Shown one piece after another: positions 1 to 64,000 of a stretch of 64,000 nucleotides of DNA. Positions within the stretch are counted from its first letter, which is position 1. Each line of letters begins with the position of its first letter. Under the pieces are notes generated by a model. That model worked only from the letters and a program-made list of their open reading frames with translations, was not told where the DNA came from and searched no databases. The stretch covers positions 4,900-68,899 of the forward strand of contig CAJQGR010000008.1 in assembly GCA_905477785.1 (NCBI GenBank), read 5' to 3'. This DNA is from an uncultured Hellea sp. (GTDB lineage Bacteria > Pseudomonadota > Alphaproteobacteria > Caulobacterales > Maricaulaceae). The position numbers and the translations under genes are program-made.

Positions 1-2
1 CA

Positions 3-293
3 GCTTTCGGTATACCTTTACCAAAAGATAGCGTAGTATTTGGAGAAATAAGCCTCTCTGGGGATGTAAGGCCAGTGGGGCGCACAGAGGCGAGATTGAA
101 AGAAGCATCAAAACTTGGATTTCAAACTGCAATTACATCGGCTATTACCAAGAAATTAGAAAAAAACCTTACTACAATAATGCCAATCATTACAATCAAA
201 GCTTTGCCTGATTTAATAAGACGTGTAGAGATAAGCGCAGAATGCGGCTTGGAAGACGATTCTGCTTGGGGAATGAATATAAAAGTCGCCTAA
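3..293 (+). CDS. radA: DNA repair protein RadA/Sms, C-terminal part (gene starts before the window)
   Basis: The frame is open from base 3 and reads AFGIPLPKDSVVFGEISLSGDVRPVGRTEARLKEASKLGF, the Lon-like C-terminal motif of RadA. It sits in the radA-cvpA-purF order. Confidence 0.88.
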   Translation, partial: AFGIPLPKDSVVFGEISLSGDVRPVGRTEARLKEASKLGFQTAITSAITKKLEKNLTTIMPIITIKALPDLIRRVEISAECGLEDDSAWGMNIKVA

Positions 294-309
294 ATGGTGG
301 ATATTTGTA

Positions 310-981
310 ATGAATATTGGAATTTGGCATTACAACAGCTTTGATATAGTTGTTTTATTAATTTTGTTAATATCAAGTTTAACTGCATTAAAGCGAGGTC
401 TTAAACATGAACTAGCATCTATCTTATCTCTACTAATAGCTGCTTTTATAACTTTTGTAATTTACGGAAGTTTTGGTTACACGGTTCAAGAATTTATTTC
501 TCCAACATGGCTAGCAAATACTGTTATTGGTATAGTTACTTTCTCTCTCACATATGCAGTTTTATTTTTTATTTTGAGAAAAATACTGAACTCTTTGGGA
601 GGAAAAGATGTTGGCATTATTGATAACGTTCTTGGTGCTGTTTTTGGCCTCATAAGAGGTTTCATCATAGCGTCTCTAGGTGTAATGTTGCTTACGTCTC
701 AATACCGGGCTTCACAAGATGCAAAAAACTTTAGGGACTTTATGAATAACAATCCTGAAACCATAACAGAGGAGATAATTAAAAAGATGCCAAGGTTTAT
801 GAGAGAACAACTGGATGCAAAAGAAATAAAATTACCAGCTATTTATAAGAATTCAAGTATTTACCCTCTACTAAATTTAATGAGTAATAAGATTCAAACC
901 TTGCCTTTTGCAAAAATCCGTTCATATGCTGAGCAATTAAAAGAAAGTAAAGTTGATGATTTATTTAAGGAAAATAAATAA
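310..981 (+). CDS. cvpA: CvpA (colicin V production) family membrane protein
   Basis: Hydrophobic helices, DIVVLLILLISSLTALKRG N-terminus, DNVLGAVFGLIRG motif; directly upstream of purF. Confidence 0.85.
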   Translation: MNIGIWHYNSFDIVVLLILLISSLTALKRGLKHELASILSLLIAAFITFVIYGSFGYTVQEFISPTWLANTVIGIVTFSLTYAVLFFILRKILNSLGGKDVGIIDNVLGAVFGLIRGFIIASLGVMLLTSQYRASQDAKNFRDFMNNNPETITEEIIKKMPRFMREQLDAKEIKLPAIYKNSSIYPLLNLMSNKIQTLPFAKIRSYAEQLKESKVDDLFKENK

Positions 982-2465
982 TGGTTAATTTTAGCGAATA
1001 CTCTCACTGCACTTTTGACCCTAATGAAGACAAGATAAAGGAAGAATGTGGTGTATTTGGGATCTTTGGAATAGATAATGCCGCCTCCATGACTGCGCTA
1101 GGGCTTCATGCCCTTCAGCACCGAGGTCAAGAGGCTTGCGGCATTGCTACAAGTGATGGAGACACTTTTCACACAGAAAGACATTTTGGTCTAGTTGGTG
1201 ACAATTTCACAGGCGATGACCCTTCAAGCCGTTTACCAGGGTTTATTTCCATTGGTCATAATCGCTATTCTACAGCCGGTGGTCAACGGACATTAAGAAA
1301 CGTTCAACCCCTCTATGCAGAATTTCATTCTGGAGGATTTGCATTGGCTCATAATGGGCATATCACAAATGCTTACACTATAAGAGACCAACTCAACGAA
1401 GCTGGCGCATTATTTCAAAGCACCTCCGATACAGAGGTTGTACTCCACCTGATTGCACGAGGTAAAAGTGGTGAATTCATTGACCGCTTTATTTCTGCAA
1501 TCCGACAGGTAGAAGGCGGCTACGCTTTTGTAGGCATGACTAAAAACACTCTTGTTGGCGCAAGAGACAGACTTGGAATACGTCCACTGTTAATAGGAAG
1601 GCTTGGTGATAGTTATGTACTGGCTTCTGAGACTGTTGCTCTAGATATGATATCAGCTGAATTTGTCAGAGAAGTTGAACCTGGTGAAGTTGTAGCAATT
1701 AACTCTGACGGAATCCGTTCTTTTAGGGCATTTCCAAAGAGCGAACCAAGGCCTTGTATATTTGAATTTGTTTATTTCGCTCGTCCAGACAGTGTGGTGA
1801 ACGGAAAAAGTGTTTATGAAGTTAGAAAGCGAATGGGTAAAAAGTTAGCAATGGAGGTTCCTGCAGATGTTGATGTAATAATCCCAGTACCTGATAGTGG
1901 CGTACCTGCTGCACTTGGCTTTTCTCAAGAAACAGGAATTCCATTCGAATTAGGCATAATTCGCAATCATTATGTTGGACGTACTTTCATACAACCTACT
2001 CAACAAATAAGAGATATGGGAGTACGTTTAAAACATTCAGCAAATAGAGCTATGATAGAAGGTAAACGCGTTTTACTTGTTGATGACTCAATCGTTAGAG
2101 GCACAACATCAACTAAAATTGTTAGGATGATCAAGGCAGCCGGAGCCAAAGAAGTACATTTTAGATCGGCCTCTCCACCAATTAAACATCCAGATCATTA
2201 CGGTATTGATATGCCAACAAAAGAAAAACTTATAGCAGCGAACTACTCGCTTGAGGCGATGACAGAAATGCTAGAAGTTGATAGTCTTGGTTTTCTTTCA
2301 GTTGAAGGCCTTTATTGGGCTATGGGAGAGAAATTTAGAGAACTTAATGCTCCTCAATATACAGACCATTGCTTTACAGGTGATTACCCAACACCCCTAA
2401 TTGATCGCGACCGGAAGCTATTAGATAAATCCAATCAACTTTCGTTTTTAGTTGAGGTTGCCTGA
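981..2465 (+). CDS. purF: Amidophosphoribosyltransferase
   Basis: EECGVFG propeptide/Cys1, LQHRGQE, HNRYST, PVPDSG, VLLVDDSIVRGTT PRPP-binding motif. Confidence 0.98.
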   Translation: MVNFSEYSHCTFDPNEDKIKEECGVFGIFGIDNAASMTALGLHALQHRGQEACGIATSDGDTFHTERHFGLVGDNFTGDDPSSRLPGFISIGHNRYSTAGGQRTLRNVQPLYAEFHSGGFALAHNGHITNAYTIRDQLNEAGALFQSTSDTEVVLHLIARGKSGEFIDRFISAIRQVEGGYAFVGMTKNTLVGARDRLGIRPLLIGRLGDSYVLASETVALDMISAEFVREVEPGEVVAINSDGIRSFRAFPKSEPRPCIFEFVYFARPDSVVNGKSVYEVRKRMGKKLAMEVPADVDVIIPVPDSGVPAALGFSQETGIPFELGIIRNHYVGRTFIQPTQQIRDMGVRLKHSANRAMIEGKRVLLVDDSIVRGTTSTKIVRMIKAAGAKEVHFRSASPPIKHPDHYGIDMPTKEKLIAANYSLEAMTEMLEVDSLGFLSVEGLYWAMGEKFRELNAPQYTDHCFTGDYPTPLIDRDRKLLDKSNQLSFLVEVA

Positions 2466-2469
2466 AAAA

Positions 2470-3201
2470 ATGAATAATCAGATGATGAAAGGTCGCGTTA
2501 CGCTTGTAACAGGAGCATCTCGTGGCATTGGTTATCAATCAGCAATAGCTCTCGCAAAAGCTGGGTCACATGTCATAGCAACCGCTCGAACGCAAGGTGG
2601 TTTAGAAGATCTTGATGATGCCATTAAATCTTTTGGAGGGGAATGCACACTTGTTCCCATGGATTTAAAAAACCTTGATGGTATAGACCAACTTGGAAAA
2701 GTTATAAATGACCGGTGGGGTAAACTTGATGGTTTATTAGCTAATGCTGGGACTTTAGGCGAAATAACTTTAGCATCGCATACAGTGCCTAAAAAGTGGA
2801 ATGAGGTTATAGCCGTAAATTTAACAGCAAATTATAGACTAATTCGTTCACTGGACACATTATTAAAAGCATCGAAAGCAGGAAGAGCTCTATTTCTAAC
2901 ATCAAGTGTTGCAAACAGTCATACAGCTTATTGGGGCGCATACGCCGCGTCAAAAGCAGCATTAGAAGCCTTTGTTTCATGCTACGCAAAAGAAATTGAA
3001 ATAACTAACTTGAAAGTTAACTTATTAAACCCAGGCGCAATGAGAACAGCTATGCGTGCAAAAGCTATGCCTGGAGAAAATCCAGAGGAGGTTCCAAACC
3101 CTTTATCGATAACGCCGTTAATATTAGAGATGCTTTCGGCATCCTACAGCGGAAATGATACATTAATTAACTTCAGAGAAACCAGCTATTATAAACATTA
3201 A
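2470..3201 (+). CDS. SDR family NAD(P)-dependent oxidoreductase (YciK-like)
   Basis: TGASRGIG, NAG and YAASK motifs. Start moved from the ORF-track TTG at 2452 to the ATG at 2470. Confidence 0.9.
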   Translation: MNNQMMKGRVTLVTGASRGIGYQSAIALAKAGSHVIATARTQGGLEDLDDAIKSFGGECTLVPMDLKNLDGIDQLGKVINDRWGKLDGLLANAGTLGEITLASHTVPKKWNEVIAVNLTANYRLIRSLDTLLKASKAGRALFLTSSVANSHTAYWGAYAASKAALEAFVSCYAKEIEITNLKVNLLNPGAMRTAMRAKAMPGENPEEVPNPLSITPLILEMLSASYSGNDTLINFRETSYYKH

Positions 3202-3216
3202 ATATTAATTATATTT

Positions 3217-3795
3217 CTACCAAGCAGATGTCTTTTTAACAGTTTTTAAAGAACTTATGTCATCAATATCAATTAGTTGCCTTAAATGAAAAACAGAACC
3301 TCCTATATTCGATAAAATATCATTAAGTGTGAATTTATTGGACCATCTCACATTATTAAAAATATCTTTTTTTACAGGCGCATTCATACCAATTAACCAG
3401 AAACCTCCGTCCTCAGCCGGACCAAAAACAGCATCATAAGATTTCAAAGCCTTAAATGCTGATGCTATATCTTTTTGGTTTAATTGCGGACAATCAGTTC
3501 CAATTACTACTATTGGGCCTTGTTTTAAAAAGATCTCATAAAGCTTATTGGATAAAGTACCTCTGGCTTGTAAAACTTGTTTCATGCCTCGCCATTCAAT
3601 TACTTTGCCTAGACTTTTTAAAGGTGTTCCAGAAATAATAACTTCCCATCTAGGGTCCTGTGTTCTTCTAATTACTTTTTTAATCATACTCTTATAGAGT
3701 CTATGCGTATGTACTTTACCAATATCAGCTGCCAATCTAGTTTTAGCTAATCCAAAAATTGGAGCACGGGACAAGATATAAACGCGTGGTTTCAT
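3217..3795 (-). CDS. DUF2064 / TIGR04282-like glycosyltransferase-fold protein
   Basis: KTRLAADIG, VVIGTDCP, AVFGPAEDGGFWLIG and LIDIDDISSL motifs; overlaps the next gene by 1 nt. Confidence 0.8.
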   Translation of the reverse strand: MKPRVYILSRAPIFGLAKTRLAADIGKVHTHRLYKSMIKKVIRRTQDPRWEVIISGTPLKSLGKVIEWRGMKQVLQARGTLSNKLYEIFLKQGPIVVIGTDCPQLNQKDIASAFKALKSYDAVFGPAEDGGFWLIGMNAPVKKDIFNNVRWSNKFTLNDILSNIGGSVFHLRQLIDIDDISSLKTVKKTSAW

Positions 3796-4469
3796 TAATA
3801 AGTACGATATATTTCGTATAGTTTTTTTACTGAAATACCCCTTTTATAAGCCAAAAGAAGTTTCAAGTTTTTAAAACCTCTCTTAAAAATACCTTCCCTT
3901 TCATGCTTTGTAATATCAACAAGTATATGCCCATGCATAGATCTCAGAGCCTTCCTACCAAATCGCCTCTTTATAGCTTCAATTAATGCAACATCTTCAA
4001 ATAACATCTGAGGGAGGTACCCACCACAATCATTGTACATAGTTTTTGATATTAGCAACCCTTGATCACCATAAGGCAAACCCAATAGCAAACATCTGGT
4101 GGCTACTAGTATATCCATAAATCTAGCTGAAAAACGTTTCGATTTGGCTTTAAACTTTAAATAGCCGGCAGATTTTGGGTGTCTTGTTATGTGTTGAATA
4201 ATAATATTTTTTATATCGTCAGGGAGTTGATTATCTGCATGTGTAAAAAAATACCACTTTGCATTACAACAATATTTTGCTCCCAATGCCAACTGGTTCC
4301 CCCTACCCTTTGCTCCTATGGCAACAATTGCATTTTTAGCGGCATACTCCATTGTTCCGTCTGTTGAGCCTCCATCAGCTATTACAACACGGCTAAAAGA
4401 TTTTAACTGCGGCAACAAAGATGATAATTGTTCAATACAATTTAAAGTTGGTATAACTACGCAAATCAT
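3795..4469 (-). CDS. GT2 glycosyltransferase, TIGR04283-like
   Basis: VVIPTLN, ADGGSTDGT, GRGNQLALGA, FTHAD, YGDQGL and FEDV motifs. Confidence 0.82.
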   Translation of the reverse strand: MICVVIPTLNCIEQLSSLLPQLKSFSRVVIADGGSTDGTMEYAAKNAIVAIGAKGRGNQLALGAKYCCNAKWYFFTHADNQLPDDIKNIIIQHITRHPKSAGYLKFKAKSKRFSARFMDILVATRCLLLGLPYGDQGLLISKTMYNDCGGYLPQMLFEDVALIEAIKRRFGRKALRSMHGHILVDITKHEREGIFKRGFKNLKLLLAYKRGISVKKLYEIYRTY

Positions 4470-4529
4470 ATTTACTTATTTGCCTCTTATGACTTTAGTG
4501 GCAATAGATAAAAAAATAATTCAAACTAA

Positions 4530-5156
4530 TTGAACTTAACTATGCATAAATTAAAAAAACAAGTTCCAGATTTTTTATTTGAATCCGCATATAAAGGGCT
4601 TGTCTGTGGAGTGGATGAGGCTGGCCGTGGTCCGCTTGCTGGACCAGTGGTTGCTGCAGCCGTTATATTAAATCCATTTAATTACCCCGATGGGTTAAAT
4701 GATAGTAAAGTTTTAAATACGAGTAAACGAGAAAGTTTATTTATAGATATTCAACAAACTGCTAAAATTGGAATTGGTATTTCAGAACCTGAAGAGATAG
4801 ATAGAGTAAATATTCTTAATGCTAGTTTATCAGCCATGTATAAAGCTGTATCATCTCTTACAGTTTTACCTGATGTAGCGCTTATAGATGGTAACAGATC
4901 ACCGAATTTTCCTTTTAAAACTGAGTGTATAATAAAAGGTGATAGTTTGAGTTTATCAATTGCTGCCGCATCAATTATAGCTAAAGTAACAAGAGATAAA
5001 TTAATGCTAGAAGCAGAAAATAGATTTCCTGGCTATAGCTTTGGCACACACAAAGGTTATCCGACAAAAGTACATTTACAAAAACTTGAGCTTCTAGGCT
5101 CATCACCCATTCACAGGAAAAGCTTCAAACCTGTTAGGTTAAATCCATTGCAATAA
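4530..5156 (+). CDS. rnhB: Ribonuclease HII
   Basis: GVDEAGRGPLAGPV, LNDSK, IDGN, KGD...SIAAASIIAKVTRD, HKGYPT, HRKSF. True start may be the ATG at 4542. Confidence 0.97.
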   Translation: MNLTMHKLKKQVPDFLFESAYKGLVCGVDEAGRGPLAGPVVAAAVILNPFNYPDGLNDSKVLNTSKRESLFIDIQQTAKIGIGISEPEEIDRVNILNASLSAMYKAVSSLTVLPDVALIDGNRSPNFPFKTECIIKGDSLSLSIAAASIIAKVTRDKLMLEAENRFPGYSFGTHKGYPTKVHLQKLELLGSSPIHRKSFKPVRLNPLQ

Positions 5157-5191
5157 CTTGCATTAGGAATTTTTAGGACTATTTTAGTTAA

Positions 5192-7318
5192 ATGTCAGAA
5201 TCCTTATTAAGTCAGAAAATCAACGGATCAAATGAGTGGCAACCTCACCGACCAGAAAGACCCGTAAAATCGGAAGGTGGTAAGAAGTTCAGATTAGTAA
5301 GTGATTTCAAACCAGCAGGAGACCAACCTGCGGCAATTGAAGAACTCTGCCAGGGACTTAATCAATTAAATAGGGATCAGGTATTACTTGGCGTAACAGG
5401 ATCAGGAAAAACATTTACAATGGCCAAGATAATAGAGAAACAACAACGACCAGCTTTAATTATGGCGCCTAATAAAACTCTCGCAGCTCAACTCTATTCT
5501 GAATTTAAAAGCTTTTTTCCAGATAATGCTGTCGAATACTTTGTATCTTATTATGATTACTATCAACCCGAAGCTTATGTACCAAGAACGGATACATTCA
5601 TTGAGAAAGATAGTTCGCTCAATGAGCAAATTGATAGAATGAGGCACGCGGCTACAAGGGCCATACTTGAAAGGGATGACTGTATAATTATCGCATCTGT
5701 ATCCTGCATTTATGGTATCGGTTCTGTTGAAACATATACAGAAATGACCATCGACATTGCAAATGGTCAAGAAATTAACCCCAGAGACTTCATCATGCAG
5801 CTAGTTCAATTGCAATATGAAAGGAATGATTTGGCGTTTCAAAGAGGTTCCTTTCGTGTCCGAGGTGATACAATTGAATTATTTCCTGCTCATTATGACG
5901 ATACTGCTTGGAGGTTTGATTTTTTTGGTGATGAAATCGATTCTATTACTGTCTTTGATCCATTAACGGGTAGAAGCAGTAAAAAAATAGAAAATGTTAG
6001 AATTTATGCAAACTCTCATTACGTGACCCCAAGGCCTACAGTACAGTCAGCAATGAAGGGAATTAAAAATGAATTAAAAAATCGCTTGGAATATTACAAC
6101 ACTAACAAAAAATTACTTGAAGCACAAAGAATAGCACAAAGAACTGAATTTGATTTGGAAATGATAGCAGCACAAGGGTTTTGTACGGGTATCGAAAATT
6201 ATTCTAGATACCTAACTGGACGAAACCCTGGCGAACCACCTCCTACTTTATTTGAATACTTACCAGAAAACGCTATTCTTTTTACAGATGAAAGTCATGT
6301 AACTGTTCCGCAAATAGGGGCAATGAGCAAAGGTGATTTTAGTCGAAAATCGACACTCTCTGAACATGGCTTTCGATTGCCAAGCTGTGTGGATAATAGA
6401 CCTCTAAAATTTGAAGAATGGGAGGCTATGCGCCCACAAACCGTGCACGTATCTGCAACACCAGGAAAATGGGAAATGCTACAAACTCAAGGAATATTTA
6501 CTGAACAGGTAATACGTCCTACAGGATTAATTGATCCTCCAGTTGAAATCAGACCCGTATCAACTAACGGGGCAAGTCAAGTAGATGATGTTATTCATGA
6601 AGTCAAAGTGGTTTCAGGTAAGGGGTTTAGATCTTTAATAACGACATTAACAAAAAAAATGGCAGAAGATCTCACTGACTACATGCATGATCAAGGGATT
6701 CGTGTTCGCTATATGCACAGTGATGTTGATACACTTGAACGAATAGAAATAATAAGAGACTTGCGTCTTGGAAAATTTGATGTTTTGATTGGCATTAACT
6801 TACTTAGAGAGGGCTTGGATATACCCGAATGTGCATTTGTTGGTATTTTAGATGCAGACAAGGAAGGCTTTCTCAGAAGCGAAACATCATTAGTTCAAAC
6901 CATTGGTAGGGCAGCTAGAAATAGTGAAGCCAAGGTGGTGCTTTATGGCGATCGCGTTACAGGTTCAATGCAAAGGGCCATAGATGAAACGGACAGACGC
7001 CGAGCCAGGCAAGTCAAGCATAATGAGTTAAATAATATTACGCCTAAAACGGTGCTTCGAGGAGTGGCTGATACAGTTGGGGATAGTCAGGATGCACAGA
7101 AAATCAAGGATGAAGCAAATCGCTTTACTCCAACAGGGCAAATTAAAAAGAAATACATAAAAGATTTCGATAATTTTTCTGATTTCAAGGGAGGCAATAA
7201 TATTATTGCTGTAATGGCTGATATTGAAAAGCAAATGTTCAAAGCCGCAGAAAATTTAGAGTTTGAAAAAGCTGCAAAATTAAGGGATGAGCTAGAGAAG
7301 CTCAGAATTGATACTTAA
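5192..7318 (+). CDS. uvrB: Excinuclease ABC subunit B
   Basis: LGVTGSGKT Walker [11 protein letters not shown] beta-hairpin, DESH, GRAARN, C-terminal UVR coiled coil. Confidence 0.98.
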
Positions 7319-7338
7319 AAAATATATGCATAAATATT

Positions 7339-8097
7339 CTATCTTTTAATTAAGCCAATATCAGTATTACAAAGCTTATCCCAGAAACGGAAATACAGTC
7401 CATAATTACCTTTGAAATTAGTATGATGAAGATTATGATGACTAGCAGTAATAATATTTTTGCCCCACGAACCTTCAATCCATTTTTGAGGGTATATTTC
7501 CCATCCAGCATGGTTAAAAATAGCATTTACTGTCATAATCATCAGTAAAGCAAATGCTGCATATATATGGATTGGCACTAAAAGTGCCAGAACAGGTAAA
7601 AGCCAAGCAGCACTAAAAGCCTCCAACGGATCAAAAGAAAAACTAGCCCATGGTGTCGGTTGAATAGATTTATGATGCCCAGAATGCATCCATTTAAAAA
7701 GAGTTTTTTTATGCATCAACCTGTGTGTCCAATAGAACCATGCATCTTGAACGAATAGGTATATAAACATACTTAAAATAACCCAAAACCAACCATTCAT
7801 GCCTTCAGGTACTCCAGAATAGATTGCAGTACCGCCATATTTCCACATCTCCAAAACCACAGCAGTTGGTGCAGCATATATAAAAGAGCTAATTAAAGAG
7901 AGTTTGATCTCATGTTTTATAGTTTTAGGGTTAGGGGGAGACTTTGATAATTTAAAAGCATTTTTAAAATAAAATTTACTGTTCCACAGCATCCAATGCA
8001 AAGGGCCAACAATTAAAAAATACCTCAACTGAATGATAAAAGTTAAGGCTATATAAGTAATTAGTAACTGATGTGGCGCTTCTAACAAGGTCTCCAT
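7339..8097 (-). CDS. Sterol desaturase / fatty acid hydroxylase family membrane di-iron enzyme
   Basis: His boxes YWTHRLMH, HSGHH and HHNLHH; NYGLYFRFWDKL tail. Confidence 0.9.
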   Translation of the reverse strand: METLLEAPHQLLITYIALTFIIQLRYFLIVGPLHWMLWNSKFYFKNAFKLSKSPPNPKTIKHEIKLSLISSFIYAAPTAVVLEMWKYGGTAIYSGVPEGMNGWFWVILSMFIYLFVQDAWFYWTHRLMHKKTLFKWMHSGHHKSIQPTPWASFSFDPLEAFSAAWLLPVLALLVPIHIYAAFALLMIMTVNAIFNHAGWEIYPQKWIEGSWGKNIITASHHNLHHTNFKGNYGLYFRFWDKLCNTDIGLIKR

Positions 8098-8241
8098 AGA
8101 TAGAATATAATTTAGTTAAGTGTATTATGTAAACATCCTTTTCACTTTATATAAAGTCTAGTTATTATCTAATATAATTAATAGAAAAATTTGGATAATT
8201 TAAAGTTTGACGGTATCAATCTAAAGAGCTTAAATTAATCT

Positions 8242-9729
8242 ATGGAAAATATTATAATCGCTATAGACCAAGGTACAACAAGTTCACGTACATTAGTATT
8301 TTCATTAACAGGTGAAACTTTATTTGTAGCACAAGAAGAGTTTCCTCAGCTTTATCCTAAAGATGGCTGGGTTGAACATAATCCGGAAGATATTTGGAAT
8401 AGCACATTAAACACCTTAAAGTTAGCTTATGAGTTTATCAAAGAAAATACATATGGGATTACCGGCTTAGGCATTACCAACCAACGTGAAACAACAATCC
8501 TGTGGGATAAACTTACAGGAGAGCCGATATATAATGCAATTGTTTGGCAAGATCGTAGGACTGCCAAAATCTGTGAAGAAATCAAGCTTAATTATTCTGA
8601 CAATGAGTTGAACTCAAAAACAGGTCTCCTTATTGACCCTTACTTTAGTAGTACTAAAATTTCTTGGATATTAGATAATGTCAAAGGAGCAAGAGAAAAG
8701 GCAGTTAAAGGAGAACTTGCCTTTGGAACCATTGATACTTTTTTAATATGGCGCCTTACTAAAGGTAAATCTCACTATACTGATGCCACTAATGCAAGCC
8801 GAACAAATCTATTTAATATTCATAATCAAACATGGGATAAAGACTTACTCAAATTATTCAAAGTGCCTGTAAATGTTTTACCTACAGTAAAAAACTCAGC
8901 AGATAATTTTGGACATATAGATTTTTCGATTTTAGGAGAAAGCATTCCAATATTTAGTGCTATTGGCGATCAGCAGGCAGCAGCTGTCGGTCAAAATTGT
9001 TTTGTTAAGGGGGATATAAAAAGCACATATGGGACTGGTTGTTTTGTAATTCTTAATACGGGAGAAGAATGTGTTAAATCTAAAAATAATCTCATCTCAA
9101 CAATATGTTACAGACTAAATGGGAAAGTGACTTATGCCCTAGAAGGATCAATATTTATCGCAGGGGCAGCTGTGCAGTGGCTAAGAGATGGAATTAAGAT
9201 CATCAAAACGGCATCAGATGTAGAGCCGCTTTGCGGCAAGCATAATACAAATAGGGGTGTCTACCTTGTTCCTGCCTTTACTGGACTAGGCGCTCCTCAC
9301 TGGGACCCTAATGCACGCGGTGCCTTGTTTGGTATTACAAGAGATACAGGAAGGGAGGATATAGCGAGAGCAGCAATTGAATCAACATGCTATCAAACAT
9401 ATGACTTGATAAAAGCAATGTCAGATGACGGTATAGCATCGAATTCTATGCGAGTTGATGGAGGTATGGTGGAAAACCAATGGATGGTTCAATTCCTATC
9501 AGACATACTTGACATTCCCATAGAATGCCCATCTTCAAAAGAAACAACAGCATTAGGGGCTGCTTATTTAGTAGGGTTGCAAGCTGGTATTTATAAATCA
9601 TTAGATGATATAAAAAAACATATTAGAATAAATAGACATTATTCCCCAAAAATGGGCAATGAAGAAAGAACAAAACTCCTCAACGGATGGGTAAATGCTG
9701 TAAAAAGAGTATTATCAAATTACCCTTGA
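8242..9729 (+). CDS. glpK: Glycerol kinase
   Basis: AIDQGTTSSR, ITNQRETT, VWQDRRT, TDATNASRT, GDQQAA, KSTYGTG, DGG motifs. Confidence 0.97.
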   Translation: MENIIIAIDQGTTSSRTLVFSLTGETLFVAQEEFPQLYPKDGWVEHNPEDIWNSTLNTLKLAYEFIKENTYGITGLGITNQRETTILWDKLTGEPIYNAIVWQDRRTAKICEEIKLNYSDNELNSKTGLLIDPYFSSTKISWILDNVKGAREKAVKGELAFGTIDTFLIWRLTKGKSHYTDATNASRTNLFNIHNQTWDKDLLKLFKVPVNVLPTVKNSADNFGHIDFSILGESIPIFSAIGDQQAAAVGQNCFVKGDIKSTYGTGCFVILNTGEECVKSKNNLISTICYRLNGKVTYALEGSIFIAGAAVQWLRDGIKIIKTASDVEPLCGKHNTNRGVYLVPAFTGLGAPHWDPNARGALFGITRDTGREDIARAAIESTCYQTYDLIKAMSDDGIASNSMRVDGGMVENQWMVQFLSDILDIPIECPSSKETTALGAAYLVGLQAGIYKSLDDIKKHIRINRHYSPKMGNEERTKLLNGWVNAVKRVLSNYP

Positions 9730-9835
9730 ATGATAGAAAGACAAAATATCGCAAAAAATAGTCAGTCATTTAATATGAATCTAAAAAAGAATATGATAAA
9801 GAAATGTTCAATCAAACGAAATAGAACAACATTAC

Positions 9836-11347
9836 ATGCTTCCTGATTCAAACATTAAAAACATAGTTATTGTGGGCGGAGGTACTGCAGGGTGGATGAC
9901 AGCTGCGGCTATATCGCGCCTGCTTAACCACCCAGAGATTAAAATAAATTTGATCGAGTCAGATACCATTGGCACAGTTGGAGTTGGCGAAGCAACAATA
10001 CCGCATTTAAGATTCTTTAATCAATTACTTGGTTTGCATGAAGATGACTTTGTGAAGAAAACTAATGCTACTTTTAAATTGGGTATTGAATTCGTCAACT
10101 GGGATAAAATTGGAAAAAGTTATATTCACCCCTTTGGGCCATATGGGGTGCCAATGGGAGGCTTGCGGTTTCACCATTACTGGCTGAGACAAAAACAGAT
10201 GGGAAGCCAAATTCCAATTGATGATTATAATTTACAAATAATGGCAGCTAAAGCAGGTAAATTTCATAGACCACAGAATATAAAAAAATCGCCACTCAGC
10301 ACTATAGATTATGCCTTTCATTTTGACGCTACACTATATGCAAAATACATGCGAGAATTCTCAGAAAAAAATGGAGTTAATCGCATAGAGGGTAAAATTG
10401 TCAAATGTCATCAAAATTCTAAAAACGGTTTTATTGAAAACGTACAACTCGAAAATGGCCAAATAATACAGGGAGATTTATTTTTTGACTGCTCCGGCTT
10501 TAGAGGATTGTTAATTGAGCAAACATTAGAGACTGGATATAGTGACTGGTCTAATTATTTACCCTGCAACAGTGCAGTAGCTCAAGCAAGTGAAAAAGCT
10601 GAAGATCCAATACCATACACAAAAGCCACAGCTAAAGAGGCTGGTTGGCAATGGCGTATTCCTTTACAATCGCGAACAGGTAATGGACATGTCTATTGTA
10701 ACGATTATATTTCTGATGAGGAGGCCTTGAAAAGCTTACATAAAGGCATGGATAGTAATCCAATTGGCATTCATAAACAGTTACGGTTTAAAACTGGAAT
10801 CAGAAAAAAAACTTGGAATAAAAATGTTATTTCATTAGGATTAGCAGCCGGTTTCTTAGAGCCTTTAGAGTCTACTTCAATCCATCTTATTCAAACTGCA
10901 ATAGCTCGTTTAATGACAAATTTTCCCGATAAACACTTCAATGAAGCAGATATAAATTATTATAATCAAAGGACTCTACTAGAATATGAACAAGTCAGAG
11001 ATTTTTTAATACTACATTATAAAGCAACCGAACGAGACGATACTCCATTTTGGAATTATTGTAGAAATATGCAAATACCAAATACTCTAAAAGAGAGAAT
11101 GAATATTTACATGGAAAACGCGAGACTTTATCGTCATGATAACGAATTGTTTGGCGACGCTAGCTGGTTTGCAGTTATGCATGGACAAAATATGCATCCA
11201 CAAAGGTTTCATCCAAATGCTAATATAATGCCTGATGCTGAATTAGATAAACGTATGTCTGAAATCCATAAAACCTGGGCGGCTTGCTTGGATACATTGC
11301 CAACTCATCAAGAATACATTGATCAGCACTGTAAATCAAATATCTGA
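9836..11347 (+). CDS. Flavin-dependent (tryptophan-halogenase-like) protein 1
   Basis: VGGGTAGW, VGVGEAT, ATFKLGIEFVNW (PrnA K79-equivalent Lys), GWQWRIP (WxWxIP), GFLEPLESTS. Confidence 0.93.
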   Translation: MLPDSNIKNIVIVGGGTAGWMTAAAISRLLNHPEIKINLIESDTIGTVGVGEATIPHLRFFNQLLGLHEDDFVKKTNATFKLGIEFVNWDKIGKSYIHPFGPYGVPMGGLRFHHYWLRQKQMGSQIPIDDYNLQIMAAKAGKFHRPQNIKKSPLSTIDYAFHFDATLYAKYMREFSEKNGVNRIEGKIVKCHQNSKNGFIENVQLENGQIIQGDLFFDCSGFRGLLIEQTLETGYSDWSNYLPCNSAVAQASEKAEDPIPYTKATAKEAGWQWRIPLQSRTGNGHVYCNDYISDEEALKSLHKGMDSNPIGIHKQLRFKTGIRKKTWNKNVISLGLAAGFLEPLESTSIHLIQTAIARLMTNFPDKHFNEADINYYNQRTLLEYEQVRDFLILHYKATERDDTPFWNYCRNMQIPNTLKERMNIYMENARLYRHDNELFGDASWFAVMHGQNMHPQRFHPNANIMPDAELDKRMSEIHKTWAACLDTLPTHQEYIDQHCKSNI

Positions 11348-11452
11348 TCAACATAATAATTTTTAATCAAACCCGTATAGCATAAGCACTATTCGTTCAT
11401 TAGTTTTGTTCATTATTTTTATGATCTTAATCTATTACTCATAAAATTTTAC

Positions 11453-11481
11453 AAAAAAAATGGAGGGACAAGCCCTCCATT
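11453..11481 (-). terminator. Rho-independent terminator of the TonB-dependent receptor gene
   Basis: Stem ATGGAGGG-ACAAG-CCCTCCAT (11460-11480) next to an A8 run that reads as a U-tract on the minus strand, about 20 nt after the stop. Confidence 0.85.
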
Positions 11482-11501
11482 ATTCATTAATAATTTTTAT
11501 A

Positions 11502-14500
11502 TTAGAACTGATACCTTAGACCAACTCTAATACGTCTATCTCCAACAAAACTAGTTCTCCCGAAGCGTTGACCATCAGCAGAAATTTGCTGCGATGCCTT
11601 AGCCTTTGTATCTAGAATATTGGCGACCTGGACACGGAACTGCAAGTTATCATTAAAGTCATACTTTGCAGATGCATCAAGATAACCTCTTTCCTCCTGG
11701 ATAATAGGAGCGCCTGTTACATAATCACGATACGAGCTCAAATACTCTGACCTCCAGTTATATGCTAGTCTAAATTCAAACTGCTCATCTTGATATATAC
11801 CAATCAAGTTAGCAGAGTGATCAGATAGGCCTAAGAAATCCTGCACACCAAAACGATATATTCTTTCGAATGAGTCAGGAATACCATCGTTATTTGCATC
11901 TGCAATCGCGGCTGGTGGGTTAGTCTTAGCCTCAATATAAGTATAGTTAGCTTGCAATCCTAAGTTTGAAAATAAACCAGGCAGATCATCAAAGAACTGA
12001 GTATAGGCAACTTCAAATCCTTGAATTTCAGCTTCATCTTGGTTTAGATCACCATTAAATACAACAGGAACTTCTACACCATCCAGTGTTTCGGTACCAA
12101 TAGTTTGCGAAGCATAGACTATATTGTTTTTGATATTTTTCTTGAAAAGTGAAAGTGTAAATGAGTTGTCATCACCAAAGTAATGCTCATATGACACATC
12201 AAAATTCCATGATGTAATCGCTTCAAGATCCGGGTTACCACCATAAATACTGATTTGCTGAGGTGTTATGGCTTGTATAATGCCGGGAACTACAGAGTCG
12301 TCCACATCATAACCGAGGTTAGCAACTGCAACCTGGTCAGCTCTTAACTGAGCAACATTTGGACGCGTAATACCCTTACTCACACCGAAACGAATTAAGG
12401 CTTCATCATTAAGGTTCCATTTAGCATTAAAAGACGGAAGCCAGTAATCGGTTGTATTAAACTCACCGTCAAACTGCGTATCCGCTTGGTCAAAATAAGC
12501 AACAGTTCCAGGAGCAAAAATTGCTTCATTGGCACCTGTTATATTTATATAATCAACCCCGCCTGTTCCTTTAACATCAGTAGATGTGTAACGAATACCT
12601 ACGTTACCATCAATTGACATACCATTATTAAACTCATTGCCAAAATCTAATTTTGCGTAGAAATCTTGAGTTTTCTCTTGAATTGATCCAATTAGGCCTC
12701 GGTTATCATAATCAACAACTCCATTAACACGCAGAGGCTGCCAATCACCTATTTGTGGATTACCAGCTGCATTTACTCCAGTACCAAGCAATGCTTCGCC
12801 TTGAAGCGATGAAACCCAAGCATCATAGTTTTGCAACAGAGCTCTATCTACAAATAGTACGGATGTATTGTTACCTACAACTGTGTCGCCGCGGAAGAAA
12901 TCAGTAAAATCTACTTCTTCGTATCCACCTTGAGTCAAGTCGGCCATTGGCATATATCCACCAGCCCAAGGAGCGGCAACAGATGCCCAGTTCAAACCCG
13001 CTGAGCGGTTTGTCTGGTCACGCTCAGCAATTCGCGCGCCAAATTCGATTGAGTCAAACCAACCGTCGCCGTCAAATTCATACTCAACATCGGCTTTAAC
13101 CGCGTACATGTCACCTTCATTATCATTAAACTCATCTGCTGAGAAAAGAAGGTAAGCATTTCTTGGGTCGTTGAGAGCGTCTGTTGCTGATGCCTGACCT
13201 CCTGTTCTTGTCAAATACGGGTTACTCGCAGCGCCTATAAGCTCAACTTGCGGGTTATCCAAATCTGGGTTTATTGTGAAGTCTGAGAAGAAACGTGTAC
13301 CGCCCCAGAGACGTTCTTTTGTAAATTCAGCAGTAGTCTTGTGTGCATCAATATTGATAAACAAACGCTCAGATGGCTGCCATTTAATATTTAGTGACAT
13401 ATCATCTGTTACTGAACGATCTTTTTGGTGTATTGCAAGGTTTGTGAAATTGGCACCGTTGGAACCAGTCCAATCACGTAGGTTGTTTGAAATTACACCC
13501 GTTTCATAAAGTCCGGTAATGGAATATGTATTTTCACAAACAAAGTTTGGATCATTAGCGCCATTACATGATGGAATATCTGCAGAAAAAGGGGTAGTTG
13601 TAAACCCAGGTGCTATGTTAGTTAGGTTGCCTGGAGGGTTACCTGGGAAAAAGCTTTCACCATCTGGAAAGAATTCTAATGTTCTCTCGTCCTGGTCTAC
13701 ACTGTTTTCGATACGCGCAAATTTAGCTGTAGCTTTAAAAGTGCCATCATTATTTTGCCACTGGCCAGCTACGTAGTAACTGTCTCGGCCTCTATCAACT
13801 TCGTTTGTACGAAGCTGAAAACCACCCGGAACACCTATTAGTTCACTTGAACCTGCAGCTACAGGAATCGGAAGAAGTTGACCCACTTGGAAACCATGTA
13901 AGTCTGACTGTAATTCTGATGATGAGAATGATGCGAGTAAACCGAACTCTCCATTTGTACTATCCCAGCGGTTACTGGCGATTACGCTGTAATCTGGGCT
14001 CCACTCGTTGCGAAGGTCAGTATAAGTGCCATCTATTGATGCAGACATAAAAGATCCTGTCTTATCAAATGGCTCAAGTGAACGAAGATTAATGGTACCA
14101 CCAATACCACCTTGGATAAGGTCAGCTGAAGCGTTTTTGTAAACATCAACAGCGCCTATTAATTCTGGAGGAACAGTACCAAAATCTAAAGAACGACCGC
14201 CATTAGCAGAAAAAGCATCTCTACCATTAAATTCAGAACGTACTAAAGTAAGACCCCGAATAAGGTTGCCTCCGCCTTCAGGTGAAGGGAAGTCACCTTG
14301 GCTTCCTCCTAAACCAAAACGCTGAACAACAACACCAGGAACTCGGGCTAATGCCTCAGCAACTGATAGATCAGGTAGTGCACCAACGTCCGAAGCCGTA
14401 ATAGAGTCAACAGCTGTATCAGCATTTCTCTTGAGGTCTCTTGCAGTCTTGATAGCTTGACGAATACCCGTCGCAACTACTTCACCTTCTTCCTCTACAT

Positions 14501-14642
14501 ATGTTTCCTCTGCTGTAGCTGAAGATGTATCTTCCTGCGCATACACGGGTGACATTAAACCAAAGCTTGCAACTAATGCTGTTGTTCCCAACAACGCTAG
14601 CTTATTTAGACGCTCTACTGACGCATTAATATTAGAATTCAC
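11502..14642 (-). CDS. TonB-dependent receptor (Caulobacter/Xanthomonas carbohydrate-uptake type)
   Basis: Signal peptide, EVVATG TonB box, plug motifs DSITASDVGALPDLSVAEALARVPGV and IDVYK/GGIGGTINL, C-terminal Phe (LRYQF). GTG start with AAGGGAG RBS. Confidence 0.95.
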   Translation of the reverse strand: MNSNINASVERLNKLALLGTTALVASFGLMSPVYAQEDTSSATAEETYVEEEGEVVATGIRQAIKTARDLKRNADTAVDSITASDVGALPDLSVAEALARVPGVVVQRFGLGGSQGDFPSPEGGGNLIRGLTLVRSEFNGRDAFSANGGRSLDFGTVPPELIGAVDVYKNASADLIQGGIGGTINLRSLEPFDKTGSFMSASIDGTYTDLRNEWSPDYSVIASNRWDSTNGEFGLLASFSSSELQSDLHGFQVGQLLPIPVAAGSSELIGVPGGFQLRTNEVDRGRDSYYVAGQWQNNDGTFKATAKFARIENSVDQDERTLEFFPDGESFFPGNPPGNLTNIAPGFTTTPFSADIPSCNGANDPNFVCENTYSITGLYETGVISNNLRDWTGSNGANFTNLAIHQKDRSVTDDMSLNIKWQPSERLFINIDAHKTTAEFTKERLWGGTRFFSDFTINPDLDNPQVELIGAASNPYLTRTGGQASATDALNDPRNAYLLFSADEFNDNEGDMYAVKADVEYEFDGDGWFDSIEFGARIAERDQTNRSAGLNWASVAAPWAGGYMPMADLTQGGYEEVDFTDFFRGDTVVGNNTSVLFVDRALLQNYDAWVSSLQGEALLGTGVNAAGNPQIGDWQPLRVNGVVDYDNRGLIGSIQEKTQDFYAKLDFGNEFNNGMSIDGNVGIRYTSTDVKGTGGVDYINITGANEAIFAPGTVAYFDQADTQFDGEFNTTDYWLPSFNAKWNLNDEALIRFGVSKGITRPNVAQLRADQVAVANLGYDVDDSVVPGIIQAITPQQISIYGGNPDLEAITSWNFDVSYEHYFGDDNSFTLSLFKKNIKNNIVYASQTIGTETLDGVEVPVVFNGDLNQDEAEIQGFEVAYTQFFDDLPGLFSNLGLQANYTYIEAKTNPPAAIADANNDGIPDSFERIYRFGVQDFLGLSDHSANLIGIYQDEQFEFRLAYNWRSEYLSSYRDYVTGAPIIQEERGYLDASAKYDFNDNLQFRVQVANILDTKAKASQQISADGQRFGRTSFVGDRRIRVGLRYQF

Positions 14643-14735
14643 TATTTTCTCTCCCTTATTGCCAAAAAGGCATACTTCTTTGTGAAGTAATAATTGCAGT
14701 TAATTTATATAACTTTATTAATACTTAAGCGTAAT

Positions 14736-14751
14736 TTGACAGCGCTGTCAA
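14736..14751. promoter_or_regulatory. LacI-type operator, copy 1 (TTGACAGCGCTGTCAA)
   Basis: Perfect 16-bp palindrome with an AnCGnT centre, in the divergent receptor/halogenase intergenic region. The same core recurs at 19446-19461. Confidence 0.8.
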
Positions 14752-14940
14752 TTACCTTTCATTAAATATTAGTTGCTATAAGATGACAGATTTATGGAAA
14801 TCATTTTTAATAAGTATTGATATCAATGCGCGCATTTGGCACGTTGTAAATCTAAACTAAAAGATAACCTATGAATTCAATTTTGATTGTAAATACATAA
14901 CGCAACAGCCCAACAACATCCAGTACAAGGAGCAAATGTT

Positions 14941-16443
14941 TTGAAAATTGAGAAAATTTGTATCGTGGGCGGCGGCACAGCGGGGTGGATGTCAGCAGCT
15001 GGTTTATCTAATAAATTCAGTGATTTAGGGATATCTATAGAACTCGTAGAGTCAGATAAAATTGGTACAGTAGGCGTCGGAGAGGCCACCCTTCCACATA
15101 TAAGGTACTTTAATAATTCTTTGGGAATAAATGAAAAGGATTTTATGCTGGCTACCCGAGCTACATTTAAACTGGGAATAGAATTTTGCGATTGGGGCAA
15201 AATTGGAGACCAATATGTGCATCCCTTTGGTGACTACGGAATACCTATTGATAACATTGAATATCATCATTTTTGGTTAAGACTGTTGCAGAAAGGGCAC
15301 AAGTCTAGACTTTGCGATCACTCTTTTCCAGTCTTAGCAGCCGAATCTGGGAAATTCCAACACCCGCAAGGTGATAACAATGAAATTGGCTCTAACTTTG
15401 GGTATGCATATCAATTTGATTCGGGCCTTTATGCTAAATTTTTGAGGAAATATTCTGAGGCTAGGAATGTCATAAGAACAGAAGGCCGAGTTACAGAAGT
15501 TCTCCAAAACCATGAGAACGGAAACATCACCTCGATACTATTGGAAGACGGGTCTACGATTGAAGCAGATATTTTTATAGATTGTTCAGGTTTCAGAGGC
15601 CTACTTATAGAGCAAACACTAAAGACAGGTTATGAGGACTGGAGTAACTGGCTCCCTTGTAACAAAGCCGTTGCCGTTCAATGTGAACAAGAAGGGCCTA
15701 GCCTTCCCTACACCAGGGCAACAGCTAGAACAGCAGGATGGCAATGGCGTATACCGCTTCAGCATAGAACAGGTAATGGATATGTATACTGGGATAAATA
15801 CATTTCAGATGATGAGGCAACACATCAGCTACTGAGCACATTAGAAGGAAGGGCAATAACAGAGCCAAAACAGCTTTTCTTTAAAACAGGGAAAAGAAAA
15901 AAATTATGGCAAAAAAATGTAATAGCGATTGGTTTGTCAGGGGGGTTCATGGAACCCTTAGAATCCACTTCAATTCACCTTATTCAAGAGGGTATAACCT
16001 CACTAATAGAGCTCTTTCCTGATAAATCTTTTCCTGAAAGCGATATAGAAGAGTACAATCGCCGTATGAATTTAAACTTTGATAGAGTTCGTGATTTCTT
16101 GCTTCTGCACTATGTAGCAACGCAGCGAGATGATAGTGATATGTGGAACTATTTTCGCAATATGACCTTACCATCAAGCCTAAAAGATAAAATCACAGCG
16201 TGGAACAATAGAGGATATTTAACTAAATACGAACACGGCGTATTCCACCCACCCAGCTGGTTGGCAGTGATGGCGGGTCAAAATTTAATGCCAAAATCTT
16301 ATGATATTAGGGCAAATCGTATCGATTATAATATCATTAAATCAAAATTAGACTCCATAAGAAATGACAATAGAATAGCTGTTAAAAATACACCGGAGCA
16401 TGCTTCATATTTACAAGAATATGGCGCTAGCATAGTTAAATAA
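14941..16443 (+). CDS. Flavin-dependent (tryptophan-halogenase-like) protein 2
   Basis: VGGGTAGW, ATFKLGIEFCDW, GWQWRIP, GFMEPLESTS. TTG start with AGGAG 8 nt upstream. Confidence 0.93.
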   Translation: MKIEKICIVGGGTAGWMSAAGLSNKFSDLGISIELVESDKIGTVGVGEATLPHIRYFNNSLGINEKDFMLATRATFKLGIEFCDWGKIGDQYVHPFGDYGIPIDNIEYHHFWLRLLQKGHKSRLCDHSFPVLAAESGKFQHPQGDNNEIGSNFGYAYQFDSGLYAKFLRKYSEARNVIRTEGRVTEVLQNHENGNITSILLEDGSTIEADIFIDCSGFRGLLIEQTLKTGYEDWSNWLPCNKAVAVQCEQEGPSLPYTRATARTAGWQWRIPLQHRTGNGYVYWDKYISDDEATHQLLSTLEGRAITEPKQLFFKTGKRKKLWQKNVIAIGLSGGFMEPLESTSIHLIQEGITSLIELFPDKSFPESDIEEYNRRMNLNFDRVRDFLLLHYVATQRDDSDMWNYFRNMTLPSSLKDKITAWNNRGYLTKYEHGVFHPPSWLAVMAGQNLMPKSYDIRANRIDYNIIKSKLDSIRNDNRIAVKNTPEHASYLQEYGASIVK

Positions 16444-16445
16444 TA

Positions 16446-17936
16446 ATGAATAATTCTAACATAAAAAATATTATCATATGTGGAAATGGATTAGCTGGTG
16501 TAATAACTACAGCAGCACTGGCCAAGGCACTGCCAAAGGAAACCAAATTAACGTTAATAGATACCCTCTGCACTCACGAAAAAGATATATTTTACGGAAA
16601 TGTAACATCAACATCAACTTACGCATTTTTACTAAGTTTGGGCATAACTGAAATTGAACTATTAACCCAAAGCAACACGTCTTTTTCATTAGGAACACAT
16701 TATTTAGACTGGGGCGAGGAAAAAAATTCATGGTATCAATGCCATCATCAACCTCTACCCCTGATACAAGGAGTAATGTTTCACCACTATTTAAATCGAA
16801 TCACCGCCAAATTCCCAGAGCAATCAGCTATAGGTCCCTATATTATGTCTGTGTGTGCAGCTAATAAAGGGGTTTTTGCCCACCCATCAAAAGACCCTAA
16901 AAATCCCTTAAAAAATATAGAATATGGTTATCATTTTCATCCTGCTGAATTACGAAAAATAATAGGTAGAAAATTAGATAACTGGGATATAAATATAGAA
17001 AAAGGAAGCATAAAATCCATCGAAAAATCTAATGGAGAAATTAAATCTTTAACATTATCCAATGGCGCTAATATATCAGGTGATTTTTTTATTGATTGCA
17101 CTCAGGGTAATTTAGGAATTTATGATAAGCGTATTAATTTTGGACATAATCGTACACTCAAAGCGGTAGAGAATATTTCACCTCATAACGAGATAATCGG
17201 CTCTTGTAGAAAAGTTCATGGCAATATTGAAAAATGGAAATCACAAACATTTTTACAAGATAAACTTCAAATACTTAATATAAGTGAGATATCCAACAAA
17301 AAAGATAATGATACTGAATCACGAACTCATCACTCAACCGGTGTTACCATTACCACTGGTTTTTCTGAAAATCCCTGGATAAATAATTGTCTTAGATTAG
17401 GACATAGTGCAGCTGTATTATCACCATTAACACCAGCACCCATTATGCTTTTACAAAATGATGTTAAGAGGATGTTGGAGCTAATTCCAATTTCGCACGA
17501 TATGAAAATTGAAGCTAAAGAATATAACCGCCGTTTCACAGAGGATTATATTCACGCATCTACATTCGAGAGTGCATTTCAACCCGCCCAGACCATTATA
17601 AAAAAAGAAAGCTATGAAAACAAAATTGAAGAACTAATTTATGATAAACTTAAAAATAAAATAATGCAATTTAAGAGTAGAGGCATTGTTCTGCAATATG
17701 ACCTTGAACCATTCAACAATGAGGACTGGATCCAGATACATTTGGGTATGAAACGCATACCAAAAAGGTATGACGCATTAGCAGATAGGCTCGATGAAAC
17801 TCAGCTCATAGAAACACTAAAAAACATCAAAAAAAATAATTTTATAATATCAGAAAAAATACCCCCACTTAACAAATACATCACAGGATTGATAAAATAT
17901 CTCAGGAAGCAGAATGACAAAGTCCAATCAAAATAA
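16446..17936 (+). CDS. Degenerate tryptophan-halogenase-like protein 3 (predicted catalytically inactive)
   Basis: Full length and collinear with its neighbours (ICGNGLAG, YGYHF, GDFFIDCT). FKLGI is FSLGT, WQWRIP is WKSQTF and FLEPLES is VLSPLTP. Confidence 0.8.
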   Translation: MNNSNIKNIIICGNGLAGVITTAALAKALPKETKLTLIDTLCTHEKDIFYGNVTSTSTYAFLLSLGITEIELLTQSNTSFSLGTHYLDWGEEKNSWYQCHHQPLPLIQGVMFHHYLNRITAKFPEQSAIGPYIMSVCAANKGVFAHPSKDPKNPLKNIEYGYHFHPAELRKIIGRKLDNWDINIEKGSIKSIEKSNGEIKSLTLSNGANISGDFFIDCTQGNLGIYDKRINFGHNRTLKAVENISPHNEIIGSCRKVHGNIEKWKSQTFLQDKLQILNISEISNKKDNDTESRTHHSTGVTITTGFSENPWINNCLRLGHSAAVLSPLTPAPIMLLQNDVKRMLELIPISHDMKIEAKEYNRRFTEDYIHASTFESAFQPAQTIIKKESYENKIEELIYDKLKNKIMQFKSRGIVLQYDLEPFNNEDWIQIHLGMKRIPKRYDALADRLDETQLIETLKNIKKNNFIISEKIPPLNKYITGLIKYLRKQNDKVQSK

Positions 17937-19431
17937 TATAAAAAATATAGTTATTGTAGGCGGAGGCTCAGCGGGCTGGATGACAGCTGCCGCTTTATCA
18001 AGCATGTTAAGCCCTAATAATGTAAATATTACACTGATTGAGTCAGAACAGATTGGCACTGTGGGAGTTGGAGAGGCAACAATTCCGGATATGTTAAATT
18101 TCAATGCTATGCTGGGGATTGATGAAGCTGAGTTTTTAAAAGCAACAGATGGAACATTTAAACTGGGAATAGAATTTAACAACTGGGGTCGCAAAGGCGA
18201 CTCATATTTTCATCCCTTCGGTAATATTGGCGTAGATATGCAAGGGATTGACTTCCATCAATTTTGGCTTCGCTCTAAAGAGGGAGGCAGTACTGCAAAG
18301 TTGCAAGATTATAGTATCTGCGCAGTCGCAAGTGTCGAAAATAAATTTTCTATGCCAGATCAAAACCCAAGATCTTTATTATCTCATTTACGTTATGCAT
18401 ATCATATTGATGCAACCAAATATGCGAAATACTTACGTAATTATGCTGAATTAAGACACGTTAATCGTTTGGAAGGTAAAGTCACTCAAGTAAACCTAGA
18501 CCAAGAAACTGGAAATATAGCCAATCTTCAAATGGAAAGTAAACAAATTATAGAAGGTGATTTCTATTTTGATTGCACTGGGTTTAGGGCTTTACTGTCT
18601 GATGGAGCACTTAAGGTGCCATTTACAGATTGGAGCCACTGGTTACCTTGCGATAGCGCTCAAACTGTAGCAAGCAAACAAAAAGGAGAACTTTTACCCT
18701 ATACGAAAGCCACAGCTAAAACAGCTGGGTGGCAATGGAGAATACCCACCCAACGTAGAACAGGTAACGGGCATATTTATTCAAGTAAATTCATGAGAGA
18801 CACCGATGCAACTGAAGTATTATTAGATGGGATCGACAGTGAACTTATTGGAAACCCACGTAAAATAAGCTTTAAAACTGGTTGTCGTAAAAATTTATGG
18901 AATAAAAACTGTATTTCCATTGGTTTATCAGCAGGCTTTTTAGAGCCATTGGAGTCAACTTCGTTATATCTCATTCAAGTGGGTATTAGTAAATTTATAT
19001 CTCTATTTCCGACAACTGAAGTTTCAGAGGTGGTGAGAAGCGAATATAACAAACAGATGTTAAAAGAATTTCATCAAGTTCGTGATTTTATTATATTGCA
19101 TTATAAAGCAACAGAACGGGATGATAGTGAATTTTGGAATTATTGCAGAAATATGAGTGTTCCGGACAGCTTAAGTGCCAAAGTAGAACTTTTTAGAGAA
19201 GCAGGTAGAGTATTTAGATATGATGATGAATTATTCTCGAAGCCTAGCTGGATCGCAGTTTGCTTAGGGCAGAATATAATACCAAAGAACATTGACCCCA
19301 TAATTTCCTCATTACCGTTTAATCAAGTGCAGCATAGTCTCGACTCCATGCAAAATGCCATGAAAGTTAGTGTAGATAAAATGAAAACTCATGAAGAATT
19401 TATCAAGCATTACAATGCCAGCTCTATATAG
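17914..19431 (+). CDS. Flavin-dependent (tryptophan-halogenase-like) protein 4
   Basis: VGGGSAGW, GTFKLGIEFNNW, GWQWRIP, GFLEPLESTS; overlaps the previous gene by 23 nt. Confidence 0.93.
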   Translation: MTKSNQNNIKNIVIVGGGSAGWMTAAALSSMLSPNNVNITLIESEQIGTVGVGEATIPDMLNFNAMLGIDEAEFLKATDGTFKLGIEFNNWGRKGDSYFHPFGNIGVDMQGIDFHQFWLRSKEGGSTAKLQDYSICAVASVENKFSMPDQNPRSLLSHLRYAYHIDATKYAKYLRNYAELRHVNRLEGKVTQVNLDQETGNIANLQMESKQIIEGDFYFDCTGFRALLSDGALKVPFTDWSHWLPCDSAQTVASKQKGELLPYTKATAKTAGWQWRIPTQRRTGNGHIYSSKFMRDTDATEVLLDGIDSELIGNPRKISFKTGCRKNLWNKNCISIGLSAGFLEPLESTSLYLIQVGISKFISLFPTTEVSEVVRSEYNKQMLKEFHQVRDFIILHYKATERDDSEFWNYCRNMSVPDSLSAKVELFREAGRVFRYDDELFSKPSWIAVCLGQNIIPKNIDPIISSLPFNQVQHSLDSMQNAMKVSVDKMKTHEEFIKHYNASSI

Positions 19432-19442
19432 CTTATTTTAGA

Positions 19443-19464
19443 TATTTGACAGCGCTGTCAAATA
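19443..19464. promoter_or_regulatory. LacI-type operator, copy 2 (TATTTGACAGCGCTGTCAAATA)
   Basis: Perfect 22-bp palindrome about 60 nt upstream of the ATG at 19523. It contains TTGACA (19446-19451), with TATAAT at 19467-19472. Confidence 0.8.
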
Positions 19465-19522
19465 CTTATAATTACAACAACATATAGTTTTTGTTGCTTT
19501 GATTACGGATAGGATTTTAAAT

Positions 19523-20203
19523 ATGAGTAAACTTCGTTTAATTCTAATATTATCTCTGACTAGTTTTTTACCCGCCCAAAGTGAAGACATAGGCTCTATC
19601 GAAGAAATAATAACAACAGGAACTATTCAAACTGACCCAGCAATGTCGGCTTGGCGTGCTGGGGATTTTGCCACTGCTGAAATTGAATTTAAACAAAATG
19701 CTTTTTGTGCATTAAGGGTTGAACGTAACTTCATTTCAGGGCTTGAGGGAGCCAGAGACAGTACAATACGCTCTGATGTTGGAACAGATATTGATCTTCC
19801 CGCCCAACCATCAGGCGGCTTAGGAGGTGCAGTTGTAGCACCAACGACACAACCTGTAATACCTAAGGTTCAGCTCAATTCATCGGATTTTAGAAATAAA
19901 GATAATGAAGGAACACGTACATGCGAAGATAGGGGTTTCCAAATTTACATGATGGGTATGTCACAACTAAAGCTTGGAAAGCGTGATGAAGCCAAAGCAA
20001 CACTTTTAAGATCAACAGGGTTAAGAAAAAACTTATATGATGCGCATTTCAGGTTGAGTTTAATGGAATACCAAGACAACAACCTCAAAAAAGCGAATGA
20101 ACACTATAAAAAATTAAAAAAACTGGGGTCAAAATGTAAAAAATGTGTGGCAAAAAAAGAGATTGTGGCACAAATTAAATACCTTGAAAACCTTCTCGGA
20201 TAG
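19523..20203 (+). CDS. Secreted hypothetical protein with C-terminal TPR-like helices
   Basis: Signal-peptide-like N-terminus (MSKLRLILILSLTSFLPAQS), EEIITTG motif, helical repeats (YMMGMSQLKLGKRDEAKATL, DAHFRLSLMEY), CKKC near the C-terminus. AGGA RBS before ATG 19523. Confidence 0.65.
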   Translation: MSKLRLILILSLTSFLPAQSEDIGSIEEIITTGTIQTDPAMSAWRAGDFATAEIEFKQNAFCALRVERNFISGLEGARDSTIRSDVGTDIDLPAQPSGGLGGAVVAPTTQPVIPKVQLNSSDFRNKDNEGTRTCEDRGFQIYMMGMSQLKLGKRDEAKATLLRSTGLRKNLYDAHFRLSLMEYQDNNLKKANEHYKKLKKLGSKCKKCVAKKEIVAQIKYLENLLG

Positions 20204-20237
20204 AACCTAAAAAAATTTAAACACATAAAGGAATAAT

Positions 20238-20834
20238 ATGTTAAACCGAATATTTATAACGATATTTTCTTTTGCTCTTTTAATATTTGGAGCAAACATA
20301 ACTTCTTCTGCCGATGAAATGAATAGCTCAAGTGATCAGAGAGCATTTCCGTTTTTAGTCAGTAGTCTAAATTTTGACTGGGTAACCTACGGGCCAGACA
20401 AAAGAGAAAAAATAGTGGAATCAGAAGGTGCTCCAAGCGGAATGGCCTACAGGGTTACTGTAAGAAAGAAAAAACCTAACTCTTGGGACATAGCAACACG
20501 TAATGATATGGTAAAAGATATCAAAAAAAATGATATCATAGTTGTTTCTTTCTGGGCCAGAGCAGCCAAACCTCAAAAAGGGAAGGAAAAAGGCGATATT
20601 TTAGTCGCATTACAAAGAAATATAGAACCTTATGACTCTGTCATTGAAGAACGTATTGCGCTCGATAAAGAATGGAAACTCTATTACCTCACAGGAAAAG
20701 CTAACCGTGACTATGCAGCTGAAAGAACTGAGTGGAACTATAACCTAGCTTTTGCCAGACAAACTGTTGAGCTTGCGGAGTTTTACGTTACAAATATAGG
20801 CCCTGATGGGGACCCAGAACAATACATGCCATAA
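20238..20834 (+). CDS. Secreted stand-alone carbohydrate-binding module (CBM4/9/22-like beta-sandwich)
   Basis: Signal peptide, then PNSWDI, VSFWARA, EPY, LDKEWKLY pattern typical of CBM_4_9-like domains. No catalytic domain. Confidence 0.65.
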   Translation: MLNRIFITIFSFALLIFGANITSSADEMNSSSDQRAFPFLVSSLNFDWVTYGPDKREKIVESEGAPSGMAYRVTVRKKKPNSWDIATRNDMVKDIKKNDIIVVSFWARAAKPQKGKEKGDILVALQRNIEPYDSVIEERIALDKEWKLYYLTGKANRDYAAERTEWNYNLAFARQTVELAEFYVTNIGPDGDPEQYMP

Positions 20835-20874
20835 TATACTGCTTTACCAGTATCAAAAATAATTTAGGTTATAT

Positions 20875-21513
20875 ATGACACTTATATTCTATGATTACAG
20901 TAAGGCGCCTAGCCCTAGGCGGGCTAGAATTTTTTTAGCTGAAAAAAACGTACCACATAAAACTGTTGAAATTAATCTCATGGCAAATGAGCAAATGGGA
21001 GATGCATTCCGTAAAATTAATCCTGATTGCACTGTTCCTGCATTACAGCTTGAAGATGGAAAAATCTTAACTGATAACGCCTCTATCGCAGCTTATCTCG
21101 AGGAAATTTATCCAGAGCCCCCCCTGTTAGGCACTACACCCTATGAAAAAGCTGTTATAGCATCCTGGCAATCGAAGATAGATCATGAGTTTGGTATGGC
21201 AGTTGCTAGTGCTTTGCGAAATGCTAACCCTGCAATGAAAGATAGATCGCTGCCAGGAAAACATAATTACAAGCAAATACCAGAACTATCCATAAGAGGA
21301 CTTAAGCAGATAGACAACTTTTTAAATTTTCTAGAAACACACCTCCAAGAGAAAGAATTTATTTCGACAGGAAAATTCACAATAGCAGATATCTCTGCAG
21401 CATGCGCCTTAGATTTTGCGAGGGTTGTTAAAAAGAAAGCCAACGAAAATATGCACCCTAATATAATACGGTGGCGGTCAGGTCTTTCCCAAAGAAAGAG
21501 CTTTAACATTTAA
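20875..21513 (+). CDS. Glutathione S-transferase family protein
   Basis: APSPRRARIFLAEK, INPDCTVPALQLEDG, FTIADI motifs. Confidence 0.92.
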   Translation: MTLIFYDYSKAPSPRRARIFLAEKNVPHKTVEINLMANEQMGDAFRKINPDCTVPALQLEDGKILTDNASIAAYLEEIYPEPPLLGTTPYEKAVIASWQSKIDHEFGMAVASALRNANPAMKDRSLPGKHNYKQIPELSIRGLKQIDNFLNFLETHLQEKEFISTGKFTIADISAACALDFARVVKKKANENMHPNIIRWRSGLSQRKSFNI

Positions 21514-21538
21514 TCAACAGCATGCAGTGTAGAATGCG

Positions 21539-21615
21539 TGGTAGGGGGAGAGAGACTTGAACTCCCGACCAACCCGTTATGAGCGGGTGGCTCTAACCAA
21601 CTGAGCTATCCCCCC
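21539..21615 (-). tRNA. tRNA with CAT anticodon, most likely tRNA-Ile2 (lysidine-modified)
   Basis: The reverse complement folds as a 77-nt cloverleaf: acceptor GGGGGGA/TCCCCCT, anticodon arm ACCCG-CTCATAA-CGGGT, TTCAAGT T-loop, encoded CCA. Not fMet (no C1-A72 mismatch, no GGG/CCC stem). Elongator Met cannot be fully excluded. Confidence 0.9.
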
Positions 21616-21710
21616 ATTTGGCAATCGGTCGCTCTATAGCGCGGCTTTATGTATAGGGAAAGAGCAATTTTACAATCTAAGTAAGATTAATACAATTATT
21701 TATAATTTAT

Positions 21711-22931
21711 TTAAGTATTAAACTGATTTTTATTTTTTATATGCTGCTCCACGATAATAGTAGCAGCAATCTGACCTAATAGATTTACACAGCTTCGCAT
21801 CATATCTGGAATACGGTCTATCCCAAGAATCAAACCTAAGCCTGATACTGGAACTCCTATTGTGGCCAAAGCTGGTGTCATTGTCACCACACCTGAGGAT
21901 GGAACTGGTGCTACTGTAAGTGACACGAGGAACGTTGCAAAAATTATTCCTCCTAAAGAGCTTGTAACTAAACTTACATCATAAATATGCGCTAGAAATA
22001 TTATTGCAGCACCCTGAAACAAAGCACTCCCTGGTCTATAAATCGATGCACCCAGAGGTATTAGCATGTCTGATATTTGCTTTGAAACATTGAGCTTACT
22101 AACTGTATGCTCAAGGGAAACTGGAATAGCTGCAGCAGTGCTTGTAGTGGAAAAGGCAATCGAAGCGGGGCCAAAACTACCTTTAAAAAATGTAGACATA
22201 TTCATTTTTACATAAATTATTAGCATAGGTAAAAAAACAAATGCTAGTAGCAAAAAAAGTCCAATCAATACGCATAGTATAAAGACTATCAGACTTTGGA
22301 TAAGGCTCCATCCCAGCAAAGCTGTAGAGGACGCAACCAATCCAAATACCCCTAAAGGTGCTAGATAAAGTATCCACCATACAAGCTTTATTAAAGCCTC
22401 ACTAAAATCTTCGGCTGCTAATACCATTCTCTTTCTTTTTTCACTAGCAAGCGTTCCCGTCGCAGCAGCAAGCAAAGCAGTAAATACTATCAGCGGAAGT
22501 ATTTGACCATTAGATGCTGCAGAAAATGGATTAGCGGGAATCAGACTTACAATAAAATCTACAGCAGATTGTAATTCAGGTACTTGACTGTAAACATTCG
22601 TTGGCATTTTAATCTCAGGTATAAACCGCAATCCCAAAAACATAACACCCATCCCTATAACGATAGCGGGTAAAAGTGTTCCACAGTAGAATGTAAGAGT
22701 AGCTACCCCAATACTACCTAATTTTTTTGGATCCCCCAAGCGGGCTATGCTGGTAAATATTACAGAAACCACAAGTGGAATCACCACCATTTTTACAGCA
22801 TTTATAAATATCTGACCTAATGGCGTGGAAGTCTTTGCTACTGTGTGCAAAATTTCATTTCCAGTCATAGATGCGCCTAAGCCGACGATCAAACCTAATA
22901 TTAATCCTAATGAGATCAGTTTATTTAACAT
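21711..22931 (-). CDS. Dicarboxylate/amino acid:cation symporter (DAACS, GltP-like)
   Basis: FINAVKMVVIPLV, IPANPF, ILPLIVF, FSTTSTAAAIP (HP1), APVPSSG (HP2), IDRIPDMMRSCVN (TM8). Confidence 0.92.
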   Translation of the reverse strand: MLNKLISLGLILGLIVGLGASMTGNEILHTVAKTSTPLGQIFINAVKMVVIPLVVSVIFTSIARLGDPKKLGSIGVATLTFYCGTLLPAIVIGMGVMFLGLRFIPEIKMPTNVYSQVPELQSAVDFIVSLIPANPFSAASNGQILPLIVFTALLAAATGTLASEKRKRMVLAAEDFSEALIKLVWWILYLAPLGVFGLVASSTALLGWSLIQSLIVFILCVLIGLFLLLAFVFLPMLIIYVKMNMSTFFKGSFGPASIAFSTTSTAAAIPVSLEHTVSKLNVSKQISDMLIPLGASIYRPGSALFQGAAIIFLAHIYDVSLVTSSLGGIIFATFLVSLTVAPVPSSGVVTMTPALATIGVPVSGLGLILGIDRIPDMMRSCVNLLGQIAATIIVEQHIKNKNQFNT

Positions 22932-23029
22932 AGAACAACTTTCTTAAATCATCATCAGTTTAACAAAATTACAAAGAATTTTTCAATTCGAGGTTTAATT
23001 TCAAATTTCCAATTATTTTCATACGCCTT

Positions 23030-23078
23030 CATTACAAAATCATTGCATAAGGTCTATGCAAAAGTGACGCTTGTAATG
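23030..23078. repeat. Interrupted inverted repeat in the divergent symporter/tesB promoter region
   Basis: CATTACAA-aa-TCA-TTGCATA-aggtc-TATGCAA-aag-TGA-cgc-TTGTAATG: 18 paired positions. Confidence 0.6.
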
Positions 23079-23105
23079 TTTAATAAAAAAATAGAATATA
23101 TAATA

Positions 23106-23990
23106 ATGTTTACATTAAAAGAATTTTTATCAAAAATGCATGTTGAGGAGATTGATACCTACCTTTTTACTGGTGAAGCGCTCAGAATGGGCCTTCCAAG
23201 AGTTTTTGGAGGACAAGTTCTAGGGCAAGCTTTAAATGCAGCAGTCAGAACGGTTGATCCTGTTAGGCGACCACACTCATTGCATGCTTATTTTCTTCGC
23301 CCAGGGGACTTAAATTCACAGATAATTTACGAAGTTGACCCAATACGAGACGGAAAAAGTTTTTCGACACGTCGAGTCGTAGCAAAACAAAAAGGTAAAG
23401 CTATTTTTAATGCATCTCTTTCATTCCAAAAAATGGAGAATGGTTTAAACCATCAAATGGATTTACCTTCGCACATTCCAGGACCAGATAACATCTTACC
23501 GGACATTGAACACATTAAAAAACTTTCTAAAAATAATCCAAAGGTAAATATTGAAACATTAAGACAGCACAGCCTTATCTTTGATAGTAAAGTCGTAGAA
23601 ATACGAACACCAGAGTTATACAAGGTAGTTGAACCTGGGGAGTATGATCCTGAATTTGGGTTTTGGTTTAAATTCAGTGATGACATTGGAGATGACCCTA
23701 TAACACATAGGACTCTTCTAGCTTTTATTTCTGATAAAGCACTCATGTCTGTTGGCTTGATGCCTCATACTTGGAATAGAGATACGCATAACTTAATTGG
23801 AGCAAGTCTTGATCATGCAATGTGGTTTCATTCGGAAATTAGAGTTAATAAATGGATTTATTATCATATTGATAGCCCAAGAGCCATGAGGGCTAGGGAT
23901 TTTGGACGAGGTAGCTTTTACTCGCAAAATGGAGAGCTTATAGCATCTACAGCCCAAGAGGGCCTAATCCGTATCGTAAAAAATAGATAA
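23106..23990 (+). CDS. tesB: Acyl-CoA thioesterase II
   Basis: VFGGQVLGQAL, HSLHAYFLRPG, RDGKSFSTRRV, ASLDHAMWFH, STAQEGLIR. Start moved to ATG 23106. Confidence 0.93.
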   Translation: MFTLKEFLSKMHVEEIDTYLFTGEALRMGLPRVFGGQVLGQALNAAVRTVDPVRRPHSLHAYFLRPGDLNSQIIYEVDPIRDGKSFSTRRVVAKQKGKAIFNASLSFQKMENGLNHQMDLPSHIPGPDNILPDIEHIKKLSKNNPKVNIETLRQHSLIFDSKVVEIRTPELYKVVEPGEYDPEFGFWFKFSDDIGDDPITHRTLLAFISDKALMSVGLMPHTWNRDTHNLIGASLDHAMWFHSEIRVNKWIYYHIDSPRAMRARDFGRGSFYSQNGELIASTAQEGLIRIVKNR

Positions 23991-24016
23991 ATTTAAATTT
24001 TCTTGGTGAAGAGATA

Positions 24017-26824
24017 ATGAAAAGAAATATAATAATACTCGCAATAACTATAATTTCATTTTTAGCGATAATCGTTAAAAACTCAGATAAAAATCCGACT
24101 ATAGAATTCGAAAAATTTACATTAGATAATGGATTAGAAGTAATACTTCATATTGATAAATCAGATCCTATTGTTGCTATTAACTTAGCTGCACACGTTG
24201 GTTCTGGCAGGGAACAGCCTGGACGAACTGGGTTTGCTCATTTGTTTGAACATCTACTATTTCTAGACTCAGAAAATTTAGGCTATGGCGGGCTTGATGA
24301 AATGAATACGCGAATAGGGGGCAATGGTACGAATGGTTTTACAACAAATGATATGACGCAGTACTTTCAAGCTGTGCCAAAAGAGGGTCTTGAAAAAATT
24401 ATTTGGGCAGAAGCAGATAAATTAGGTTGGTTTATAAACACGGTCACACAAGAAGTACTGGATAATGAAAAACAAGTCGTTAAAAACGAAAAACGGCAAC
24501 GCGTAGACAATCAACCCTTTGGTCATAACCTTTATATTGTATCAAAAGCACTTTATCCTTCTGACCACCCATACAATTGGCAAGTTATCGGATCATTAGA
24601 TGATTTAGATTCAGCGACACTTGATGACGTAAAAGAATTCTATGGAAAATGGTATGTGCCTAATAATGTGACTTTAACTTTATCTGGAGACTTTAATAAA
24701 TCAGAAGCCAAAAAACTGATAATTAAATATTTTAGTGAAATACCTAGAGGAAATGATATTTCACCATATGAAGCAGAACCAGTTTCATTAAAAGCAGACA
24801 AAAGCTTTTACCATGAGGATAATTTTGCTACATTACCGCAGCTATCTATAACATGGCCTGCTGTAGAACAGTACCATCCTGATTCATATGCAATAAATAT
24901 ACTAATTGAATATTTAACCGATGGTAAAAATGCGCCTCTTAACAAAATAATGATTGATGAGGACAAGGTTACTTCACAAATAACAACCTTTAACTACACC
25001 AAAGAAATAGCCGGTGAAATTTACATGTTTATGTCCCCTAATGAAAATATAAGTATTGATTCCCTTCTGCCATCACTTAATAAAGGTTTTGCACATTTTG
25101 AGAATAATGGCATTTCAGAAAAAGACCTAAACCGAATAAAGGCTGGTGTTGAAATTGATTTCTATCAAAATATCCAGAGCGCATTAGGAAAAGCAATTCA
25201 GCTAAGTGAGTATAATACCTACACTGACGATCCTGGTTTTTTCAAAGAAGAAGTAAATAATCTTTTATCAGTAACGGTAGATGATGTTATGAATGTTTAC
25301 AAAAAGTACATAAAAGATAAAAATGCAATTTATGTAAGTTTTGTTCCTAAGGGACAGAAAAAACTAGCTTTAAAAGGCTCAATAAAAGCTAAAATAGTTG
25401 AAGAAAAAATAATAACAGATAAGCTTAATTTAACGGAATATGACCCTAAAAAGAGAGAGATTAAAGAGTTCACACCTTCCTCTTTTGACAGGTCTATTGA
25501 GCCTAAATTTGGTGCAAGCTATAAAATAAGTGCACCAAATATATGGCGTACCCAACTAAAAAATGGTCTTAATCTGTACGGGAATTTTTCAAATGAAACT
25601 CCACTTATAAACTTTTCATTGTTTATAGATGCGGGAAGAAAATATGGGACTATTGAAAAACCAGCTGTACCAAGACTTTTAGCTGACATGCTTAGTAAAG
25701 GAACTTTAAGTAAAACAACCTCTGAATTAGAAGATGCTATTCAGTCTCTTGGTTCAAGCATTTCTATCCGTAATGATGTTGAAGGAACTTACATTACAGG
25801 AGTAACTCTAAATAAAAACTTTGATGCAACCATGAGTATACTTATAGAAATTCTACAGGAGCCACGTTGGGATCAAAAAGAATTTGAATTATTAAAAACA
25901 AAGGCCATTGAAAACATAATCAAATCAGAAGGTAATCCAAACTTTATTGCATACCGAGAAAATGCTAAATTAAAATATAATTCTAATAATATTTTGCATT
26001 ATATAGGTTATGGCCCCAAAAATAAAATAGAAGCAGTAAAGATTGATGACCTTAAAAAATTTTACAGCCAATTTTATAATTTAGATAATGCAAAATTGAG
26101 AATTGTAGGTAATTTCAATACAAAAAAAGTAAGAGAAAAATTTAGTTTCGCTCTTGATACAAAATCAATAAATGAAAAAATATTACCACAATCTGCAAAC
26201 TCTGTAAAAGAAACTAAAATTTACTTCTATAATATTCCTGACGCAAAACAATCTGTGCTTATAATGGATTATCCATCCTTGAGGGCAACAGACAAAGATT
26301 ATTTATTGGCAAAAGCAATAAATTTCCCACTCGGAGGAATATATACGTCAAAACTTAATTCAAAATTACGAATAGAGAAAGGATACACATATGGAATTAG
26401 ATCTAGCTTTAATGGCACAAAAGATGAGGGAACATTTATAATTCAATCCTCTGTAAGAACTAATGCCACAAAAGAAGCCATTGAATTAATTCGCGATATA
26501 GTCACAAGCTATGGAACTAGCTTTTCTGACACAGAGCTAAAAGTTATGAAAAATGCCTTAATACGCGGTAAAGCTCTTGAAAATGAGACATCAACAAATA
26601 AATTACAGATTTTAAATAACATCAGTTTATACAACTATGATGATAATTATCAGGCTAAAAGTTCTAATTTAATAAAAGAATTATCTCTTGAGAAGTTTAA
26701 ATCGTTAGTTGCTCAGTATATTCATCCGTCTAAGATGAACATATTAGTAGTCGGTGATGCTAAAACACAGTTAAATCGATTAAAGGAACTAGGATATGGA
26801 GATCCAATCTTACTTAATGAATAG
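24017..26824 (+). CDS. M16 (insulinase/pitrilysin) family zinc peptidase, secreted
   Basis: Inverted zinc motif HLFEH, NGFT..D.T.Y, VVKNEKRQR, four-domain length, N-terminal signal/anchor. Confidence 0.93.
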   Translation: MKRNIIILAITIISFLAIIVKNSDKNPTIEFEKFTLDNGLEVILHIDKSDPIVAINLAAHVGSGREQPGRTGFAHLFEHLLFLDSENLGYGGLDEMNTRIGGNGTNGFTTNDMTQYFQAVPKEGLEKIIWAEADKLGWFINTVTQEVLDNEKQVVKNEKRQRVDNQPFGHNLYIVSKALYPSDHPYNWQVIGSLDDLDSATLDDVKEFYGKWYVPNNVTLTLSGDFNKSEAKKLIIKYFSEIPRGNDISPYEAEPVSLKADKSFYHEDNFATLPQLSITWPAVEQYHPDSYAINILIEYLTDGKNAPLNKIMIDEDKVTSQITTFNYTKEIAGEIYMFMSPNENISIDSLLPSLNKGFAHFENNGISEKDLNRIKAGVEIDFYQNIQSALGKAIQLSEYNTYTDDPGFFKEEVNNLLSVTVDDVMNVYKKYIKDKNAIYVSFVPKGQKKLALKGSIKAKIVEEKIITDKLNLTEYDPKKREIKEFTPSSFDRSIEPKFGASYKISAPNIWRTQLKNGLNLYGNFSNETPLINFSLFIDAGRKYGTIEKPAVPRLLADMLSKGTLSKTTSELEDAIQSLGSSISIRNDVEGTYITGVTLNKNFDATMSILIEILQEPRWDQKEFELLKTKAIENIIKSEGNPNFIAYRENAKLKYNSNNILHYIGYGPKNKIEAVKIDDLKKFYSQFYNLDNAKLRIVGNFNTKKVREKFSFALDTKSINEKILPQSANSVKETKIYFYNIPDAKQSVLIMDYPSLRATDKDYLLAKAINFPLGGIYTSKLNSKLRIEKGYTYGIRSSFNGTKDEGTFIIQSSVRTNATKEAIELIRDIVTSYGTSFSDTELKVMKNALIRGKALENETSTNKLQILNNISLYNYDDNYQAKSSNLIKELSLEKFKSLVAQYIHPSKMNILVVGDAKTQLNRLKELGYGDPILLNE

Positions 26825-26840
26825 TAAGTAGCACTCCATG

Positions 26841-27545
26841 TTATTCTTTAAACATACTATTAAGAAGGTCAGCATGTTCTAAAAGAGCATCCTTTCCTAC
26901 CTCTGAAATATCGTAAACACCCCTACTAATTCTCTCAAACCATCCATAATAATTAGCAGCCATTAAATTACGGGCCTTCAGATAAGATGATTTATTGGCC
27001 ACTTGAGAAGCCTTTAATGGACCATTATCATTTAAAACCTTAGCGCACCTTAATGCTGCTTGCCTATAAGCAGTCATAACTCCAGATGATATCATTCCAC
27101 CTTTATTTGGGTCGCCATGTAAAGCTTCAAACTCCTCTATCAACTTAGTCTTGCGAGATTTTATTATTTTACTCTTAAAAACTCCTGGTTCACAAATTAC
27201 TTTCACAAGGTGTTCATCAAGACAGACTGTAATTAAACCAATTCCAAGCCTTCTACATAACATTTTATTTCTTCTCAAAGAAACATATGCTTTTTTTCCT
27301 TTTCTGTGAGGAACAGCTATGTAGACATTTTTAGTAATGGATTGCCGTTGTACAGCTTGATGAAAAAGTGAAAGAGAAAAGCCTGTTTTTAATTCAACAA
27401 TTATAAGATCATTTTTACTGTTAAATTTTATGGGGAGAGCTACTAAATCTGCATTACCAACTTCACCCTTTACATCATAACCTATGCCAGAAAAGAAGCC
27501 TTTTAACGGGCCATAAAGACTAGTTTCTACTACTTCAGAGATAAT
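26841..27545 (-). CDS. DUF2161 family putative PD-(D/E)xK protein with non-canonical (ATT) or frameshifted start
   Basis: The frame is open 89 codons upstream of the ORF-track TTG and encodes ETSLY.PLK.FF...GYDVKGEV...D.VA...IIVELK.GFSL.L.HQAV.RQ, the family N-terminus. There is no in-frame ATG/GTG/TTG. Confidence 0.75.
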   Translation of the reverse strand: MISEVVETSLYGPLKGFFSGIGYDVKGEVGNADLVALPIKFNSKNDLIIVELKTGFSLSLFHQAVQRQSITKNVYIAVPHRKGKKAYVSLRRNKMLCRRLGIGLITVCLDEHLVKVICEPGVFKSKIIKSRKTKLIEEFEALHGDPNKGGMISSGVMTAYRQAALRCAKVLNDNGPLKASQVANKSSYLKARNLMAANYYGWFERISRGVYDISEVGKDALLEHADLLNSMFKE

Positions 27546-27580
27546 GAAAACCCTCCATCGTTTCAGCTGTCTTTCTTATT

Positions 27581-29698
27581 TTACTGATCAAGGAAACTTC
27601 TTAATTTTCTACTTCTGCTAGGATGTTTTAACTTACGTAATGCTTTAGCTTCAATTTGGCGAATTCTTTCACGAGTGACGCTAAATTGCTGACCAACCTC
27701 TTCAAGAGTATGATCCGTATTCATGCCAATACCAAATCTCATTCTGAGCACTCTTTCTTCCCTGGGGGTTAAAGAAGCAAGAACGCGTGTTGTAGTCTCT
27801 CGTAAATTAGATTGGATTGCAGCATCAATTGGTAAAATTGCATTATTATCTTCTATAAAGTCACCAAGCTGGCTGTCCTCTTCATCACCAATAGGAGTTT
27901 CAAGAGAAATAGGTTCCTTTGCTATTTTCATAACTTTACGAACTTTATCCAACGGCATAGATAGTTTAGCAGCAAGTTCTTCAGGTGTCGGCTCACGACC
28001 AATTTCATGAAGAATTTGACGGCTTGTTCTTACAATTTTATTTATCGTCTCAATCATATGAACAGGTATACGAATAGTCCGAGCTTGGTCAGCGATGGAC
28101 CTAGTTATAGCTTGTCTTATCCACCAAGTCGCATAAGTTGAAAATTTATATCCACGCCTGTATTCAAACTTATCAACTGCTTTCATGAGACCTATATTTC
28201 CCTCTTGGATAAGGTCGAGAAACTGAAGGCCACGATTAGTATATTTTTTTGCGATCGATATTACTAAACGCAGATTTGCCTCAACCATCTCTTTTTTAGC
28301 CTGCCGAGCCTCTCGTTCTCCTTTTTGTACAGTCTGTACTATACGTCGAAATTCATCAACGGGTACACCCGTGATTTGGGCAAGTGAACCAATTTCAGCC
28401 CTAAGTTTTTCAATCGTAATCTTTTCACGCTTTGCAAAACGTTCCCAAGCTTCTGAGGTTCCAGCCATTTCTTCCAGCCAATTTGGGTTAAGCTCTGAAC
28501 CTAAATAACTATGCAAAAACTCGACTCGAGGCACACCGTTGCCATCAGCTAATCGCATTAATTTACCTTCTAAATTTATAAATTGTTTGTTCAGCGAGTA
28601 TAATTGATCAATGAGCGCATCAATCCTTGCATTGTTTAGGTGAAGAGATTTTATTTCTTCAATTATTTCAGTTTGTATTTGGTCATATTCTTCAGCCTGC
28701 GGTTTTCGCATTTTTTTACCAGATAAACGAGAGCGTATGAGCATTTGCTGTAATTTTTGAAACCGCCCAAAATCTTGAGCTATTCTACTCAATTTAGACA
28801 TTATATCTTCTCTAAGGGCAGCTTCCATATTAGCCATTGATAAATTTGTTCTATCCTCCTCCTCATCTTCATCATCATCAATAGGCTTTTCTCCCTCTTT
28901 ATAATCTCGGTTAATTTCTATTTTTGTTTTACCGTTATCAAACTTTTGATTTAGATCTTCTTCTGTAGCCTCTAACTCACCTTTCTCAATTTTTTCTCTT
29001 CTAACTGCAGCTTGAGATCGGTCTTCTTGAATATTACCAATAGCTCTATTGTAGGTTGTATCCAGATCGATTATGTCGCGTAATAGTATCCTGCCTTCTT
29101 CTAACTCTTCTCGCCAAACCATTATAGCTTCAAATGTAAGGGCAGATTCACATAAACCTTTAATCATGGTATCTCTACCAGCTTCTATGCGTTTCGCTAT
29201 AGCAATCTCACCTTCACGTGATAAGAGTTCAACTACACCCATTTCTCGAAGATACATCCGAACGGGGTCGTCTGTACGATCCAGTTCTTCTTTTGAATTT
29301 CCTCCTTTAACGGCAGTCGTCTCTGCTCTTGCTAAAGTTTTTGAACCAAGCGTTTCTTCTTCAACTTCCTCGATAACGGATATCCCTAATTCTGAAAGCT
29401 GCGCTAAAGCAACCTCAATATCTTCGGCTGAAATACCCTCTATTTTTAAATGCTTTCCTAGTTCATCAGTTGTTAATAATCCGGACTTACGTGCAATTGC
29501 AACCATACGCTTTGTCTCAATATGAGTCATATCAAGTTTGTATGTAAGAACACGAGGTTTAGCCTTTTCAGCTTGTGCAACGGCTAGCTCTTTTTCTGCT
29601 TGAGCAAGTTCTTCCGCTTTTTGTATAGCTGATTTTCGTTTAGTTGGTTTTTTAGCAGTGGTCTGCTTTGCGGTTTTTTTTGTGGCGGCTTTTGCCAT
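27581..29698 (-). CDS. rpoD: RNA polymerase sigma-70 factor RpoD
   Basis: [73 protein letters not shown]. Confidence 0.99.
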
Positions 29699-29804
29699 AT
29701 TTTTACTCCAATAAAAACTAAGTTTGACCTAGTTTTATTATTCAATCTGTTAGCAATACAATTATAATCCCAAGTGGATCTAACAGGCATAGCCAAACTT
29801 AAAT

Positions 29805-31616
29805 TTAATCGCGCTCCTCTTTAGAGGCACGCATGCGTCGCTTAAGGGCGACAGTATTATCATTTCTAATGGCCTCGGCCATCAAAGTTATAGTTTCACT
29901 GCCATCTGCGTCTGACTGGTTAAACCCTGATAAGGTGCTGGCCTCTTTTATCCAGATGGCCGTTCGTGTTTCCAGTTCCGCGTCGATGCCTCCCATTGCC
30001 GCCGTAATAAGTTTACGATCTCGAGAAAATCCGCTTTTTAGTGTCTCCATTCCTTGATTGGCTATATGGGCATTAAGAGAAGACTTTTCAACCGATTTTG
30101 TTAGCTGCCAATAAGACAATAACGTACTTTGCATCTTAATCGCTGGAGAGGTAGTAAATTTTAATCCAAAAAAAACTTCATCAAGGTAGTTTAAAAGCTC
30201 AGGCCATTCCAAAATTGCACTAATTAATCTTCTTTCTCTAGCTTTAGTTATGGCATTGGGCTGCATGGTTGCTTTAAGCGCAGTTGATGGACTACGAGAA
30301 GAGGTAAGGTTATTAAATTGGTGTTTAAACCTTCGGCCAAATTCAGAGTCGAAACGACTCAAGAGGTCAGACTTATATTGCGTTCTCACTTCCTCATTTT
30401 GAATTTCATTTATTGCATTGAGTATTCTCGACTTTAGTCCAGCTTTGGCTTCTGGGGTATCTAGAGATCCGCGGTTAACCTCTCGCTCCCATAACATTTT
30501 AACTAACGGTATTGATTGATTCAATATTTTTTGCATCTCGATTTTACCCTTGTTTTTGATGAGGTCGTCTGGGTCTTCTCCATCAGGCAAGATAGCAAAT
30601 CTAAGAGTCCTCGTGGGGCCAATCAGGGGCAAAGCCCTTTCAATTGATCTATATGCGGCTCTAATGCCAGGCTTGTCACCATCAAAACACAAAATTGGTT
30701 CAGGACCAGATCTCCAAAGTAACATTAACTGACTTTCGGTAAGAGCAGTACCCATAGGGGCAACAGAGTGTTTAAAACCCGCACGGGACAAAGCAATTAC
30801 ATCCATATAACCTTCAGCGACAATTAAACCTCTTTCGTTACTTTGTGGAATGGAAACTGCTTTATGAGCACGGTGGTAATTATAAAGTAATTGTCCTTTT
30901 TGAAATATTGGTGTTTCAGGAGAATTTAGATACTTTGCTTTAGAGTTTTTATCCATGGCTCGACCACCAAAAGCCACTAAACGTCCTCGAGAATCATGAA
31001 TAGGGAACATTATGCGGTCTCTAAAACGATCCCATGGTTGTCTTGATTTATCCTCGGGCTGTACCAATAAACCAGCCTCAATCAATGTGTTTTGTTTAGC
31101 ACCTTTTTGTATAAGGTCATCTTTTAAAGCTGAAAAATTATCAGGAGCATAACCTATACCAAAGTAATCTGCTGCAGTCTTAGTCAGTCCTCGGCTCTTA
31201 AGGTAATCACGTGATGACTGGCCAATATTTTTATACAACGACTTTTGAAAGAAAGCTTGGGCATGTTCCATCCAATTAATAGTATTTTTATTTCTGGCAG
31301 CTCTTTGTTCAGCAGCAGGGTCAGACTTTGGCATTTCGATACCTATTTGTTCTGCCAAACGCTCAACAGATTCAGGAAAGGTAAGGCCTTCTAACTCCAT
31401 TAAAAACGATATAGCATCTCCGTGTTTACCGCTAGAAAAACAATGATAGAAACCCTTTTCATCATTTACAAAAAAACTAGGGGTTTTCTCACTTGTAAAA
31501 GGAGAAAGTCCTGAAAATTCTCGACCTTGACGTTTTAGTTTAACATGTTTCGAAACCACATCCGACACCCGAATGCGTGATTTTATTTCATTCATGAAGT
31601 TTTCGCCAAATCGCAT
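29805..31616 (-). CDS. dnaG: DNA primase
   Basis: PF..EKTPSF, YHCFSSG (alphaproteobacterial zinc domain), RFRDRIMFPI, KYLNSPET, EGYMDVI, FDGD TOPRIM motif. Confidence 0.97.
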   Translation of the reverse strand: MRFGENFMNEIKSRIRVSDVVSKHVKLKRQGREFSGLSPFTSEKTPSFFVNDEKGFYHCFSSGKHGDAISFLMELEGLTFPESVERLAEQIGIEMPKSDPAAEQRAARNKNTINWMEHAQAFFQKSLYKNIGQSSRDYLKSRGLTKTAADYFGIGYAPDNFSALKDDLIQKGAKQNTLIEAGLLVQPEDKSRQPWDRFRDRIMFPIHDSRGRLVAFGGRAMDKNSKAKYLNSPETPIFQKGQLLYNYHRAHKAVSIPQSNERGLIVAEGYMDVIALSRAGFKHSVAPMGTALTESQLMLLWRSGPEPILCFDGDKPGIRAAYRSIERALPLIGPTRTLRFAILPDGEDPDDLIKNKGKIEMQKILNQSIPLVKMLWEREVNRGSLDTPEAKAGLKSRILNAINEIQNEEVRTQYKSDLLSRFDSEFGRRFKHQFNNLTSSRSPSTALKATMQPNAITKARERRLISAILEWPELLNYLDEVFFGLKFTTSPAIKMQSTLLSYWQLTKSVEKSSLNAHIANQGMETLKSGFSRDRKLITAAMGGIDAELETRTAIWIKEASTLSGFNQSDADGSETITLMAEAIRNDNTVALKRRMRASKEERD

Positions 31617-31690
31617 AACATCAACTTAGTATTATAAAATAATTTTTGCGAATCTTAACTAAAAATAAGCATAAAAAATGCACTGAACTA

Positions 31691-32152
31691 TTAATTACAG
31701 AGATGCTCTTTAACCAATGCGCCAGCCTTTCCCATATTAAGTCGACCCGCGTATAGTGCTTTTAAGCTACCCATAACTTTACCCATATCCTTCAAACAAG
31801 TCGCATTATGAGCTTTGACTGCTTCAGTGACAGCTAAATGCATCTCAGAATCTGAGAGTGGTTTTGGCATGAATTCTCTTATTATATCTATTTCTCTTAA
31901 CTCACGTTCAGCTAGCTCTGGTCTGCCGTTGTTTTCATACGTTTTAGCGCTTTCTTCTCGCTGTCGAACCATTTTTTGCAACAATGACAGTATCTCTGTA
32001 TCTGCAATTCCTTCACAACGGTCTTCTGCTCGTGCTGATATATCACGATCTTTAATAGCAGCAGAAATTAACCTTAGAGTTGATACTCGAATTTTATCAC
32101 CACTTTTCATAGCAGTTTTAGTATTATTTGAAATAGAATCACGTAGAGCCAT
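31691..32152 (-). CDS. GatB/YqeY domain protein
   Basis: KTAMKSGDK.R.STLRLI, KQR.ES...Y....R.ELAE.E, KDMGKVMG motifs. Confidence 0.93.
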   Translation of the reverse strand: MALRDSISNNTKTAMKSGDKIRVSTLRLISAAIKDRDISARAEDRCEGIADTEILSLLQKMVRQREESAKTYENNGRPELAERELREIDIIREFMPKPLSDSEMHLAVTEAVKAHNATCLKDMGKVMGSLKALYAGRLNMGKAGALVKEHLCN

Positions 32153-32366
32153 AAGCTTTTTTATTCTTTAAACGTTTACAAAATCACCAATGGTTTTATA
32201 AATAAAAACAAAACTGATATAATTAGATAAGACAATTGTATAATTTAAATAGAATTTCGAGCTATATTGCTGATTACTTAACATTTGCTACTTGTATACT
32301 TTGTCTCTCTCGCTAAAAGTCCTTTCAGATATCTTACTTGCCCAAAAAAGGCTAATACCGGGATTT

Positions 32367-33533
32367 ATGACTATGAAAACCGAAAATCAAGTAATTAATG
32401 AACTTATTACTGGCATTTTAGTTTTAGAGAACGGCCAAGTTTTTTATGGAAAGGGCTATGGAGCGGTAGGAAGCGTTGTAGGTGAGGTTTGCTTCAATAC
32501 AGCAATTACCGGATATCAAGAAATACTAACAGATCCATCTTATACTGATCAAATTGTGTGCTTTACCTTTCCACACATAGGTAACACAGGAACTAACGAT
32601 GAAGATGAAGAGGCATCAAGTACTGCAGGAAAAAGTGCAGCCAGAGGAGCAATATTTAAAGCTTCTATAACTAAAGCATCAAACTGGCGATCAAAAAGCG
32701 ATCTCGATATATGGTTAAAAAACCGAGGAATAATTGGTTTGTCAGGTATCGATACGCGAGCACTCACATCCTTCATCCGTGACAATGGTATGCTTAATGG
32801 CGTCATAGCACATTCAACAGACGGAATATTTAAAGTTGAGGAATTAATAAAAAAAGCTAAAACTTGGAAGGGTATAATTAAATCTGATCTCGCAACAAAA
32901 TCATCAACTAACAAAAGTTTTAAATGGGATGAAAGTCAATGGGTTTGGCCTGAAGGCTATGGAAATAAAAATGGTTTAAAATCAGTTATAGTTATAGACT
33001 ATGGTGTTAAACGAAATATTTTGAGAAACTTGGTATCAGCAGGACTTAAAGTCACTGTTGTTCCTTCAAGCCTTTCATCAAAAGAAATATTGAGTTTAAA
33101 ACCTGATGGCGTTGTTTTGAGTAATGGACCTGGAGACCCAGAAGCAACAGGCACCTTCGCAATACCAATAATACAAGATATTATATCTGCAAATATTCCA
33201 ATTTTAGGAATATGCTTAGGACACCAAATGCTTGCACTTGCACTAGGAGCCAAAACAATTAAAATGACTCAAGGCCATCATGGAGCTAATCATCCTGTTA
33301 AAGACTACACCACCAATAAGGTTGAAATTGTGTCTATGAACCATGGCTTTGCAGTCGATGCAAAAAGTCTCCCAGAAAATGTCAAAGAAACTCATGTAAG
33401 CCTTTTTGATGGAACTAACTGTGGAATAAAGCTTAAAGGAAAGCCTGTTTTTTCTGTTCAGCACCACCCAGAAGCTAGTCCTGGGCCAAAGGATAGTTTT
33501 TATTTGTTTGAACGATTTGCTGCGGCACTATAA
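32367..33533 (+). CDS. carA: Carbamoyl-phosphate synthase small subunit
   Basis: GEVCFNTAITGYQE, LSNGPGDP, GICLGHQ (Cys nucleophile), HHGANHPV, QHHPEASPGP. Start moved to ATG 32367. Confidence 0.97.
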   Translation: MTMKTENQVINELITGILVLENGQVFYGKGYGAVGSVVGEVCFNTAITGYQEILTDPSYTDQIVCFTFPHIGNTGTNDEDEEASSTAGKSAARGAIFKASITKASNWRSKSDLDIWLKNRGIIGLSGIDTRALTSFIRDNGMLNGVIAHSTDGIFKVEELIKKAKTWKGIIKSDLATKSSTNKSFKWDESQWVWPEGYGNKNGLKSVIVIDYGVKRNILRNLVSAGLKVTVVPSSLSSKEILSLKPDGVVLSNGPGDPEATGTFAIPIIQDIISANIPILGICLGHQMLALALGAKTIKMTQGHHGANHPVKDYTTNKVEIVSMNHGFAVDAKSLPENVKETHVSLFDGTNCGIKLKGKPVFSVQHHPEASPGPKDSFYLFERFAAAL

Positions 33534-33541
33534 AAGGAAAG

Positions 33542-34570
33542 TCACTTTAAGCGGACAGATCCATTCGCAATTAAACTGTGTGCACCATCTATAATTGCTT
33601 GTTTAGCTGGTCTAGGAATTACTTTAGTCATATTATTCACATAAATTGAATCAGTGTCATAAAATTTTCCTAGATCTTGAACTAGTATTTTCACCCTATC
33701 ATCAAACATAGCAATAACTTTGAACAAAAAATTAGGCATTTCACTTTTTGGTATTTTTTTTAATTCTTTAAATTCATTTCTTAATATATTTGCTATGTCT
33801 TTGAACCAAAGAGTTTCCCCCGTGGCTAAAAGTCTACGCCCTCCAGCTTGCTCAGAAGTCATGGCTGAAACATGAATTGAAGCACAATCTCTAACATCAA
33901 TCAACGGAATACCAACTTTAGGCAAATACGTTAAATTTCCGATCATTAAAGATTTTAAAAGACCAAGTGAAGCACCAGCATTTCCGAAAGTATCCGGACC
34001 AAAAACAAGGCCTGGACATATAGTAGTTAATTTTGATTTTAATCCCTGAGCTTCAGTATAGGCCCATGCTGAAATCTCAGCTCTTGTTTTTGAAATTGGG
34101 TAAGAAGTCATATATTTCCACTCAGGGTCAGACCAGCTATCTTCATTTAAGGTAAGTACTTTTTCTTTGTGTGGTCTTCCTGTCATTGCGGCTATTGAAG
34201 AAGTCATTACTATTTTTTCTACGCCGGCTGAATATCCATTTTCAAGCACCCTCTGGGCACCCGCACGAGCTTCTGGAACCAATGCCTCTCTATCTGTAGG
34301 TGGTTCATTTGGTAGTGGTGATGCTGTATGCTGGATGTAACGACAGTCTTTTACTGCATCACTCCATCCCGCATCTGAACCTAATTCGACTTCAACCAAT
34401 TCAATATTTGATGTGTCACATCCACTTGCAGATAAGGCGTCTACAATCTTATTGGCTTTATCTAAATTTCTTACTGCTCCCCTCAGATTATAACCTTTAT
34501 CTAATAATTTTTTAGATATGTTAGCACCAATGAAACCAGAAAAACCGGTTACTAATACTTTGTCTGTCAC
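33542..34570 (-). CDS. NAD-dependent epimerase/dehydratase (aldehyde reductase / DFR-like extended SDR)
   Basis: VTGFSGFIG, HTASP, TSSIAA, YPISK, DVRDCA. GTG at 34570 has an AGGGGA RBS. Confidence 0.9.
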   Translation of the reverse strand: MTDKVLVTGFSGFIGANISKKLLDKGYNLRGAVRNLDKANKIVDALSASGCDTSNIELVEVELGSDAGWSDAVKDCRYIQHTASPLPNEPPTDREALVPEARAGAQRVLENGYSAGVEKIVMTSSIAAMTGRPHKEKVLTLNEDSWSDPEWKYMTSYPISKTRAEISAWAYTEAQGLKSKLTTICPGLVFGPDTFGNAGASLGLLKSLMIGNLTYLPKVGIPLIDVRDCASIHVSAMTSEQAGGRRLLATGETLWFKDIANILRNEFKELKKIPKSEMPNFLFKVIAMFDDRVKILVQDLGKFYDTDSIYVNNMTKVIPRPAKQAIIDGAHSLIANGSVRLK

Positions 34571-34836
34571 TTTTATTCCCCTATGCATTTTTTTAAAACA
34601 ATAATTTATTAAAAACAATGCAAGACTTTATTTTTGGTTGTTAAAAATATCATGTAAATTCCGTTAAATAAATCAAGAAAATAATCGCAATGCAAAATAC
34701 AAAATAATATTTGTATATAAAATGAATTAAAAATGGATTTCTTTGACTAGAAAATCTTGCATTTTAATAAATGAAATTATAGAGAGGTTCAGTTTGGTTT
34801 TTCTGCCAGATTCGTATCTCAAAGAGGCTCATTTTA

Positions 34837-37800
34837 ATGCCAAAAAGAACAGACATTCACTCGATTCTTATAATTGGGGCTGGGCCCATTGTTATTGGTC
34901 AAGCCTGTGAGTTTGATTATTCAGGGGTTCAAGCCTGTAAAGCACTCAAAGAAGAAGGTTATCGAGTGATATTAGTTAACTCTAACCCTGCCACCATAAT
35001 GACAGACCCAGAAATGGCAGATGCTACTTATATCGAACCTATTACACCAGATATAGTTGAAAAAATTATATCATTGGAAAGACCTGATGCATTACTACCA
35101 ACAATGGGCGGTCAAACAGCTTTAAACACAGCTTTAACGCTTGAGCAAAATGGTATTTTAAGAAAATACAATGTTGAAATGATTGGGGCAAAAGCCGATG
35201 TAATTGATAAAGCGGAAAATCGTGAACGTTTTGCAAAAGCAATGACAAGTATTGGTTTAGAAAACCCTAGAGCAACAATTATCACAGCCCCAAAAAATGA
35301 AACAGGGGAAGCTGATTTATCTGCTGGGGTTGCAGAAGCTGTAGATAAGTTGGATTATACAGGGCTTCCTGCAATCATTCGGCCAGCTTTCACACTGGGA
35401 GGAACTGGAGGCGGTGTCGCATACAATATTGAGGAATACAGAGAAATCGTTAGATCTGGGCTAGCAGCTTCTCCAACAAATCAAGTACTCGTCGATGAAA
35501 GTCTTCTCGGTTGGAAAGAATATGAAATGGAAGTTGTGCGCGATAAAGCCGACAACTGTATTATAATATGTGCTATTGAGAATATTGACCCAATGGGTGT
35601 GCACACAGGTGACTCAATCACAGTGGCGCCTGCATTAACTCTAACGGATAAAGAGTATCAGGTTATGAGAGATGCATCTATTGCCGTTTTGAGAGAAATT
35701 GGTGTTGAAACAGGTGGTTCGAATGTTCAATTTGGAATTAATCCTGAAGATGGACGAATGGTAGTAATAGAAATGAACCCAAGAGTTTCACGATCTTCAG
35801 CACTAGCATCTAAAGCCACAGGGTTTCCAATTGCAAAAATAGCAGCAAAACTAGCAGTAGGTTATACACTTGATGAGCTAGATAATGATATTACAGGAGC
35901 TACTCCAGCGGCTTTTGAACCTACTATTGATTATGTAGTAACAAAGATTCCACGCTTTGCATTTGAGAAATTTCCTGGAGCAGAACCTGTATTAACTACA
36001 GCTATGAGGTCTGTTGGCGAAGCAATGGCAATTGGAAGAACATTCTCTGAAAGCCTTCAAAAAGCATTGAGATCTTTAGAGACTGACTTAACAGGTTTAA
36101 ATGAAATTATTCTTGATACGACTGGTGAGATGTCAAAAGAAGAGCTTCGTTCGGCAATGAAAGCACGCCTATCCATACTTGCTCCCGACCGACTACTTGT
36201 TATTGCACAAGCATATAGGCTAGGATTTACCACAGATAAAATTTACCAGTACACAAAAATTGACCCCTGGTTTTTAAGGGAAATTAAAAATTTAACATTA
36301 ACTGAGGAATGGCTTCAAAAAAATGGTTTACCCAGTAATGAAAATGACTGGAGAGCCATAAAGTCAGAAGGGTTTTCTGATGCAAGAATTGCAGAACTTA
36401 CCAAAAATAGTGAAATTAATGTCAGAAAATCTAGGCGCAGCTTTAATGTAAGACCTGTCTACAAACGAGTAGATACATGTGCTGCAGAATTTCAAGCCAA
36501 AACACCTTATATGTACTCAACCTATGAAACTCCCAGTTTTGGAGGTATTGTAGATGATGAAAGCAGAGTTAGTAATCGTGATAAAGTTATTATACTCGGA
36601 GGGGGCCCAAATCGAATAGGGCAAGGTATTGAATTCGATTACTGTTGTTGTCATGCTGCATTTGCTTTGAATGATATCGGAATTGAGTCCATAATGGTTA
36701 ACTGCAATCCAGAAACTGTTTCAACAGACTATGACACATCTGATCGTTTATATTTCGAACCCTTAACCGAAGAGGATGTATTAGAAATAATAATGACAGA
36801 ACAAAAACTTGGAACGTTAAAGGGTGTGATTGTTCAATTTGGAGGTCAAACGCCTTTAAAATTAGCTGAGGCACTAGAAGCAAATAATATTCCACTTCTT
36901 GGAACGAACAGAGACGCCTTAGATAGAGCGGAAGACCGTGAGCGCTTTAAAGATCTAATTGAAAAATTAGGTCTAAAACAACCCAACAATGCAATTGCAA
37001 GAAATGTTAAAGAAGCCAATGAAGCTTCTAAGGTCGTAGGATATCCACTAGTCTTAAGGCCTTCGAATGTACTTGGTGGGCGTGGAATGGAGATCGTAGA
37101 TAATGACAAAGAGTTTAACCGTTATATCACAGAAGCTGTTAAAGTATCTGGAAAATCACCCCTTCTAATTGATCAATACTTAAGAGATGCTATTGAAGTA
37201 GACGTAGATGTGATCTGCGATGGTACAGAAGTTTATGTTGCAGGAATCATGGAGCATATTGAAGAGGCAGGAGTACACTCAGGTGACTCAGCATGTTCTT
37301 TACCTCCATATACATTATCAGAAGAAATAGTTTGCGAATTAGGCAGGCAAGCTAAAATATTAGCACTTGAACTTGGTGTCATTGGTTTTATGAATACTCA
37401 GTTTGCAGTAAAAGATAATGAAGTATACCTCATTGAAGTAAATCCTCGCGCATCAAGAACTGTTCCATTTGTTGCTAAAGCAATAGGGCAACCTATAGCT
37501 AATATCGCGGCAAAAGTTATGGCTGGAAAAAAGTTATCCGAATTTGACTTAACCCTTAAAGCCCAAAAATATATAGCAGTAAAAGAAGCTGTTTTTCCGT
37601 TTGCGCGTTTTCCTGGTGTTGACACAGTCCTTGGACCAGAAATGCGCTCAACAGGTGAGGTGATGGGTCTAGCAGAAACTTTTGGTATGGCTTTTGCAAA
37701 AAGTCAACTTGGGGGTGGTGTAAGCTTACCTGCTGCAGGTAAAGTCTTTATTTCCGTCAGGGATGAACACAAATATGTAATGTCAGAATTGGCGCAAGAA

Positions 37801-38136
37801 CTTATTAACTTAGGTTTTTCAATAATGGCAACCGGTGGAACAACTAAATACTTAAGATCTAAAGGAATTGAGGTTGAATATATCAAAAAATTCCATGAAG
37901 GCCGTCCAAACGTAATTGATGCTATGAAGAATGGTGATATATCACTGGTGTTTAATACTACTAGTGGGAAGCAAAGCCTAAAAGATAGCTTTAGCCTCCG
38001 TCGTACTGCTTTAACGCAAAAGATACCCTATTTTACAACAGCAGCAGCCTCAAAGGCAACAGTTGAGGCTATAAAAGATCTTGCACATAGCGGTTATGAA
38101 GTTGAAAGCCTCCAAGCAATAGCTTCTGGAAATTAA
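34837..38136 (+). CDS. carB: Carbamoyl-phosphate synthase large subunit
   Basis: [18 protein letters not shown], two ATP-grasp halves ([19 protein letters not shown]), C-terminal MGS domain. Confidence 0.99.
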
Positions 38137-38237
38137 TCTAAAAAATTTAAATTTTGATCACTATTTTATCAATTTTGGAATCACTTTTTCCAATAAATTT
38201 AATATAATATACATTGTAAAAACCAAAAATTAAAAAC

Positions 38238-38265
38238 TAATAATTAATAATTAATAATTAATAAT
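38238..38265. repeat. Heptamer tandem repeat (TAATAAT)x4
   Basis: Four exact copies in the carB-greA intergenic region. Confidence 0.8.
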
Positions 38266-38410
38266 TAGATTATAAAAAAATAAGTACAGAGTAAGGATCT
38301 TAAATAGGTTTGGACTTAAGAAAATGGAAATGTAAGAAAGCCACCTTATCACTTGATTATCTTAGAAAAGTCTCTATTTCTCCGCGCCTTAATAATTTGG
38401 GAAGTTAAAA

Positions 38411-38884
38411 ATGCAAAAATACCCTATGACAGTAGCCGGACATGCTACTTTAGAAGCTGAACTAAAAAACCTTAAATCTGTTGAAAGACCCTATATAATA
38501 AATGCAATATCCGTTGCCAGAGAGCATGGCGATCTTTCAGAAAATGCCGAATATCATGCTGCAAAAGAAAAACAAGGCTTTATCGAGGGGCGAATACAAG
38601 AGCTCGAAAGCAAATTATCGCTTGCGCAGGTCATAGATACATCAACAATGAGTGGTGAAACAGTAAAATTTGGTGCAATTGTTAAAATTGTAAATGAAGA
38701 TACAGATGTTGAAAGCACCTACCAAATAGTTGGTGAAGATGAAGCAAGCGTCAAAGACGGTAAGGTTTCTATCACCTCCCCAATAGCAAGAGCCATGATC
38801 TCAAAAGAAATAGGTGACTCTTTTGAGGTAATAGCTCCAGGTGGATCTAAGGCTTATGAAATAATTGAAGTCAATTATAAATAA
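38411..38884 (+). CDS. greA: Transcription elongation factor GreA
   Basis: [34 protein letters not shown]. Confidence 0.98.
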
Positions 38885-39870
38885 TGAAATCAGGAACACC
38901 TAATTGCTTGATAGTAACGGACGGACGCCAAGGTAATAGAAACCAAGCAATAGGGTTTGCAGAAGCTATAAATAACATCCGACCCTTAAATTATTCGGAA
39001 ACTTCGCTAGAAAACCTTAGAATCTTCAACAAACTGCCTACCTATTTGCAATATATTTTAAATAAAATATTTAAAATACATAAAATTAAAGATCAAAATG
39101 TGAACATAGCAATAGGTTGTGGCAGACATGCCATTGCACACCTAATTGATTTAAAAGAAAAAAATCCAAATATATATACTATTTACATCCAAGATCCTAA
39201 GTATAAAAATAATAATTTTGACCTAATAATTGCGCCTCAGCATGATGACCTCAAGGGTAAAAACATAATATCTATGATTGGCCCCCCCAATCGGATAACT
39301 AAAAATCTCTTAAAAATTAAATCACAAAAATTCTCAAAAAAAATCAATGACTTCCCTGCACCTCGAGCTACTATATGTATTGGAGGTAATTCAAAAAATC
39401 ATAAGTTAACTAAAGAAAATCATTTCAATCATATCCAGGTTTTCAAGAGCTTAATTAAACAAAATTTTTCAATTTTTATTACAACTTCACGACGTACCCC
39501 AAAATGGGTCATGGAGGAATACAAAGAATTAAGCGATGAATATGAATCAGTCTGGGGGTATTTCGGAAAAGGGGAGAACCCTTACTATGCCTTTTTAGAA
39601 AAATCAGATATAATATTAGTCACAGAAGATAGTGCAAATATGGTAACTGAAGCAGCATCTGTGGGGGGGAAAGTTTTCACCCTTCCTGTATCCGGAGGCA
39701 CTAAAAAGTTTAAAGAGCTAAATAGAGTTCTCAAAAATCGATGTAATATTTCCTATTTCAATGGTGATTTTAATACTAATAATTATAAACCTCTGAAAGA
39801 AACTCATTTAATAGCAACAAAATTTTGGTTAAGGTATGATAAATATCAGTCTCGTAGTAAATTTTGCTAA
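38884..39870 (+). CDS. ELM1/GtrOC1-like (mitochondrial fission ELM1 family) protein
   Basis: DGRQGNRNQAIG, IAPQHD, IGGNSK, TTSRRTP, NPYYAFL, VTEDSANMVTEA motifs. Confidence 0.85.
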   Translation: MKSGTPNCLIVTDGRQGNRNQAIGFAEAINNIRPLNYSETSLENLRIFNKLPTYLQYILNKIFKIHKIKDQNVNIAIGCGRHAIAHLIDLKEKNPNIYTIYIQDPKYKNNNFDLIIAPQHDDLKGKNIISMIGPPNRITKNLLKIKSQKFSKKINDFPAPRATICIGGNSKNHKLTKENHFNHIQVFKSLIKQNFSIFITTSRRTPKWVMEEYKELSDEYESVWGYFGKGENPYYAFLEKSDIILVTEDSANMVTEAASVGGKVFTLPVSGGTKKFKELNRVLKNRCNISYFNGDFNTNNYKPLKETHLIATKFWLRYDKYQSRSKFC

Positions 39871-40079
39871 TTGACGTATTGGTTCAGTTCTAGAACTTGT
39901 TATAATTTTATTAATTTTGATTTTTCAGGGTCTTTTTAGTATGAAAGTCGCATAAAATTCTGACTGAAAGTTCGATTATTAAACCATGACATAATCTGTG
40001 CACAATTATAATGGTTCTTCAATTTGCGAATCCTCTATTTATTTTATAAGATATTTCTATAAATTTAACGAGATTTCAG

Positions 40080-41042
40080 ATGACAGAAACTATTCACCAT
40101 AAAGTCATTATTATTGGCTCAGGTCCAGCAGGTTACACTGCGGCAGTATATGCGGCACGTGCTATGATTGAACCTGCGATAATCTCTGGCCTACAACCTG
40201 GTGGGCAATTAACTATTACAACTGATGTGGAAAATTATCCAGGTTTTCCGGAAATACAGGGTCCAGAGCTTATGGAAAAGTTCAAAGAGCATGCCCTTAA
40301 GTTTGGAACAAGCTTTTATGAGGACACAATCATAAATGTTGATTTTACAACAAAACCATTCAAAATGTTTGGTGATAGTGGAAAACTATACACATCAGAT
40401 GCTGTGATAATTGCCACTGGGGCTCAAGCTAAATGGCTGGGTCTACCTACAGAAGTAAAGTTTCAAGGTTTTGGTGTGTCAGCTTGTGCTACGTGCGATG
40501 GATTTTTTTATAGAAACAAAGAAGTAATAGTTATTGGAGGTGGAAATACAGCCGTAGAAGAAGCTTTATTCTTAACTAACTTTGCATCAAAAGTTACACT
40601 TGTTCATCGCCGCGATACTTTGCGTGCAGAAAAAATTCTGCAGCATAGGCTTATTAATCATGAAAAAATCGAGGTTTTATGGGACACAGCACTTGTAGAA
40701 ATTCTTGGGGATGATAACCCAATAGGTGTAACAGGCGTAAAATTAAGAAATTTAAAAACAGGTAACGTTTTCAAACGAGACACACATGGAGTTTTTATCG
40801 CTATAGGTCACAAACCTTCAACAGATGTATTTAAAGGTCATGTTGAGATGAATGAGGGTGGGTATATTTCCACTGCACCAGACAGCACAGCAACAAATGT
40901 ACCCGGAGTATTTGCTACTGGGGATGTTTCAGATGAAACCTATCGTCAAGCCGTAACTGCAGCAGGATTAGGGTGTATGGGTGCTTTGGAGGCGGAGCGG
41001 TTTCTGACTGAGCAAGAAGCTCTATCTGAGGCCACTGAGTAG
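40080..41042 (+). CDS. trxB: Thioredoxin-disulfide reductase
   Basis: GSGPAG, GGQLTITTDVENYPG, SACATCDG (CxxC), GGGNTAVEEA, QAVTAAG. Confidence 0.98.
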   Translation: MTETIHHKVIIIGSGPAGYTAAVYAARAMIEPAIISGLQPGGQLTITTDVENYPGFPEIQGPELMEKFKEHALKFGTSFYEDTIINVDFTTKPFKMFGDSGKLYTSDAVIIATGAQAKWLGLPTEVKFQGFGVSACATCDGFFYRNKEVIVIGGGNTAVEEALFLTNFASKVTLVHRRDTLRAEKILQHRLINHEKIEVLWDTALVEILGDDNPIGVTGVKLRNLKTGNVFKRDTHGVFIAIGHKPSTDVFKGHVEMNEGGYISTAPDSTATNVPGVFATGDVSDETYRQAVTAAGLGCMGALEAERFLTEQEALSEATE

Positions 41043-41052
41043 TGAATAGCTA

Positions 41053-41949
41053 GTGGACAGTTTAGATTGGGATAAAGTTAAAACATTTCATGCTGCTGCA
41101 GAGACTGGTTCACTCACAGCAGCTTCAGAGCTTTTAAAAATATCGCAATCTGCAGTTTCACGGCAAATCTCAGCCTTAGAAGATAGCTTAAACACACCTT
41201 TATTCCATAGACATGCAAGAGGATTAACTCTCACAGAACAGGGCCGCATTTTATACAATACTGCTCGCGAGATGGCTCATAAAGTAGCTCTTGCGCAAGC
41301 ATCAGTGATTGATAGCCGAAACAAACCTCAAGGTGTACTGAGAGTATCAGCTCCAACATCATTAGGGGCTAATTGGCTAACATCTGTTTTGCCTGAATTT
41401 ATAGAAGCTTACCCAGAGATTGATGTGCAATTAATCCTTGAAGATGAAGAACATGACCTCTCCGCCTTTGATGTAGATTGCGCATTAAGACCTTGGCCAT
41501 CAACACAAGGGGATGTTATTGAAAGAAAGCTAGGCACTATATCGCAAAGCCTTTATGCATCACATTCATATCTCGCCAAATTTGGAGCGCCAACCTCTGC
41601 TCAAGATCTAGATAATCATAATATAATTGCATTCGGTGACCTAAAACCCTCGCGCCTTCATAGTACTAATTGGGTTCTCAAAGCTGGTTCTGATAGCAAC
41701 ACAAGAACACCTATTCTCTGTGTTAATAACCTTCATGGAATTATGAGGGCAGCTGAGGCAGGTATTGGAGTAGCCGGTATTCCAGATTACATGACTGCAC
41801 TATCACGAAGATTAGTAAGAATATTACCACAGGTAAAAGGAGAAAGTTTTGATGTTTTTTTCGTATACCCCAGTGAATTAAGAGGTTCTGTAAGAGCTAA
41901 AGTTTTCAGAGAGTTCCTTATGCGAGTAACACGAAGCTGGAACTATTGA
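41053..41949 (+). CDS. LysR-type transcriptional regulator (LsrB/VtlR-like position)
   Basis: HTH GSLTAASELLKISQSAVSRQISALE, LFHRHARGLTLTEQG, LysR substrate domain; directly after trxB. Confidence 0.92.
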   Translation: MDSLDWDKVKTFHAAAETGSLTAASELLKISQSAVSRQISALEDSLNTPLFHRHARGLTLTEQGRILYNTAREMAHKVALAQASVIDSRNKPQGVLRVSAPTSLGANWLTSVLPEFIEAYPEIDVQLILEDEEHDLSAFDVDCALRPWPSTQGDVIERKLGTISQSLYASHSYLAKFGAPTSAQDLDNHNIIAFGDLKPSRLHSTNWVLKAGSDSNTRTPILCVNNLHGIMRAAEAGIGVAGIPDYMTALSRRLVRILPQVKGESFDVFFVYPSELRGSVRAKVFREFLMRVTRSWNY

Positions 41950-41972
41950 GTTATCAAATAGAACTATACAAT

Positions 41973-41990
41973 CTATGCATAATTGCATAG
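41973..41990. promoter_or_regulatory. Palindromic putative LysR recognition site CTATGCA-N4-TGCATAG
   Basis: Perfect 7-bp inverted repeat centred about 65 bp upstream of the predicted sRNA start. Confidence 0.6.
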
Positions 41991-42045
41991 CTGTACTGCT
42001 TATCTAAGTCTTCTAGCTTTATCATTATTTGATTATGTTCTTAAC

Positions 42046-42164
42046 AAGAATTAGGTACGTCCCTCCCCTTTCGTTCCCTATGTTCTTATCCGCAAATACT
42101 TCTTCCCCGAAGTTTAAGCGATGACTTTAGCCGGGCCCGGATTACCGAGTGCCCGGTTTTTTTT
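42046..42164 (+). ncRNA. Putative AbcR-like trans-acting sRNA
   Basis: Hairpin 1 (42046-42087) has loop UCCCUCCCCUUU. Hairpin 2 (42091-42120) has loop UUCCCC. A terminator hairpin with U8 follows. Candidate -10 TATGTT at 42034-42039. Position downstream of trxB-lysR. Confidence 0.72.
42131..42164 (+). terminator. Rho-independent terminator
   Basis: CCGGGC-CCGG-ATTA-CCGA-GT-GCCCGG followed by T8. Confidence 0.88.
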
Positions 42165-42177
42165 ATTTAAAAAATTT

Positions 42178-43410
<1,233 letters not shown>

Positions 43411-44223
43411 TTAATCTGGCAGTGCATTTGACAATATTCCACCATATCGTAAAGGTTCCGCTCTCACAGCTAGACCAGTTTTATCACTAGTTTCAACATA
43501 GACTCCACACAAAGTTCCATCACCTGTTGCAGGAGTAAAGCGCCCTCCTCGCATTCTAGTTGTGAATCGCCTTAACGGCTCTTCTTTATTCATTCCAATT
43601 ACTGAATTATAATCACCGCACATACCAGCATCAGTTTGATAAGCTGTTCCAGAAACGAATATTCGTGTATCTGCTGTAGGTACATGCTGGTGTGTCCCAA
43701 CAACTAAACTAGCTCTTCCGTCGCAATAATGTCCCATTGCTTGCTTTTCAGAGGTTGCTTCAGCATGAATATCAACAATTATAGCATCTGCCACTACCCC
43801 TAAAGGAGCGTTATTCAATTCTCTTTCTACAGCCTGAAAAGGGTCGTCTAGTGCATCCATGAAAACCCGCCCTAAAACATTAATCACCAATAATTGGTAT
43901 CCATTAACGTTATACATACCCGATCCCCTCCCTGTCGCAGTATTAGGTGGGTAATTACATGGACGCAGTAATCGATGCTCATTTTCAATAACGGAAATAC
44001 CTTGTGGGTTATCAAAACTATGATTGCCAAGGGTCAAGACATCAGCTCCTGCATCATAAAGTTCGTCAGCAGTTGATCTAGTAATACCAAATCCACCAGC
44101 AGCATTTTCTGCATTTATAACGACTGCATCCAGATTTAAATCAGAGCGAATGCGCGGAAGGTGTCTTTTTACAGCCTCACGGCCTGACTTGCCAACTACA
44201 TCTCCAAAAAAAGCTAATCGCAT
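43411..44223 (-). CDS. YmdB-like (TIGR00282) metallophosphoesterase
   Basis: GDVVGKSGR, NAENAAGG, TLGNH, DIHAEATSEK, GTHQHVPTAD, TDAGMCG. Confidence 0.93.
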   Translation of the reverse strand: MRLAFFGDVVGKSGREAVKRHLPRIRSDLNLDAVVINAENAAGGFGITRSTADELYDAGADVLTLGNHSFDNPQGISVIENEHRLLRPCNYPPNTATGRGSGMYNVNGYQLLVINVLGRVFMDALDDPFQAVERELNNAPLGVVADAIIVDIHAEATSEKQAMGHYCDGRASLVVGTHQHVPTADTRIFVSGTAYQTDAGMCGDYNSVIGMNKEEPLRRFTTRMRGGRFTPATGDGTLCGVYVETSDKTGLAVRAEPLRYGGILSNALPD

Positions 44224-44783
44224 TAAAACGCCTTAAAATATTTATCTGTTAATATACCATCAAGGTTTTGATCAAACTCATCAGTTGGTAAGAAATCAAC
44301 TTCTTGACTAGCAAAGGCAATACCGCAAGCAAAAATATCATTTCTTAATCTCAAACTTGCTAACGTACGGTCATAATACCCGCCCCCATAACCTAAACGA
44401 GTGCCTGTGCCTGTAAATGCTAAAAGAGGTAAAAGTATTAAATTTGGAACAACTAGAGCCTTTTCAGGAAAAGGCTCGCAAGTTCCATAAAGTCCTTTCT
44501 TTAATTTATCCGTAGGTGACCAACTTCGAAACAATAGAGGATTACCTCTCTCAGGCGTACAGGGTAAAGAAAGTTTGTGACCCTTGGAAAAGCAAGACTT
44601 AAGCAGTGGAATAATGTCTAATTCATCAGTTAAAGGCCAATAACCTGCGATTATTCTATTATTGAAAATACTAGCAGGTATATGTTCTATAATTTGAAAT
44701 GCATTTAGATTATTTTTTTCTTTAGCTCGAATTATTTTAGCTTTTATCCTAGCCTCTTTTTTTTGCATACTAATCATATTCAA
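44223..44783 (-). CDS. 5-formyltetrahydrofolate cyclo-ligase
   Basis: AGYWP, GTCEP, LPLLAF, RLGYGGGYYDRTL, D..LD.ILT; downstream of 6S RNA as usual. Confidence 0.93.
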   Translation of the reverse strand: MNMISMQKKEARIKAKIIRAKEKNNLNAFQIIEHIPASIFNNRIIAGYWPLTDELDIIPLLKSCFSKGHKLSLPCTPERGNPLLFRSWSPTDKLKKGLYGTCEPFPEKALVVPNLILLPLLAFTGTGTRLGYGGGYYDRTLASLRLRNDIFACGIAFASQEVDFLPTDEFDQNLDGILTDKYFKAF

Positions 44784-44814
44784 CCATTTCCATGCAAAAC
44801 AACTAAATTTAGTG

Positions 44815-44978
44815 TGACGGTCCCACTAAGCCCGTGGAAGCTGAAAGAATCCTCGTGAACCTAGAGTTCAAGTGGGTGCCGGAAGTAAACAGACCACGAT
44901 CTGAACAGCGCCAGCTCCCTAGGAGTATATTAAGGTCCGGTGGATTAGTGCTTCTCACAAAACCCGCAGAAACCGTCA
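44815..44978 (-). ncRNA. ssrS: 6S RNA
   Basis: Lies between zapA and the 5-FTHF cyclo-ligase gene. Closing stem TGACGGT/ACCGTCA, about 164 nt, central CCTAGGGAGCT...GGCACCCAC segments typical of alphaproteobacterial 6S. Ends are approximate. Confidence 0.88.
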
Positions 44979-45034
44979 AAGTGTCTTTGACGACATATTA
45001 TAGTTATGGCAAGGAAAAGAGTGAATAAATATCA

Positions 45035-45394
45035 TTAAATTGATAAGCTTTCTGATAATTTTTCAATTTTTTTAGCGGCCTCTAGTAAATTTTTTATAGC
45101 TTTATTTTCAATATTTAAGGCTAACTTATTAGCAGAAGCCGCTTCTTTACGAAGATTACCTATTCGCTTATCAACCTCTTTATCCAAGGATTTATTCATC
45201 TCTTCTAATTCGTCAAGCATGGTTAAACCTGCCATAACAAAAAGTCGTAAATCCCCTATTTGACCAAATTGAGTGGCCATATTTTTTACTCTATCATCTA
45301 ACTTTTGACCAAGGCGCATGAGTCGATCTTGTTCTCCCTCATTGCAACCTAAAGCATATTTTCGACCATTTATGTCGACACTTATTTTTGCCAT
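45035..45394 (-). CDS. zapA: Cell division protein ZapA
   Basis: VDINGRKYALGC..GEQDRL, GQIGDLRLFVMAGL; conserved position before 6S RNA. Confidence 0.9.
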   Translation of the reverse strand: MAKISVDINGRKYALGCNEGEQDRLMRLGQKLDDRVKNMATQFGQIGDLRLFVMAGLTMLDELEEMNKSLDKEVDKRIGNLRKEAASANKLALNIENKAIKNLLEAAKKIEKLSESLSI

Positions 45395-45397
45395 GAC

Positions 45398-45694
45398 CTA
45401 ATCCTCTCCCAATGCCACTCGAACTTGCCTTATAACTCGGTCTAACTCTTGGGTGGTCTCGTCAGCCAATATGCCAAACTCTTTTTCACGAGCTAAGAAA
45501 TCTTTCTCTTTCGCATAACTTGCATCAAGCTTAGCAGCAAGTGCTGCCCTGTCTGCACTCATGGCATCTGATTCTTTTTTTAAAGCTTCCAAACGACTCA
45601 CTTTATCTAATAGAGAGTCGATAGAACCCCCTAATTTACCAATTGCTGACTTTAATCTGTCAGATGCTTCTTTTATGTCAGCGCTGTCATTCAT
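45398..45694 (-). CDS. DUF4164-like coiled-coil protein
   Basis: Short coiled coil (DRAALAAKLDA) upstream of zapA, as in other alphaproteobacteria. Confidence 0.7.
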   Translation of the reverse strand: MNDSADIKEASDRLKSAIGKLGGSIDSLLDKVSRLEALKKESDAMSADRAALAAKLDASYAKEKDFLAREKEFGILADETTQELDRVIRQVRVALGED

Positions 45695-45842
45695 AGGATA
45701 TTCCGAATCTTAGTTAATATGTATAGAATGAAGCAATTTTAAGCCCATAACAAGGGATAATCTGTTGACAGTAAAGAGAAGCTACCCCATTCCTGAGTAG
45801 CTTAAATATAGTAATATTTTTCTTGGTAAGGGTTACAAGTAA

Positions 45843-46856
45843 ATGACTATCCGTATTGGTATTAATGGCTTTGGACGAATTGGTAGACTAGTTGCAAGAG
45901 CCATAGAAGAATACGATATCAATGATATCAAACTGGTAGCGATAAATTCGCCTGGAGACGTATCCACATCGGCACACCTACTTCGTTATGACTCAGTACA
46001 CGGCCGCTTCAAAACTGAAGTGTCTGAAGGTAGTAATTTTATAGATTATGGTCGAGGAAAAATACGAATGACTCATGAACGTGACCCTTCAAAAATTTCA
46101 TGGGGCGACTTGGATGTTGATGTAGTGATGGAATGCACAGGGGTATTTCGATCTAAAAAAGATGTTAAGTCACATTTTGATGCAGGGGCAAAAAAAGTAC
46201 TTATTTCTGCTCCTGGTAAAGAAGTGGATAAAACTATTGTTTATGGTGTTAACCACAATGACCTCACTGAAAAAGATAAAGTTGTGTCTTGTGCTTCCTG
46301 TACAACTAATTGCCTTGCACCAATTGCAAAAGTAATAATAGACAGTATTGGAATTAAGCGCGGGTTTATGACTACAGTTCATAGCTACACCCAGGATCAA
46401 CGCATTTTAGACAATTCCCATAAAGATTTATATAGGGCACGTGCTGCAGGCCTAAATATGATTCCTACTAGCACGGGAGCAGCAAAAGCGGTTGGTTTAG
46501 TAATTCCAGAACTTGTGGGTAAACTTTCGGGTTCGGCAGTTCGAGTACCAACAGCTAATGTATCCATGGTTGACCTAGCCTTTCAACCTGTAATGAAAAC
46601 AAGTGCTGACGAATTGAACGCAATAATGAAAAATGCAGCTGAAACAACTATGAAAGGGGTCATTTGCTATACAAAAAATGCTCTTGTTAGTTCAGACCTC
46701 AATCATGACCCCAACAGTGCTACTTTTGCTGCTCCATTAACTAAAGTTTTGGATGGGCACCTAGTAAAAATCGTTGCATGGTATGATAATGAATGGGGCT
46801 TCGCTAATAGAATGATAGATGTCTCTCGCGTAATGTGCAGCCAAAAGAAAATATAA
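45843..46856 (+). CDS. gap: Type I glyceraldehyde-3-phosphate dehydrogenase
   Basis: INGFGRIGR, ASCTTNCLAP, HSYT, IPTSTGAAKA, WYDNEWGF. Confidence 0.98.
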   Translation: MTIRIGINGFGRIGRLVARAIEEYDINDIKLVAINSPGDVSTSAHLLRYDSVHGRFKTEVSEGSNFIDYGRGKIRMTHERDPSKISWGDLDVDVVMECTGVFRSKKDVKSHFDAGAKKVLISAPGKEVDKTIVYGVNHNDLTEKDKVVSCASCTTNCLAPIAKVIIDSIGIKRGFMTTVHSYTQDQRILDNSHKDLYRARAAGLNMIPTSTGAAKAVGLVIPELVGKLSGSAVRVPTANVSMVDLAFQPVMKTSADELNAIMKNAAETTMKGVICYTKNALVSSDLNHDPNSATFAAPLTKVLDGHLVKIVAWYDNEWGFANRMIDVSRVMCSQKKI

Positions 46857-46861
46857 TTCAA

Positions 46862-48049
46862 ATGAATTTTAATCGATTAAAAGATGTTCATCTTAATGGG
46901 AAAACAGCAATTGTACGTGTAGATTTTAATCTACCTAAAGACGATAATGGCTCAATATCAGATGATACAAGACTAAGAGCAGCACTTCCAACAATTAATT
47001 TTTTAACAACAGCTAATGCAAAAGTGATTTTAATTTCACACCTTGGTAGGCCCAATGGTAAATGCGATCCAAGACTATCTTTAAGTTTTGTTATTCCCGC
47101 TTTATCCAAAGCCTTAGGTACTAAAGTGTCCTTTAATGATAATTTAGAATTTAAAAATGTTGATAAAATTAGACCAGGTGAAATTATGCTTCTCGAAAAT
47201 ATAAGATTTCATAAAGGAGAAACAAGCGGTAATATAAAATTAGCCAGAAAAATAGCTCAATTAGGGGATGTTTTTATTCAAGATGCATTTTCAACGGCAC
47301 ATCGTAAGCACTCATCATCATCAGTTGTAGGAGATCTCTTACCATCTTATCCAGGGTTAGCTATGGAAAGAGAAATCGAGCACATAAGCCATGCTCTTAA
47401 TACACCAAGGTCACCTGTAATGGGTGTTGTTGGTGGCGCAAAAGTATCCACAAAAATAGAGCTTCTTGGGAATCTTGTAAAAAAATTGGATATACTAGCT
47501 ATAGGAGGCGGTATGGCGAATACATTTCTGAGTGCCTTAGGAAATGAGGTCGGATCTTCATTATATGAGCCTAGTTTTGAAAAGACCGCGTTAGGAATTT
47601 TAAAAAAGGCCGATCAAGAACATTGTAAAATTATATTACCTTCGGATGTAATAGTTGCAAAGCAATTTCAAGCCAATGCTAATTTTCGCCAGTGCAAGCC
47701 GAATGAAGTATTGAGTGATGAAATGATACTTGATTGTGGAGAAAGCTCTATCAATGATATAAAGGCTGCTCTTGATGAGGCAAAAACAGTGATATGGAAT
47801 GGGCCATTAGGGGCTTTTGAAATTGATCCATTTGATAAAGCAACTTCTGAAACAGCAACATACGCTGCAAAATTAACAAAAGAAGGTAAAATTGTTTCTG
47901 TTGCAGGCGGCGGTGATACAGTGGCAGCTTTAAAAAATGCATCAGCAGCTGATGACTTTACATTTATTAGTACAGCTGGAGGTGCATTTCTGGAATGGCT
48001 AGAAGGAAAAGCTCTTCCAGGTATCGAGATTTTAAAAAAGGTATCTTAA
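46862..48049 (+). CDS. pgk: Phosphoglycerate kinase
   Basis: RVDFNLP, SHLGRP, LENIRF, DAFSTAHR, GGAKVSTK, WNGPLG, STAGGAFLEWLEG. Start moved to ATG 46862. Confidence 0.98.
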   Translation: MNFNRLKDVHLNGKTAIVRVDFNLPKDDNGSISDDTRLRAALPTINFLTTANAKVILISHLGRPNGKCDPRLSLSFVIPALSKALGTKVSFNDNLEFKNVDKIRPGEIMLLENIRFHKGETSGNIKLARKIAQLGDVFIQDAFSTAHRKHSSSSVVGDLLPSYPGLAMEREIEHISHALNTPRSPVMGVVGGAKVSTKIELLGNLVKKLDILAIGGGMANTFLSALGNEVGSSLYEPSFEKTALGILKKADQEHCKIILPSDVIVAKQFQANANFRQCKPNEVLSDEMILDCGESSINDIKAALDEAKTVIWNGPLGAFEIDPFDKATSETATYAAKLTKEGKIVSVAGGGDTVAALKNASAADDFTFISTAGGAFLEWLEGKALPGIEILKKVS

Positions 48050-48050
48050 T

Positions 48051-49088
48051 ATGAATATTCAAGAGCTAAATAGGATAGCATTAAAAATGGTCGAACCAGG
48101 AACAGGTATTCTTGCAGCGGACGAATCCACAGCAACCATTGGTAAAAGGTTTGAGAGCATTAATACTGAAAGTACCTATGAAAAAAGGCGCGATTGGCGA
48201 GAAATGTTATTTAGAACTCACGAGGCGATGAGCAATCATATATCAGGTGTTATATTGTATGATGAAACTATCCGCCAAAAAACTGCGGATGGAACATCTT
48301 TAGTTGAGTTAATAAAATCTACTAATACTCTACCAGGTATAAAGGTAGACACAGGAACAACACCACTAGCTGGTAGGCCACAAGAATCCATAACTCAAGG
48401 ACTTGATGGTCTTCGCGAACGTTTAACTGAATATTATAAGTTAGGTGCACGTTTTGCAAAATGGAGAGCTGTAATTGAGATTTCTCACCCAGATCAATAC
48501 GTAGGTACGACACCAACTATAGGCGGAATTAAAGCTAACACACATGCGCTTGGTCGTTATGCAGCCTTATGCCAAGAAGCTGGAATAGTTCCAATAGTTG
48601 AACCAGAAGTGCTCATGGGGGGTTATCATAATATTGAGCGCTGTCATGAAGTTACAGAGACCACATTAAATTCTCTTTTTACTGAACTATATGAACAAGG
48701 TGTCAAGTTAGAAGGTATAATATTGAAGCCGAATATGGTTGTTGCAGGAAAAAAGTGTGCTGAACAACCTAGTAGAGTAGAGATAGCGGAGCGCACCATT
48801 AAAGTCTTAAAAGATACAGTACCTGCTGCTGTTCCTGGAATCGCTTTTTTATCAGGTGGACAAAAGAATGAAGAGGCTACAAGAAATCTTGATATGATGA
48901 ATAAAATAGGTAGTTTCCCGTGGAGGCTTACATACTCATATGGGCGTGCTTTGCAGCAGTCAGCTTTATTTACATGGAAGGGTAAGAAAAGTAATTATAA
49001 AAAAGCTCAAGAAGCTTTTTATCACAGAGCTAAAATGAATAGCTTAGCTAGTATTGGAAAATGGAGTCAGGATTTAGATAAATTTTAA
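48051..49088 (+). CDS. Class I fructose-bisphosphate aldolase
   Basis: GILAADES, GIKVDTG, FAKWR, VPIVEPEV, LKPNMV (Schiff-base Lys), FLSGGQ, SYGRALQ. Confidence 0.96.
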   Translation: MNIQELNRIALKMVEPGTGILAADESTATIGKRFESINTESTYEKRRDWREMLFRTHEAMSNHISGVILYDETIRQKTADGTSLVELIKSTNTLPGIKVDTGTTPLAGRPQESITQGLDGLRERLTEYYKLGARFAKWRAVIEISHPDQYVGTTPTIGGIKANTHALGRYAALCQEAGIVPIVEPEVLMGGYHNIERCHEVTETTLNSLFTELYEQGVKLEGIILKPNMVVAGKKCAEQPSRVEIAERTIKVLKDTVPAAVPGIAFLSGGQKNEEATRNLDMMNKIGSFPWRLTYSYGRALQQSALFTWKGKKSNYKKAQEAFYHRAKMNSLASIGKWSQDLDKF

Positions 49089-49120
49089 ATGAACGATCGA
49101 TTTGTATATTCATTAAGAAG

Positions 49121-50911
49121 TTAATCCAAACTCAAGACAACTCCTTCACGCCTCGGGTCAGCACCACCAATCAATTTTCCGTCTTCAGCTCTATAGATAA
49201 TATGTATTCCGCTAAATTCACCTTTTGAACGACGAACTTTATGACCTTTACTTTCAAGTCCCTTTATTAAAGTCTCAGACATACCAAACTCTTCAGCAGG
49301 TGCGCCCCTATCAATCTCACCTGTAATGTCATCTTTTAAACCCTTAGCTTCGACTGCAATACGGCCATTTCGAGCAATAATGTTTGGTAACTCAATGGCA
49401 TCTTGCGGAGTTAAACCCCAATCAATTATCCCAACGATTGTTTTGGCTGTGTAAGCGATAATTGAACTGCCTCCTGGCGAGCCTGAAGTGAAGATGAACT
49501 CTCCTTTTGGATTAAAAACAATCACGGGCGCCATCGATGATCTAGGACGCTTATTTGGAGCAACGGCATTAGCAACTAGGAGACCATTGATGTCCCTTGG
49601 TTGAAATGAAAAATCAGTAAGCTGATTGTTTAAAATAAAACCTGCCGCCATTCGTTGTGAGCCAAACGCCGCTTCGACGGTTGTAGTCATAGAAACAACT
49701 AAACCCTCTTTATCTACAACTGTAAAATGAGATGTACTAGGGTTATCAGGGGTAGAGTCCTCACCTCTGCTAAATTTATTAGGGTTACCTGCCGTTACAT
49801 TTACCATTGCTACATCTCTGCGAATCAAATCGGATCGAGATTTTAAATATTCTTTATCAATCATAGATTCAGCATCCACTGCTATAAAATCGGGATCACC
49901 AATATATTTATCCCTATCGGCGTAAGCTAAAAAACTAGCCTCAGAAAAAATATGCCAGCCGTCCAATGACATACCTAATTTATTCATATCAAAATTTTCT
50001 AAAACACCCAAAATCGATTGAACAGCAACTGGGCCACTACTAGGGGGTTGGGCTCCACAAATAATATTAGACCTATAAGTCGAACAAAGTGCTTCAGTTT
50101 TTTTAGCTTTATAGTTTTTCATATCTTCAATTGTTAAGCTTCCAGGAAGTGGTAGCTTATGTGTTACACGCAAAATCTCTTGGGCTATAGGGCCTTCAAG
50201 AAGTGCTCTAGGATTCTTCTGGAGTGCTCGAAGAGTAACTGCATATTGTGGATTATCTCTTAAAAATCCAACAGGTAATGGCGTTATGCCGTCATCAAGA
50301 AAAAAATAATCTTTAGCATTTTCATCTCTATTTAAAGCAAACCCTCCCATTCGAGCTGTAATATCTGCCATACGCGGGCTTACTTTAAATCCATTTTCAG
50401 CCATCTTGATTGCTGGCTCCAATTGTACACCCCAATTAAGTAAGCCATAATCCTTATGCGCCATGTGCAACATAGTTATGACCCCAGGAACTCCTGTCGA
50501 TACTCCAGATGCAATACCGTTTCGATAGGGTATGGGTTTTTTTGTTTGCGGGTCCATGAACATTTCTGGACTAGCGGCACTTGGCGCTTTTTCTCTTCCA
50601 TTATAACTCCATACTTTGGCAGTTTTAGGATCATAAACTACCATAAAAGCACCTCCCCCAAGTCCTGAACTTTGTGGTTCAACAAGACCCAACATGGCTT
50701 GAATGGCTATAGCTGCATCAATTGCCGAGCCTCCTGCTTCGAGAATTTCTACACCTGCGCGGCTTGCAAGAGGGTTGGCAGCAGCCACCATTCCTTTTGA
50801 TTTAGGTACTGTATGTCTAACTTTTGCATTTATTATACTTGCCGATACAATCTCAGCATGCACTATAGAGATCAGAAATATAGACAGAATAAATGAAGTA
50901 ATTTGTTTCAT
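49121..50911 (-). CDS. ggt: Gamma-glutamyltransferase (periplasmic)
   Basis: Signal peptide from ATG 50911, EPQSSGLGGG, STSHFTVVD (Thr nucleophile), LNNQLTDF, RPRSSMAP, GSPGG, ADPRREG. The ORF-track extension to 51163 is antisense to the next gene and was discarded. Confidence 0.95.
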   Translation of the reverse strand: MKQITSFILSIFLISIVHAEIVSASIINAKVRHTVPKSKGMVAAANPLASRAGVEILEAGGSAIDAAIAIQAMLGLVEPQSSGLGGGAFMVVYDPKTAKVWSYNGREKAPSAASPEMFMDPQTKKPIPYRNGIASGVSTGVPGVITMLHMAHKDYGLLNWGVQLEPAIKMAENGFKVSPRMADITARMGGFALNRDENAKDYFFLDDGITPLPVGFLRDNPQYAVTLRALQKNPRALLEGPIAQEILRVTHKLPLPGSLTIEDMKNYKAKKTEALCSTYRSNIICGAQPPSSGPVAVQSILGVLENFDMNKLGMSLDGWHIFSEASFLAYADRDKYIGDPDFIAVDAESMIDKEYLKSRSDLIRRDVAMVNVTAGNPNKFSRGEDSTPDNPSTSHFTVVDKEGLVVSMTTTVEAAFGSQRMAAGFILNNQLTDFSFQPRDINGLLVANAVAPNKRPRSSMAPVIVFNPKGEFIFTSGSPGGSSIIAYTAKTIVGIIDWGLTPQDAIELPNIIARNGRIAVEAKGLKDDITGEIDRGAPAEEFGMSETLIKGLESKGHKVRRSKGEFSGIHIIYRAEDGKLIGGADPRREGVVLSLD

Positions 50912-50969
50912 AAATTTTGCTTTCTTTATTACACGATTAACATAGATGTGACTTACAAAAGAGCAAGTA

Positions 50970-51923
50970 ATGAACAATACAATATTAGATGTAAATGGCT
51001 TAAGTGTAGGACAAGCACATGATAATGAGGTTAAAACAGGTGTAACAGTAGTTTTACCTGACAAGCCAGTAATATGCTCCGTAGATGTTCGAGGGGGTGG
51101 TCCCGGAACACGTGAAACAGAAACCTTAAATGATGGAGGTCTAATTGATAAAGTCCATGCCATCTGTTTATCGGGAGGGTCAGTTTACGGTTTAGCTGCA
51201 GCTGATGGAGTATGTGCCTGGCTTGGTAAAAAGCGTATAGGTTATGAAGTGGGACCCAGCCCTATACCTGTTTCTCCTATAGTACCAAGTGCGATACTTT
51301 TTGACAATGCAAATGGGGGGAACAAAAATTGGGGCATCAATCCACCTTTTAGAAGTCTAGGTATAAGAGCATGCGAGTCAGTTTCTAATCATTTAACTCT
51401 TGGTAGGATAGGAGCTGGATATGGAGCCATGTCCGGAATTTATAATGGCGGAATAGGTAGTGCTTCAGAGGCAATTAACGAATTCACCGTTGGAGCTTTA
51501 ATAGCTGCTAATTCTGTTGGGTCACCCTTTATGCCCGGTACTAAATGTCCTTGGGCTTGGCCATATGAAGTTAACAATGAGTTTGGTGGTGAGCGACCCC
51601 CGAAAAATTATAAATATGCGCACCCACAAGATACAAAGTTAAATTTCTTGAACAGAGCTGGTCAAAACACAGTCATAGGTGTTGTGGCCATCGATGCTAA
51701 TTTAACGCAAAATCAATTAAAACGAATTGCGATTATGGCTCAAGATGGAATAGCTATGGCAGTACAGCCTAGCCATACACCACTTGATGGCGATACAATT
51801 TTTGCAGTATCAACTGGTCATAAATCTTGCGATAACCCAACGATATTATCAGAATTGGGATCTGCGGCTGCGCGATGCGTGGCAAGGTCTCTCACTCGGG
51901 CGGTATATGAGGGGTCTAAATGA
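50970..51923 (+). CDS. P1/S58 family (DmpA-like) peptidase
   Basis: TGVTV, DVRGGGPGTRET, LSGGSVYGLAAADG, ANSVG, AQDGIA..V.PSHT..DGDTIFA. Confidence 0.9.
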   Translation: MNNTILDVNGLSVGQAHDNEVKTGVTVVLPDKPVICSVDVRGGGPGTRETETLNDGGLIDKVHAICLSGGSVYGLAAADGVCAWLGKKRIGYEVGPSPIPVSPIVPSAILFDNANGGNKNWGINPPFRSLGIRACESVSNHLTLGRIGAGYGAMSGIYNGGIGSASEAINEFTVGALIAANSVGSPFMPGTKCPWAWPYEVNNEFGGERPPKNYKYAHPQDTKLNFLNRAGQNTVIGVVAIDANLTQNQLKRIAIMAQDGIAMAVQPSHTPLDGDTIFAVSTGHKSCDNPTILSELGSAAARCVARSLTRAVYEGSK

Positions 51924-52402
51924 TTGGCGATATCGAAGCACACCATCATATAAAAATTTTAAAAATGAATGAAAGATTTGTTCATTGGCTTGCACCACTC
52001 AATGATAAAAGCTTGGCAATTCTTTTGAATAAAGCAACTTATAAAAAACAAATAAATGATGGAGATGGAGTATTAATTGGTTTCTCAAACAATGCTGATT
52101 ATGACCACAAAAATCTTTCTTGGTTAAGAAATAAATATAAAAAATTTCTATATATAGACCGAGTTATTATTAACCCTAAGGCACATGGCAAAGGATTAGC
52201 AAAAAAACTATATAATGATTTCGAAAAAAAAGCTTTATTGATGAAGATACCGAGGCTTGTTTGTGAAGTGAATACTAATCCCAATAATGAGAATTCACAT
52301 AAGTTTCATATCAAGAACAGTTTTAAACCTATAGGGGATATGGACTATGAAGAATCTGGAATAAGTGTTCGTTACTATGAAAAATATCTTTTAAATAAAT
52401 AA
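51920..52402 (+). CDS. GNAT family N-acetyltransferase
   Basis: FLYIDRVII...HGKGLA..LY, CEVN..P.NE.SH.FH...F; 4-nt overlap with the peptidase gene. Confidence 0.88.
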   Translation: MIGDIEAHHHIKILKMNERFVHWLAPLNDKSLAILLNKATYKKQINDGDGVLIGFSNNADYDHKNLSWLRNKYKKFLYIDRVIINPKAHGKGLAKKLYNDFEKKALLMKIPRLVCEVNTNPNNENSHKFHIKNSFKPIGDMDYEESGISVRYYEKYLLNK

Positions 52403-52498
52403 CAAACTTATTTTATTAAATACCAAACTAAAAAAAGCTTGCTTTTATATCGAACAGACGCTTTAACGCCACGAACTTATAGATTATCTTTAGTTCAT

Positions 52499-52575
52499 GC
52501 ACCGGTAGCTCAGCTGGATAGAGTACCTGACTACGAATCAGGGGGTCGGGGGTTCGAATCCTCCCCGGTGCGCCA
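52499..52575 (+). tRNA. tRNA-Arg(ACG)
   Basis: Acceptor GCACCGG/CCGGTGC, anticodon arm CCTGA-CTACGAA-TCAGG, GTTCGAATC T-loop, encoded CCA. Confidence 0.97.
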
Positions 52576-52664
52576 CTTCTATAATATAAGATACTGATTA
52601 ATAAAGATAAATTTTATAGCTATCTATCCTTAAACTCTTGCAGCTTATCAATTCCAATCATACA

Positions 52665-53756
52665 TTACGCATGTCCCCATTCTTTTAGAATCTGATTGAC
52701 GTTCGTCGGGACAGAGTTTTTGCGGCTTGTCTTAGGGTTCTGGCTTTTAAACCTTGGTGCTGGTGCCGCCTCAATGTTCCCTTCTATCGTCTGGTAGATT
52801 TGACGGTGTTTTATGTGGGGGTGTTCTGCAGCTTCCCCAGGATGGAGAACGGGCGCGAAACAAACATCCGTACCTTCCATGAGAGCTGACCATTCGTCTC
52901 GGGATTTGGTTTTGAAAATCTGGGTCAGCCGGGATTTCTGAACTGGCCAATTACCAGTATTCATTTGGTCCCTGAAATCAGGGTCATCGGACAAGTCTAA
53001 ATGCTTTAGTAAGAGAGAATAAAATTTAGATTCTAGAGATCCAATCGAAATAAAACCTCCGCAAGAACAAACGTATGTGTCAAACCAGTGAGGCCCATCC
53101 AGAACGCTTTTACCACGCTCAAAACTCACGGCCCCTGTAGCCTTTAGAGATAGAATGAGGTTCATCATATGAGCAGAGCCATCTATCATCGCTGCATCAA
53201 CAATATCACCTTTACCCGTTCGCTGAGCCTGAAGAATGGCTCCGAGCATTCCAATCGTGAGATATAATGCGCCCCCTGCGATATCTCCGATTATCGTAGG
53301 TGTCGCAAAGGGTGGGTCCCCCGGCTTTCCTGAATACCAAAGAGCGCCCGATAAGGCATTGTAGTTGATGTCGTGACCTGCCGCATGCGCAAGAGGCCCA
53401 TCTTGGCCCCATCCTGTGACTCGGCCATAGGCTAGCTTGGGATTAATTTCGCAGCATATATCTGGGCCAAGCCCAAGCCGCTCCATAACTCCCGGGCGCA
53501 TACCTTCGATAAGACCATCAGCATGCTCTACAAGTTTGAGTAACCGCGTCTTATCGTCATTGTCTTTGAGGTTTAGCTTTATGATGCGTTTGCCGCGTTT
53601 CGTAATTGTAGTATTGCCGCTATCGCCGAATGCAGGTGCCCCGGGACGTTCAATAACTATGACATCTGCTCCTAAATCAGCGAGATGCATGCCGCAAAAG
53701 GGTGCAGGTCCAATCCCCTCAATCTCTATGATTTTTATGCCTGATAAAACTGTCAT
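52665..53756 (-). CDS. CaiB/BaiF family III CoA-transferase, alpha-methylacyl-CoA racemase-like
   Basis: EGIGPAPF..M.LADLGADVI, EGMRPGVMERLGLG, GWGQDGP, GHDINY, GDIAGG, APAPRF. Confidence 0.92.
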   Translation of the reverse strand: MTVLSGIKIIEIEGIGPAPFCGMHLADLGADVIVIERPGAPAFGDSGNTTITKRGKRIIKLNLKDNDDKTRLLKLVEHADGLIEGMRPGVMERLGLGPDICCEINPKLAYGRVTGWGQDGPLAHAAGHDINYNALSGALWYSGKPGDPPFATPTIIGDIAGGALYLTIGMLGAILQAQRTGKGDIVDAAMIDGSAHMMNLILSLKATGAVSFERGKSVLDGPHWFDTYVCSCGGFISIGSLESKFYSLLLKHLDLSDDPDFRDQMNTGNWPVQKSRLTQIFKTKSRDEWSALMEGTDVCFAPVLHPGEAAEHPHIKHRQIYQTIEGNIEAAPAPRFKSQNPKTSRKNSVPTNVNQILKEWGHA

Positions 53757-54181
53757 GATTTTTTCTTGAATTTTTTAACGGTGCCTGAGAAGTTTAAGCA
53801 GGGTCGACCTTCGGCCGTTACAATACCGCGAATGAATATCAGAGATCCGCCGGCTCGAATGACTTCGCCGCGAGCTTCGATCAGCTCTCCTATCACAGGC
53901 CCATCAATGAACTCGCAGTTAAAGGCGACTGTAACGCCGTAATTTCCGTCTATGTGATCATAACAAAGGGCAAATAGTGCGAAGTCAGCAAAGGCCATAA
54001 GGCAGCCACCATGCATCACGCCGCCCGCATTCATGTGTTTACGGGCTGCGCGAAATGCGGAAACGTAGCTATCCTTCTCTTTCCTGAAATAGAATGGACC
54101 AGCTGTTTCGAACTCGAAGACTTCTTCCTTCCAGCTTAACCACTGCTTAAATTCTCCTTCAGTCTCCATAAAAGGGGTCAT
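53753..54181 (-). CDS. PaaI family hot-dog thioesterase
   Basis: HMNAGGVMHGG.L...AD motif, 142 aa. Confidence 0.9.
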   Translation of the reverse strand: MTPFMETEGEFKQWLSWKEEVFEFETAGPFYFRKEKDSYVSAFRAARKHMNAGGVMHGGCLMAFADFALFALCYDHIDGNYGVTVAFNCEFIDGPVIGELIEARGEVIRAGGSLIFIRGIVTAEGRPCLNFSGTVKKFKKKS

Positions 54182-57100
54182 GCAGAGGCCTTCGTCGTAG
54201 TTTTTTCCTGATAGGCAGACAGCAGCATATTCAAGTTCGTTGTCGCGTCCTTGACGCTCTTCTCTTTGATAAAGCCATAGCCGCGAATGGCATCAGGGAA
54301 TGAGGCGATATCTATTGCGAGCTTATGATTGTCTTGGTTTAGACCAAGAATAAGACTATCGACAGTTTCTTCATATGTTTTAATCAAGCCGCGTTCCATC
54401 TTCCGTTCTTCGGTATATCCGAAAATATCAAAAGCAGTGCCGCGCAAAGCACTCATCTTCGCCATAATTTTAAATATAGGCGTAATCCAGCCGCCGATTT
54501 CATACTTGCGGGGCTGACCCGTATGTGGGTCTTTCTTAGCTAAAAGGGGCGGAGAAAGATGATACTTGATTTTATATTTGCCCTCAAATGCCTCTTGGAG
54601 TTTGGCTCTGAACTCTGGCGCGGTCTGCAAACGGGCGACCTCATATTCATCCTTATAGGCCATTAGCTTATAGGCATATATTGCGACGGCGCGGGTTAGC
54701 CCGCTTAGGCCTTTTGTTTTTTGAGCCTCCGCTAAAGCCGCTTTCTCAACAAGGGCTTTATATCTGTCGGCATAAGCTGCATTTTGGTAAAGGGTTAAGT
54801 CTTGCATTCGGGCGGCGGTATATTCGTCATCTGTTTTAGGGGTTAAGGGTTTATCATTCAAAAAGGCCTTAATTGCTTGCGGGTCATGAGCCGCGAGGCG
54901 GCCCCATTCAAAGGCCTGTTTATTCCATTCAGGTTTCACCCCGTTAAGGTCAACCGCCTTGAAGATAGAGGCCCGTCCAATAGGCAGCGCGCCCTTTTGC
55001 CAAGCATACCCGACCAAAAAGAGGTTTGCACCAATGGAATTACCAAGAAGTTTTACCGCCAATTGCGTGGCGTCCAGATATTCAATGTTATCAGCGGACA
55101 GAACTGAGGAAAATCTGTTTTGAAGGGCCGTCATAGGATAATCGAGATTAGGGTCGTGAATAAAGTCACTCGACATTGTTTTTTCAAGATTAATGAAGGC
55201 TTTTGTTCTACGGGAATTTAATGTTTCTAAAACCTTGTCCATGCCTGTTGTCATCATATCGCAAGCAATTAACAAGTCCGTTGCACCAATCGTCAGTCTG
55301 GCCGTATTTATATCAGACTGCTCGTTGGCAAAACGTATATGGGTCATGACCGGGCCGCCTTTTTGTGAGAAGCCCATCTGATCAACGATCGACACACCTT
55401 TACCTTCCATGTGAGCCGCCGTACCCAGAAGCGCCCCAATCGTAATCACGCCTGTTCCGCCGACGCCTGCGATCAAGGCTCCATAGGTTTTAGATTTTTC
55501 TATTTTATAGATTTCGGGTTCCGGGATTACAGTTTTAAGACTGTCTCGCGCCTTACCACGTTTCATGTCCCCGCCGTGTATTGTCACAAAACTTGGACAA
55601 AATCCGTCAACGCAAGAATAGTCTTTATTGCAGGATGATTGGTGTATTTTTCTTTTCCGACCATACTCGGTATCGATTGGTTGAACTGAAAGACAATTGG
55701 ACTTTTTGGAACAATCTCCACAGCCTTCGCAGATGCGGTCATTGATGAAAGCGCGTTTAGCTGGATCCGGAAAAGTGCCACGTTTGCGACGTCTGCGTTT
55801 CTCCGCTGCACAAGTCTGGTCGTATATTAGAACTGTTGTCCCTTTGATATCGCGGAGTTCTCTCTGTACTTTATCCAGCTCTCGGCGATGGTGGATAGTT
55901 GTGCCTTTAGCAAAGCCAGCATTATTTCCATATTTATCTGGCTCGTCAGTGACGACGACTATGCGTTTCACTCCTTCTTGAAACACTTGATGTGTAATCA
56001 TGGGAACTGTTAGCTGCCCATCAACGGGTTGCCCGCCGGTCATGGCCACGGCGTCATTAAACAATATTTTGAAGGTAATATTTGACTTGGCTGCTATCGT
56101 TGCACGAATAGCTAAAGACCCACTATGGAAATATGTTCCATCTCCAAGCTGTTGAAAGACATGATTAGTCTCAACGAATGGTTCTTCACCAATCCACGGC
56201 GCGCCTTCAGCGCCCATATGTGTGAAGCCCTCGACATCGCGATCCATCCAAGTCGCCATGTAATGACACCCGACGCCACCAACACCCTTGCTGCCTTCTG
56301 GCACTTTCGTAGACGTGTTATGGGGGCAGCCAGAACAAAAATATGGAACGCGCCTTGTATTAATCGCATCGGCCTTGGCGAGTGTTTTTTCGCAATCATC
56401 CAGAAATTTGAGACGCTCATCAATAGATGGGCTTGTATAAAAATAAGCAATTCGGTCCGCGATAATCTTTGCGATACGGTCAGGCGTTGTTCGTTCGTAC
56501 GCAATTACAAGAGGCTTACCGTTTTCGTCCGTTCGTCCCACAATGCGCGGCCGCTTGCTTTTGGGTAAATCATAACATCCGCGCGTAAATCCGTTTTGAA
56601 TTTGTTCTCGTTTGTCTTCAATAATCAATACTTCATCCATGCCCTCGGCAAAGGTGCGATAAAGGTCGTCATCAGACGGAAACGGCATCGCGACTTTAAG
56701 AATGTTGATACCCAGTGATTTTGCCTTGGCTTCCGAAATACCAAGATCATGTAAAGCCTGTTGGACATTTCGCCATTCTTTGCCCATGGCGACAATGCCA
56801 AATTTTTTCTTTGGGCTTTCAAGTGTTACGCGATTTAGGTTATTTGCTCTTGCAAAGGCTAAAGCTGCAGGAAGTTTATATTTGCGTGCTCTCTTCCCCA
56901 TTCCGTAAATGTCATCACCCCGCCTTGCGTTAACCCCGTCAGGCGGAAATACAAATTTGGGATATTTAATTTTAATGCGATTATAATCACCATTGATTGA
57001 CGCCGCAGTTTCAATGGTTTCCGGTAATAATTTATATCCCACAAAGGACCCGCAAAAACGCGATAACGCAATGCCGTAGATTCCTAGATCGAATACGTCT

Positions 57101-57645
57101 TGGATATCCGCCGGATACAATACCGGCATGAGGAGGTCTTCGAATAAGAGCTCAGAATGATAAGGATCAACAGTGGACGTCATATCTGGGTCATCACCGC
57201 ACAGCACGAGTACGCCGCCATGCTTAGCAGACCCATGTAATGTCGCTTGACGTAATCCGTCTATCGTTTGATCCAGCCCTGGGCCTTTGCCATACCACAT
57301 GGCATAAACACCGTCATATTTCGCATCGCCTTTATAACCAACTTGCTGTGTCCCCCAGACAGAGGTCATAGCAAGGTTTTCATTTAGCCCTGGCCAAAAT
57401 TTAACGTGATGCTCTCCAAGAATAGCATTTCCAGCACGCCAGAGTTCTACATCAATCGCGGTCATAGGCGAACCCCGGTATCCGGAGATGAAACCACCTG
57501 TATTAAGACCTGCTTTCTCATCTATAAGTCGCTGCACAAGCATTAGCCTGACGATGGCTTGTTGACCAGTCACGTACACGCGGCCGCTATCCAGACGATA
57601 CTTATCGTCAAGCGTCATATTGGGAAGCTTTAGAGGCGCGTTCAT
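54178..57645 (-). CDS. Indolepyruvate ferredoxin oxidoreductase family protein (IorA-IorB fusion)
   Basis: GFISGYRGSP, FCSGCPHN, GVGCHYM, GDGTYFHSG (TPP), CEGCGDC ferredoxin motif, GVGGTGV, AYKDEYEVARL. Confidence 0.95.
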   Translation of the reverse strand: MNAPLKLPNMTLDDKYRLDSGRVYVTGQQAIVRLMLVQRLIDEKAGLNTGGFISGYRGSPMTAIDVELWRAGNAILGEHHVKFWPGLNENLAMTSVWGTQQVGYKGDAKYDGVYAMWYGKGPGLDQTIDGLRQATLHGSAKHGGVLVLCGDDPDMTSTVDPYHSELLFEDLLMPVLYPADIQDVFDLGIYGIALSRFCGSFVGYKLLPETIETAASINGDYNRIKIKYPKFVFPPDGVNARRGDDIYGMGKRARKYKLPAALAFARANNLNRVTLESPKKKFGIVAMGKEWRNVQQALHDLGISEAKAKSLGINILKVAMPFPSDDDLYRTFAEGMDEVLIIEDKREQIQNGFTRGCYDLPKSKRPRIVGRTDENGKPLVIAYERTTPDRIAKIIADRIAYFYTSPSIDERLKFLDDCEKTLAKADAINTRRVPYFCSGCPHNTSTKVPEGSKGVGGVGCHYMATWMDRDVEGFTHMGAEGAPWIGEEPFVETNHVFQQLGDGTYFHSGSLAIRATIAAKSNITFKILFNDAVAMTGGQPVDGQLTVPMITHQVFQEGVKRIVVVTDEPDKYGNNAGFAKGTTIHHRRELDKVQRELRDIKGTTVLIYDQTCAAEKRRRRKRGTFPDPAKRAFINDRICEGCGDCSKKSNCLSVQPIDTEYGRKRKIHQSSCNKDYSCVDGFCPSFVTIHGGDMKRGKARDSLKTVIPEPEIYKIEKSKTYGALIAGVGGTGVITIGALLGTAAHMEGKGVSIVDQMGFSQKGGPVMTHIRFANEQSDINTARLTIGATDLLIACDMMTTGMDKVLETLNSRRTKAFINLEKTMSSDFIHDPNLDYPMTALQNRFSSVLSADNIEYLDATQLAVKLLGNSIGANLFLVGYAWQKGALPIGRASIFKAVDLNGVKPEWNKQAFEWGRLAAHDPQAIKAFLNDKPLTPKTDDEYTAARMQDLTLYQNAAYADRYKALVEKAALAEAQKTKGLSGLTRAVAIYAYKLMAYKDEYEVARLQTAPEFRAKLQEAFEGKYKIKYHLSPPLLAKKDPHTGQPRKYEIGGWITPIFKIMAKMSALRGTAFDIFGYTEERKMERGLIKTYEETVDSLILGLNQDNHKLAIDIASFPDAIRGYGFIKEKSVKDATTNLNMLLSAYQEKTTTKASA

Positions 57646-58799
57646 TGGCTGACTTTTTCGATATGTTTGGAGGTTAGCTGCTTAACAGAGGTCACGCCCA
57701 TAAGACCCATTCCTCGCTCCACTTCAGCTCTCAATAGGTCAACAATCCTAGTCACTCCCGCTTCACCACCAACGGCTAGTCCGTAAATATAGGGTCTTGA
57801 AAATGAGACAGCATCGGCGCCTAGCGCCAAGGCTTTAATCATATGAGACCCTCGGCGGATACCTGAGTCCATAATAATTTCAATGTCGTTTCCGACCGCT
57901 TGACGGATTGGGGCAATGCGGTGGATTGCCGGGGAAGAACTATCTAGCTGGCGGCCACCATGGTTGGAAACAATGATAGCTGTAGCGCCCATTTTGAAAG
58001 CCTTCTTTGCATCTCCCACCGATTGTATGCCCTTAATAGCAAAGGGGCCTCCCCATTCTTTAGCAAGCCACTCTGCGTCCTTCCAGGTAACGGTCTTGTC
58101 CATCAAATGGTGGGCAAGCTCAAAGGTATTCATACCGCCGCCAAGAGCGTCCATACGGTGAGAAATATTTGCCATCTCAAATTTACCTGAGGTCAAAAAA
58201 CCTAAAGCCCATCTTGGATGAAGCGCAAAGTCCGGTAATGTGGATAATTTAAGCCTCGGCGGAAAACTTAGCCCGCTTCTGAGGTCGCGTTCTCGATTGC
58301 CTGAAATCGAACTGTCCACTGTGAGGCATAATGCATCATATCCAGCTTCTTTCGACCAAGCCACATGATCGCGCGTAATTTCCCTATCTTTTACGATATA
58401 AGACTGAAACATTTTGGGCCCACTCGAAGATGCGCCGACGGCTTTAATGCCTTGGGTAGAAAAGGTTGAAAGCCCATAGATGATGCCCGCTTTAGCAGCA
58501 GCTTTGGCGACAGCTATTTCTTTGTCGGGGTGAAACAAACCTGAACCACCGCTGGGAGAGAGATAAAAGGGGAGCTTCATATCAACACCCAAAACATTTA
58601 CGCTCATGTCAATATTGCTGACATCCACTAAAACATCAGGAATGAGATTATATTGATCGAAGGCCGTGAGATTATTGCGCAGAGCCGTTTCGTCGTCAGA
58701 GCCACCAGCCATGTAATCGTAAATAGCACGCGGTAGCAGGCGTTTAGCGGCCTGTTTGAAGTCTTCGACATTGTGGAGTTTATTTAGATTCATTTTCAT
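57642..58799 (-). CDS. FMN-dependent alpha-hydroxy acid oxidase/dehydrogenase
   Basis: YDYMAGG, TVD...GNRERD, IKG, SNHGGRQLD, DSGIRRG, ALALGA. Confidence 0.95.
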   Translation of the reverse strand: MKMNLNKLHNVEDFKQAAKRLLPRAIYDYMAGGSDDETALRNNLTAFDQYNLIPDVLVDVSNIDMSVNVLGVDMKLPFYLSPSGGSGLFHPDKEIAVAKAAAKAGIIYGLSTFSTQGIKAVGASSSGPKMFQSYIVKDREITRDHVAWSKEAGYDALCLTVDSSISGNRERDLRSGLSFPPRLKLSTLPDFALHPRWALGFLTSGKFEMANISHRMDALGGGMNTFELAHHLMDKTVTWKDAEWLAKEWGGPFAIKGIQSVGDAKKAFKMGATAIIVSNHGGRQLDSSSPAIHRIAPIRQAVGNDIEIIMDSGIRRGSHMIKALALGADAVSFSRPYIYGLAVGGEAGVTRIVDLLRAEVERGMGLMGVTSVKQLTSKHIEKVSQ

Positions 58800-58801
58800 A
58801 C

Positions 58802-59950
58802 CTAGAACGCTGAAATGCCAGTTAAAGCTCTGCCTATAATAAGTTTTTGAATTTCAGTTGTACCCTCTGTGAAGGGGAACACACGAACGGCGCGGTTTAA
58901 ATATTCAACCAGATATTCACGTATGATCCCGCTCGCGCCATGAATTTGAACGGCATCATATACGACTTCACAGGCCAGTTCGGTTCCATACCACTTCGTC
59001 ATTGCAACATGTACTTGGTCAGGTGCTCCGCGGTCGATCTGGTCCAGGGCTTTAAGGGCCATCAACTTGCCAGCTTCGATCTTGGTGGCCATTGTTGCCA
59101 ATTTATCTTGAATCATCTGTTTGCCCGCAATAGGGCCGCCAAACTGTTTGCGATCTTTAGCAAATGATAAGGCTTCATCGAGTGCGGCTTGGGCAATGCC
59201 AAGCGCCATCATTGTCACAATCGGACGAGACATAGCTAACGTCCCAAGCATAGATTTCATGGCGTTGGGAGCGGACACGACAACATTTTCTGCAGGCACT
59301 TTAACGTCATTAAAAAACACCTGAGCGGTCGACTGAGAATTGAGCGCAGTCTTCTCTAAATCTTTTGTTTGATAGCCGTGATTGCGCTCTACGAGAATGA
59401 GGCCGAGCCCTTGATCTGAACTGCCATCAGAAAAGTTGGCGAGTACAAATATGAAATCAGAATACCCTCCGCTGGAATTCCAAGTTTTTTCGCCGTTTAG
59501 GATGTAATTATCGCCGTCTTTCTTAGCCCTTAATTTCACCCCCGCCATATCTGATCCGCCGTCAGGCTCCGAGAGGCCAACGCTCGCGGCAGTATTGCAA
59601 TCCATCAAATCCCTTTGATATTTAGCCTTGAGGTGCTTGGGGGCTGCTGACATTAATTTGGTAGTGATTCCGTATATCTGTGTTGTTACAGCTATGTCGG
59701 GCGAAACTCGCGCCAGTTCATGCATTAAAAGGCCATAGGTGACCTGATCCAAATCCATCCCTCCATCGCTTTCGGACACCATGCCATTCACTACTCCAAA
59801 AGGGATCAGGCGTTTTTGGATGTCCAAAGCCATATCTTTAGGAATGAACTTATCACGATACTCATCAGCAATTGGCCGGATATCACTCTCTAAAAAGCGT
59901 TTGAATCCTTCCAACAATATCACTTGCTCTTCATTTAAAGAAAAATCCAT
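58802..59950 (-). CDS. Acyl-CoA dehydrogenase family protein
   Basis: MDFSLNEEQ, LSEPDGGSD, NGEKTW.S, R.QFG.PI...Q.IQ, QIHGASG, TEGTTEIQ. Confidence 0.95.
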   Translation of the reverse strand: MDFSLNEEQVILLEGFKRFLESDIRPIADEYRDKFIPKDMALDIQKRLIPFGVVNGMVSESDGGMDLDQVTYGLLMHELARVSPDIAVTTQIYGITTKLMSAAPKHLKAKYQRDLMDCNTAASVGLSEPDGGSDMAGVKLRAKKDGDNYILNGEKTWNSSGGYSDFIFVLANFSDGSSDQGLGLILVERNHGYQTKDLEKTALNSQSTAQVFFNDVKVPAENVVVSAPNAMKSMLGTLAMSRPIVTMMALGIAQAALDEALSFAKDRKQFGGPIAGKQMIQDKLATMATKIEAGKLMALKALDQIDRGAPDQVHVAMTKWYGTELACEVVYDAVQIHGASGIIREYLVEYLNRAVRVFPFTEGTTEIQKLIIGRALTGISAF

Positions 59951-60146
59951 AACGTCCTCTTACTTCAATCATTCATACATTTGACTGGGTGGTTTTGCTT
60001 GGTCAATTTTGGCAAAAACAAAGTCACCTTGATATAGAATTTATCCGACAACTAGGTTCATCGATTGTAGCAAATTTAATATTGCGCATAACACAACCCT
60101 GAGAAGACGTTTCATTAACCTCAGTTTGAATAGATTTGAAACGAGA

Positions 60147-61427
60147 TCAGTCAATGAGCTTGTCGCCTGAACCAAGAACGAGATAGCAAACTCCACCAAT
60201 CACGCTAATTATTGCTGTTACGATGAATACATTTTCATAGGATCCGGTTTGCTGAACAATATAACCAGCGGCAATCGCCCCTATTGCGCCAGCAGCGGTT
60301 CCAAAGGTGTTAAGTGTTCCATAGATAATATCGGCAAAACGCGGCGCAATATCCAGACTATTTGGAACTAGGCCTGCATAAGCGAAAGCTAATATCCCTA
60401 AGGCCGCGCACATCAAGATTGTTGCAGATTTTGCGCTTTCAGCATCTCTCAGAAAGTACATAAATATTGCAGAGCCTAATAAGCCAAAGCCAATTAAAAT
60501 TTTTCGTGTTTTTGTCGCGCTAATGCCAGTTTTCAGCATGTAATCTGCAACCCAGCCGGTCACATTCATCATGAGAAACATGACAATCCAAGGCAGCACT
60601 GCATATATCCCTGCCCCAGCGAGGTCGAGCTTATGTACATCGGAGAAGTAACTGGGAAGCCAGGATAGAAAAATATACAGCGTCCATGAAGCCGCAAAGC
60701 CTGTAATGCAAAGTGCCCAAACAGGCTTTGCTAAGAAGATTTCCTTCCAGGGGATAACTTTAGCTTTTTCTTTTACACCGCCCCCAGCCGCGATAATTGT
60801 TCTTTCATAGCTCGTAATCGATGGATGCTGATCCGGGTGTTCCTTTATCAAAAAATACCAAAAGATTGCCCAAATGAATCCCAAAGCTCCAAAGGCGTAA
60901 AAAATCATTTCCCAGCCATAAGTCGTTACAATCTTGGGGCCTAACAAAAGTGCGCCAACGGTTCCGAGAATCGTTCCAGAAGAAAGAAAGCTCATAACTC
61001 GAGATTGCTCTGTCTGAGGGAACCAACGTCCAACTACCGTAAAAGAAGACGGAGCTAGGCCAGCTTCACCAACACCCATCAGGAATCGTACGGCCAGTAA
61101 AGCGGGAATGGACATGAATGCCGCTATTGGCGTTATTAATGTGAAGACTGACCAAAAAACGACGGCCCAGCCAAGAACAAGTTTACCTCCAAATCGATTG
61201 GCGAGATAACCACCGCCAATTTGCATGCACAAATAACCCCAAAAAAAGAAGCTAAAGACATACCCTTTATCAACATCAGACCAGCCAAATTCCTTTTGCA
61301 TGCTGATGGCGGCAATCGAAATGTTTACGCGGTCAAGGTAGCAAATGACGAATGCAAAAAATGCTAAAACCAATACCGTCATACGTTTTGGCCAGAACGG
61401 CTTTTGCGTGTTTATTTCCGCTCCCAT
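60147..61427 (-). CDS. MFS transporter, anion:cation symporter (ACS/SLC17-like) family
   Basis: ICYLDRVNISIA, GGYLANRFGGK, RFLMGVGEA, RWFP..E, WLPSYF. ATG 61427 has an AAGGGG RBS; the ORF-track extension to 61775 overlaps the divergent gene. Confidence 0.92.
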   Translation of the reverse strand: MGAEINTQKPFWPKRMTVLVLAFFAFVICYLDRVNISIAAISMQKEFGWSDVDKGYVFSFFFWGYLCMQIGGGYLANRFGGKLVLGWAVVFWSVFTLITPIAAFMSIPALLAVRFLMGVGEAGLAPSSFTVVGRWFPQTEQSRVMSFLSSGTILGTVGALLLGPKIVTTYGWEMIFYAFGALGFIWAIFWYFLIKEHPDQHPSITSYERTIIAAGGGVKEKAKVIPWKEIFLAKPVWALCITGFAASWTLYIFLSWLPSYFSDVHKLDLAGAGIYAVLPWIVMFLMMNVTGWVADYMLKTGISATKTRKILIGFGLLGSAIFMYFLRDAESAKSATILMCAALGILAFAYAGLVPNSLDIAPRFADIIYGTLNTFGTAAGAIGAIAAGYIVQQTGSYENVFIVTAIISVIGGVCYLVLGSGDKLID

Positions 61428-61574
61428 AAATTCCCCTTTTTGCGCTACTCTATTAGAGCACGCTTCTGAAAGCTTATCAAATTGGGCACTTATACTGTCT
61501 GCGAGGCCTAATTCTCTAATATAGAATTGACAATTGCAGCTTGACGGCTCTTTTAAGACAAGTAGAGAATTTAT

Positions 61575-62663
61575 ATGTACAATGCCAAGCCTAATTTTAG
61601 CGATGATTATCAAGAGTCGCGCGCCAAGTTTCTTGCCGCGATGAGCAAACGAGGCGAGGTGATTTCCATTCGGCATCCTAAAAAAGGTCCGGACGGTCAA
61701 GACCTCTATCTCGATTTTGGTATAATTGGTCCGGACGACGCCCGAGGCGCGCTTATTTTGATTAGTGGCACTCACGGTCCTGAAATATTTGCTGGCTCAG
61801 GCCCACAAGCAGCACTCCTAAATTCAGGGCTAATCAATGATTATGCGGATCTCCGCGTTATTCTGGTCCACGCTCATAACCCTTATGGTTGTGCGTGGTT
61901 GCGGCGCACAGACCACAACAATATTGACCTTAATCGTAATTATTACGATTTCTCCAAACCCTTCATCCCGCATCCTGGCTATGACGTGTTGCGTCCGGTC
62001 ATGGTGCCCACTGAGTGGGATTCAGTCGCACTCGGTAAGGGCTTGGCGGATTATGAGGCCCAACATGGTAAGGTTGGATTGCTTGCCGCCATGGTCACGG
62101 GCCAAAGCCACGATCCGGATGGAATGTTTTTCCGTGGCGAGGGCCCGGCTTGGTCGCACATTCAAATGAAAGATGTGCTACCGAAACTAACAAAAACGCA
62201 AGACATTGTTAGCGTCATAGATTTCCATACTGGGCTAGGTCCTTATGGTGTACCCTATATGGTACACGGATACGAACCTGGCTCGTCGGAATTCATCGCG
62301 TTTAAAAAAGCCTACGAGGGGGAAGTTCGTTCGACCATGGACCCGGCGGATATTGACGAGGATCTCCCCGGCTCCCCCGAAGGCCCCATTGTCTTGGGAA
62401 TGAAGGCCTTGCTGCCCGGAAAACAGAGTTACGCTGTAGTCATCGAATACGGCACAGTACCACCGGAACAGGTCTTTGGTACACTGATGCATGACAATTG
62501 GATGCATGCCCACGGCACGCCGGGGACCGACGAATGGAACGCGGTGAAACAGAATGTGCGAGAAGTTTTTTATCCGCGTGAGGATAAGTGGAAAGACATG
62601 ATCTGGGAGCGGGCCGTCTGGGCCGTTGAGCGCTCGGCAAAACTGGCGCGCGGCGAATTTTAA
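61575..62663 (+). CDS. DUF2817 / M14-like zinc metallohydrolase
   Basis: SGTHGPE (HxxE), HNPYG...RR, NIDLNRNY, IDFHTGLG, IEYGT. Confidence 0.85.
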   Translation: MYNAKPNFSDDYQESRAKFLAAMSKRGEVISIRHPKKGPDGQDLYLDFGIIGPDDARGALILISGTHGPEIFAGSGPQAALLNSGLINDYADLRVILVHAHNPYGCAWLRRTDHNNIDLNRNYYDFSKPFIPHPGYDVLRPVMVPTEWDSVALGKGLADYEAQHGKVGLLAAMVTGQSHDPDGMFFRGEGPAWSHIQMKDVLPKLTKTQDIVSVIDFHTGLGPYGVPYMVHGYEPGSSEFIAFKKAYEGEVRSTMDPADIDEDLPGSPEGPIVLGMKALLPGKQSYAVVIEYGTVPPEQVFGTLMHDNWMHAHGTPGTDEWNAVKQNVREVFYPREDKWKDMIWERAVWAVERSAKLARGEF

Positions 62664-62714
62664 TATATAATCGCCGTATTAGTCGGCCAGGCAGGTGTCC
62701 TGTCAATTCACCCC

Positions 62715-63836
62715 TTAACTGCGCATTCTTTTACCCTTGGGATCAAAAAACGAATAACCTTTTAAGACCTCGGCTCCGACAATTCCGTCTTCGGTCTTTA
62801 TGCGAACTTTCCCGTCTGTGATCAGATTTTTGTGGTTCTTAGCAAAGGAAATCCCAATAGTTTTATCCAATATGTGACTGTAGTGCACAGACGGCATTTT
62901 TCCGACTTCTTCGTCGCCGGCCATCATTATTCCGGCAGGCGAAATGGCACACTTTCCTTGGGTTTGAAAGCGCACAAGCCGTCTCTCTGGCGTATTGTTT
63001 TCAAGGGCCTTTAAGGCATCTTCGCCGACAAACCCTGTGTGACCGCGGTCCCAGGTAAAACTCATTCCGGCTTCGAATAAATTGGCTGTCCCATCAATAT
63101 CATGGCCGGGAATGATATGACCTTTTTCCAGACGTAATACTGACATACCCATGATAGCGGTGGGTTTTGCGCCGTAAAGTTCGCCCGCACCGCGGAGTTT
63201 GTTCCAAATTTTCACGGCCTCACCTGATGGAACGTGGAGTTCAAATCCTAATTCACCCAAGAATCCGATCCGCAAGACCCGGCAGGGAACATTCGCGATG
63301 TCCATGTCTTTGATACGCATAAAGCGAAAGGCATCTTTGGAAATATCGCCCTCGGTGATGGCGCTTAGAATTTCCCGAGCTTTTGGCCCGGCTAGATTGA
63401 TAGCGGCAAAGTCATGAGATTGGTCCGCGATTTGGTAATCGAAGCCGGCCTCGCTACAGTGTTTTGTGATCCAGTCTTGGAAGGTTGCACTACGGCCCGT
63501 ACTTGTCATCAGATAAAATTCGTTGTCTGATCGGCGGCTGACCACGCCGTCGTCGATGCCGCAGCCATTTTCGTCAAGAAGGACAAAGTGCGTGACATGG
63601 CCAGGTTTCAGATCCTCCACACTTTTGGGGATGACACGCCCAATCGCTTTGGCCGCGTCTTTACCGGTAATGGAAAACTTCCCAAAACTTGAGCTGTCCA
63701 TAATAATGGCGCTTTCGTGAGCTGTGGCGGCTTCCATTTCTGGATCGCCGAAAATAGCAATGCGTTCCCATTCTCCAAATGTTGCGGCAATGCCGCCAGC
63801 TTCCAACTGAATGTCGTGTAAAGGTGTTCGTTTCAT
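62715..63836 (-). CDS. Stand-alone aminomethyltransferase (GcvT-like) protein
   Basis: MKRTPLH, D.SSFGKF.ITG.DA, DDGVV.R...NEFYLMT, AINLAGPKAR, RIGFLGELGFELH, LRLEKGH, FFDPKG.R. Start moved to ATG 63836. Confidence 0.88.
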   Translation of the reverse strand: MKRTPLHDIQLEAGGIAATFGEWERIAIFGDPEMEAATAHESAIIMDSSSFGKFSITGKDAAKAIGRVIPKSVEDLKPGHVTHFVLLDENGCGIDDGVVSRRSDNEFYLMTSTGRSATFQDWITKHCSEAGFDYQIADQSHDFAAINLAGPKAREILSAITEGDISKDAFRFMRIKDMDIANVPCRVLRIGFLGELGFELHVPSGEAVKIWNKLRGAGELYGAKPTAIMGMSVLRLEKGHIIPGHDIDGTANLFEAGMSFTWDRGHTGFVGEDALKALENNTPERRLVRFQTQGKCAISPAGIMMAGDEEVGKMPSVHYSHILDKTIGISFAKNHKNLITDGKVRIKTEDGIVGAEVLKGYSFFDPKGKRMRS

Positions 63837-64000
63837 GACGGGTTCAATTCCTTTTCCAGTGAATAGGTCCTTTCTTTTAAGTCGATCAGCATTCAAGATA
63901 GAAAATCTCGCGATTGAATAAAACTCATAACGTAAAGATAAGTATTCAATTCGAAGAATTCTCATATCTGGGGTCACAACAAAGGGATGAAATATGAGCG

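Follow-up and report, generated by a model that had tools for sequence, protein, structure and literature searches.

In the window, which is the whole stretch of 64,000 nucleotides that was analysed, a tRNA-Arg(ACG) gene predicted by ARAGORN (52499..52575, forward strand; 3′ end CCCCGGTGCGCCA) follows a low-GC core flank that includes the genes of an S58 (DmpA-type) peptidase (50970..51923, forward strand; Pfam PF03576) and a GNAT acetyltransferase (51920..52402, forward strand; Pfam PF00583). The order S58-GNAT-tRNA-Arg is conserved in genomes of the same genus at 65-81% nucleotide identity. The CCA end of the tRNA is followed by its 33-nt ancestral 3′ flank (52576..52608), by a 53-nt relic of xylA (52609..52661, reverse strand) and by 9 filler bases (52662..52670). 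The relic is a decayed internal fragment of a xylose isomerase gene with 89% nucleotide identity to xylA of the genomes G013, G005 and G010, and its translation is MIGIDKLQEFKDR* vs AEMIRNDKLQEFKDDRYKNW in XylA. Beyond the filler, a mid-GC island (block B; GC 0.47), delimited by composition and distribution, begins at 52671, 95 nt past the CCA and within the last codons of a CoA-transferase gene, and continues through the window end at 64000 to the end of contig C8 (C8:57570-80884, 23.3 kb). The genome is a metagenome-assembled genome (MAG) of 92 contigs, 97% complete, with a size of 1.83 Mb and 37% GC.

The part of block B in the window encodes, on the reverse strand, a family III CoA-transferase (52665..53756; PF02515, E 1.7e-75), a 4HBT-type thioesterase (53753..54181; PF03061), a fused indolepyruvate/2-oxoacid:ferredoxin oxidoreductase (IOR)-like protein of 1155 aa (54178..57645; PF20169, PF01558, PF02775), an FMN-dependent 2-hydroxy-acid dehydrogenase (57642..58799; PF01070, E 2e-127), an acyl-CoA dehydrogenase (ACAD; 58802..59950; PF00441, PF02770, PF02771) and an MFS transporter (60147..61775; PF07690), in which the match begins at residue 139 and the real start probably lies downstream of the listed GTG. 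These are followed by the first of two copies of a DUF2817 protein (61575..62663, forward strand; PF10994), the second being at L001 894-1979, and by a GcvT-like aminomethyltransferase-family protein (62715..63977, reverse strand; PF01571). Block B as a whole holds a five-gene operon leading from 2-hydroxy-acid/2-oxo-acid to acyl-CoA, MFS transporters, the DUF2817 and GcvT-like genes, MaoC hydratases, acyl-CoA dehydrogenases, a PaaA/PaaC-like oxygenase set, a thiolase-like/ChsH2-like pair, and AraC and TetR regulators. Its cargo consists solely of metabolic, transport and regulatory genes.

The composition of block B deviates from that of its host genome in GC, GC3 and tetranucleotide usage, as is characteristic of a genomic island. 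The maximum-likelihood GC change point lies at 52697, where GC rises from 0.387 to 0.473 (log-likelihood gain 95); in 2-kb windows the values are 0.38-0.41 upstream of the tRNA-Arg and 0.45-0.50 downstream, and the elevated GC runs past the window end to the end of C8, a total of 23.3 kb, without returning to low GC. An earlier note, made from the letters of the window, had reported a step from about 33% GC after the tRNA; the step is real, but the figure fits only the ~500 nt that directly precede the tRNA (0.28) and the 86-nt spacer behind it (0.24). GC3 is 0.20-0.27 in five flank genes vs 0.44-0.54 in eight block genes, and the GC of block B (0.469) is 4 SD above the 5-kb windows of the genome (mean 0.370, SD 0.025). 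Tetranucleotide usage of block B correlates with the rest of the genome at 0.60 (null mean 0.933, null minimum 0.885), and at 0.92-0.93 with DNA of Hellea sp. MAG-168 and with another mid-GC block of the same genome, A. In composition, block B is foreign to its host. Another high-GC stretch, at the end of contig C33, is an rRNA operon.

In relatives, the 13-nt 3′ end of the same tRNA-Arg, CCCCGGTGCGCCA, is the att core of islands. Att repeats and integrase-like ORFs are found at this tRNA in G011, G009, G002 and G013, with the 13-mer repeated 12.1 kb downstream in G011, 9.4 kb in G009 and 2.05 kb in G013, and the integrase ORF (DUF6538 + SAM-like + tyrosine-recombinase) lies ~125 nt past the tRNA, at the tRNA-proximal end. 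Different cassettes occupy this one locus, namely an RM-type island (G011), a C5-methylase island (G002), a 2-kb insert with blocks C16 and A (G013), xyl genes (the metagenome contig L110) and, in the genome under study, block B.

Because relatives use exactly this 3′ end as att, with an integrase ORF and 13-nt repeats 9-12 kb off, and because the right border of block B lies beyond the end of C8, block B could be a classical integrase-mediated island with its integrase and second att copy to the right of the contig end. This explanation is improbable, however, because the att flank next to the tRNA is whole and carries no insert: the CCA is followed by 33 nt equal to the post-att flank of the sister species G013, and positions 52562-52603 are 95% identical to the sequence after the second att copy in that genome (L018 8999-8958). 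Block B begins behind the xylA relic, within the final codons of a gene, and its start lacks any partial copy of the tRNA; the contig stops inside the block. In the whole assembly, CCCCGGTGCGCCA occurs once, and a search for a second copy of the tRNA flank found none. The integrase of the relatives is tRNA-proximal, and the genome under study has none there; its 97%-complete assembly contains two tyrosine recombinases, both Xer-sized and on contigs other than that of block B, and tblastn found no remnant of the relatives' integrase in it. No integrase, transposase or other mobility family came up when the larger ORFs of the block, over all 23.3 kb, were scanned against Pfam. The earlier note, which had seen no integrase, transposase or repeat of the tRNA 3′ end, was right on this point, but not in placing the island at the tRNA att site, which is empty, or in expecting an integrase or att site to the right, neither of which is seen in 23.3 kb. 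Because nothing occupies the att site and an integrase is lacking, block B was most likely placed by recombination in the plasticity zone.

The join itself could be artificial, as the same note had allowed, if the assembler had jumped to a co-occurring mid-GC organism or to another locus of the same genome, either at the conserved tRNA or through a 141-nt remnant of the CoA-transferase gene. The fragmentation of the MAG into 92 contigs is compatible with such a chimera, and two metagenome contigs show other arrangements. In L110 (Ga0222719_10013515), from a conspecific genome, the arrangement S58-GNAT-tRNA-flank-relic-CoA-transferase 3′ end is repeated with 99.2% identity over 50538-52811, and the 3′-terminal 141 nt of the CoA-transferase gene (52671..52811, reverse strand) are the sole part of block B retained; past 52811 this independent contig continues into low-GC DNA with an intact xylA and holds no remainder of the block. 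In L044 (Ga0206126_10002085), the full block B, 99% identical, adjoins a different mid-GC block and not the tRNA (B followed by A), and homology with the window breaks between 52670 and 52671. Furthermore, the assembly lacks xylA and xylB, the genes that come after the remnant in L110, and contig C57 begins within their neighbouring gene.

Against a chimera, the junction sits 95 nt beyond the tRNA in unique low-GC sequence, and the bin contains neither of the alternative arms, be it the spacer of L044 or the sequence with which L110 continues. The 141-nt copy in the window has three private SNPs, and thus was not spliced together from the alleles of L110 and L044. The junction also leaves a mark in the protein: the CoA-transferase takes its final Ala codon and its stop codon from the filler, and ends in ...EWGHA* at the tRNA junction vs ...EWGHREFPFF* in L044. 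Four full-length variants, 97-98% identical to the window copy, all end in ...EWGHA* and occur on 59 public contigs (10 + 29 + 13 + 7) from NCBI, JGI, ENA and Logan; one variant bears the name 'CoA transferase [Hellea sp.]' and has four NCBI accessions. The exact GNAT protein is found on 209 public contigs, the longest of 1,979,434 nt, and this is the longest contig for the exact flank proteins GNAT and PGK and for exact block B proteins alike (thioesterase, ACAD, second DUF2817, thiolase-like, second MFS and the last ORF of C8); the exact FBA and block B variants have a common longest contig of 1,565,362 nt. Judging from the two-codon C-terminal signature together with these shared longest contigs, block B probably adjoins the tRNA in megabase-scale contigs. 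A jump through the CoA-transferase remnant, whether between genomes or at a within-genome repeat, is rejected on the public protein-cluster contig data. With the junction and block B recurring in many independent assemblies, including megabase-scale contigs with flank genes, the join is reproduced, the block genes are present on long conspecific contigs, and mis-assembly, now very improbable, is largely refuted. Because the contig is trustworthy at the junction, the catabolic genes to its right can be assigned to a small Hellea-type bacterium.

Block B is restricted to this species among its close relatives. It is in none of the 16 other genomes of the genus, among them those of the three nearest low-GC species, so that it is not a block that all close relatives carry, and a colinear cluster is present in one of 257 genomes of the family, the mid-GC Hellea sp. 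MAG-168, with 68-76% nucleotide and 62-81% amino acid identity. Neither 400 genomes from the order nor a scan of species representatives yielded a closer relative of the block; because none of these representatives has a CoA-transferase above 83% amino acid identity, no donor is identified. The genus is GC-heterogeneous, with 47-55% GC at this locus in its larger members, and the typical composition of the family resembles block B, but it is scarcely credible that the block is an ancestral mid-GC segment held GC-rich by selection in a lineage that drifted to low GC, because all 16 other species of the genus lack it, the biggest difference is in GC3, the least constrained measure, a separate native paralogue of the IOR-like gene, 72% identical in nucleotides and of the low-GC clade, lies on contig C51, and a deletion variant is present within the species. 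The acquisition had been called recent, and this holds relative to the split from the sister species, but the block has already spread widely within the species, where its diversity is 2-3%.

Very probably, therefore, the GC step is where a real island of the chromosome, 23.3 kb long or longer, begins on its left side. A streamlined Hellea-type species would have gained this island horizontally, the source being a mid-GC (~47-50%) bacterium of its own family, and the island lies in a plasticity zone that follows tRNA-Arg(ACG). A horizontally gained catabolic island in a tRNA-linked hotspot, as first proposed, is supported by these data. In larger relatives, the DUF6538-type tyrosine integrase inserts islands at the 13-nt tRNA-Arg 3′ end; in the genome under study, the att site is empty, and block B is joined non-site-specifically, 95 nt further on, to the decayed xylA fragment. 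Its placement was presumably due to recombination, either illegitimate or homology-facilitated with an anchor in the xyl locus, and not to an integrase of its own, and the block would now be cargo unable to move, though deletion can remove it, as in the variant L110. Homology-facilitated illegitimate recombination in natural transformation is said to have been described by de Vries and Wackernagel in 2002. The likeness is offered as a lead, and consists of one border without homology, a resident gene of which a piece has been duplicated (the xylA relic) and an intact xylA on the other side in L110.

Block B illustrates, in an unexceptional way, a well-known phenomenon, the tRNA-linked hotspot of gene gain, and the value of the case is therefore chiefly for annotation and clade genomics. 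Additive flexible genomic islands at tRNA hotspots were described in the Alteromonas pangenome (Lopez-Perez and Rodriguez-Valera, 2016; PMC4898812). As in those islands, a single tRNA-adjoining site holds cassettes that differ by species or strain, the cargo is metabolic, some cassettes retain a direct repeat of the partial tRNA (here G013, G009 and G011), and some are closer between species than the core (here blocks A and C16). Unlike them, block B has no bounding tRNA repeat and lies off the att point, an illegitimate junction joins it to a gene relic, and the host is a streamlined alphaproteobacterium in which islands are +10% in GC. The tycheposon-built islands of Prochlorococcus (Hackl et al., bioRxiv 10.1101/2020.12.28.424599) are similar in that flexible genes of a streamlined marine genome are gathered beside specific tRNAs, with degenerated elements, partial tRNAs and nutrient-use cargo. 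However, tycheposons are defined by a site-specific integrase and replication hallmark genes, none of which are in block B or the genome; the integrase of the relatives at tRNA-Arg is a DUF6538-type ORF, and is set beside tycheposons by description. Taken together, a streamlined, AT-shifted pelagic lineage appears to extend its metabolic repertoire by acquiring, in a plasticity zone linked to a tRNA, cassettes of larger relatives with a mid-range GC content.

Because L044 carries block B in a different context, more than one arrangement is in circulation. Contig C8 stops inside the block, and no contig overlapping its end is found in the assembly. Between G000 and G013, blocks A and C16 share 85-95% nucleotide and 89-97% amino acid identity vs 81-84% nucleotide identity for flanks and core, so that these cassettes are shared at higher identity than the core; they amount to 22 kb, G000 has them at tRNA-Ser and G013 at tRNA-Arg, and att-like repeats were not found at their borders (the X-A junction and the tRNA-Ser end). 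It is conceivable, if rather doubtful, that such integrase-less mid-GC catabolic modules (B, and the 22-kb A + C16) are discrete units that are reshuffled among tRNA-Arg and tRNA-Ser hotspots and joined end to end in varying order in streamlined Hellea genomes, as B and A are in L044, perhaps because DUF6538-type integrases from larger relatives act on them in trans, or through hotspot-specific recombination. Blocks B, A and C16 together give a foreign signature to ~45 kb of the 1.83-Mb genome. A 107-nt element is common to L110 and C57:4206-4309.

The tRNA-Arg(ACG) gene (52499–52575; ARAGORN) is followed by a sharp rise in GC content, from 0.38–0.41 upstream of the tRNA to 0.45–0.50 from ~52.7 kb through the window end (2-kb windows), with a maximum-likelihood change point at 52697 (GC 0.387 to 0.473; log-likelihood gain 95). 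The upstream value of 33% given in the earlier note fits just the few hundred bases that directly precede the high-GC block, but the step itself is confirmed by these profiles, by GC3 (0.20–0.27 in five flank genes versus 0.44–0.54 in eight block genes) and by tetranucleotide usage, for which the deviations of the block and the rest of the genome correlate at 0.60, against a mean of 0.933 and a minimum of 0.885 for 41 core 20-kb chunks. The window corresponds to G000:C8:4900–68899 in an assembly (G000) of 92 contigs, 1.83 Mb and 37.0% GC, and the high-GC stretch covers 23.3 kb, reaching the end of contig C8, on which low GC is nowhere regained. The highest GC in the bin (0.515) belongs to the 2823-nt contig C29, which may represent a further piece of island DNA or a contaminant.

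The block starts 95 nt beyond the CCA of the tRNA, and not at the tRNA itself. Positions 52562–52603, comprising the tRNA 3′ end and 28 nt, share 95% identity with sequence of the sister species G013 that sits after a second copy of the last 13 nt of the tRNA, 2.05 kb downstream of it. This indicates that G013 carries an insert flanked by att copies precisely at the end of the tRNA, and that the site in G000 is empty. The 33-nt flank is followed by an antisense, internal 53-nt fragment of a xylose isomerase gene (52609–52661; 89% identity to xylA of three sister species), whose translation, MIGIDKLQEFKDR*, compares with AEMIRNDKLQEFKDDRYKNW in XylA. The next nine bases provide the terminal Ala codon and stop codon of a family III CoA-transferase, and homology to the other known context of the block starts at 52671; from this succession it follows that the border is a non-site-specific junction within the last codons of a gene. 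The block is a genuine, ordinary island, and the island reading of the earlier note is correct in outline, but its suggested link to the tRNA att site is not supported, because the site is empty and the block starts beyond it. Despite the xylA relic, xylA and xylB are missing from the G000 assembly, in which contig C57 (1–1472) begins within a gene for an 800-aa protein located ahead of xylB-xylA in relatives.

Within the window, the block encodes the CoA-transferase, a 4HBT thioesterase, a fused 1155-aa IOR-like oxidoreductase, an FMN-dependent 2-hydroxy-acid dehydrogenase and an acyl-CoA dehydrogenase in a five-gene run (the first three boundaries are stop-to-start overlaps and the fourth is a 2-nt gap), followed by an MFS transporter, a DUF2817 protein and a GcvT-like protein. 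Past the window lie a second DUF2817 protein, MaoC-type hydratases, a further acyl-CoA dehydrogenase and MFS transporter, AraC and TetR regulators, PaaA/PaaC-like subunits with PaaD-like and ferredoxin partners, and a thiolase-like protein with a ChsH2-type OB-fold partner. The DUF2817, GcvT-like, DUF2817 order (61575–63977 and L001 894–1979) is a local duplication or insertion inside the island; at this position, the syntenic cluster in Hellea sp. MAG-168 contains one DUF2817 gene and lacks a GcvT-like gene.

Pfam scans of the larger ORFs in the block revealed no mobility gene, which bears out the earlier observation that no integrase was visible, and the only two tyrosine recombinases in the whole assembly are Xer-sized and located on other contigs. 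Because contig C8 ends before the right border of the block is reached, an integrase could still be present at that border, although we consider this unlikely. The locus combines an empty att site, no integrase and an illegitimate border beside a duplicated xylA fragment, and a deletion variant of the block exists in conspecific DNA (metagenome contig L110). We infer that the block was fixed through recombination in a plasticity zone, possibly by homology-facilitated illegitimate recombination with its anchor in the xyl locus, and that it is now non-mobile cargo.

A chimeric join in contig C8 was at first made plausible by two metagenome contigs. L044 (Ga0206126_10002085), 99.0% identical to 52671–55700, continues past the CoA-transferase not into the tRNA but into another mid-GC block, A, which matches one end of contig C14 in G000 at 91–94% identity. 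L110 (Ga0222719_10013515), 99.2% identical to 50538–52811, covers the region from the S58 peptidase through GNAT, the tRNA, the flank and the relic to the final 141 nt of the CoA-transferase, and then exits to low-GC DNA that carries a 540-aa gene together with intact xylA and xylB. L110 proves that the relic/CoA-transferase junction exists in an independent sample, but alone is compatible with G000 having either the whole block or only a 141-nt remnant. However, four full-length (363-aa) CoA-transferase variants, 97–98% identical to the window's copy and found on 10, 29, 13 and 7 contigs (NCBI, JGI, ENA, Logan), all end in ...EWGHA*, the ending produced by this junction, and one of them is named 'CoA transferase [Hellea sp.]'. 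Furthermore, the longest contig, of 1,979,434 nt, is the same for the exact GNAT and PGK of the flank and for six exact block proteins distributed across the entire 23 kb (thioesterase, ACAD, second DUF2817, second MFS, thiolase-like and last C8 ORF), and exact FBA and block-protein variants share a contig size of 1,565,362 nt; the simplest reading of these shared contigs is that near-complete chromosomes of the species hold flank and block together. In addition, the bin contains no alternative arms, and three SNPs in the shared 141 nt are private to the window's copy. Given the L110 junction, the ...EWGHA* variants and the shared longest contigs, the mis-assembly offered as an alternative in the earlier note can be dismissed as highly improbable. 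The CoA-transferase ends in ...EWGHREFPFF* in L044 and in ...EWGSEK* in a third set, and each of the three C-termini in public data (GHA*, GSEK* and GHREFPFF*; 52665–52673 versus L044 3025–3051) marks a different context beyond this end of the block.

The block is absent from all 16 other species of the genus, which hold only a 71–73% identical paralogue of the IOR-like gene (on contig C51 in G000), and was acquired after G000 and the sister species had diverged. Among 257 family genomes, one contig, from Hellea sp. MAG-168, carries a colinear cluster (68–76% nt and 62–81% aa identity; GC 0.48), and the nearest CoA-transferase is from a Litorimonas MAG (83% aa identity); no closer relatives of the block were found in 400 order genomes or species representatives. 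The tetranucleotide signature of the block matches MAG-168 at 0.92 and mid-GC members of its own genus at 0.86–0.89. On this basis, the donor was probably an unsampled mid-GC relative within the family.

The tRNA-Arg(ACG) locus is a hotspot. Directly past the same tRNA, G002 and G011 harbor an ORF with DUF6538, SAM-like and weak Phage_integrase matches, and G009 probably has the same type, with a weak domain match only. The tyrosine-recombinase-like proteins of G002 (L039 8556–9935) and G011 (L040 15876–17249), with a DUF6538 N-terminus and sub-threshold Phage_integrase matches, are ~458 aa long, start ~125 nt past the tRNA and are 53% identical; they represent a divergent family specific for the tRNA-Arg(ACG) 3′ end, with restriction-modification cargo (a C5 methylase in G002, an MmeI-type enzyme in G011). 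A second copy of the 13-nt tRNA end lies 12.1 kb away in G011 and 9.4 kb away in G009. The 2.05-kb insert of G013 (L018, G013:C17, 8986–11046), bounded by the 13-nt direct repeat, has a single 561-aa ORF with a GC of 0.52 and no Pfam match; it is the remnant of an insertion at the att site and has no integrase. The additive flexible genomic islands of Alteromonas (PMC4898812) show the same pattern as this locus, and the tRNA-linked islands of Prochlorococcus (bioRxiv 10.1101/2020.12.28.424599) are similar, although their hallmark genes are absent from the block.

Past the 2-kb insert, a single G013 contig carries two further mid-GC cassettes, C16 and A, located between tRNA-Arg and core sequence. 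These ~22 kb form a second mid-GC island in G000 (C14:56793–68186 and C16:1–10100; L002, L004), flanked by core DNA on one side and by the 3′ end of tRNA-Ser(GCT) on the other, with 85–95% nt and 89–97% aa identity to G013; this site is empty in the sister species G005. The second island encodes sulfatases, a GST, a metallo-beta-lactamase fold protein, an AMP-ligase and a TonB receptor. Contigs C16 (10665–11014) and C72 (172–509) terminate in the same tRNA-Ser, with 230-nt 3′ flanks that are only 85% identical, and this assembly fork suggests that the sampled population contains two haplotypes, one carrying the island and one lacking it.

Follow-up and report, generated by a model that had tools for sequence, protein, structure and literature searches.

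This locus raises the question of which catabolic route is encoded by five tightly packed minus-strand genes at 52665–59950 of the window, the whole 64,000-nt stretch that was analyzed. The ORF list contained an acyl-CoA dehydrogenase (ACAD, 382 aa), an FMN 2-hydroxy-acid enzyme (385 aa), a fused IorAB-family oxidoreductase (Ior, 1155 aa), a hotdog thioesterase (142 aa), and a CaiB-fold protein (363 aa), which were annotated as follows:

58802..59950, minus strand: acyl-CoA dehydrogenase, operon gene 1 (four ACAD domains, Pfam)
57642..58799, minus strand: FMN-dependent (S)-2-hydroxy-acid dehydrogenase (PF01070, FMN_dh, 425 bits, full length)
54178..57645, minus strand: fused IorA-IorB-family 2-oxoacid:ferredoxin oxidoreductase (TPP + Fe-S; C-terminal DUF6537; NF009589, 1488.6 bits, cut-off 816)
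53753..54181, minus strand: hotdog-fold (PaaI/THEM2-like) acyl-CoA thioesterase (PF03061, 4HBT)
52665..53756, minus strand: alpha-methylacyl-CoA racemase (MCR/AMACR type), last operon gene (CoA_transf_3; family III CoA-transferase fold)

The ACAD/FMN-enzyme junction read TAG-gt-ATG, and the remaining three were ATGA stop/start overlaps; the coupled operon with a 2-nt gap and three 4-nt overlaps, as given in the preliminary description, was thus borne out by the ORF list and the junction sequences. No alternative upstream start was found for any of the five genes, and a Shine-Dalgarno sequence (AAGAGGA) was present ahead of the ACAD gene. The FMN-enzyme orthologues were called 2 codons shorter (383 aa), in which case the first gap would be 8 nt. 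The chemical order suggested earlier (2-hydroxy acid to 2-oxo acid, acyl-CoA, and enoyl-CoA) agreed with the enzyme families.

Conservation was followed in the 10 lineages whose FMN enzyme has at least 57% identity. The ACAD was adjacent in all 10, the racemase and an MFS transporter in 9 each, Ior and a DUF2817 protein in 8 each, and the thioesterase only in the window lineage, L004, and L124 (3 lineages), with identities dropping in parallel. The recurrence of the set in 10 independent lineages rules out a chance juxtaposition, and the co-conservation sought by neighborhood search was found: the genes are inherited together and have a promoter-proximal element in common with the transporter gene. 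The conserved core is the ACAD, FMN enzyme, racemase, MFS transporter, and DUF2817 protein. Of the five genes first read as one unit, the ACAD, FMN enzyme, and racemase belong to this core; Ior was missing from at least one lineage's cluster (L009; L125 had no MCR) and CoA ligases were often present at clusters of other lineages. The five-gene set occurred in none of 92 loci with FMN homologues of ≤ 54% identity. The lone locus among them with Ior nearby (L068), where Ior is divergent from MFS-FMN_dh, is an independent recurrence of the Ior/FMN_dh link.

The FMN enzyme, encoded by the single FMN_dh gene of the genome, had been taken for an oxidase. It aligned gap-free with full-length mandelate dehydrogenase 6bfg across a loop that is absent from glycolate oxidase (GOX), and by this MdlB/LldD loop it appears to belong to the membrane-associated dehydrogenase type instead. 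The equivalents of GOX Tyr24, Tyr129, Arg164, His254, and Arg257 were retained, and Phe was found at the Trp108 position (Ala in MdlB). The fold, catalytic residues, and membrane-binding loop segment are common to MdlB, LldD, and this enzyme, but its context (ACAD, racemase, Ior) is unlike mandelate or lactate operons and it scored under both LldD cut-offs (NCBIfam; 302.6 vs 376 and 262.7 vs 550). A plain L-lactate or glycolate dehydrogenase, with Ior as a pyruvate-type oxidoreductase and the ACAD/racemase linkage as island packaging, would suit the nearest NCBIfam model (PRK11197, L-lactate dehydrogenase subfamily, the 302.6-bit match) and the absence of a second FMN_dh gene. We consider it very unlikely, given the sub-threshold scores, the linkage held in 10 lineages to 57% identity with start/stop overlaps and a common regulatory element, and the unrelated contexts of homologues of ≤ 54% identity.

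In Ior, POR, DUF6537, and TPP_enzyme_C domains were detected (Pfam), and the translation contained a GDG...N TPP motif and the Cys clusters CEGCGDC...C and C...C...CP. The predicted reaction is 2-oxo acid + CoA to acyl-CoA + CO2. The IorA equivalog model gave only 106.7 bits (cut-off 650.9). No PDB relative of the fused protein was found by sequence (the fused family has no structure), and no biochemical characterization of the family was found in the literature. A native paralogue, 79% identical, is located on contig C51 of the host genome. No BCKDH-type E1 alpha was found in that genome, only PdhA and SucA; an IVD-like ACAD adjoins an acyl-CoA carboxylase pair. Among 31 relatives, Ior was present in 9 of the 11 genomes lacking a BCKDH-type E1 alpha and in 2 of the 20 with one (Fisher p = 1.3e-4; p = 0.013 under stricter classing), where E1 alpha matches were classed heuristically and lineages are not fully independent. 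The missing BCKDH and this anticorrelation fit a branched-chain 2-oxo-acid role for Ior.

Among related known systems, Ior1 (Phaeobacter gallaeciensis/inhibens) and the archaeal IorAB/VOR 2-oxoacid:ferredoxin oxidoreductases are likewise TPP/Fe-S oxidative decarboxylases converting amino-acid-derived 2-oxo acids to acyl-CoA. The archaeal enzymes have two subunits, in contrast to the fused protein here. Ior1, an Ior homologue, works in an aerobic marine alphaproteobacterium with genetic and labelling support (PMC5577590), but its documented substrate is phenylpyruvate, converted to phenylacetyl-CoA (PMC5577590; PMC7497051). The operon may also be read as aromatic: an aryl-2-hydroxy acid (phenyllactate, mandelate-type) would be oxidized to arylpyruvate or arylglyoxylate and converted by Ior to arylacetyl-CoA or aroyl-CoA. 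The PaaI-like thioesterase would play its paa-pathway role, and the racemase would act on 2-arylpropionyl-CoA. The Ior1 precedent, the match of the FMN enzyme to (S)-mandelate dehydrogenase (254 bits), its best full-length relative in PDB, the PaaI/THEM2-like thioesterase, PaaA/C-like genes on the surrounding island, and the 2-arylpropionyl-CoA accepted by MCR enzymes (depositor's name for 1x74) all point this way, as does an Asp_Glu_race-family gene in L124. That family includes arylmalonate decarboxylase. We nevertheless regard the aromatic route as quite unlikely: arylacetyl-CoA leaves the ACAD (10/10 lineages) and the racemase (9/10) without a role, the thioesterase is confined to 3/10, the MdlB resemblance is mostly the common membrane loop, and the PaaA-like protein scored 88 bits (cut-off 280) with no other paa gene elsewhere in the genome.

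The CaiB-fold protein, called racemase-like before, is by sequence comparison most probably a true alpha-methylacyl-CoA racemase. In phmmer searches against PDB it matched Mycobacterium tuberculosis MCR (1x74/8rmw) over the full length (298 bits, E 1e-87), the best CoA-transferase reaching 120 bits. Its GHDINY, GDIAGG, and the Glu of LESKFY aligned with the MCR catalytic His/Asp/Glu residues, which we take to be His126/Asp127, Asp156, and Glu241. This identity and these residues would demand an alpha-methyl (or alpha-aryl) acyl-CoA, which backs the first candidate of the preliminary description, an isoleucine-type substrate. In likeness, the operon protein stands with M. tuberculosis MCR (Rv1143) and FAR; MCR, however, is a stand-alone enzyme tied to cholesterol and branched-lipid catabolism, whereas translational coupling ties the operon racemase to an entry module for 2-hydroxy/2-oxo acids. 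The thioesterase was confirmed as a hotdog enzyme (best PDB match Caulobacter 2hbo; HGG...D aligned with THEM2), but the name PaaI did not stand (24.3 against the TIGR02286 cut-off of 118.9), and it is an accessory operon member.

The second earlier candidate, 4-methylthio-2-hydroxybutyrate, would be converted via the 2-oxo acid to methylthiopropionyl-CoA and enter DMSP demethylation through a DmdC-like ACAD. In its favor are the marine origin of the organism, a neighboring GcvT-fold gene, and chemistry that is formally possible for steps 1–3. Methylthiopropionyl-CoA has no alpha-methyl center, however, and the near-universal racemase would be idle. The GcvT-fold protein scored 95.5 bits against a DmdA cut-off of 410, and its gene was in no orthologous locus examined outside the window. 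DmdC-type proteins carry an Acyl-CoA_dh_C domain; the 382-aa ACAD lacks this additional C-terminal domain, which was present in a 588-aa ACAD located past an integrase in L068. The methylthio route is thus disfavored, and we leave it only the slightest chance.

The ACAD retained Glu at the MCAD-376 position (TEGT). It reached no NCBIfam equivalog cut-off (top score 222 bits), and its best PDB match was the MCAD-like 1ukw (206 bits); IVD scored 160, SBCAD 142, and IBD 133. Paralogues in its own genome had ≤ 33% identity, and a sample of 400 genomes spanning the class contained no orthologue. It is probably a divergent, cluster-specific ACAD subfamily; being distant from SBCAD and IBD, it would be uninformative on chain length, which counts against the branched-chain explanation proposed below.

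Upstream of the operon, the following features were found:

59999..60016, minus strand: 18-nt element TTTGCCAAAATTGACCAA, conserved and promoter-proximal, 48 nt ahead of the ACAD start codon
60147..61427, minus strand: MFS transporter, anion:cation symporter type, 426 aa (MFS_1, 189 bits; TIGR00893/00894 subfamily matches)
61473..61490, minus strand: second 18-nt element copy AGTGCCCAATTTGATAAG, in the divergent MFS/DUF2817 intergenic region, 45 nt ahead of the MFS start
61575..62663, plus strand: DUF2817 protein, divergent from the MFS gene (PF10994, 283 bits)

The MFS start was placed at ATG 61427, since the GTG ORF to 61775 is over-extended and orthologues are 426 aa. The protein probably imports the substrate, and its gene would have a promoter of its own. 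The element core TGCCNRDWWTGAY occurred just twice in the window, before the ACAD and MFS genes, and in a leave-one-lineage-out PWM scan both sites were the top two in the window and ranked 2 and 3 in the genome. The element preceded both the operon and the MFS gene in most lineages, and in L006 a separate YjgF-Ior operon. In DUF2817, H67-x-x-E70, N120-R121-N122, H218, and E291 were invariant in 8 orthologues. Its AF2 model (pLDDT 75.4, pTM 0.82) had carboxypeptidase A/T as top Foldseek matches (probability 1.0, TM 0.40–0.46), suggesting a cytoplasmic M14-like zinc carboxypeptidase/deacylase, a candidate for an upstream step that frees a residue with a free carboxylate.

The findings are best explained by a horizontally mobile, self-contained module that would break down 3-methyl-branched 2-hydroxy (and 2-oxo) carboxylic acids, with isoleucine-type acids such as 2-hydroxy-3-methylvalerate as leading candidates; we give this explanation an even chance. 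The proposed steps are all assigned from family membership. The acid would be imported by the MFS symporter, or a conjugate imported and then cleaved by the M14-like DUF2817 hydrolase. The membrane-associated FMN dehydrogenase would oxidize the (S)-2-hydroxy acid to the 2-oxo acid, with electrons probably passed to the quinone pool. The fused Ior, replacing the missing branched-chain keto-acid dehydrogenase complex of the host, would decarboxylate it oxidatively to a 2-methylacyl-CoA one carbon shorter. The (2R)- and (2S)-2-methylacyl-CoA would be interconverted by the racemase, a step that mixed or labile stereochemistry at C3 of the keto acid would call for. The ACAD would then yield 2-methyl-enoyl-CoA for beta-oxidation via the neighboring MaoC hydratases and other enzymes. 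The thioesterase, where present, may serve as an accessory in CoA recycling or proof-reading, the same acyl-CoA hub may be reached by another way through the CoA ligases of other lineages, and two promoters bearing the same element would drive the transporter gene and the operon. In favor are accessory genes found elsewhere, i.e. RidA-like YjgF beside Ior (L005, L006) and DAO with M19 dipeptidase (L038), which supply 2-oxo acids from amino-acid-type precursors. Against it, CoA ligases would be superfluous if Ior provides the thioester, the island genes described below would be in keeping with a longer or aryl substrate, the sole experimentally supported Ior homologue in an aerobe works on phenylpyruvate, and there are clusters without Ior (L009) or MCR (L125).

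The preliminary description did not recognize the gene set as a described pathway, and the literature search found no paper describing it. The route would be previously undescribed, with a ferredoxin-type keto-acid enzyme in place of the usual dehydrogenase complex. Isoleucine/BCAA catabolism (BCKDH, then short/branched-chain ACAD) has the same kinds of intermediates (branched 2-oxo acid, 2-methylacyl-CoA, 2-methyl-enoyl-CoA), and the host retains the IVD-like ACAD and carboxylase pair downstream. It differs in that the operon has the fused Ior rather than a lipoamide complex, would be entered from a 2-hydroxy acid via the FMN dehydrogenase, includes a dedicated racemase, and has an ACAD that is no SBCAD/IBD orthologue. 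In phytanate alpha-oxidation, a 3-methyl-branched acid loses one carbon via a 2-hydroxy intermediate to give 2-methylacyl-CoA, and AMACR must act before beta-oxidation; in the main mammalian route the TPP lyase HACL1 splits 2-hydroxyacyl-CoA to aldehyde and formyl-CoA. The net logic is the same in the peroxisomal pathway and the operon, and FMN_dh and MCR families occur in both (HAO2 side route), but the operon would decarboxylate a free 2-oxo acid to a CoA ester by an OFOR, and no PhyH-type hydroxylase is present here.

The whole unit is positioned on a horizontally acquired island, which the earlier reading had missed:

52499..52575, plus strand: tRNA-Arg(ACG), left island boundary (ARAGORN)
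52576..64000, no strand assigned: horizontally acquired block, window part (block of at least 23.4 kb, running to the contig end, C8:80884)

Apart from the operon, the island carries a steroid/isoprenoid-style side-chain set (thiolase-like, DUF35, MaoC, and NMO-like genes) and a PaaA/C-like di-iron oxygenase. The operon could serve alpha-oxidation of longer acids with 3-methyl branching (isoprenoid-type, phytanate-like), in which a 2-hydroxy-3-methyl fatty acid is converted via the 2-oxo acid to a one-carbon-shorter, pristanoyl-CoA-like 2-methylacyl-CoA, racemized, and beta-oxidized; the oxygenase could make a 2-hydroxyacyl-CoA, and the thioesterase could free the 2-hydroxy acid from it. Mammals offer a parallel in HAO2 acting on 2-hydroxyphytanate, followed by AMACR. 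The chemical logic equals that of the branched-chain explanation, and the racemase and ACAD fit; so do the thiolase-like/DUF35/MaoC set, two ACADs, CoA ligases, and NMO-like genes in the island and its relatives, as in sterol/isoprenoid side-chain degradation, and the TonB-dependent receptors beside the cluster in L004 and L005. The conserved transporter, however, is of a type typical for small hydrophilic anions, the conserved partner is a carboxypeptidase-like hydrolase, and amino-acid-type accessories exist (RidA-like, DAO, M19, GcvT). No 2-hydroxylase is conserved alongside the core, the PaaA/C-like genes being seen solely in the window island and L006. Alpha-oxidation of longer acids is thus unlikely, though to be reckoned with.

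At the tRNA-Arg, GC steps from about 0.37–0.40 to 0.46–0.50 (block 0.42–0.51, genome mean 0.370). Same-genus genomes keep the left flank and tRNA-Arg and have unrelated genes beyond, and the FMN gene was absent from the closest relatives (G304, G309, and G312). The block could alternatively be foreign to this genome, the contig being a chimeric join of two related populations at the conserved tRNA-Arg: the GC step falls exactly there, congeners have 46–48% GC, like the block, two Logan contigs end inside the tRNA, and no integrase or att repeat was found. Such a join is hardly credible, as an independent assembly from another sample (L035), built with k = 141 (longer than the 77-nt tRNA), was collinear with window positions 48000–62624 across the junction at 99.0% identity.

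The ORF listing of the window contained five consecutive minus-strand genes at coordinates identical to those in the preliminary description, and the translational coupling claimed there was confirmed (TAG-gt-ATG at the first junction, ATGA overlaps at the other three). No alternative upstream start was found for any of the five genes when the junctions were inspected, and a ribosome-binding site (AAGAGGA) was located upstream of the first gene. The gene families named earlier were also recovered by Pfam and NCBIfam searches: an acyl-CoA dehydrogenase (ACAD), a full-length FMN_dh enzyme, a member of the fused Ior family, a 4HBT hotdog protein, and a protein with the family III CoA-transferase fold. 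The operon and the features around it are:

52499-52575, tRNA-Arg(ACG), after which the high-GC island starts
52665-59950, minus strand, five-gene operon (ACAD, FMN enzyme, fused Ior, hotdog thioesterase, CaiB-fold racemase)
59999-60016, minus strand, 18-nt element upstream of the ACAD start codon
60147-61427, minus strand, MFS transporter gene
61473-61490, minus strand, 18-nt element upstream of the MFS start codon
61575-62663, plus strand, DUF2817 gene
62715-63977, stand-alone GcvT-fold gene

Called from a GTG start, the MFS ORF extends over 60147-61775 (minus strand; 542 aa) and runs into the DUF2817 gene. Since the MFS orthologues have 426 aa, the real start was placed at the ATG at 61427, which leaves a divergent promoter region of 147 nt.

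On sequence grounds, the CaiB-fold protein is an alpha-methylacyl-CoA racemase of the MCR/AMACR subfamily. It carried the family III CoA-transferase fold (PF02515, 254.8 bits, residues 4-346), and its length of 363 aa was racemase-like (criterion, about 360 aa). In the PDB, it matched the racemase MCR of M. tuberculosis over the full length (1x74/8rmw, 298 bits, E 1e-87) and FAR with 278 bits, whereas the best CoA-transferase was YfdE (120 bits) and Frc reached at most 95 bits. The segments aGHDINY, iiGDiaGG, and slEskfy were aligned with identical MCR catalytic residues, presumably the acid/base pair His126 and Asp156 (and Glu241), and the earlier description of a racemase-like CaiB protein was retained. 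A racemase needs an alpha-substituted acyl-CoA, and a 3-methyl-2-oxo acid would supply one. The operon is read here, with about an even chance of being right, as part of a mobile module by which 3-methyl-branched 2-hydroxy acids are catabolised, isoleucine-type acids being the leading substrates. The 2-hydroxy acid would be converted to the 2-oxo acid and this to a 2-methylacyl-CoA, which would be racemised and dehydrogenated. If true, this would parallel, in a bacterium, the 'shorten by one carbon, then racemise' logic of peroxisomal alpha-oxidation. Longer isoprenoid-type acids are unlikely substrates.

The FMN enzyme contained a full-length FMN_dh TIM barrel (PF01070, 425 bits, residues 18-381). 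The equivalents of Y24, Y129, R164, H254, and R257 of glycolate oxidase (GOX) were kept and were invariant in 20 orthologues. Residues 177-215 aligned gap-free with full-length (S)-mandelate dehydrogenase (6bfg), and alignments with GOX needed a deletion of ~21 residues at loop 4; the extra loop-4 segment of MdlB, roughly 20 residues long, is its membrane anchor. As the MdlB-type loop was present, the label "oxidase" was replaced: its sequence features place the enzyme in the membrane-associated dehydrogenase subtype (MdlB/LldD) and not among the soluble oxidases. It missed the LldD equivalog cut-offs (NF033901, 262.7 vs 550; PRK11197, 302.6 vs 376), and a plain lactate or glycolate function was given very little probability. 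The operon copy was the one FMN_dh gene in the host genome.

In the ACAD, the N, middle, and C domains were present (four Pfam ACAD domains). Its translation read '...PFTEGTTEIQK', in which the Glu of the TEGT motif presumably occupies the position of MCAD Glu376. None of the NCBIfam equivalog cut-offs was reached (best, 222 vs 640). In the PDB, SBCAD and IVD scored 142 and 160 bits and IBD 133, vs 206 for a generic MCAD-like match, and no orthology-level match to SBCAD, IBD, IVD, glutaryl-CoA DH, or AcrC was found in NCBIfam or the PDB. AcrC (acryloyl-CoA reductase), the top NCBIfam match, was rejected as uninformative, since the ordinary ACADs of the host score higher (321-380 bits). The host's own ACADs were at most 33% identical to the operon ACAD, and a search of 400 genomes from across the class (four candidates scored per genome) gave no orthologue. 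The methylthio candidate put forward earlier (4-methylthio-2-hydroxybutyrate) is highly improbable. Two further routes were discarded. The sequence from propionate through acryloyl-CoA, lactoyl-CoA, and lactate to pyruvate was rejected because hydration by MaoC-type enzymes takes place at C3 and not at C2, and pantothenate/pantoate was dropped because no ACAD can dehydrogenate its 2,2-dimethyl products. For the thioesterase, the PaaI claim stood at the level of the PaaI/THEM2-like hotdog fold (HGG...D motif) and fell at the PaaI equivalog cut-off (TIGR02286, 24.3 vs 118.9).

The fused Ior, with POR, DUF6537, and TPP_enzyme_C domains, was a member of the NF009589/NF009588 family (NF009589, 1488.6 bits, cut-off 816, residues 7-1152). 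The archaeal-type IorA/IorB cut-offs were missed (TIGR03336, 106.7 vs 650.9; IorB models, at most 69.8 vs 205-348), so the name 'indolepyruvate' is uninformative on the substrate of the fused Ior. No sequence relatives were found in the PDB. The sole experimental precedent in an aerobe is Phaeobacter Ior1 with phenylpyruvate (PMC5577590; PMC7497051). Aryl acids, with this precedent on one side and on the other a host genome in which no true paa cluster was found, are quite unlikely to be the substrates.

Evidence on branched-chain 2-oxo acids was obtained from the host and its relatives. The only E1 components of the host were PdhA (PdhA-PdhB-PdhC-Lpd) and SucA, and the host is therefore without a branched-chain keto-acid dehydrogenase complex (BCKDH). 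In the BCKDH/ACAD survey, an IVD-like ACAD beside acyl-CoA carboxylase beta and alpha subunits was found to be kept (contigs C19 and C57). Among 31 relatives, the fused Ior was present in 9 of the 11 without a BCKDH-type E1 alpha vs 2 of the 20 with one (p = 1.3e-4); under stricter E1 alpha classing, the same relatives gave 5/6 vs 6/25 (p = 0.013). The anticorrelation suggests that the Ior of these bacteria acts on branched-chain 2-oxo acids. If true, a large, structurally uncharacterised fused Ior family substitutes for BCKDH in aerobic marine bacteria, an idea that is directly testable through the BCKDH/Ior anticorrelation. A second fused Ior (native GC 0.39), sharing 79% identity with that of the operon, was located in the host at C51:92-4854. 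A YeiH-type PF03601 transporter gene lies before it and glyoxalase-like and Rieske oxygenase genes after it; the related clusters L001 and L005 also contained PF03601 genes. The host also had a native second MCR-type racemase (C78:8300-9430; 39% identity to the operon racemase), in which GHDINY and GDYGGG were kept, and the island thus duplicates both host functions.

The homologues of the FMN enzyme formed two sets, a few with at least 57% identity and a great many with 55% or less. Ten lineages were read: the window (with L034-L037), L004, L124, L001, L038, L125, L005, L009, L123, and L006. The FMN enzyme was adjoined by the ACAD in all ten, by the racemase in nine (missing from L125), by the MFS transporter in nine, by the Ior in eight (missing from L009; the L123 contig ends), and by DUF2817 in eight. 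The five-gene set described earlier was upheld for the ACAD, racemase, and Ior, which were mostly kept, and not for the thioesterase, which adjoined in only 3/10 lineages. From these counts, the core comprises the ACAD, the FMN dehydrogenase, and the racemase, with MFS and DUF2817; the Ior is a frequent cluster member and the thioesterase is accessory. The identities of the partners dropped together, a sign that the genes are inherited as a unit. Variable extras were CoA ligases (L005, L009, L123, L125), a RidA-like YjgF beside the Ior (L005, L006), the YeiH-type PF03601 transporter (L001, L005), NMO-like genes (L004, L006), and DAO with an M19 dipeptidase (L038). In L124, a 230-aa gene of the Asp/Glu/hydantoin-racemase family (L124:1848-2540) was located beside a CoA ligase and the island's second ACAD; the family includes arylmalonate decarboxylases.

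Searching genome contigs with the FMN enzyme gave a single related locus, in Hellea sp. MAG-168. A metagenome scan with the orthologue alignment (generic patterns) brought up no homologue above 50% identity and served as a negative control. At 92 loci where the FMN-enzyme homologue did not exceed 54% identity, the gene set was not found. The exception among the distant loci was L068:3924-11149 on a 63% GC metagenome contig, where a fused Ior (42%) ran divergently from three genes, one of 259 aa and unknown family, one for an MFS transporter, and one for an FMN_dh enzyme (47%). The pairing of FMN_dh with Ior thus recurs independently at a distant locus, and genes for an IS91-type transposase and an integrase adjoined it.

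Both copies of the 18-nt element were 45-48 nt from the start codons and oriented with transcription. The core, TGCCNRDWWTGAY, occurred twice in the window, both times at the MFS/ACAD sites, and seven other lineages had the element at the corresponding positions. When position matrices were built without the scanned lineage, the sites before MFS and ACAD were the two best matches of the whole locus in 7/8 lineages. Those of the window were the two best matches in 64 kb and took ranks 2 and 3 across the 1.83-Mb genome. At L006, a locus on which the matrix had not been trained, the top matches preceded a separate YjgF-Ior operon and a TetR gene. The common element makes the transporter and the operon one predicted regulon with two promoters, and the island's AraC-type or TetR regulator probably binds to the element. 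A shared promoter-region 10-mer, AATTCTATAT, was not kept in orthologous loci, and the TGCC...TGAY element was preferred to it. Consensus scans for promoters and terminators yielded fewer matches than shuffles and were set aside.

DUF2817 (PF10994) had invariant HxxE / NRN / H / E, which is the complete M14 set of zinc and catalytic residues, and a predicted carboxypeptidase A/T-like fold; it is modelled as an M14-type zinc hydrolase, which could free a carboxylate-bearing residue from an imported conjugate. Its two paralogues (61575-62663, plus strand, and C8:68893-69978; 37% identical) flank the GcvT-fold gene, which none of the orthologous loci examined beyond the window contained. A more speculative view, to which only a small probability was assigned, is that the regulon is an undescribed route for salvaging isoleucine or valine analogues (alpha-hydroxy, D-, or N-methyl) that occur as non-standard branched-chain residues in marine peptides and depsipeptides. 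A small conjugate would enter via the MFS symporter, and its C-terminal hydroxy or amino acid would be freed by the M14-like DUF2817 hydrolase; M19 dipeptidase, DAO, GcvT-type demethylase, and RidA-like proteins are met with in other lineages. All inputs would meet at the 3-methyl-2-oxo acid, to be turned into 2-methylacyl-CoA by an oxygen-tolerant fused Ior, which would generally replace BCKDH in streamlined marine Alphaproteobacteria, and 'allo' stereochemistry would be corrected by the racemase ahead of dehydrogenation.

No description of the gene set was found in the literature searched (DUF6537, DUF2817, Ior, and racemase + OFOR topics). What is new is the gene combination, the proposed use of a fused Ior where BCKDH would otherwise act, and the conserved layout of the regulon; the enzyme families are all known, and the surprise is accordingly moderate. 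Catabolism of 3-methyl-branched 2-hydroxy acids, if true, would give the first physiological context for a rare ACAD subfamily, an FMN dehydrogenase clade, and DUF2817.

In the source genome (a MAG of 1.83 Mb, 37% GC, 97% complete), the 3' end of tRNA-Arg(ACG) is the exact point at which GC rises from ~0.37-0.40 to 0.45-0.50. The island beyond (GC 42-51%, mostly 45-50%) was at least 23.4 kb long, up to the contig end (C8:57398-80884). In same-genus genomes (46-48% GC), the left flank and the tRNA were kept and unrelated genes lay beyond. The FMN gene was not found in the closest, equally small relatives and was present in only 1/301 genomes of the order. Deviant composition, tRNA adjacency, and absence from close relatives were all observed, as in tRNA-associated islands. 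A k141 contig from another sample (L035) was collinear with 48000-62624 of the window at 99.0% identity across the tRNA junction, so a chimeric join is unlikely; the Logan contigs L034 and L037 break inside the tRNA. No direct repeat of the tRNA 3' end was found anywhere in the assembly, the far border lying past the contig end, and no integrase was found among the ORFs examined in the assembled part of the island. The closest relatives of the island genes were on contigs of 46-54% GC, including Hellea sp. and a Henriciella sp. MAG. The locus is a clean example of a catabolic regulon moving among related marine bacteria that differ in GC content and bringing its own copies of generally useful enzymes.

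Elsewhere on the island were a second DUF2817, a second ACAD, MaoC hydratases, a second MFS, AraC and TetR regulators, a PaaA/C-like di-iron oxygenase, a ferredoxin, and a thiolase-like/DUF35/MaoC set. The segment C8:75530-80703 contained genes for PaaA-like, PaaD-like FeS_assembly_P, and PaaC-like proteins and a [2Fe-2S] ferredoxin, together with thiolase-like (Thiolase_C_1), DUF35/ChsH2-type OB-fold, and MaoC-like genes. The PaaA-like protein missed the PaaA cut-off (88 vs 280 bits), and these genes look like an uncharacterised acyl-CoA oxygenase and side-chain cleavage set. The same gene set also adjoined the cluster in L006.

Follow-up and report, generated by a model that had tools for sequence, protein, structure and literature searches.

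The right-hand end of the window (the whole stretch of DNA that was analysed, 64,000 nucleotides) carries three genes, the first letters of a fourth, and a conserved block in each of the two spacers that separate divergent genes.

60147..61427, minus strand: MFS1, 426 aa, an organic-anion importer of the SLC17/ACS type (Pfam MFS_1, E 2e-55; NCBIfam 2.A.1.14 models)
61474..61489, plus strand: conserved box TTATCAAATTGGGCAC in the 147-bp MFS1/DUF2817-A spacer, the only conserved block in the aligned spacers of 6 lineages
61575..62663, plus strand: DUF2817-A, a predicted cytoplasmic M14-like zinc hydrolase of 362 aa (PF10994, E 5e-84)
62715..63836, minus strand: GcvT-like protein of 373 aa, convergent with DUF2817-A (GCV_T, E 9e-62)
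63912..63951, minus strand: inverted repeat AATTGAATA-N22-TATTCAATC of a ~60-nt block in the 157-bp GcvT-like/DUF2817-B spacer, conserved in L003 and L007
63994..64000, plus strand: start of DUF2817-B, which encodes 361 aa and diverges from the GcvT-like gene (PF10994, E 6e-89; the gene runs to 65079, positions 6894-7979 of L002)

The initial annotation had called the open reading frames and domains of the MFS, the DUF2817 hydrolase and the 373-aa GcvT-like protein, all of which are confirmed by profile matches. It had also seen neither gcvH/gcvP nor soxBDG adjoining the GcvT-like gene, and none is present in the window or in the next 17 kb to the contig end; the genes to the right of position 64000 begin with the second DUF2817 gene, at 63994, and no sox or gcv cluster lies just outside the window.

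The MFS1/DUF2817-A pair

The open reading frame of MFS1 extends over 60147-61775 on the minus strand (MFS_1 match, E 2e-55). Its 5' extension to 61775, overlapping the start of DUF2817-A, is spurious; the ATG at 61427 is the real start, giving a protein of 426 aa, the length also called in an independent assembly. Among solved proteins its best relatives are sialin and VGLUT (SLC17, E 4e-64), together with DgoT from E. coli (E range 4e-64 to 3e-46). The best NCBIfam models are likewise those of the SLC17/ACS carriers (TC 2.A.1.14; 2A0114), although the scores fall below the family cut-offs (TIGR00893/TIGR00894, 234 / 282 bits versus 395 / 626). MFS1 is co-oriented with the ACAD-FMN_dh-Ior-thioesterase-CoA-transferase genes that follow it downstream (the gap to ACAD1 is 196 bp), and this orientation and the domain matches agree with its first description as an organic-anion-type MFS on the operon strand. 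The island also carries MFS2, of the aromatic-acid type.

Both DUF2817 proteins score far above the PF10994 cut-off of 23 (DUF2817-A 283 bits, DUF2817-B 299 bits). The N terminus of DUF2817-A is polar, with no hydrophobic stretch, and forms part of the fold in the AF2 model (pLDDT 92.3), so that no signal peptide is predicted; the polar N terminus, the PF10994 match and the M14 fold thus agree with the earlier reading of a divergent M14-like hydrolase lacking an obvious signal peptide. Seven residues (H67, E70, R111, N120, R121, H218, E291) are invariant across 35 sequences, with a presumed mapping to CPA numbering by motif position. All the M14 motifs are kept in DUF2817-A, i.e. the HxxE...H zinc ligands, the N-R carboxylate clamp and the catalytic Glu, and the top Foldseek matches of its model are carboxypeptidases A/T/B (E 5e-7, TM about 0.5). 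As judged from these motifs and the model, DUF2817-A is of the M14 carboxypeptidase type, with an alpha/beta M14 fold.

It thus has the fold, zinc ligands, N-R clamp and catalytic Glu in common with the M14 zinc carboxypeptidases (A/T/B; MpaA, PDB 5hxd), and its predicted cytoplasmic location in common with MpaA, AstE and AspA, the latter two being deacylases of the same clan. By contrast, identity to the M14 carboxypeptidases is only 11-14%, the TM-score is about 0.5 and there is no Peptidase_M14 Pfam match; moreover, the partners of DUF2817-A are an SLC17-type importer and acyl-CoA genes, rather than cell-wall or arginine genes. Orthologues of DUF2817-A form about 24 clusters (56-78% identity), and DUF2817 is carried by about 14% of 400 sampled genomes of this class. 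A literature search for DUF2817 function found no paper and no characterised family member. The strict pairing with an SLC17-type importer gives this large family a concrete, testable role, which may be to cleave an imported carboxylate-bearing conjugate inside the cell.

The pairing is seen in all nine lineages of what we term the supercluster (ours/L115, L004, L009, L010, L011/12, L020, L116, the P0085 locus and L117), where MFS1 is divergent from DUF2817-A at the head of the same 2-hydroxy-acid/acyl-CoA gene set; the MFS1 orthologues are 55-85% identical. The tie of the MFS and the in-window DUF2817 to the 2-hydroxy-acid operon, which the initial annotation had drawn, therefore holds in 9/9 lineages. 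The counts given here and below rest on 7-9 lineages, mostly metagenome contigs without known taxonomy. The supercluster contains MaoC, ACAD, AraC, TetR and a Paa-like di-iron oxygenase, with FMN_dh-Ior in 6/9 lineages; ACAD, an FMN-dependent 2-hydroxy-acid oxidase, an Ior fusion and a CoA-transferase are also often present. We rejected true phenylacetate catabolism, since the PaaA-like subunit reaches only 88 bits where the cut-off is 280. A search of genome contigs with a single protein returned only one locus, in a Henriciella MAG. This supercluster is a widespread marine one for acyl-CoA catabolism, so far uncharacterised, and MFS1 and DUF2817-A are its conserved entry pair.

The box TTATCAAATTGGGCAC between the two divergent genes probably serves them as an operator or promoter element. 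It occurs once in the island, the sole other match having 3 mismatches and being intragenic. A promoter/terminator scan performed no better than on shuffled sequences.

Gene identities and synteny are observed, and from them we infer substrates and the direction of flux: MFS1 would import an anionic conjugate, cytoplasmic DUF2817-A would cut an amide (or ester) bond adjoining a free carboxylate, and the acid product(s) would pass to the CoA-dependent genes. Pantothenate (pantoyl-beta-alanine) was dropped as a candidate substrate, since (R)-pantoate is unsuited to an FMN-dependent 2-hydroxy-acid oxidase of (S) specificity and there is no other evidence for this substrate.

Ancestry of the GcvT-like protein

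The GcvT-like protein matches PF01571 (GCV_T) over 254 of 255 positions (209.1 bits versus a cut-off of 25.6), with GCV_T_C borderline (25.1 versus 25.9). Its best solved match is to residues 577-962 of the SoxA alpha subunit (E 5e-41). The model scores, all of which are under their cut-offs, are 215 bits for soxA, 156-176 for GcvT, 95 for DmdA and 57 for LigM. In a tree that took in the genome's own DmdA and DmdA-like proteins, and from which LigM and DesA were left off, it falls in a clade of eight rows (support 100) that is nested in the SoxA-alpha clade (SH-aLRT 99) and is sister to SoxA-type sequences (support 97). The resemblance to the C-terminal part of SoxA alpha that had been noted at the outset is therefore borne out by both the match to the solved subunit and the tree. 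The phylogeny that the initial annotation had proposed as a check places the protein inside SoxA alpha, apart from DmdA.

Four more familiar identities were considered and rejected. Against GcvT itself are the TIGR00528 score (155.9 bits versus 235.85) and a position outside the GcvT clade; the true GcvT, on contig C77, scores 338. DmdA is excluded by NF009133 (95.5 bits versus 410) and by branching inside SoxA alpha; the same genome has a true DmdA on C3 (571.6 bits) and a DmdA-like paralogue elsewhere, both of which fall outside the clade holding the GcvT-like protein. The LigM and DesA models cover the domain in part only (NF047885, 57.1 versus 580; NF047633, 42.2 versus 800). A full-length SoxA alpha (about 960-1000 aa, TIGR01372 at least 1164) is not compatible with 373 aa matching model positions 604-995 only, at 215 bits.

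Judged by its sequence, the GcvT-like protein is a rare SoxA alpha subunit truncated to the C-terminal folate domain. It has the GCV_T fold and the DDG and GELGFE motifs of the SoxA alpha folate domain (PDB 2gag/2gah, 1x31), without the ~575 N-terminal residues of that subunit; the fused folate domains of dimethylglycine oxidase/dehydrogenase (1pj5, 4p9s) are also near. Phylogeny and conserved catalytic motifs are observed, and THF use is what we infer from them: the protein most likely binds tetrahydrofolate and traps a one-carbon unit. Orthologues are rare, with only 7 other clusters (55-72% identity) among 5.8 billion, and when metagenomes were scanned with the clade alignment, L051 was the only further true member gained. 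A 37%-identical relative, in L053, is a 955-aa alpha subunit, the flanking open reading frames of which are soxB- and soxG-like in size, one of them weakly matching DAO. A literature search for this GcvT clade found no paper. As the clade shows, sarcosine oxidase's folate domain can stand as a small protein in its own right; the clade also provides a warning for annotation, in that a stand-alone GcvT-family gene in a marine genome is not automatically a DmdA-like demethylase.

A probably inserted two-gene fragment

Relatives of the GcvT-like protein and of DUF2817-B occur together in another type of cluster, comprising an M19 dipeptidase, a GcvT-like protein, a DAO flavoprotein, a CoA-acylating MMSDH, Amidohydro_3 and others. 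The L003 and L007 copies share 68-72% identity with the GcvT-like protein and 77-81% with DUF2817-B; over the clusters of this type in L003, L007 and L005 the identities of DUF2817-B are 81%, 77% and 52%, respectively, compared with only 35-38% to DUF2817-A. In both L003 and L007 the GcvT-like and DUF2817-B-type genes flank M19. The ~60-nt block with the inverted repeat (its arms also given as AATTGAATA-N22-TATTCAAT) recurs in L003 (core match 18/18) and L007 (17/18), upstream of the M19-GcvT genes in both; it occurs once in the island and differs from the block in the MFS1/DUF2817-A spacer. It is predicted, from this recurrence, to be the operator/promoter block of the fragment.

In L009, L010, L116, L117 and the P0085 locus DUF2817-A is followed directly by MaoC1, whereas in our lineage the GcvT-like gene and DUF2817-B lie between the two, an order also found in the independent assembly, the GcvT-like copy of which is 99% identical. 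Overall, the GcvT-like gene is present in only two of the nine supercluster lineages. The GcvT-like gene and DUF2817-B are thus a two-gene fragment of another cluster type, inserted with its own operator block. The fragment would have entered between DUF2817-A and MaoC1, with M19 and DAO lost; a tblastn search of the GcvT-like/DUF2817-B spacer revealed no M19 remnants.

It is therefore somewhat probable that the stretch holds parts of two modules, i.e. the entry pair and the inserted GcvT-like/DUF2817-B fragment, and not one three-step pathway. The alternative, close to that first proposed, is that the steps act in series on one substrate, in that the MFS imports it, DUF2817 deacylates it and the GcvT-like protein demethylates it with THF, so as to feed the 2-hydroxy-acid/Ior operon, e.g. 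by conversion of DMSHB to MTHB. The three genes are indeed adjacent on one island, and in 3/9 lineages the supercluster contains or adjoins genes of the M19/DAO/GcvT set, at differing positions, which suggests a shared substrate class. The series arrangement is nevertheless unlikely, because the GcvT-like gene is missing in 7/9 lineages that retain the MFS and DUF2817-A and in most cases also the Ior operon, and because its operator block is unlike that of the MFS/DUF2817-A spacer.

The proposal that import, hydrolysis and demethylation jointly feed the operon was thus only partly right, because the GcvT-like gene came with DUF2817-B from a different cluster: the link between MFS and DUF2817-A stands (9/9), that to the GcvT-like gene, with its foreign operator block and absence from 7/9 lineages, does not. 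The DMSHB/DmdA-type chemistry finds no support, given the DmdA score (95 bits versus 410), the SoxA-alpha branch, the true DmdA and DmdA-like paralogue elsewhere in the genome and the finding of nothing sulfur-specific in the orthologous clusters. A looser version of the proposal survives: an optional step on an N-methylated amine half of the substrate fits the three recruitments considered below.

Proposed one-carbon trapping and the amine half of the substrate

Seven lineages carry the GcvT-like gene. M19 lies within about one gene of it in 6/7, DAO within three genes or fewer in 5/7 and MMSDH nearby in 4/7; sox genes are not the neighbours here, DUF2817 being the other recurrent one. The adjoining DAO-family flavoprotein gene is reminiscent of SoxB beside SoxA, and the DAO partner co-varies with the GcvT-like protein at similar identity (69-73%), which fits a scheme of an oxidase plus a folate domain. 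The clade, travelling with dipeptidase, flavin amine oxidase and MMSDH genes, may therefore mark an undescribed marine route for N-methylated amino compounds.

Our lineage differs in being the sole one in the clade without M19 beside the gene, and it is one of two (with L004, which has no DAO within 10 kb) without a nearby DAO. This genome, which is 97% complete, yielded no orthologue of the cluster DAO or M19, and searches of other high-GC contig ends (C14, C33, C29, C16) for a continuation of the island or for partner genes found none. Unlike in heterotetrameric sarcosine oxidase, there is thus neither soxB, soxD or soxG beside the gene nor a partner DAO in the genome, and the proposed one-carbon trapping has no visible source here.

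These absences would be accounted for if the GcvT-like gene were an idle remnant of a partly transferred amine-catabolic cluster, with M19 and DAO lost and no role here; the missing partner orthologues, the lack of an island-like continuation on other contigs and the unique loss of the neighbouring M19 are all as expected for a passenger. We regard this as rather improbable, because the open reading frame is intact, the DDG and GELGFE motifs and all ~130 clade-invariant residues are kept, the promoter/operator block is conserved, a 99%-identical copy lies in the same gene order in the independent assembly and L004 likewise does without a DAO within 10 kb.

In a further alternative, the GcvT-like protein would act alone and transfer methyl groups to THF straight from a donor of the sulfonium, ammonium or methoxy type, as an enzyme that arose independently from the SoxA branch. 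DmdA (PDB 3tfh) and LigM/DesA (5x1i), which are stand-alone THF-using members of the GCV_T family of similar length, act in this way. That the protein stands alone at 373 aa and that 2/7 clade lineages have no DAO nearby are compatible with such a reaction, and MFS2 and the Paa-like oxygenase in the island make methoxy-aromatic acids conceivable. However, most orthologues adjoin the co-varying DAO, and the LigM / DesA models give only 57 / 42 bits. We know of no member of the SoxA-alpha branch that transfers methyl directly to THF. Direct methyl transfer is accordingly the least probable of the alternatives weighed here.

One point counts against a strict reading as two modules. Entry of M19, DAO or GcvT genes into the supercluster happened on three occasions, each at another position (in our lineage, in L004 and in the P0085 locus), which suggests an optional amine-handling accessory and places the GcvT-like gene functionally closer to the operon than the term separate module implies. 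The one-carbon unit trapped would be an iminium or formaldehyde from an N-methylated amine. In this genome DUF2817-B may free a conjugate's amine half, for which the GcvT-like protein would serve as an optional accessory. A bolder generalisation, which we offer as speculation with a low chance of being correct, is that a folate-domain-only SoxA alpha without flavoprotein, partnered by a metallohydrolase (by M19 in six lineages and by DUF2817-B in ours), forms a one-carbon-trapping accessory for an N-methylated (or hydroxymethyl-bearing) conjugate imported via the SLC17-type carrier, DUF2817 being its long-missing conjugate amidohydrolase. In L007 a PurU-like Formyl_trans_N gene lies beside the cluster, a link to one-carbon metabolism.

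The transporter-hydrolase pair and its supercluster

The genes concerned lie at the right end of the window:

60147-61427, minus strand: MFS1, SLC17/ACS-type transporter (ORF 60147-61775; MFS_1, E 2e-55)
61575-62663, plus strand: DUF2817-A, M14-like hydrolase (DUF2817, E 5e-84)
62715-63836, minus strand: GcvT-like gene, 373 aa from an internal ATG (GCV_T)
63994-65079, next gene after the GcvT-like gene and divergent from it: DUF2817-B, a second DUF2817 gene, mostly right of the window end

The MFS_1 domain begins at residue 139 of the MFS1 ORF, the long 5' extension of which runs over the neighbouring gene; the true start is the ATG at 61427, giving a 426-aa protein that is also called in an independent metagenome assembly. 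The frame is open for 116 codons 5' of this start (61428-61775), overlapping the DUF2817-A start by 200 nt, such that automatic longest-ORF calling would give a mis-annotated 542-aa MFS protein. The top NCBIfam models are 2.A.1.14 anion:cation symporter families, and among proteins of solved structure MFS1 is nearest to sialin and VGLUT (SLC17, E 4e-64) and to DgoT, the galactonate carrier, in agreement with the organic-anion-type transporter initially annotated. The description of its divergent neighbour as an M14-like hydrolase without a signal peptide likewise holds, given the DUF2817 match and an N terminus with no hydrophobic stretch.

DUF2817-A is divergent from an MFS1 orthologue in every context recovered, i.e. 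nine lineages (L004, L009, L010, L011/12, L020 from a Henriciella MAG, L116, the P0085 locus, L117, and ours with its near-identical independent assembly copy, L115), though the comparison loci are few and mostly taxonomically unassigned metagenome contigs. These contexts share a supercluster of acyl-CoA catabolic genes, usually in the order MaoC1, ACAD2, AraC, (TetR), MaoC2 and Paa-like genes directly after DUF2817-A, with FMN_dh-Ior genes behind MFS1 in six of the nine. A single box, TTATCAAATTGGGCAC (61474-61489), is common to the MFS1/DUF2817-A spacers of six lineages. The evidence thus supports assignment of MFS1 and DUF2817-A as the conserved entry module of the supercluster holding the 2-hydroxy-acid/Ior operon. 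Of the route proposed from the sequence, in which import, hydrolysis and demethylation feed this operon, the first two steps are linked to the supercluster in all nine lineages; the third, assigned to the GcvT-like protein, is not, its gene occurring in two of nine with an operator of its own.

Two variations were observed. In three lineages a Cons_hypoth698 gene (PF03601, YeiH-type membrane protein), absent from the window locus, follows MFS1 (L009 7561-8568, L116 5548-6567, L117 5538-6548). In L010 (1069-18004) the supercluster is full of transposase genes (DDE_3, rve, several copies) and MFS1 is shortened to 263 aa; this copy looks decayed or mobile.

Identity and possible role of the GcvT-like protein

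The top solved match of the GcvT-like protein is to residues 577-962 of the sarcosine oxidase alpha subunit (E 5e-41), bearing out the resemblance first noted to the C-terminal part of SoxA. In a 64-sequence tree it falls in an eight-member clade (support 100, long stem), nested within the SoxA-alpha C-terminal clade (support 99), sister (97) to Desulfobacterota SoxA-type sequences and clearly separate from GcvT and DmdA. One relative at 37% identity, L053, is an alpha subunit of 955 aa; the ORFs on either side of its gene are about the size of soxB and soxG. On these sequence grounds, the nesting and the full-length relative identify the GcvT-like protein as the folate domain of a sarcosine-oxidase alpha subunit, without the remainder of that subunit. 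It retains the DDG and GELGFE motifs along with every residue that is invariant in the clade. Two clade members, P0012 (residues 1-219; L005 10001-10657) and L051 (2080-3031), carry a ~220-aa N-terminal extension without a family match; this extension shows a weak alignment (E 0.019) to part of the SoxA folate domain and might represent an N-terminally fused SoxG-like module that comes directly after a second DAO gene.

Elsewhere the genome encodes six GCV_T proteins (seven including the island copy; contigs C3, C14, C75 and C77; L013-L019): a true GcvT, a true DmdA (572 bits, cut-off 410), a DmdA-like paralogue (386, just under 410), two full SoxA alpha subunits and a DMGDH-like gene truncated at a contig end. 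The initial suggestion that the protein demethylates DMSHB is without support because the protein is on the wrong GCV_T branch, because the true DmdA lies elsewhere, and because no related locus contains sulfur-specific genes.

Occurring in just two of nine supercluster lineages (ours and L004), the GcvT-like gene is not a conserved pathway step. At the P0085 locus (ENA ERZ26222911), Peptidase_M19 and DAO genes are inserted between ACAD1 and MFS1, with no GcvT in the 16 kb covered, and in L004 M19 and GcvT lie beyond the CoA-transferase; genes of the amine-handling set have therefore entered the supercluster on three occasions, each at a different position. This recurrence suggests that the M19/DAO/GcvT set is an optional accessory for the amine half of a conjugate, rather than pure chance. 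On the model of sarcosine oxidase and dimethylglycine oxidase, the DAO encoded next to the gene in the relatives would oxidise an N-methyl amine, and the GcvT-like protein would capture the one-carbon unit set free on THF.

Source cluster and probable insertion

A search of 5.8 billion protein clusters gave just seven others at 55-72% identity to the GcvT-like protein; the next matches, SoxA-type sequences, are down at 35%, and a metagenome scan contributed one further locus. Peptidase_M19 adjoins the gene in six of seven lineages, a DAO-family flavoprotein (closest to ThiO, SolA and SoxB, below every cut-off) is nearby in five, and a CoA-acylating methylmalonate-semialdehyde dehydrogenase (554 bits, cut-off 448) in four; Amidohydro_3, EthD, SDR, AMP-ligase, thiolase, MFS, AraC and, once, PurU-like genes also occur. 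No orthologue of the cluster's DAO or M19 was found in this genome.

In L003 and L007, DUF2817-B is divergent from M19, followed by GcvT, and M19 is preceded by a ~60-nt block that contains the inverted repeat AATTGAATA-N22-TATTCAAT; in our locus DUF2817-B is divergent from GcvT and the block is retained in the spacer between them (63912-63951). Since the closest supercluster loci (L009, L010, L116, L117 and P0085) join DUF2817-A directly to MaoC1, and the M19-upstream block is kept here, the simplest reading is that GcvT and DUF2817-B would have been inserted as a fragment carrying its promoter region along, M19 having been lost first. Gene order is identical in the independent assembly L115, so misassembly of this bin does not account for the arrangement.

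Probable DUF2817 chemistry and the genomic setting

The two DUF2817 copies are separate orthogroups: DUF2817-A has ~24 orthologue clusters at 56-78% identity, and DUF2817-B is only 35-38% identical to it, compared with 81%, 77% and 52% to the DUF2817 proteins of L003, L007 and L005, respectively. Across 35 aligned sequences H67, E70, H218, R111, N120, R121 and E291 are invariant; from the motif, we take these to be the M14 zinc ligands, carboxylate clamp and catalytic glutamate. A confidently predicted model (pLDDT 92.3) has carboxypeptidases A, T and B as its closest fold matches (E 5e-7, TM ~0.5), sharing the fold and M14 motif pattern although identity is just 11-14%; no close solved relative was found, and a literature search for DUF2817 function found no paper. 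The invariant motifs and the predicted fold make a cytoplasmic zinc hydrolase requiring a free carboxylate beside the scissile amide most likely. Because carboxypeptidase A cleaves O-acyl phenyllactate esters, an ester is a possible alternative to the amide.

The genome comprises 92 contigs (1.83 Mb, 37% GC), the window being C8:4900-68899. It contrasts in composition with this contig from ~52.5 kb to its end, which is 42-54% GC throughout; the GC step may mark the edge of an island or a chimeric join. In the genomes sampled from its family and order, no DUF2817 match reached E 1e-60 or better, which fits horizontal acquisition of a putative island. Further stretches above 45% GC, mostly contig ends, occur at C14:57000-68186, C33:41000-47124, C29 (whole, 2.8 kb) and C16:7000-10000; these may be rRNA or other islands, none carries relatives of the island or M19-DAO cluster genes, and the other contigs yielded no additional parts of the island.

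The initial observation that gcvH, gcvP and soxB/D/G are missing beside the GcvT-like gene extends through the 17 kb to the contig end (L002); no sarcosine oxidase or glycine cleavage cluster lies just outside the window there. Instead, DUF2817-B is followed by MaoC and ACAD, an aromatic-acid-type MFS, AraC and TetR, then a second MaoC, a Paa-like di-iron oxygenase set with ferredoxin and, last, a thiolase/DUF35/MaoC trio. The Paa-like set (PaaA/FeS_assembly_P/PaaB/Zn_ribbon_PaaD/PaaC/Fer2; L002 13531-16460, window-equivalent 70631-73560, outside the window) probably constitutes an acyl-CoA oxygenase not yet described; against the PaaA equivalog (cut-off 280) its PaaA-like subunit reaches only 88 bits. 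This A subunit is the most conserved protein of the supercluster, at 83-96% identity between lineages.
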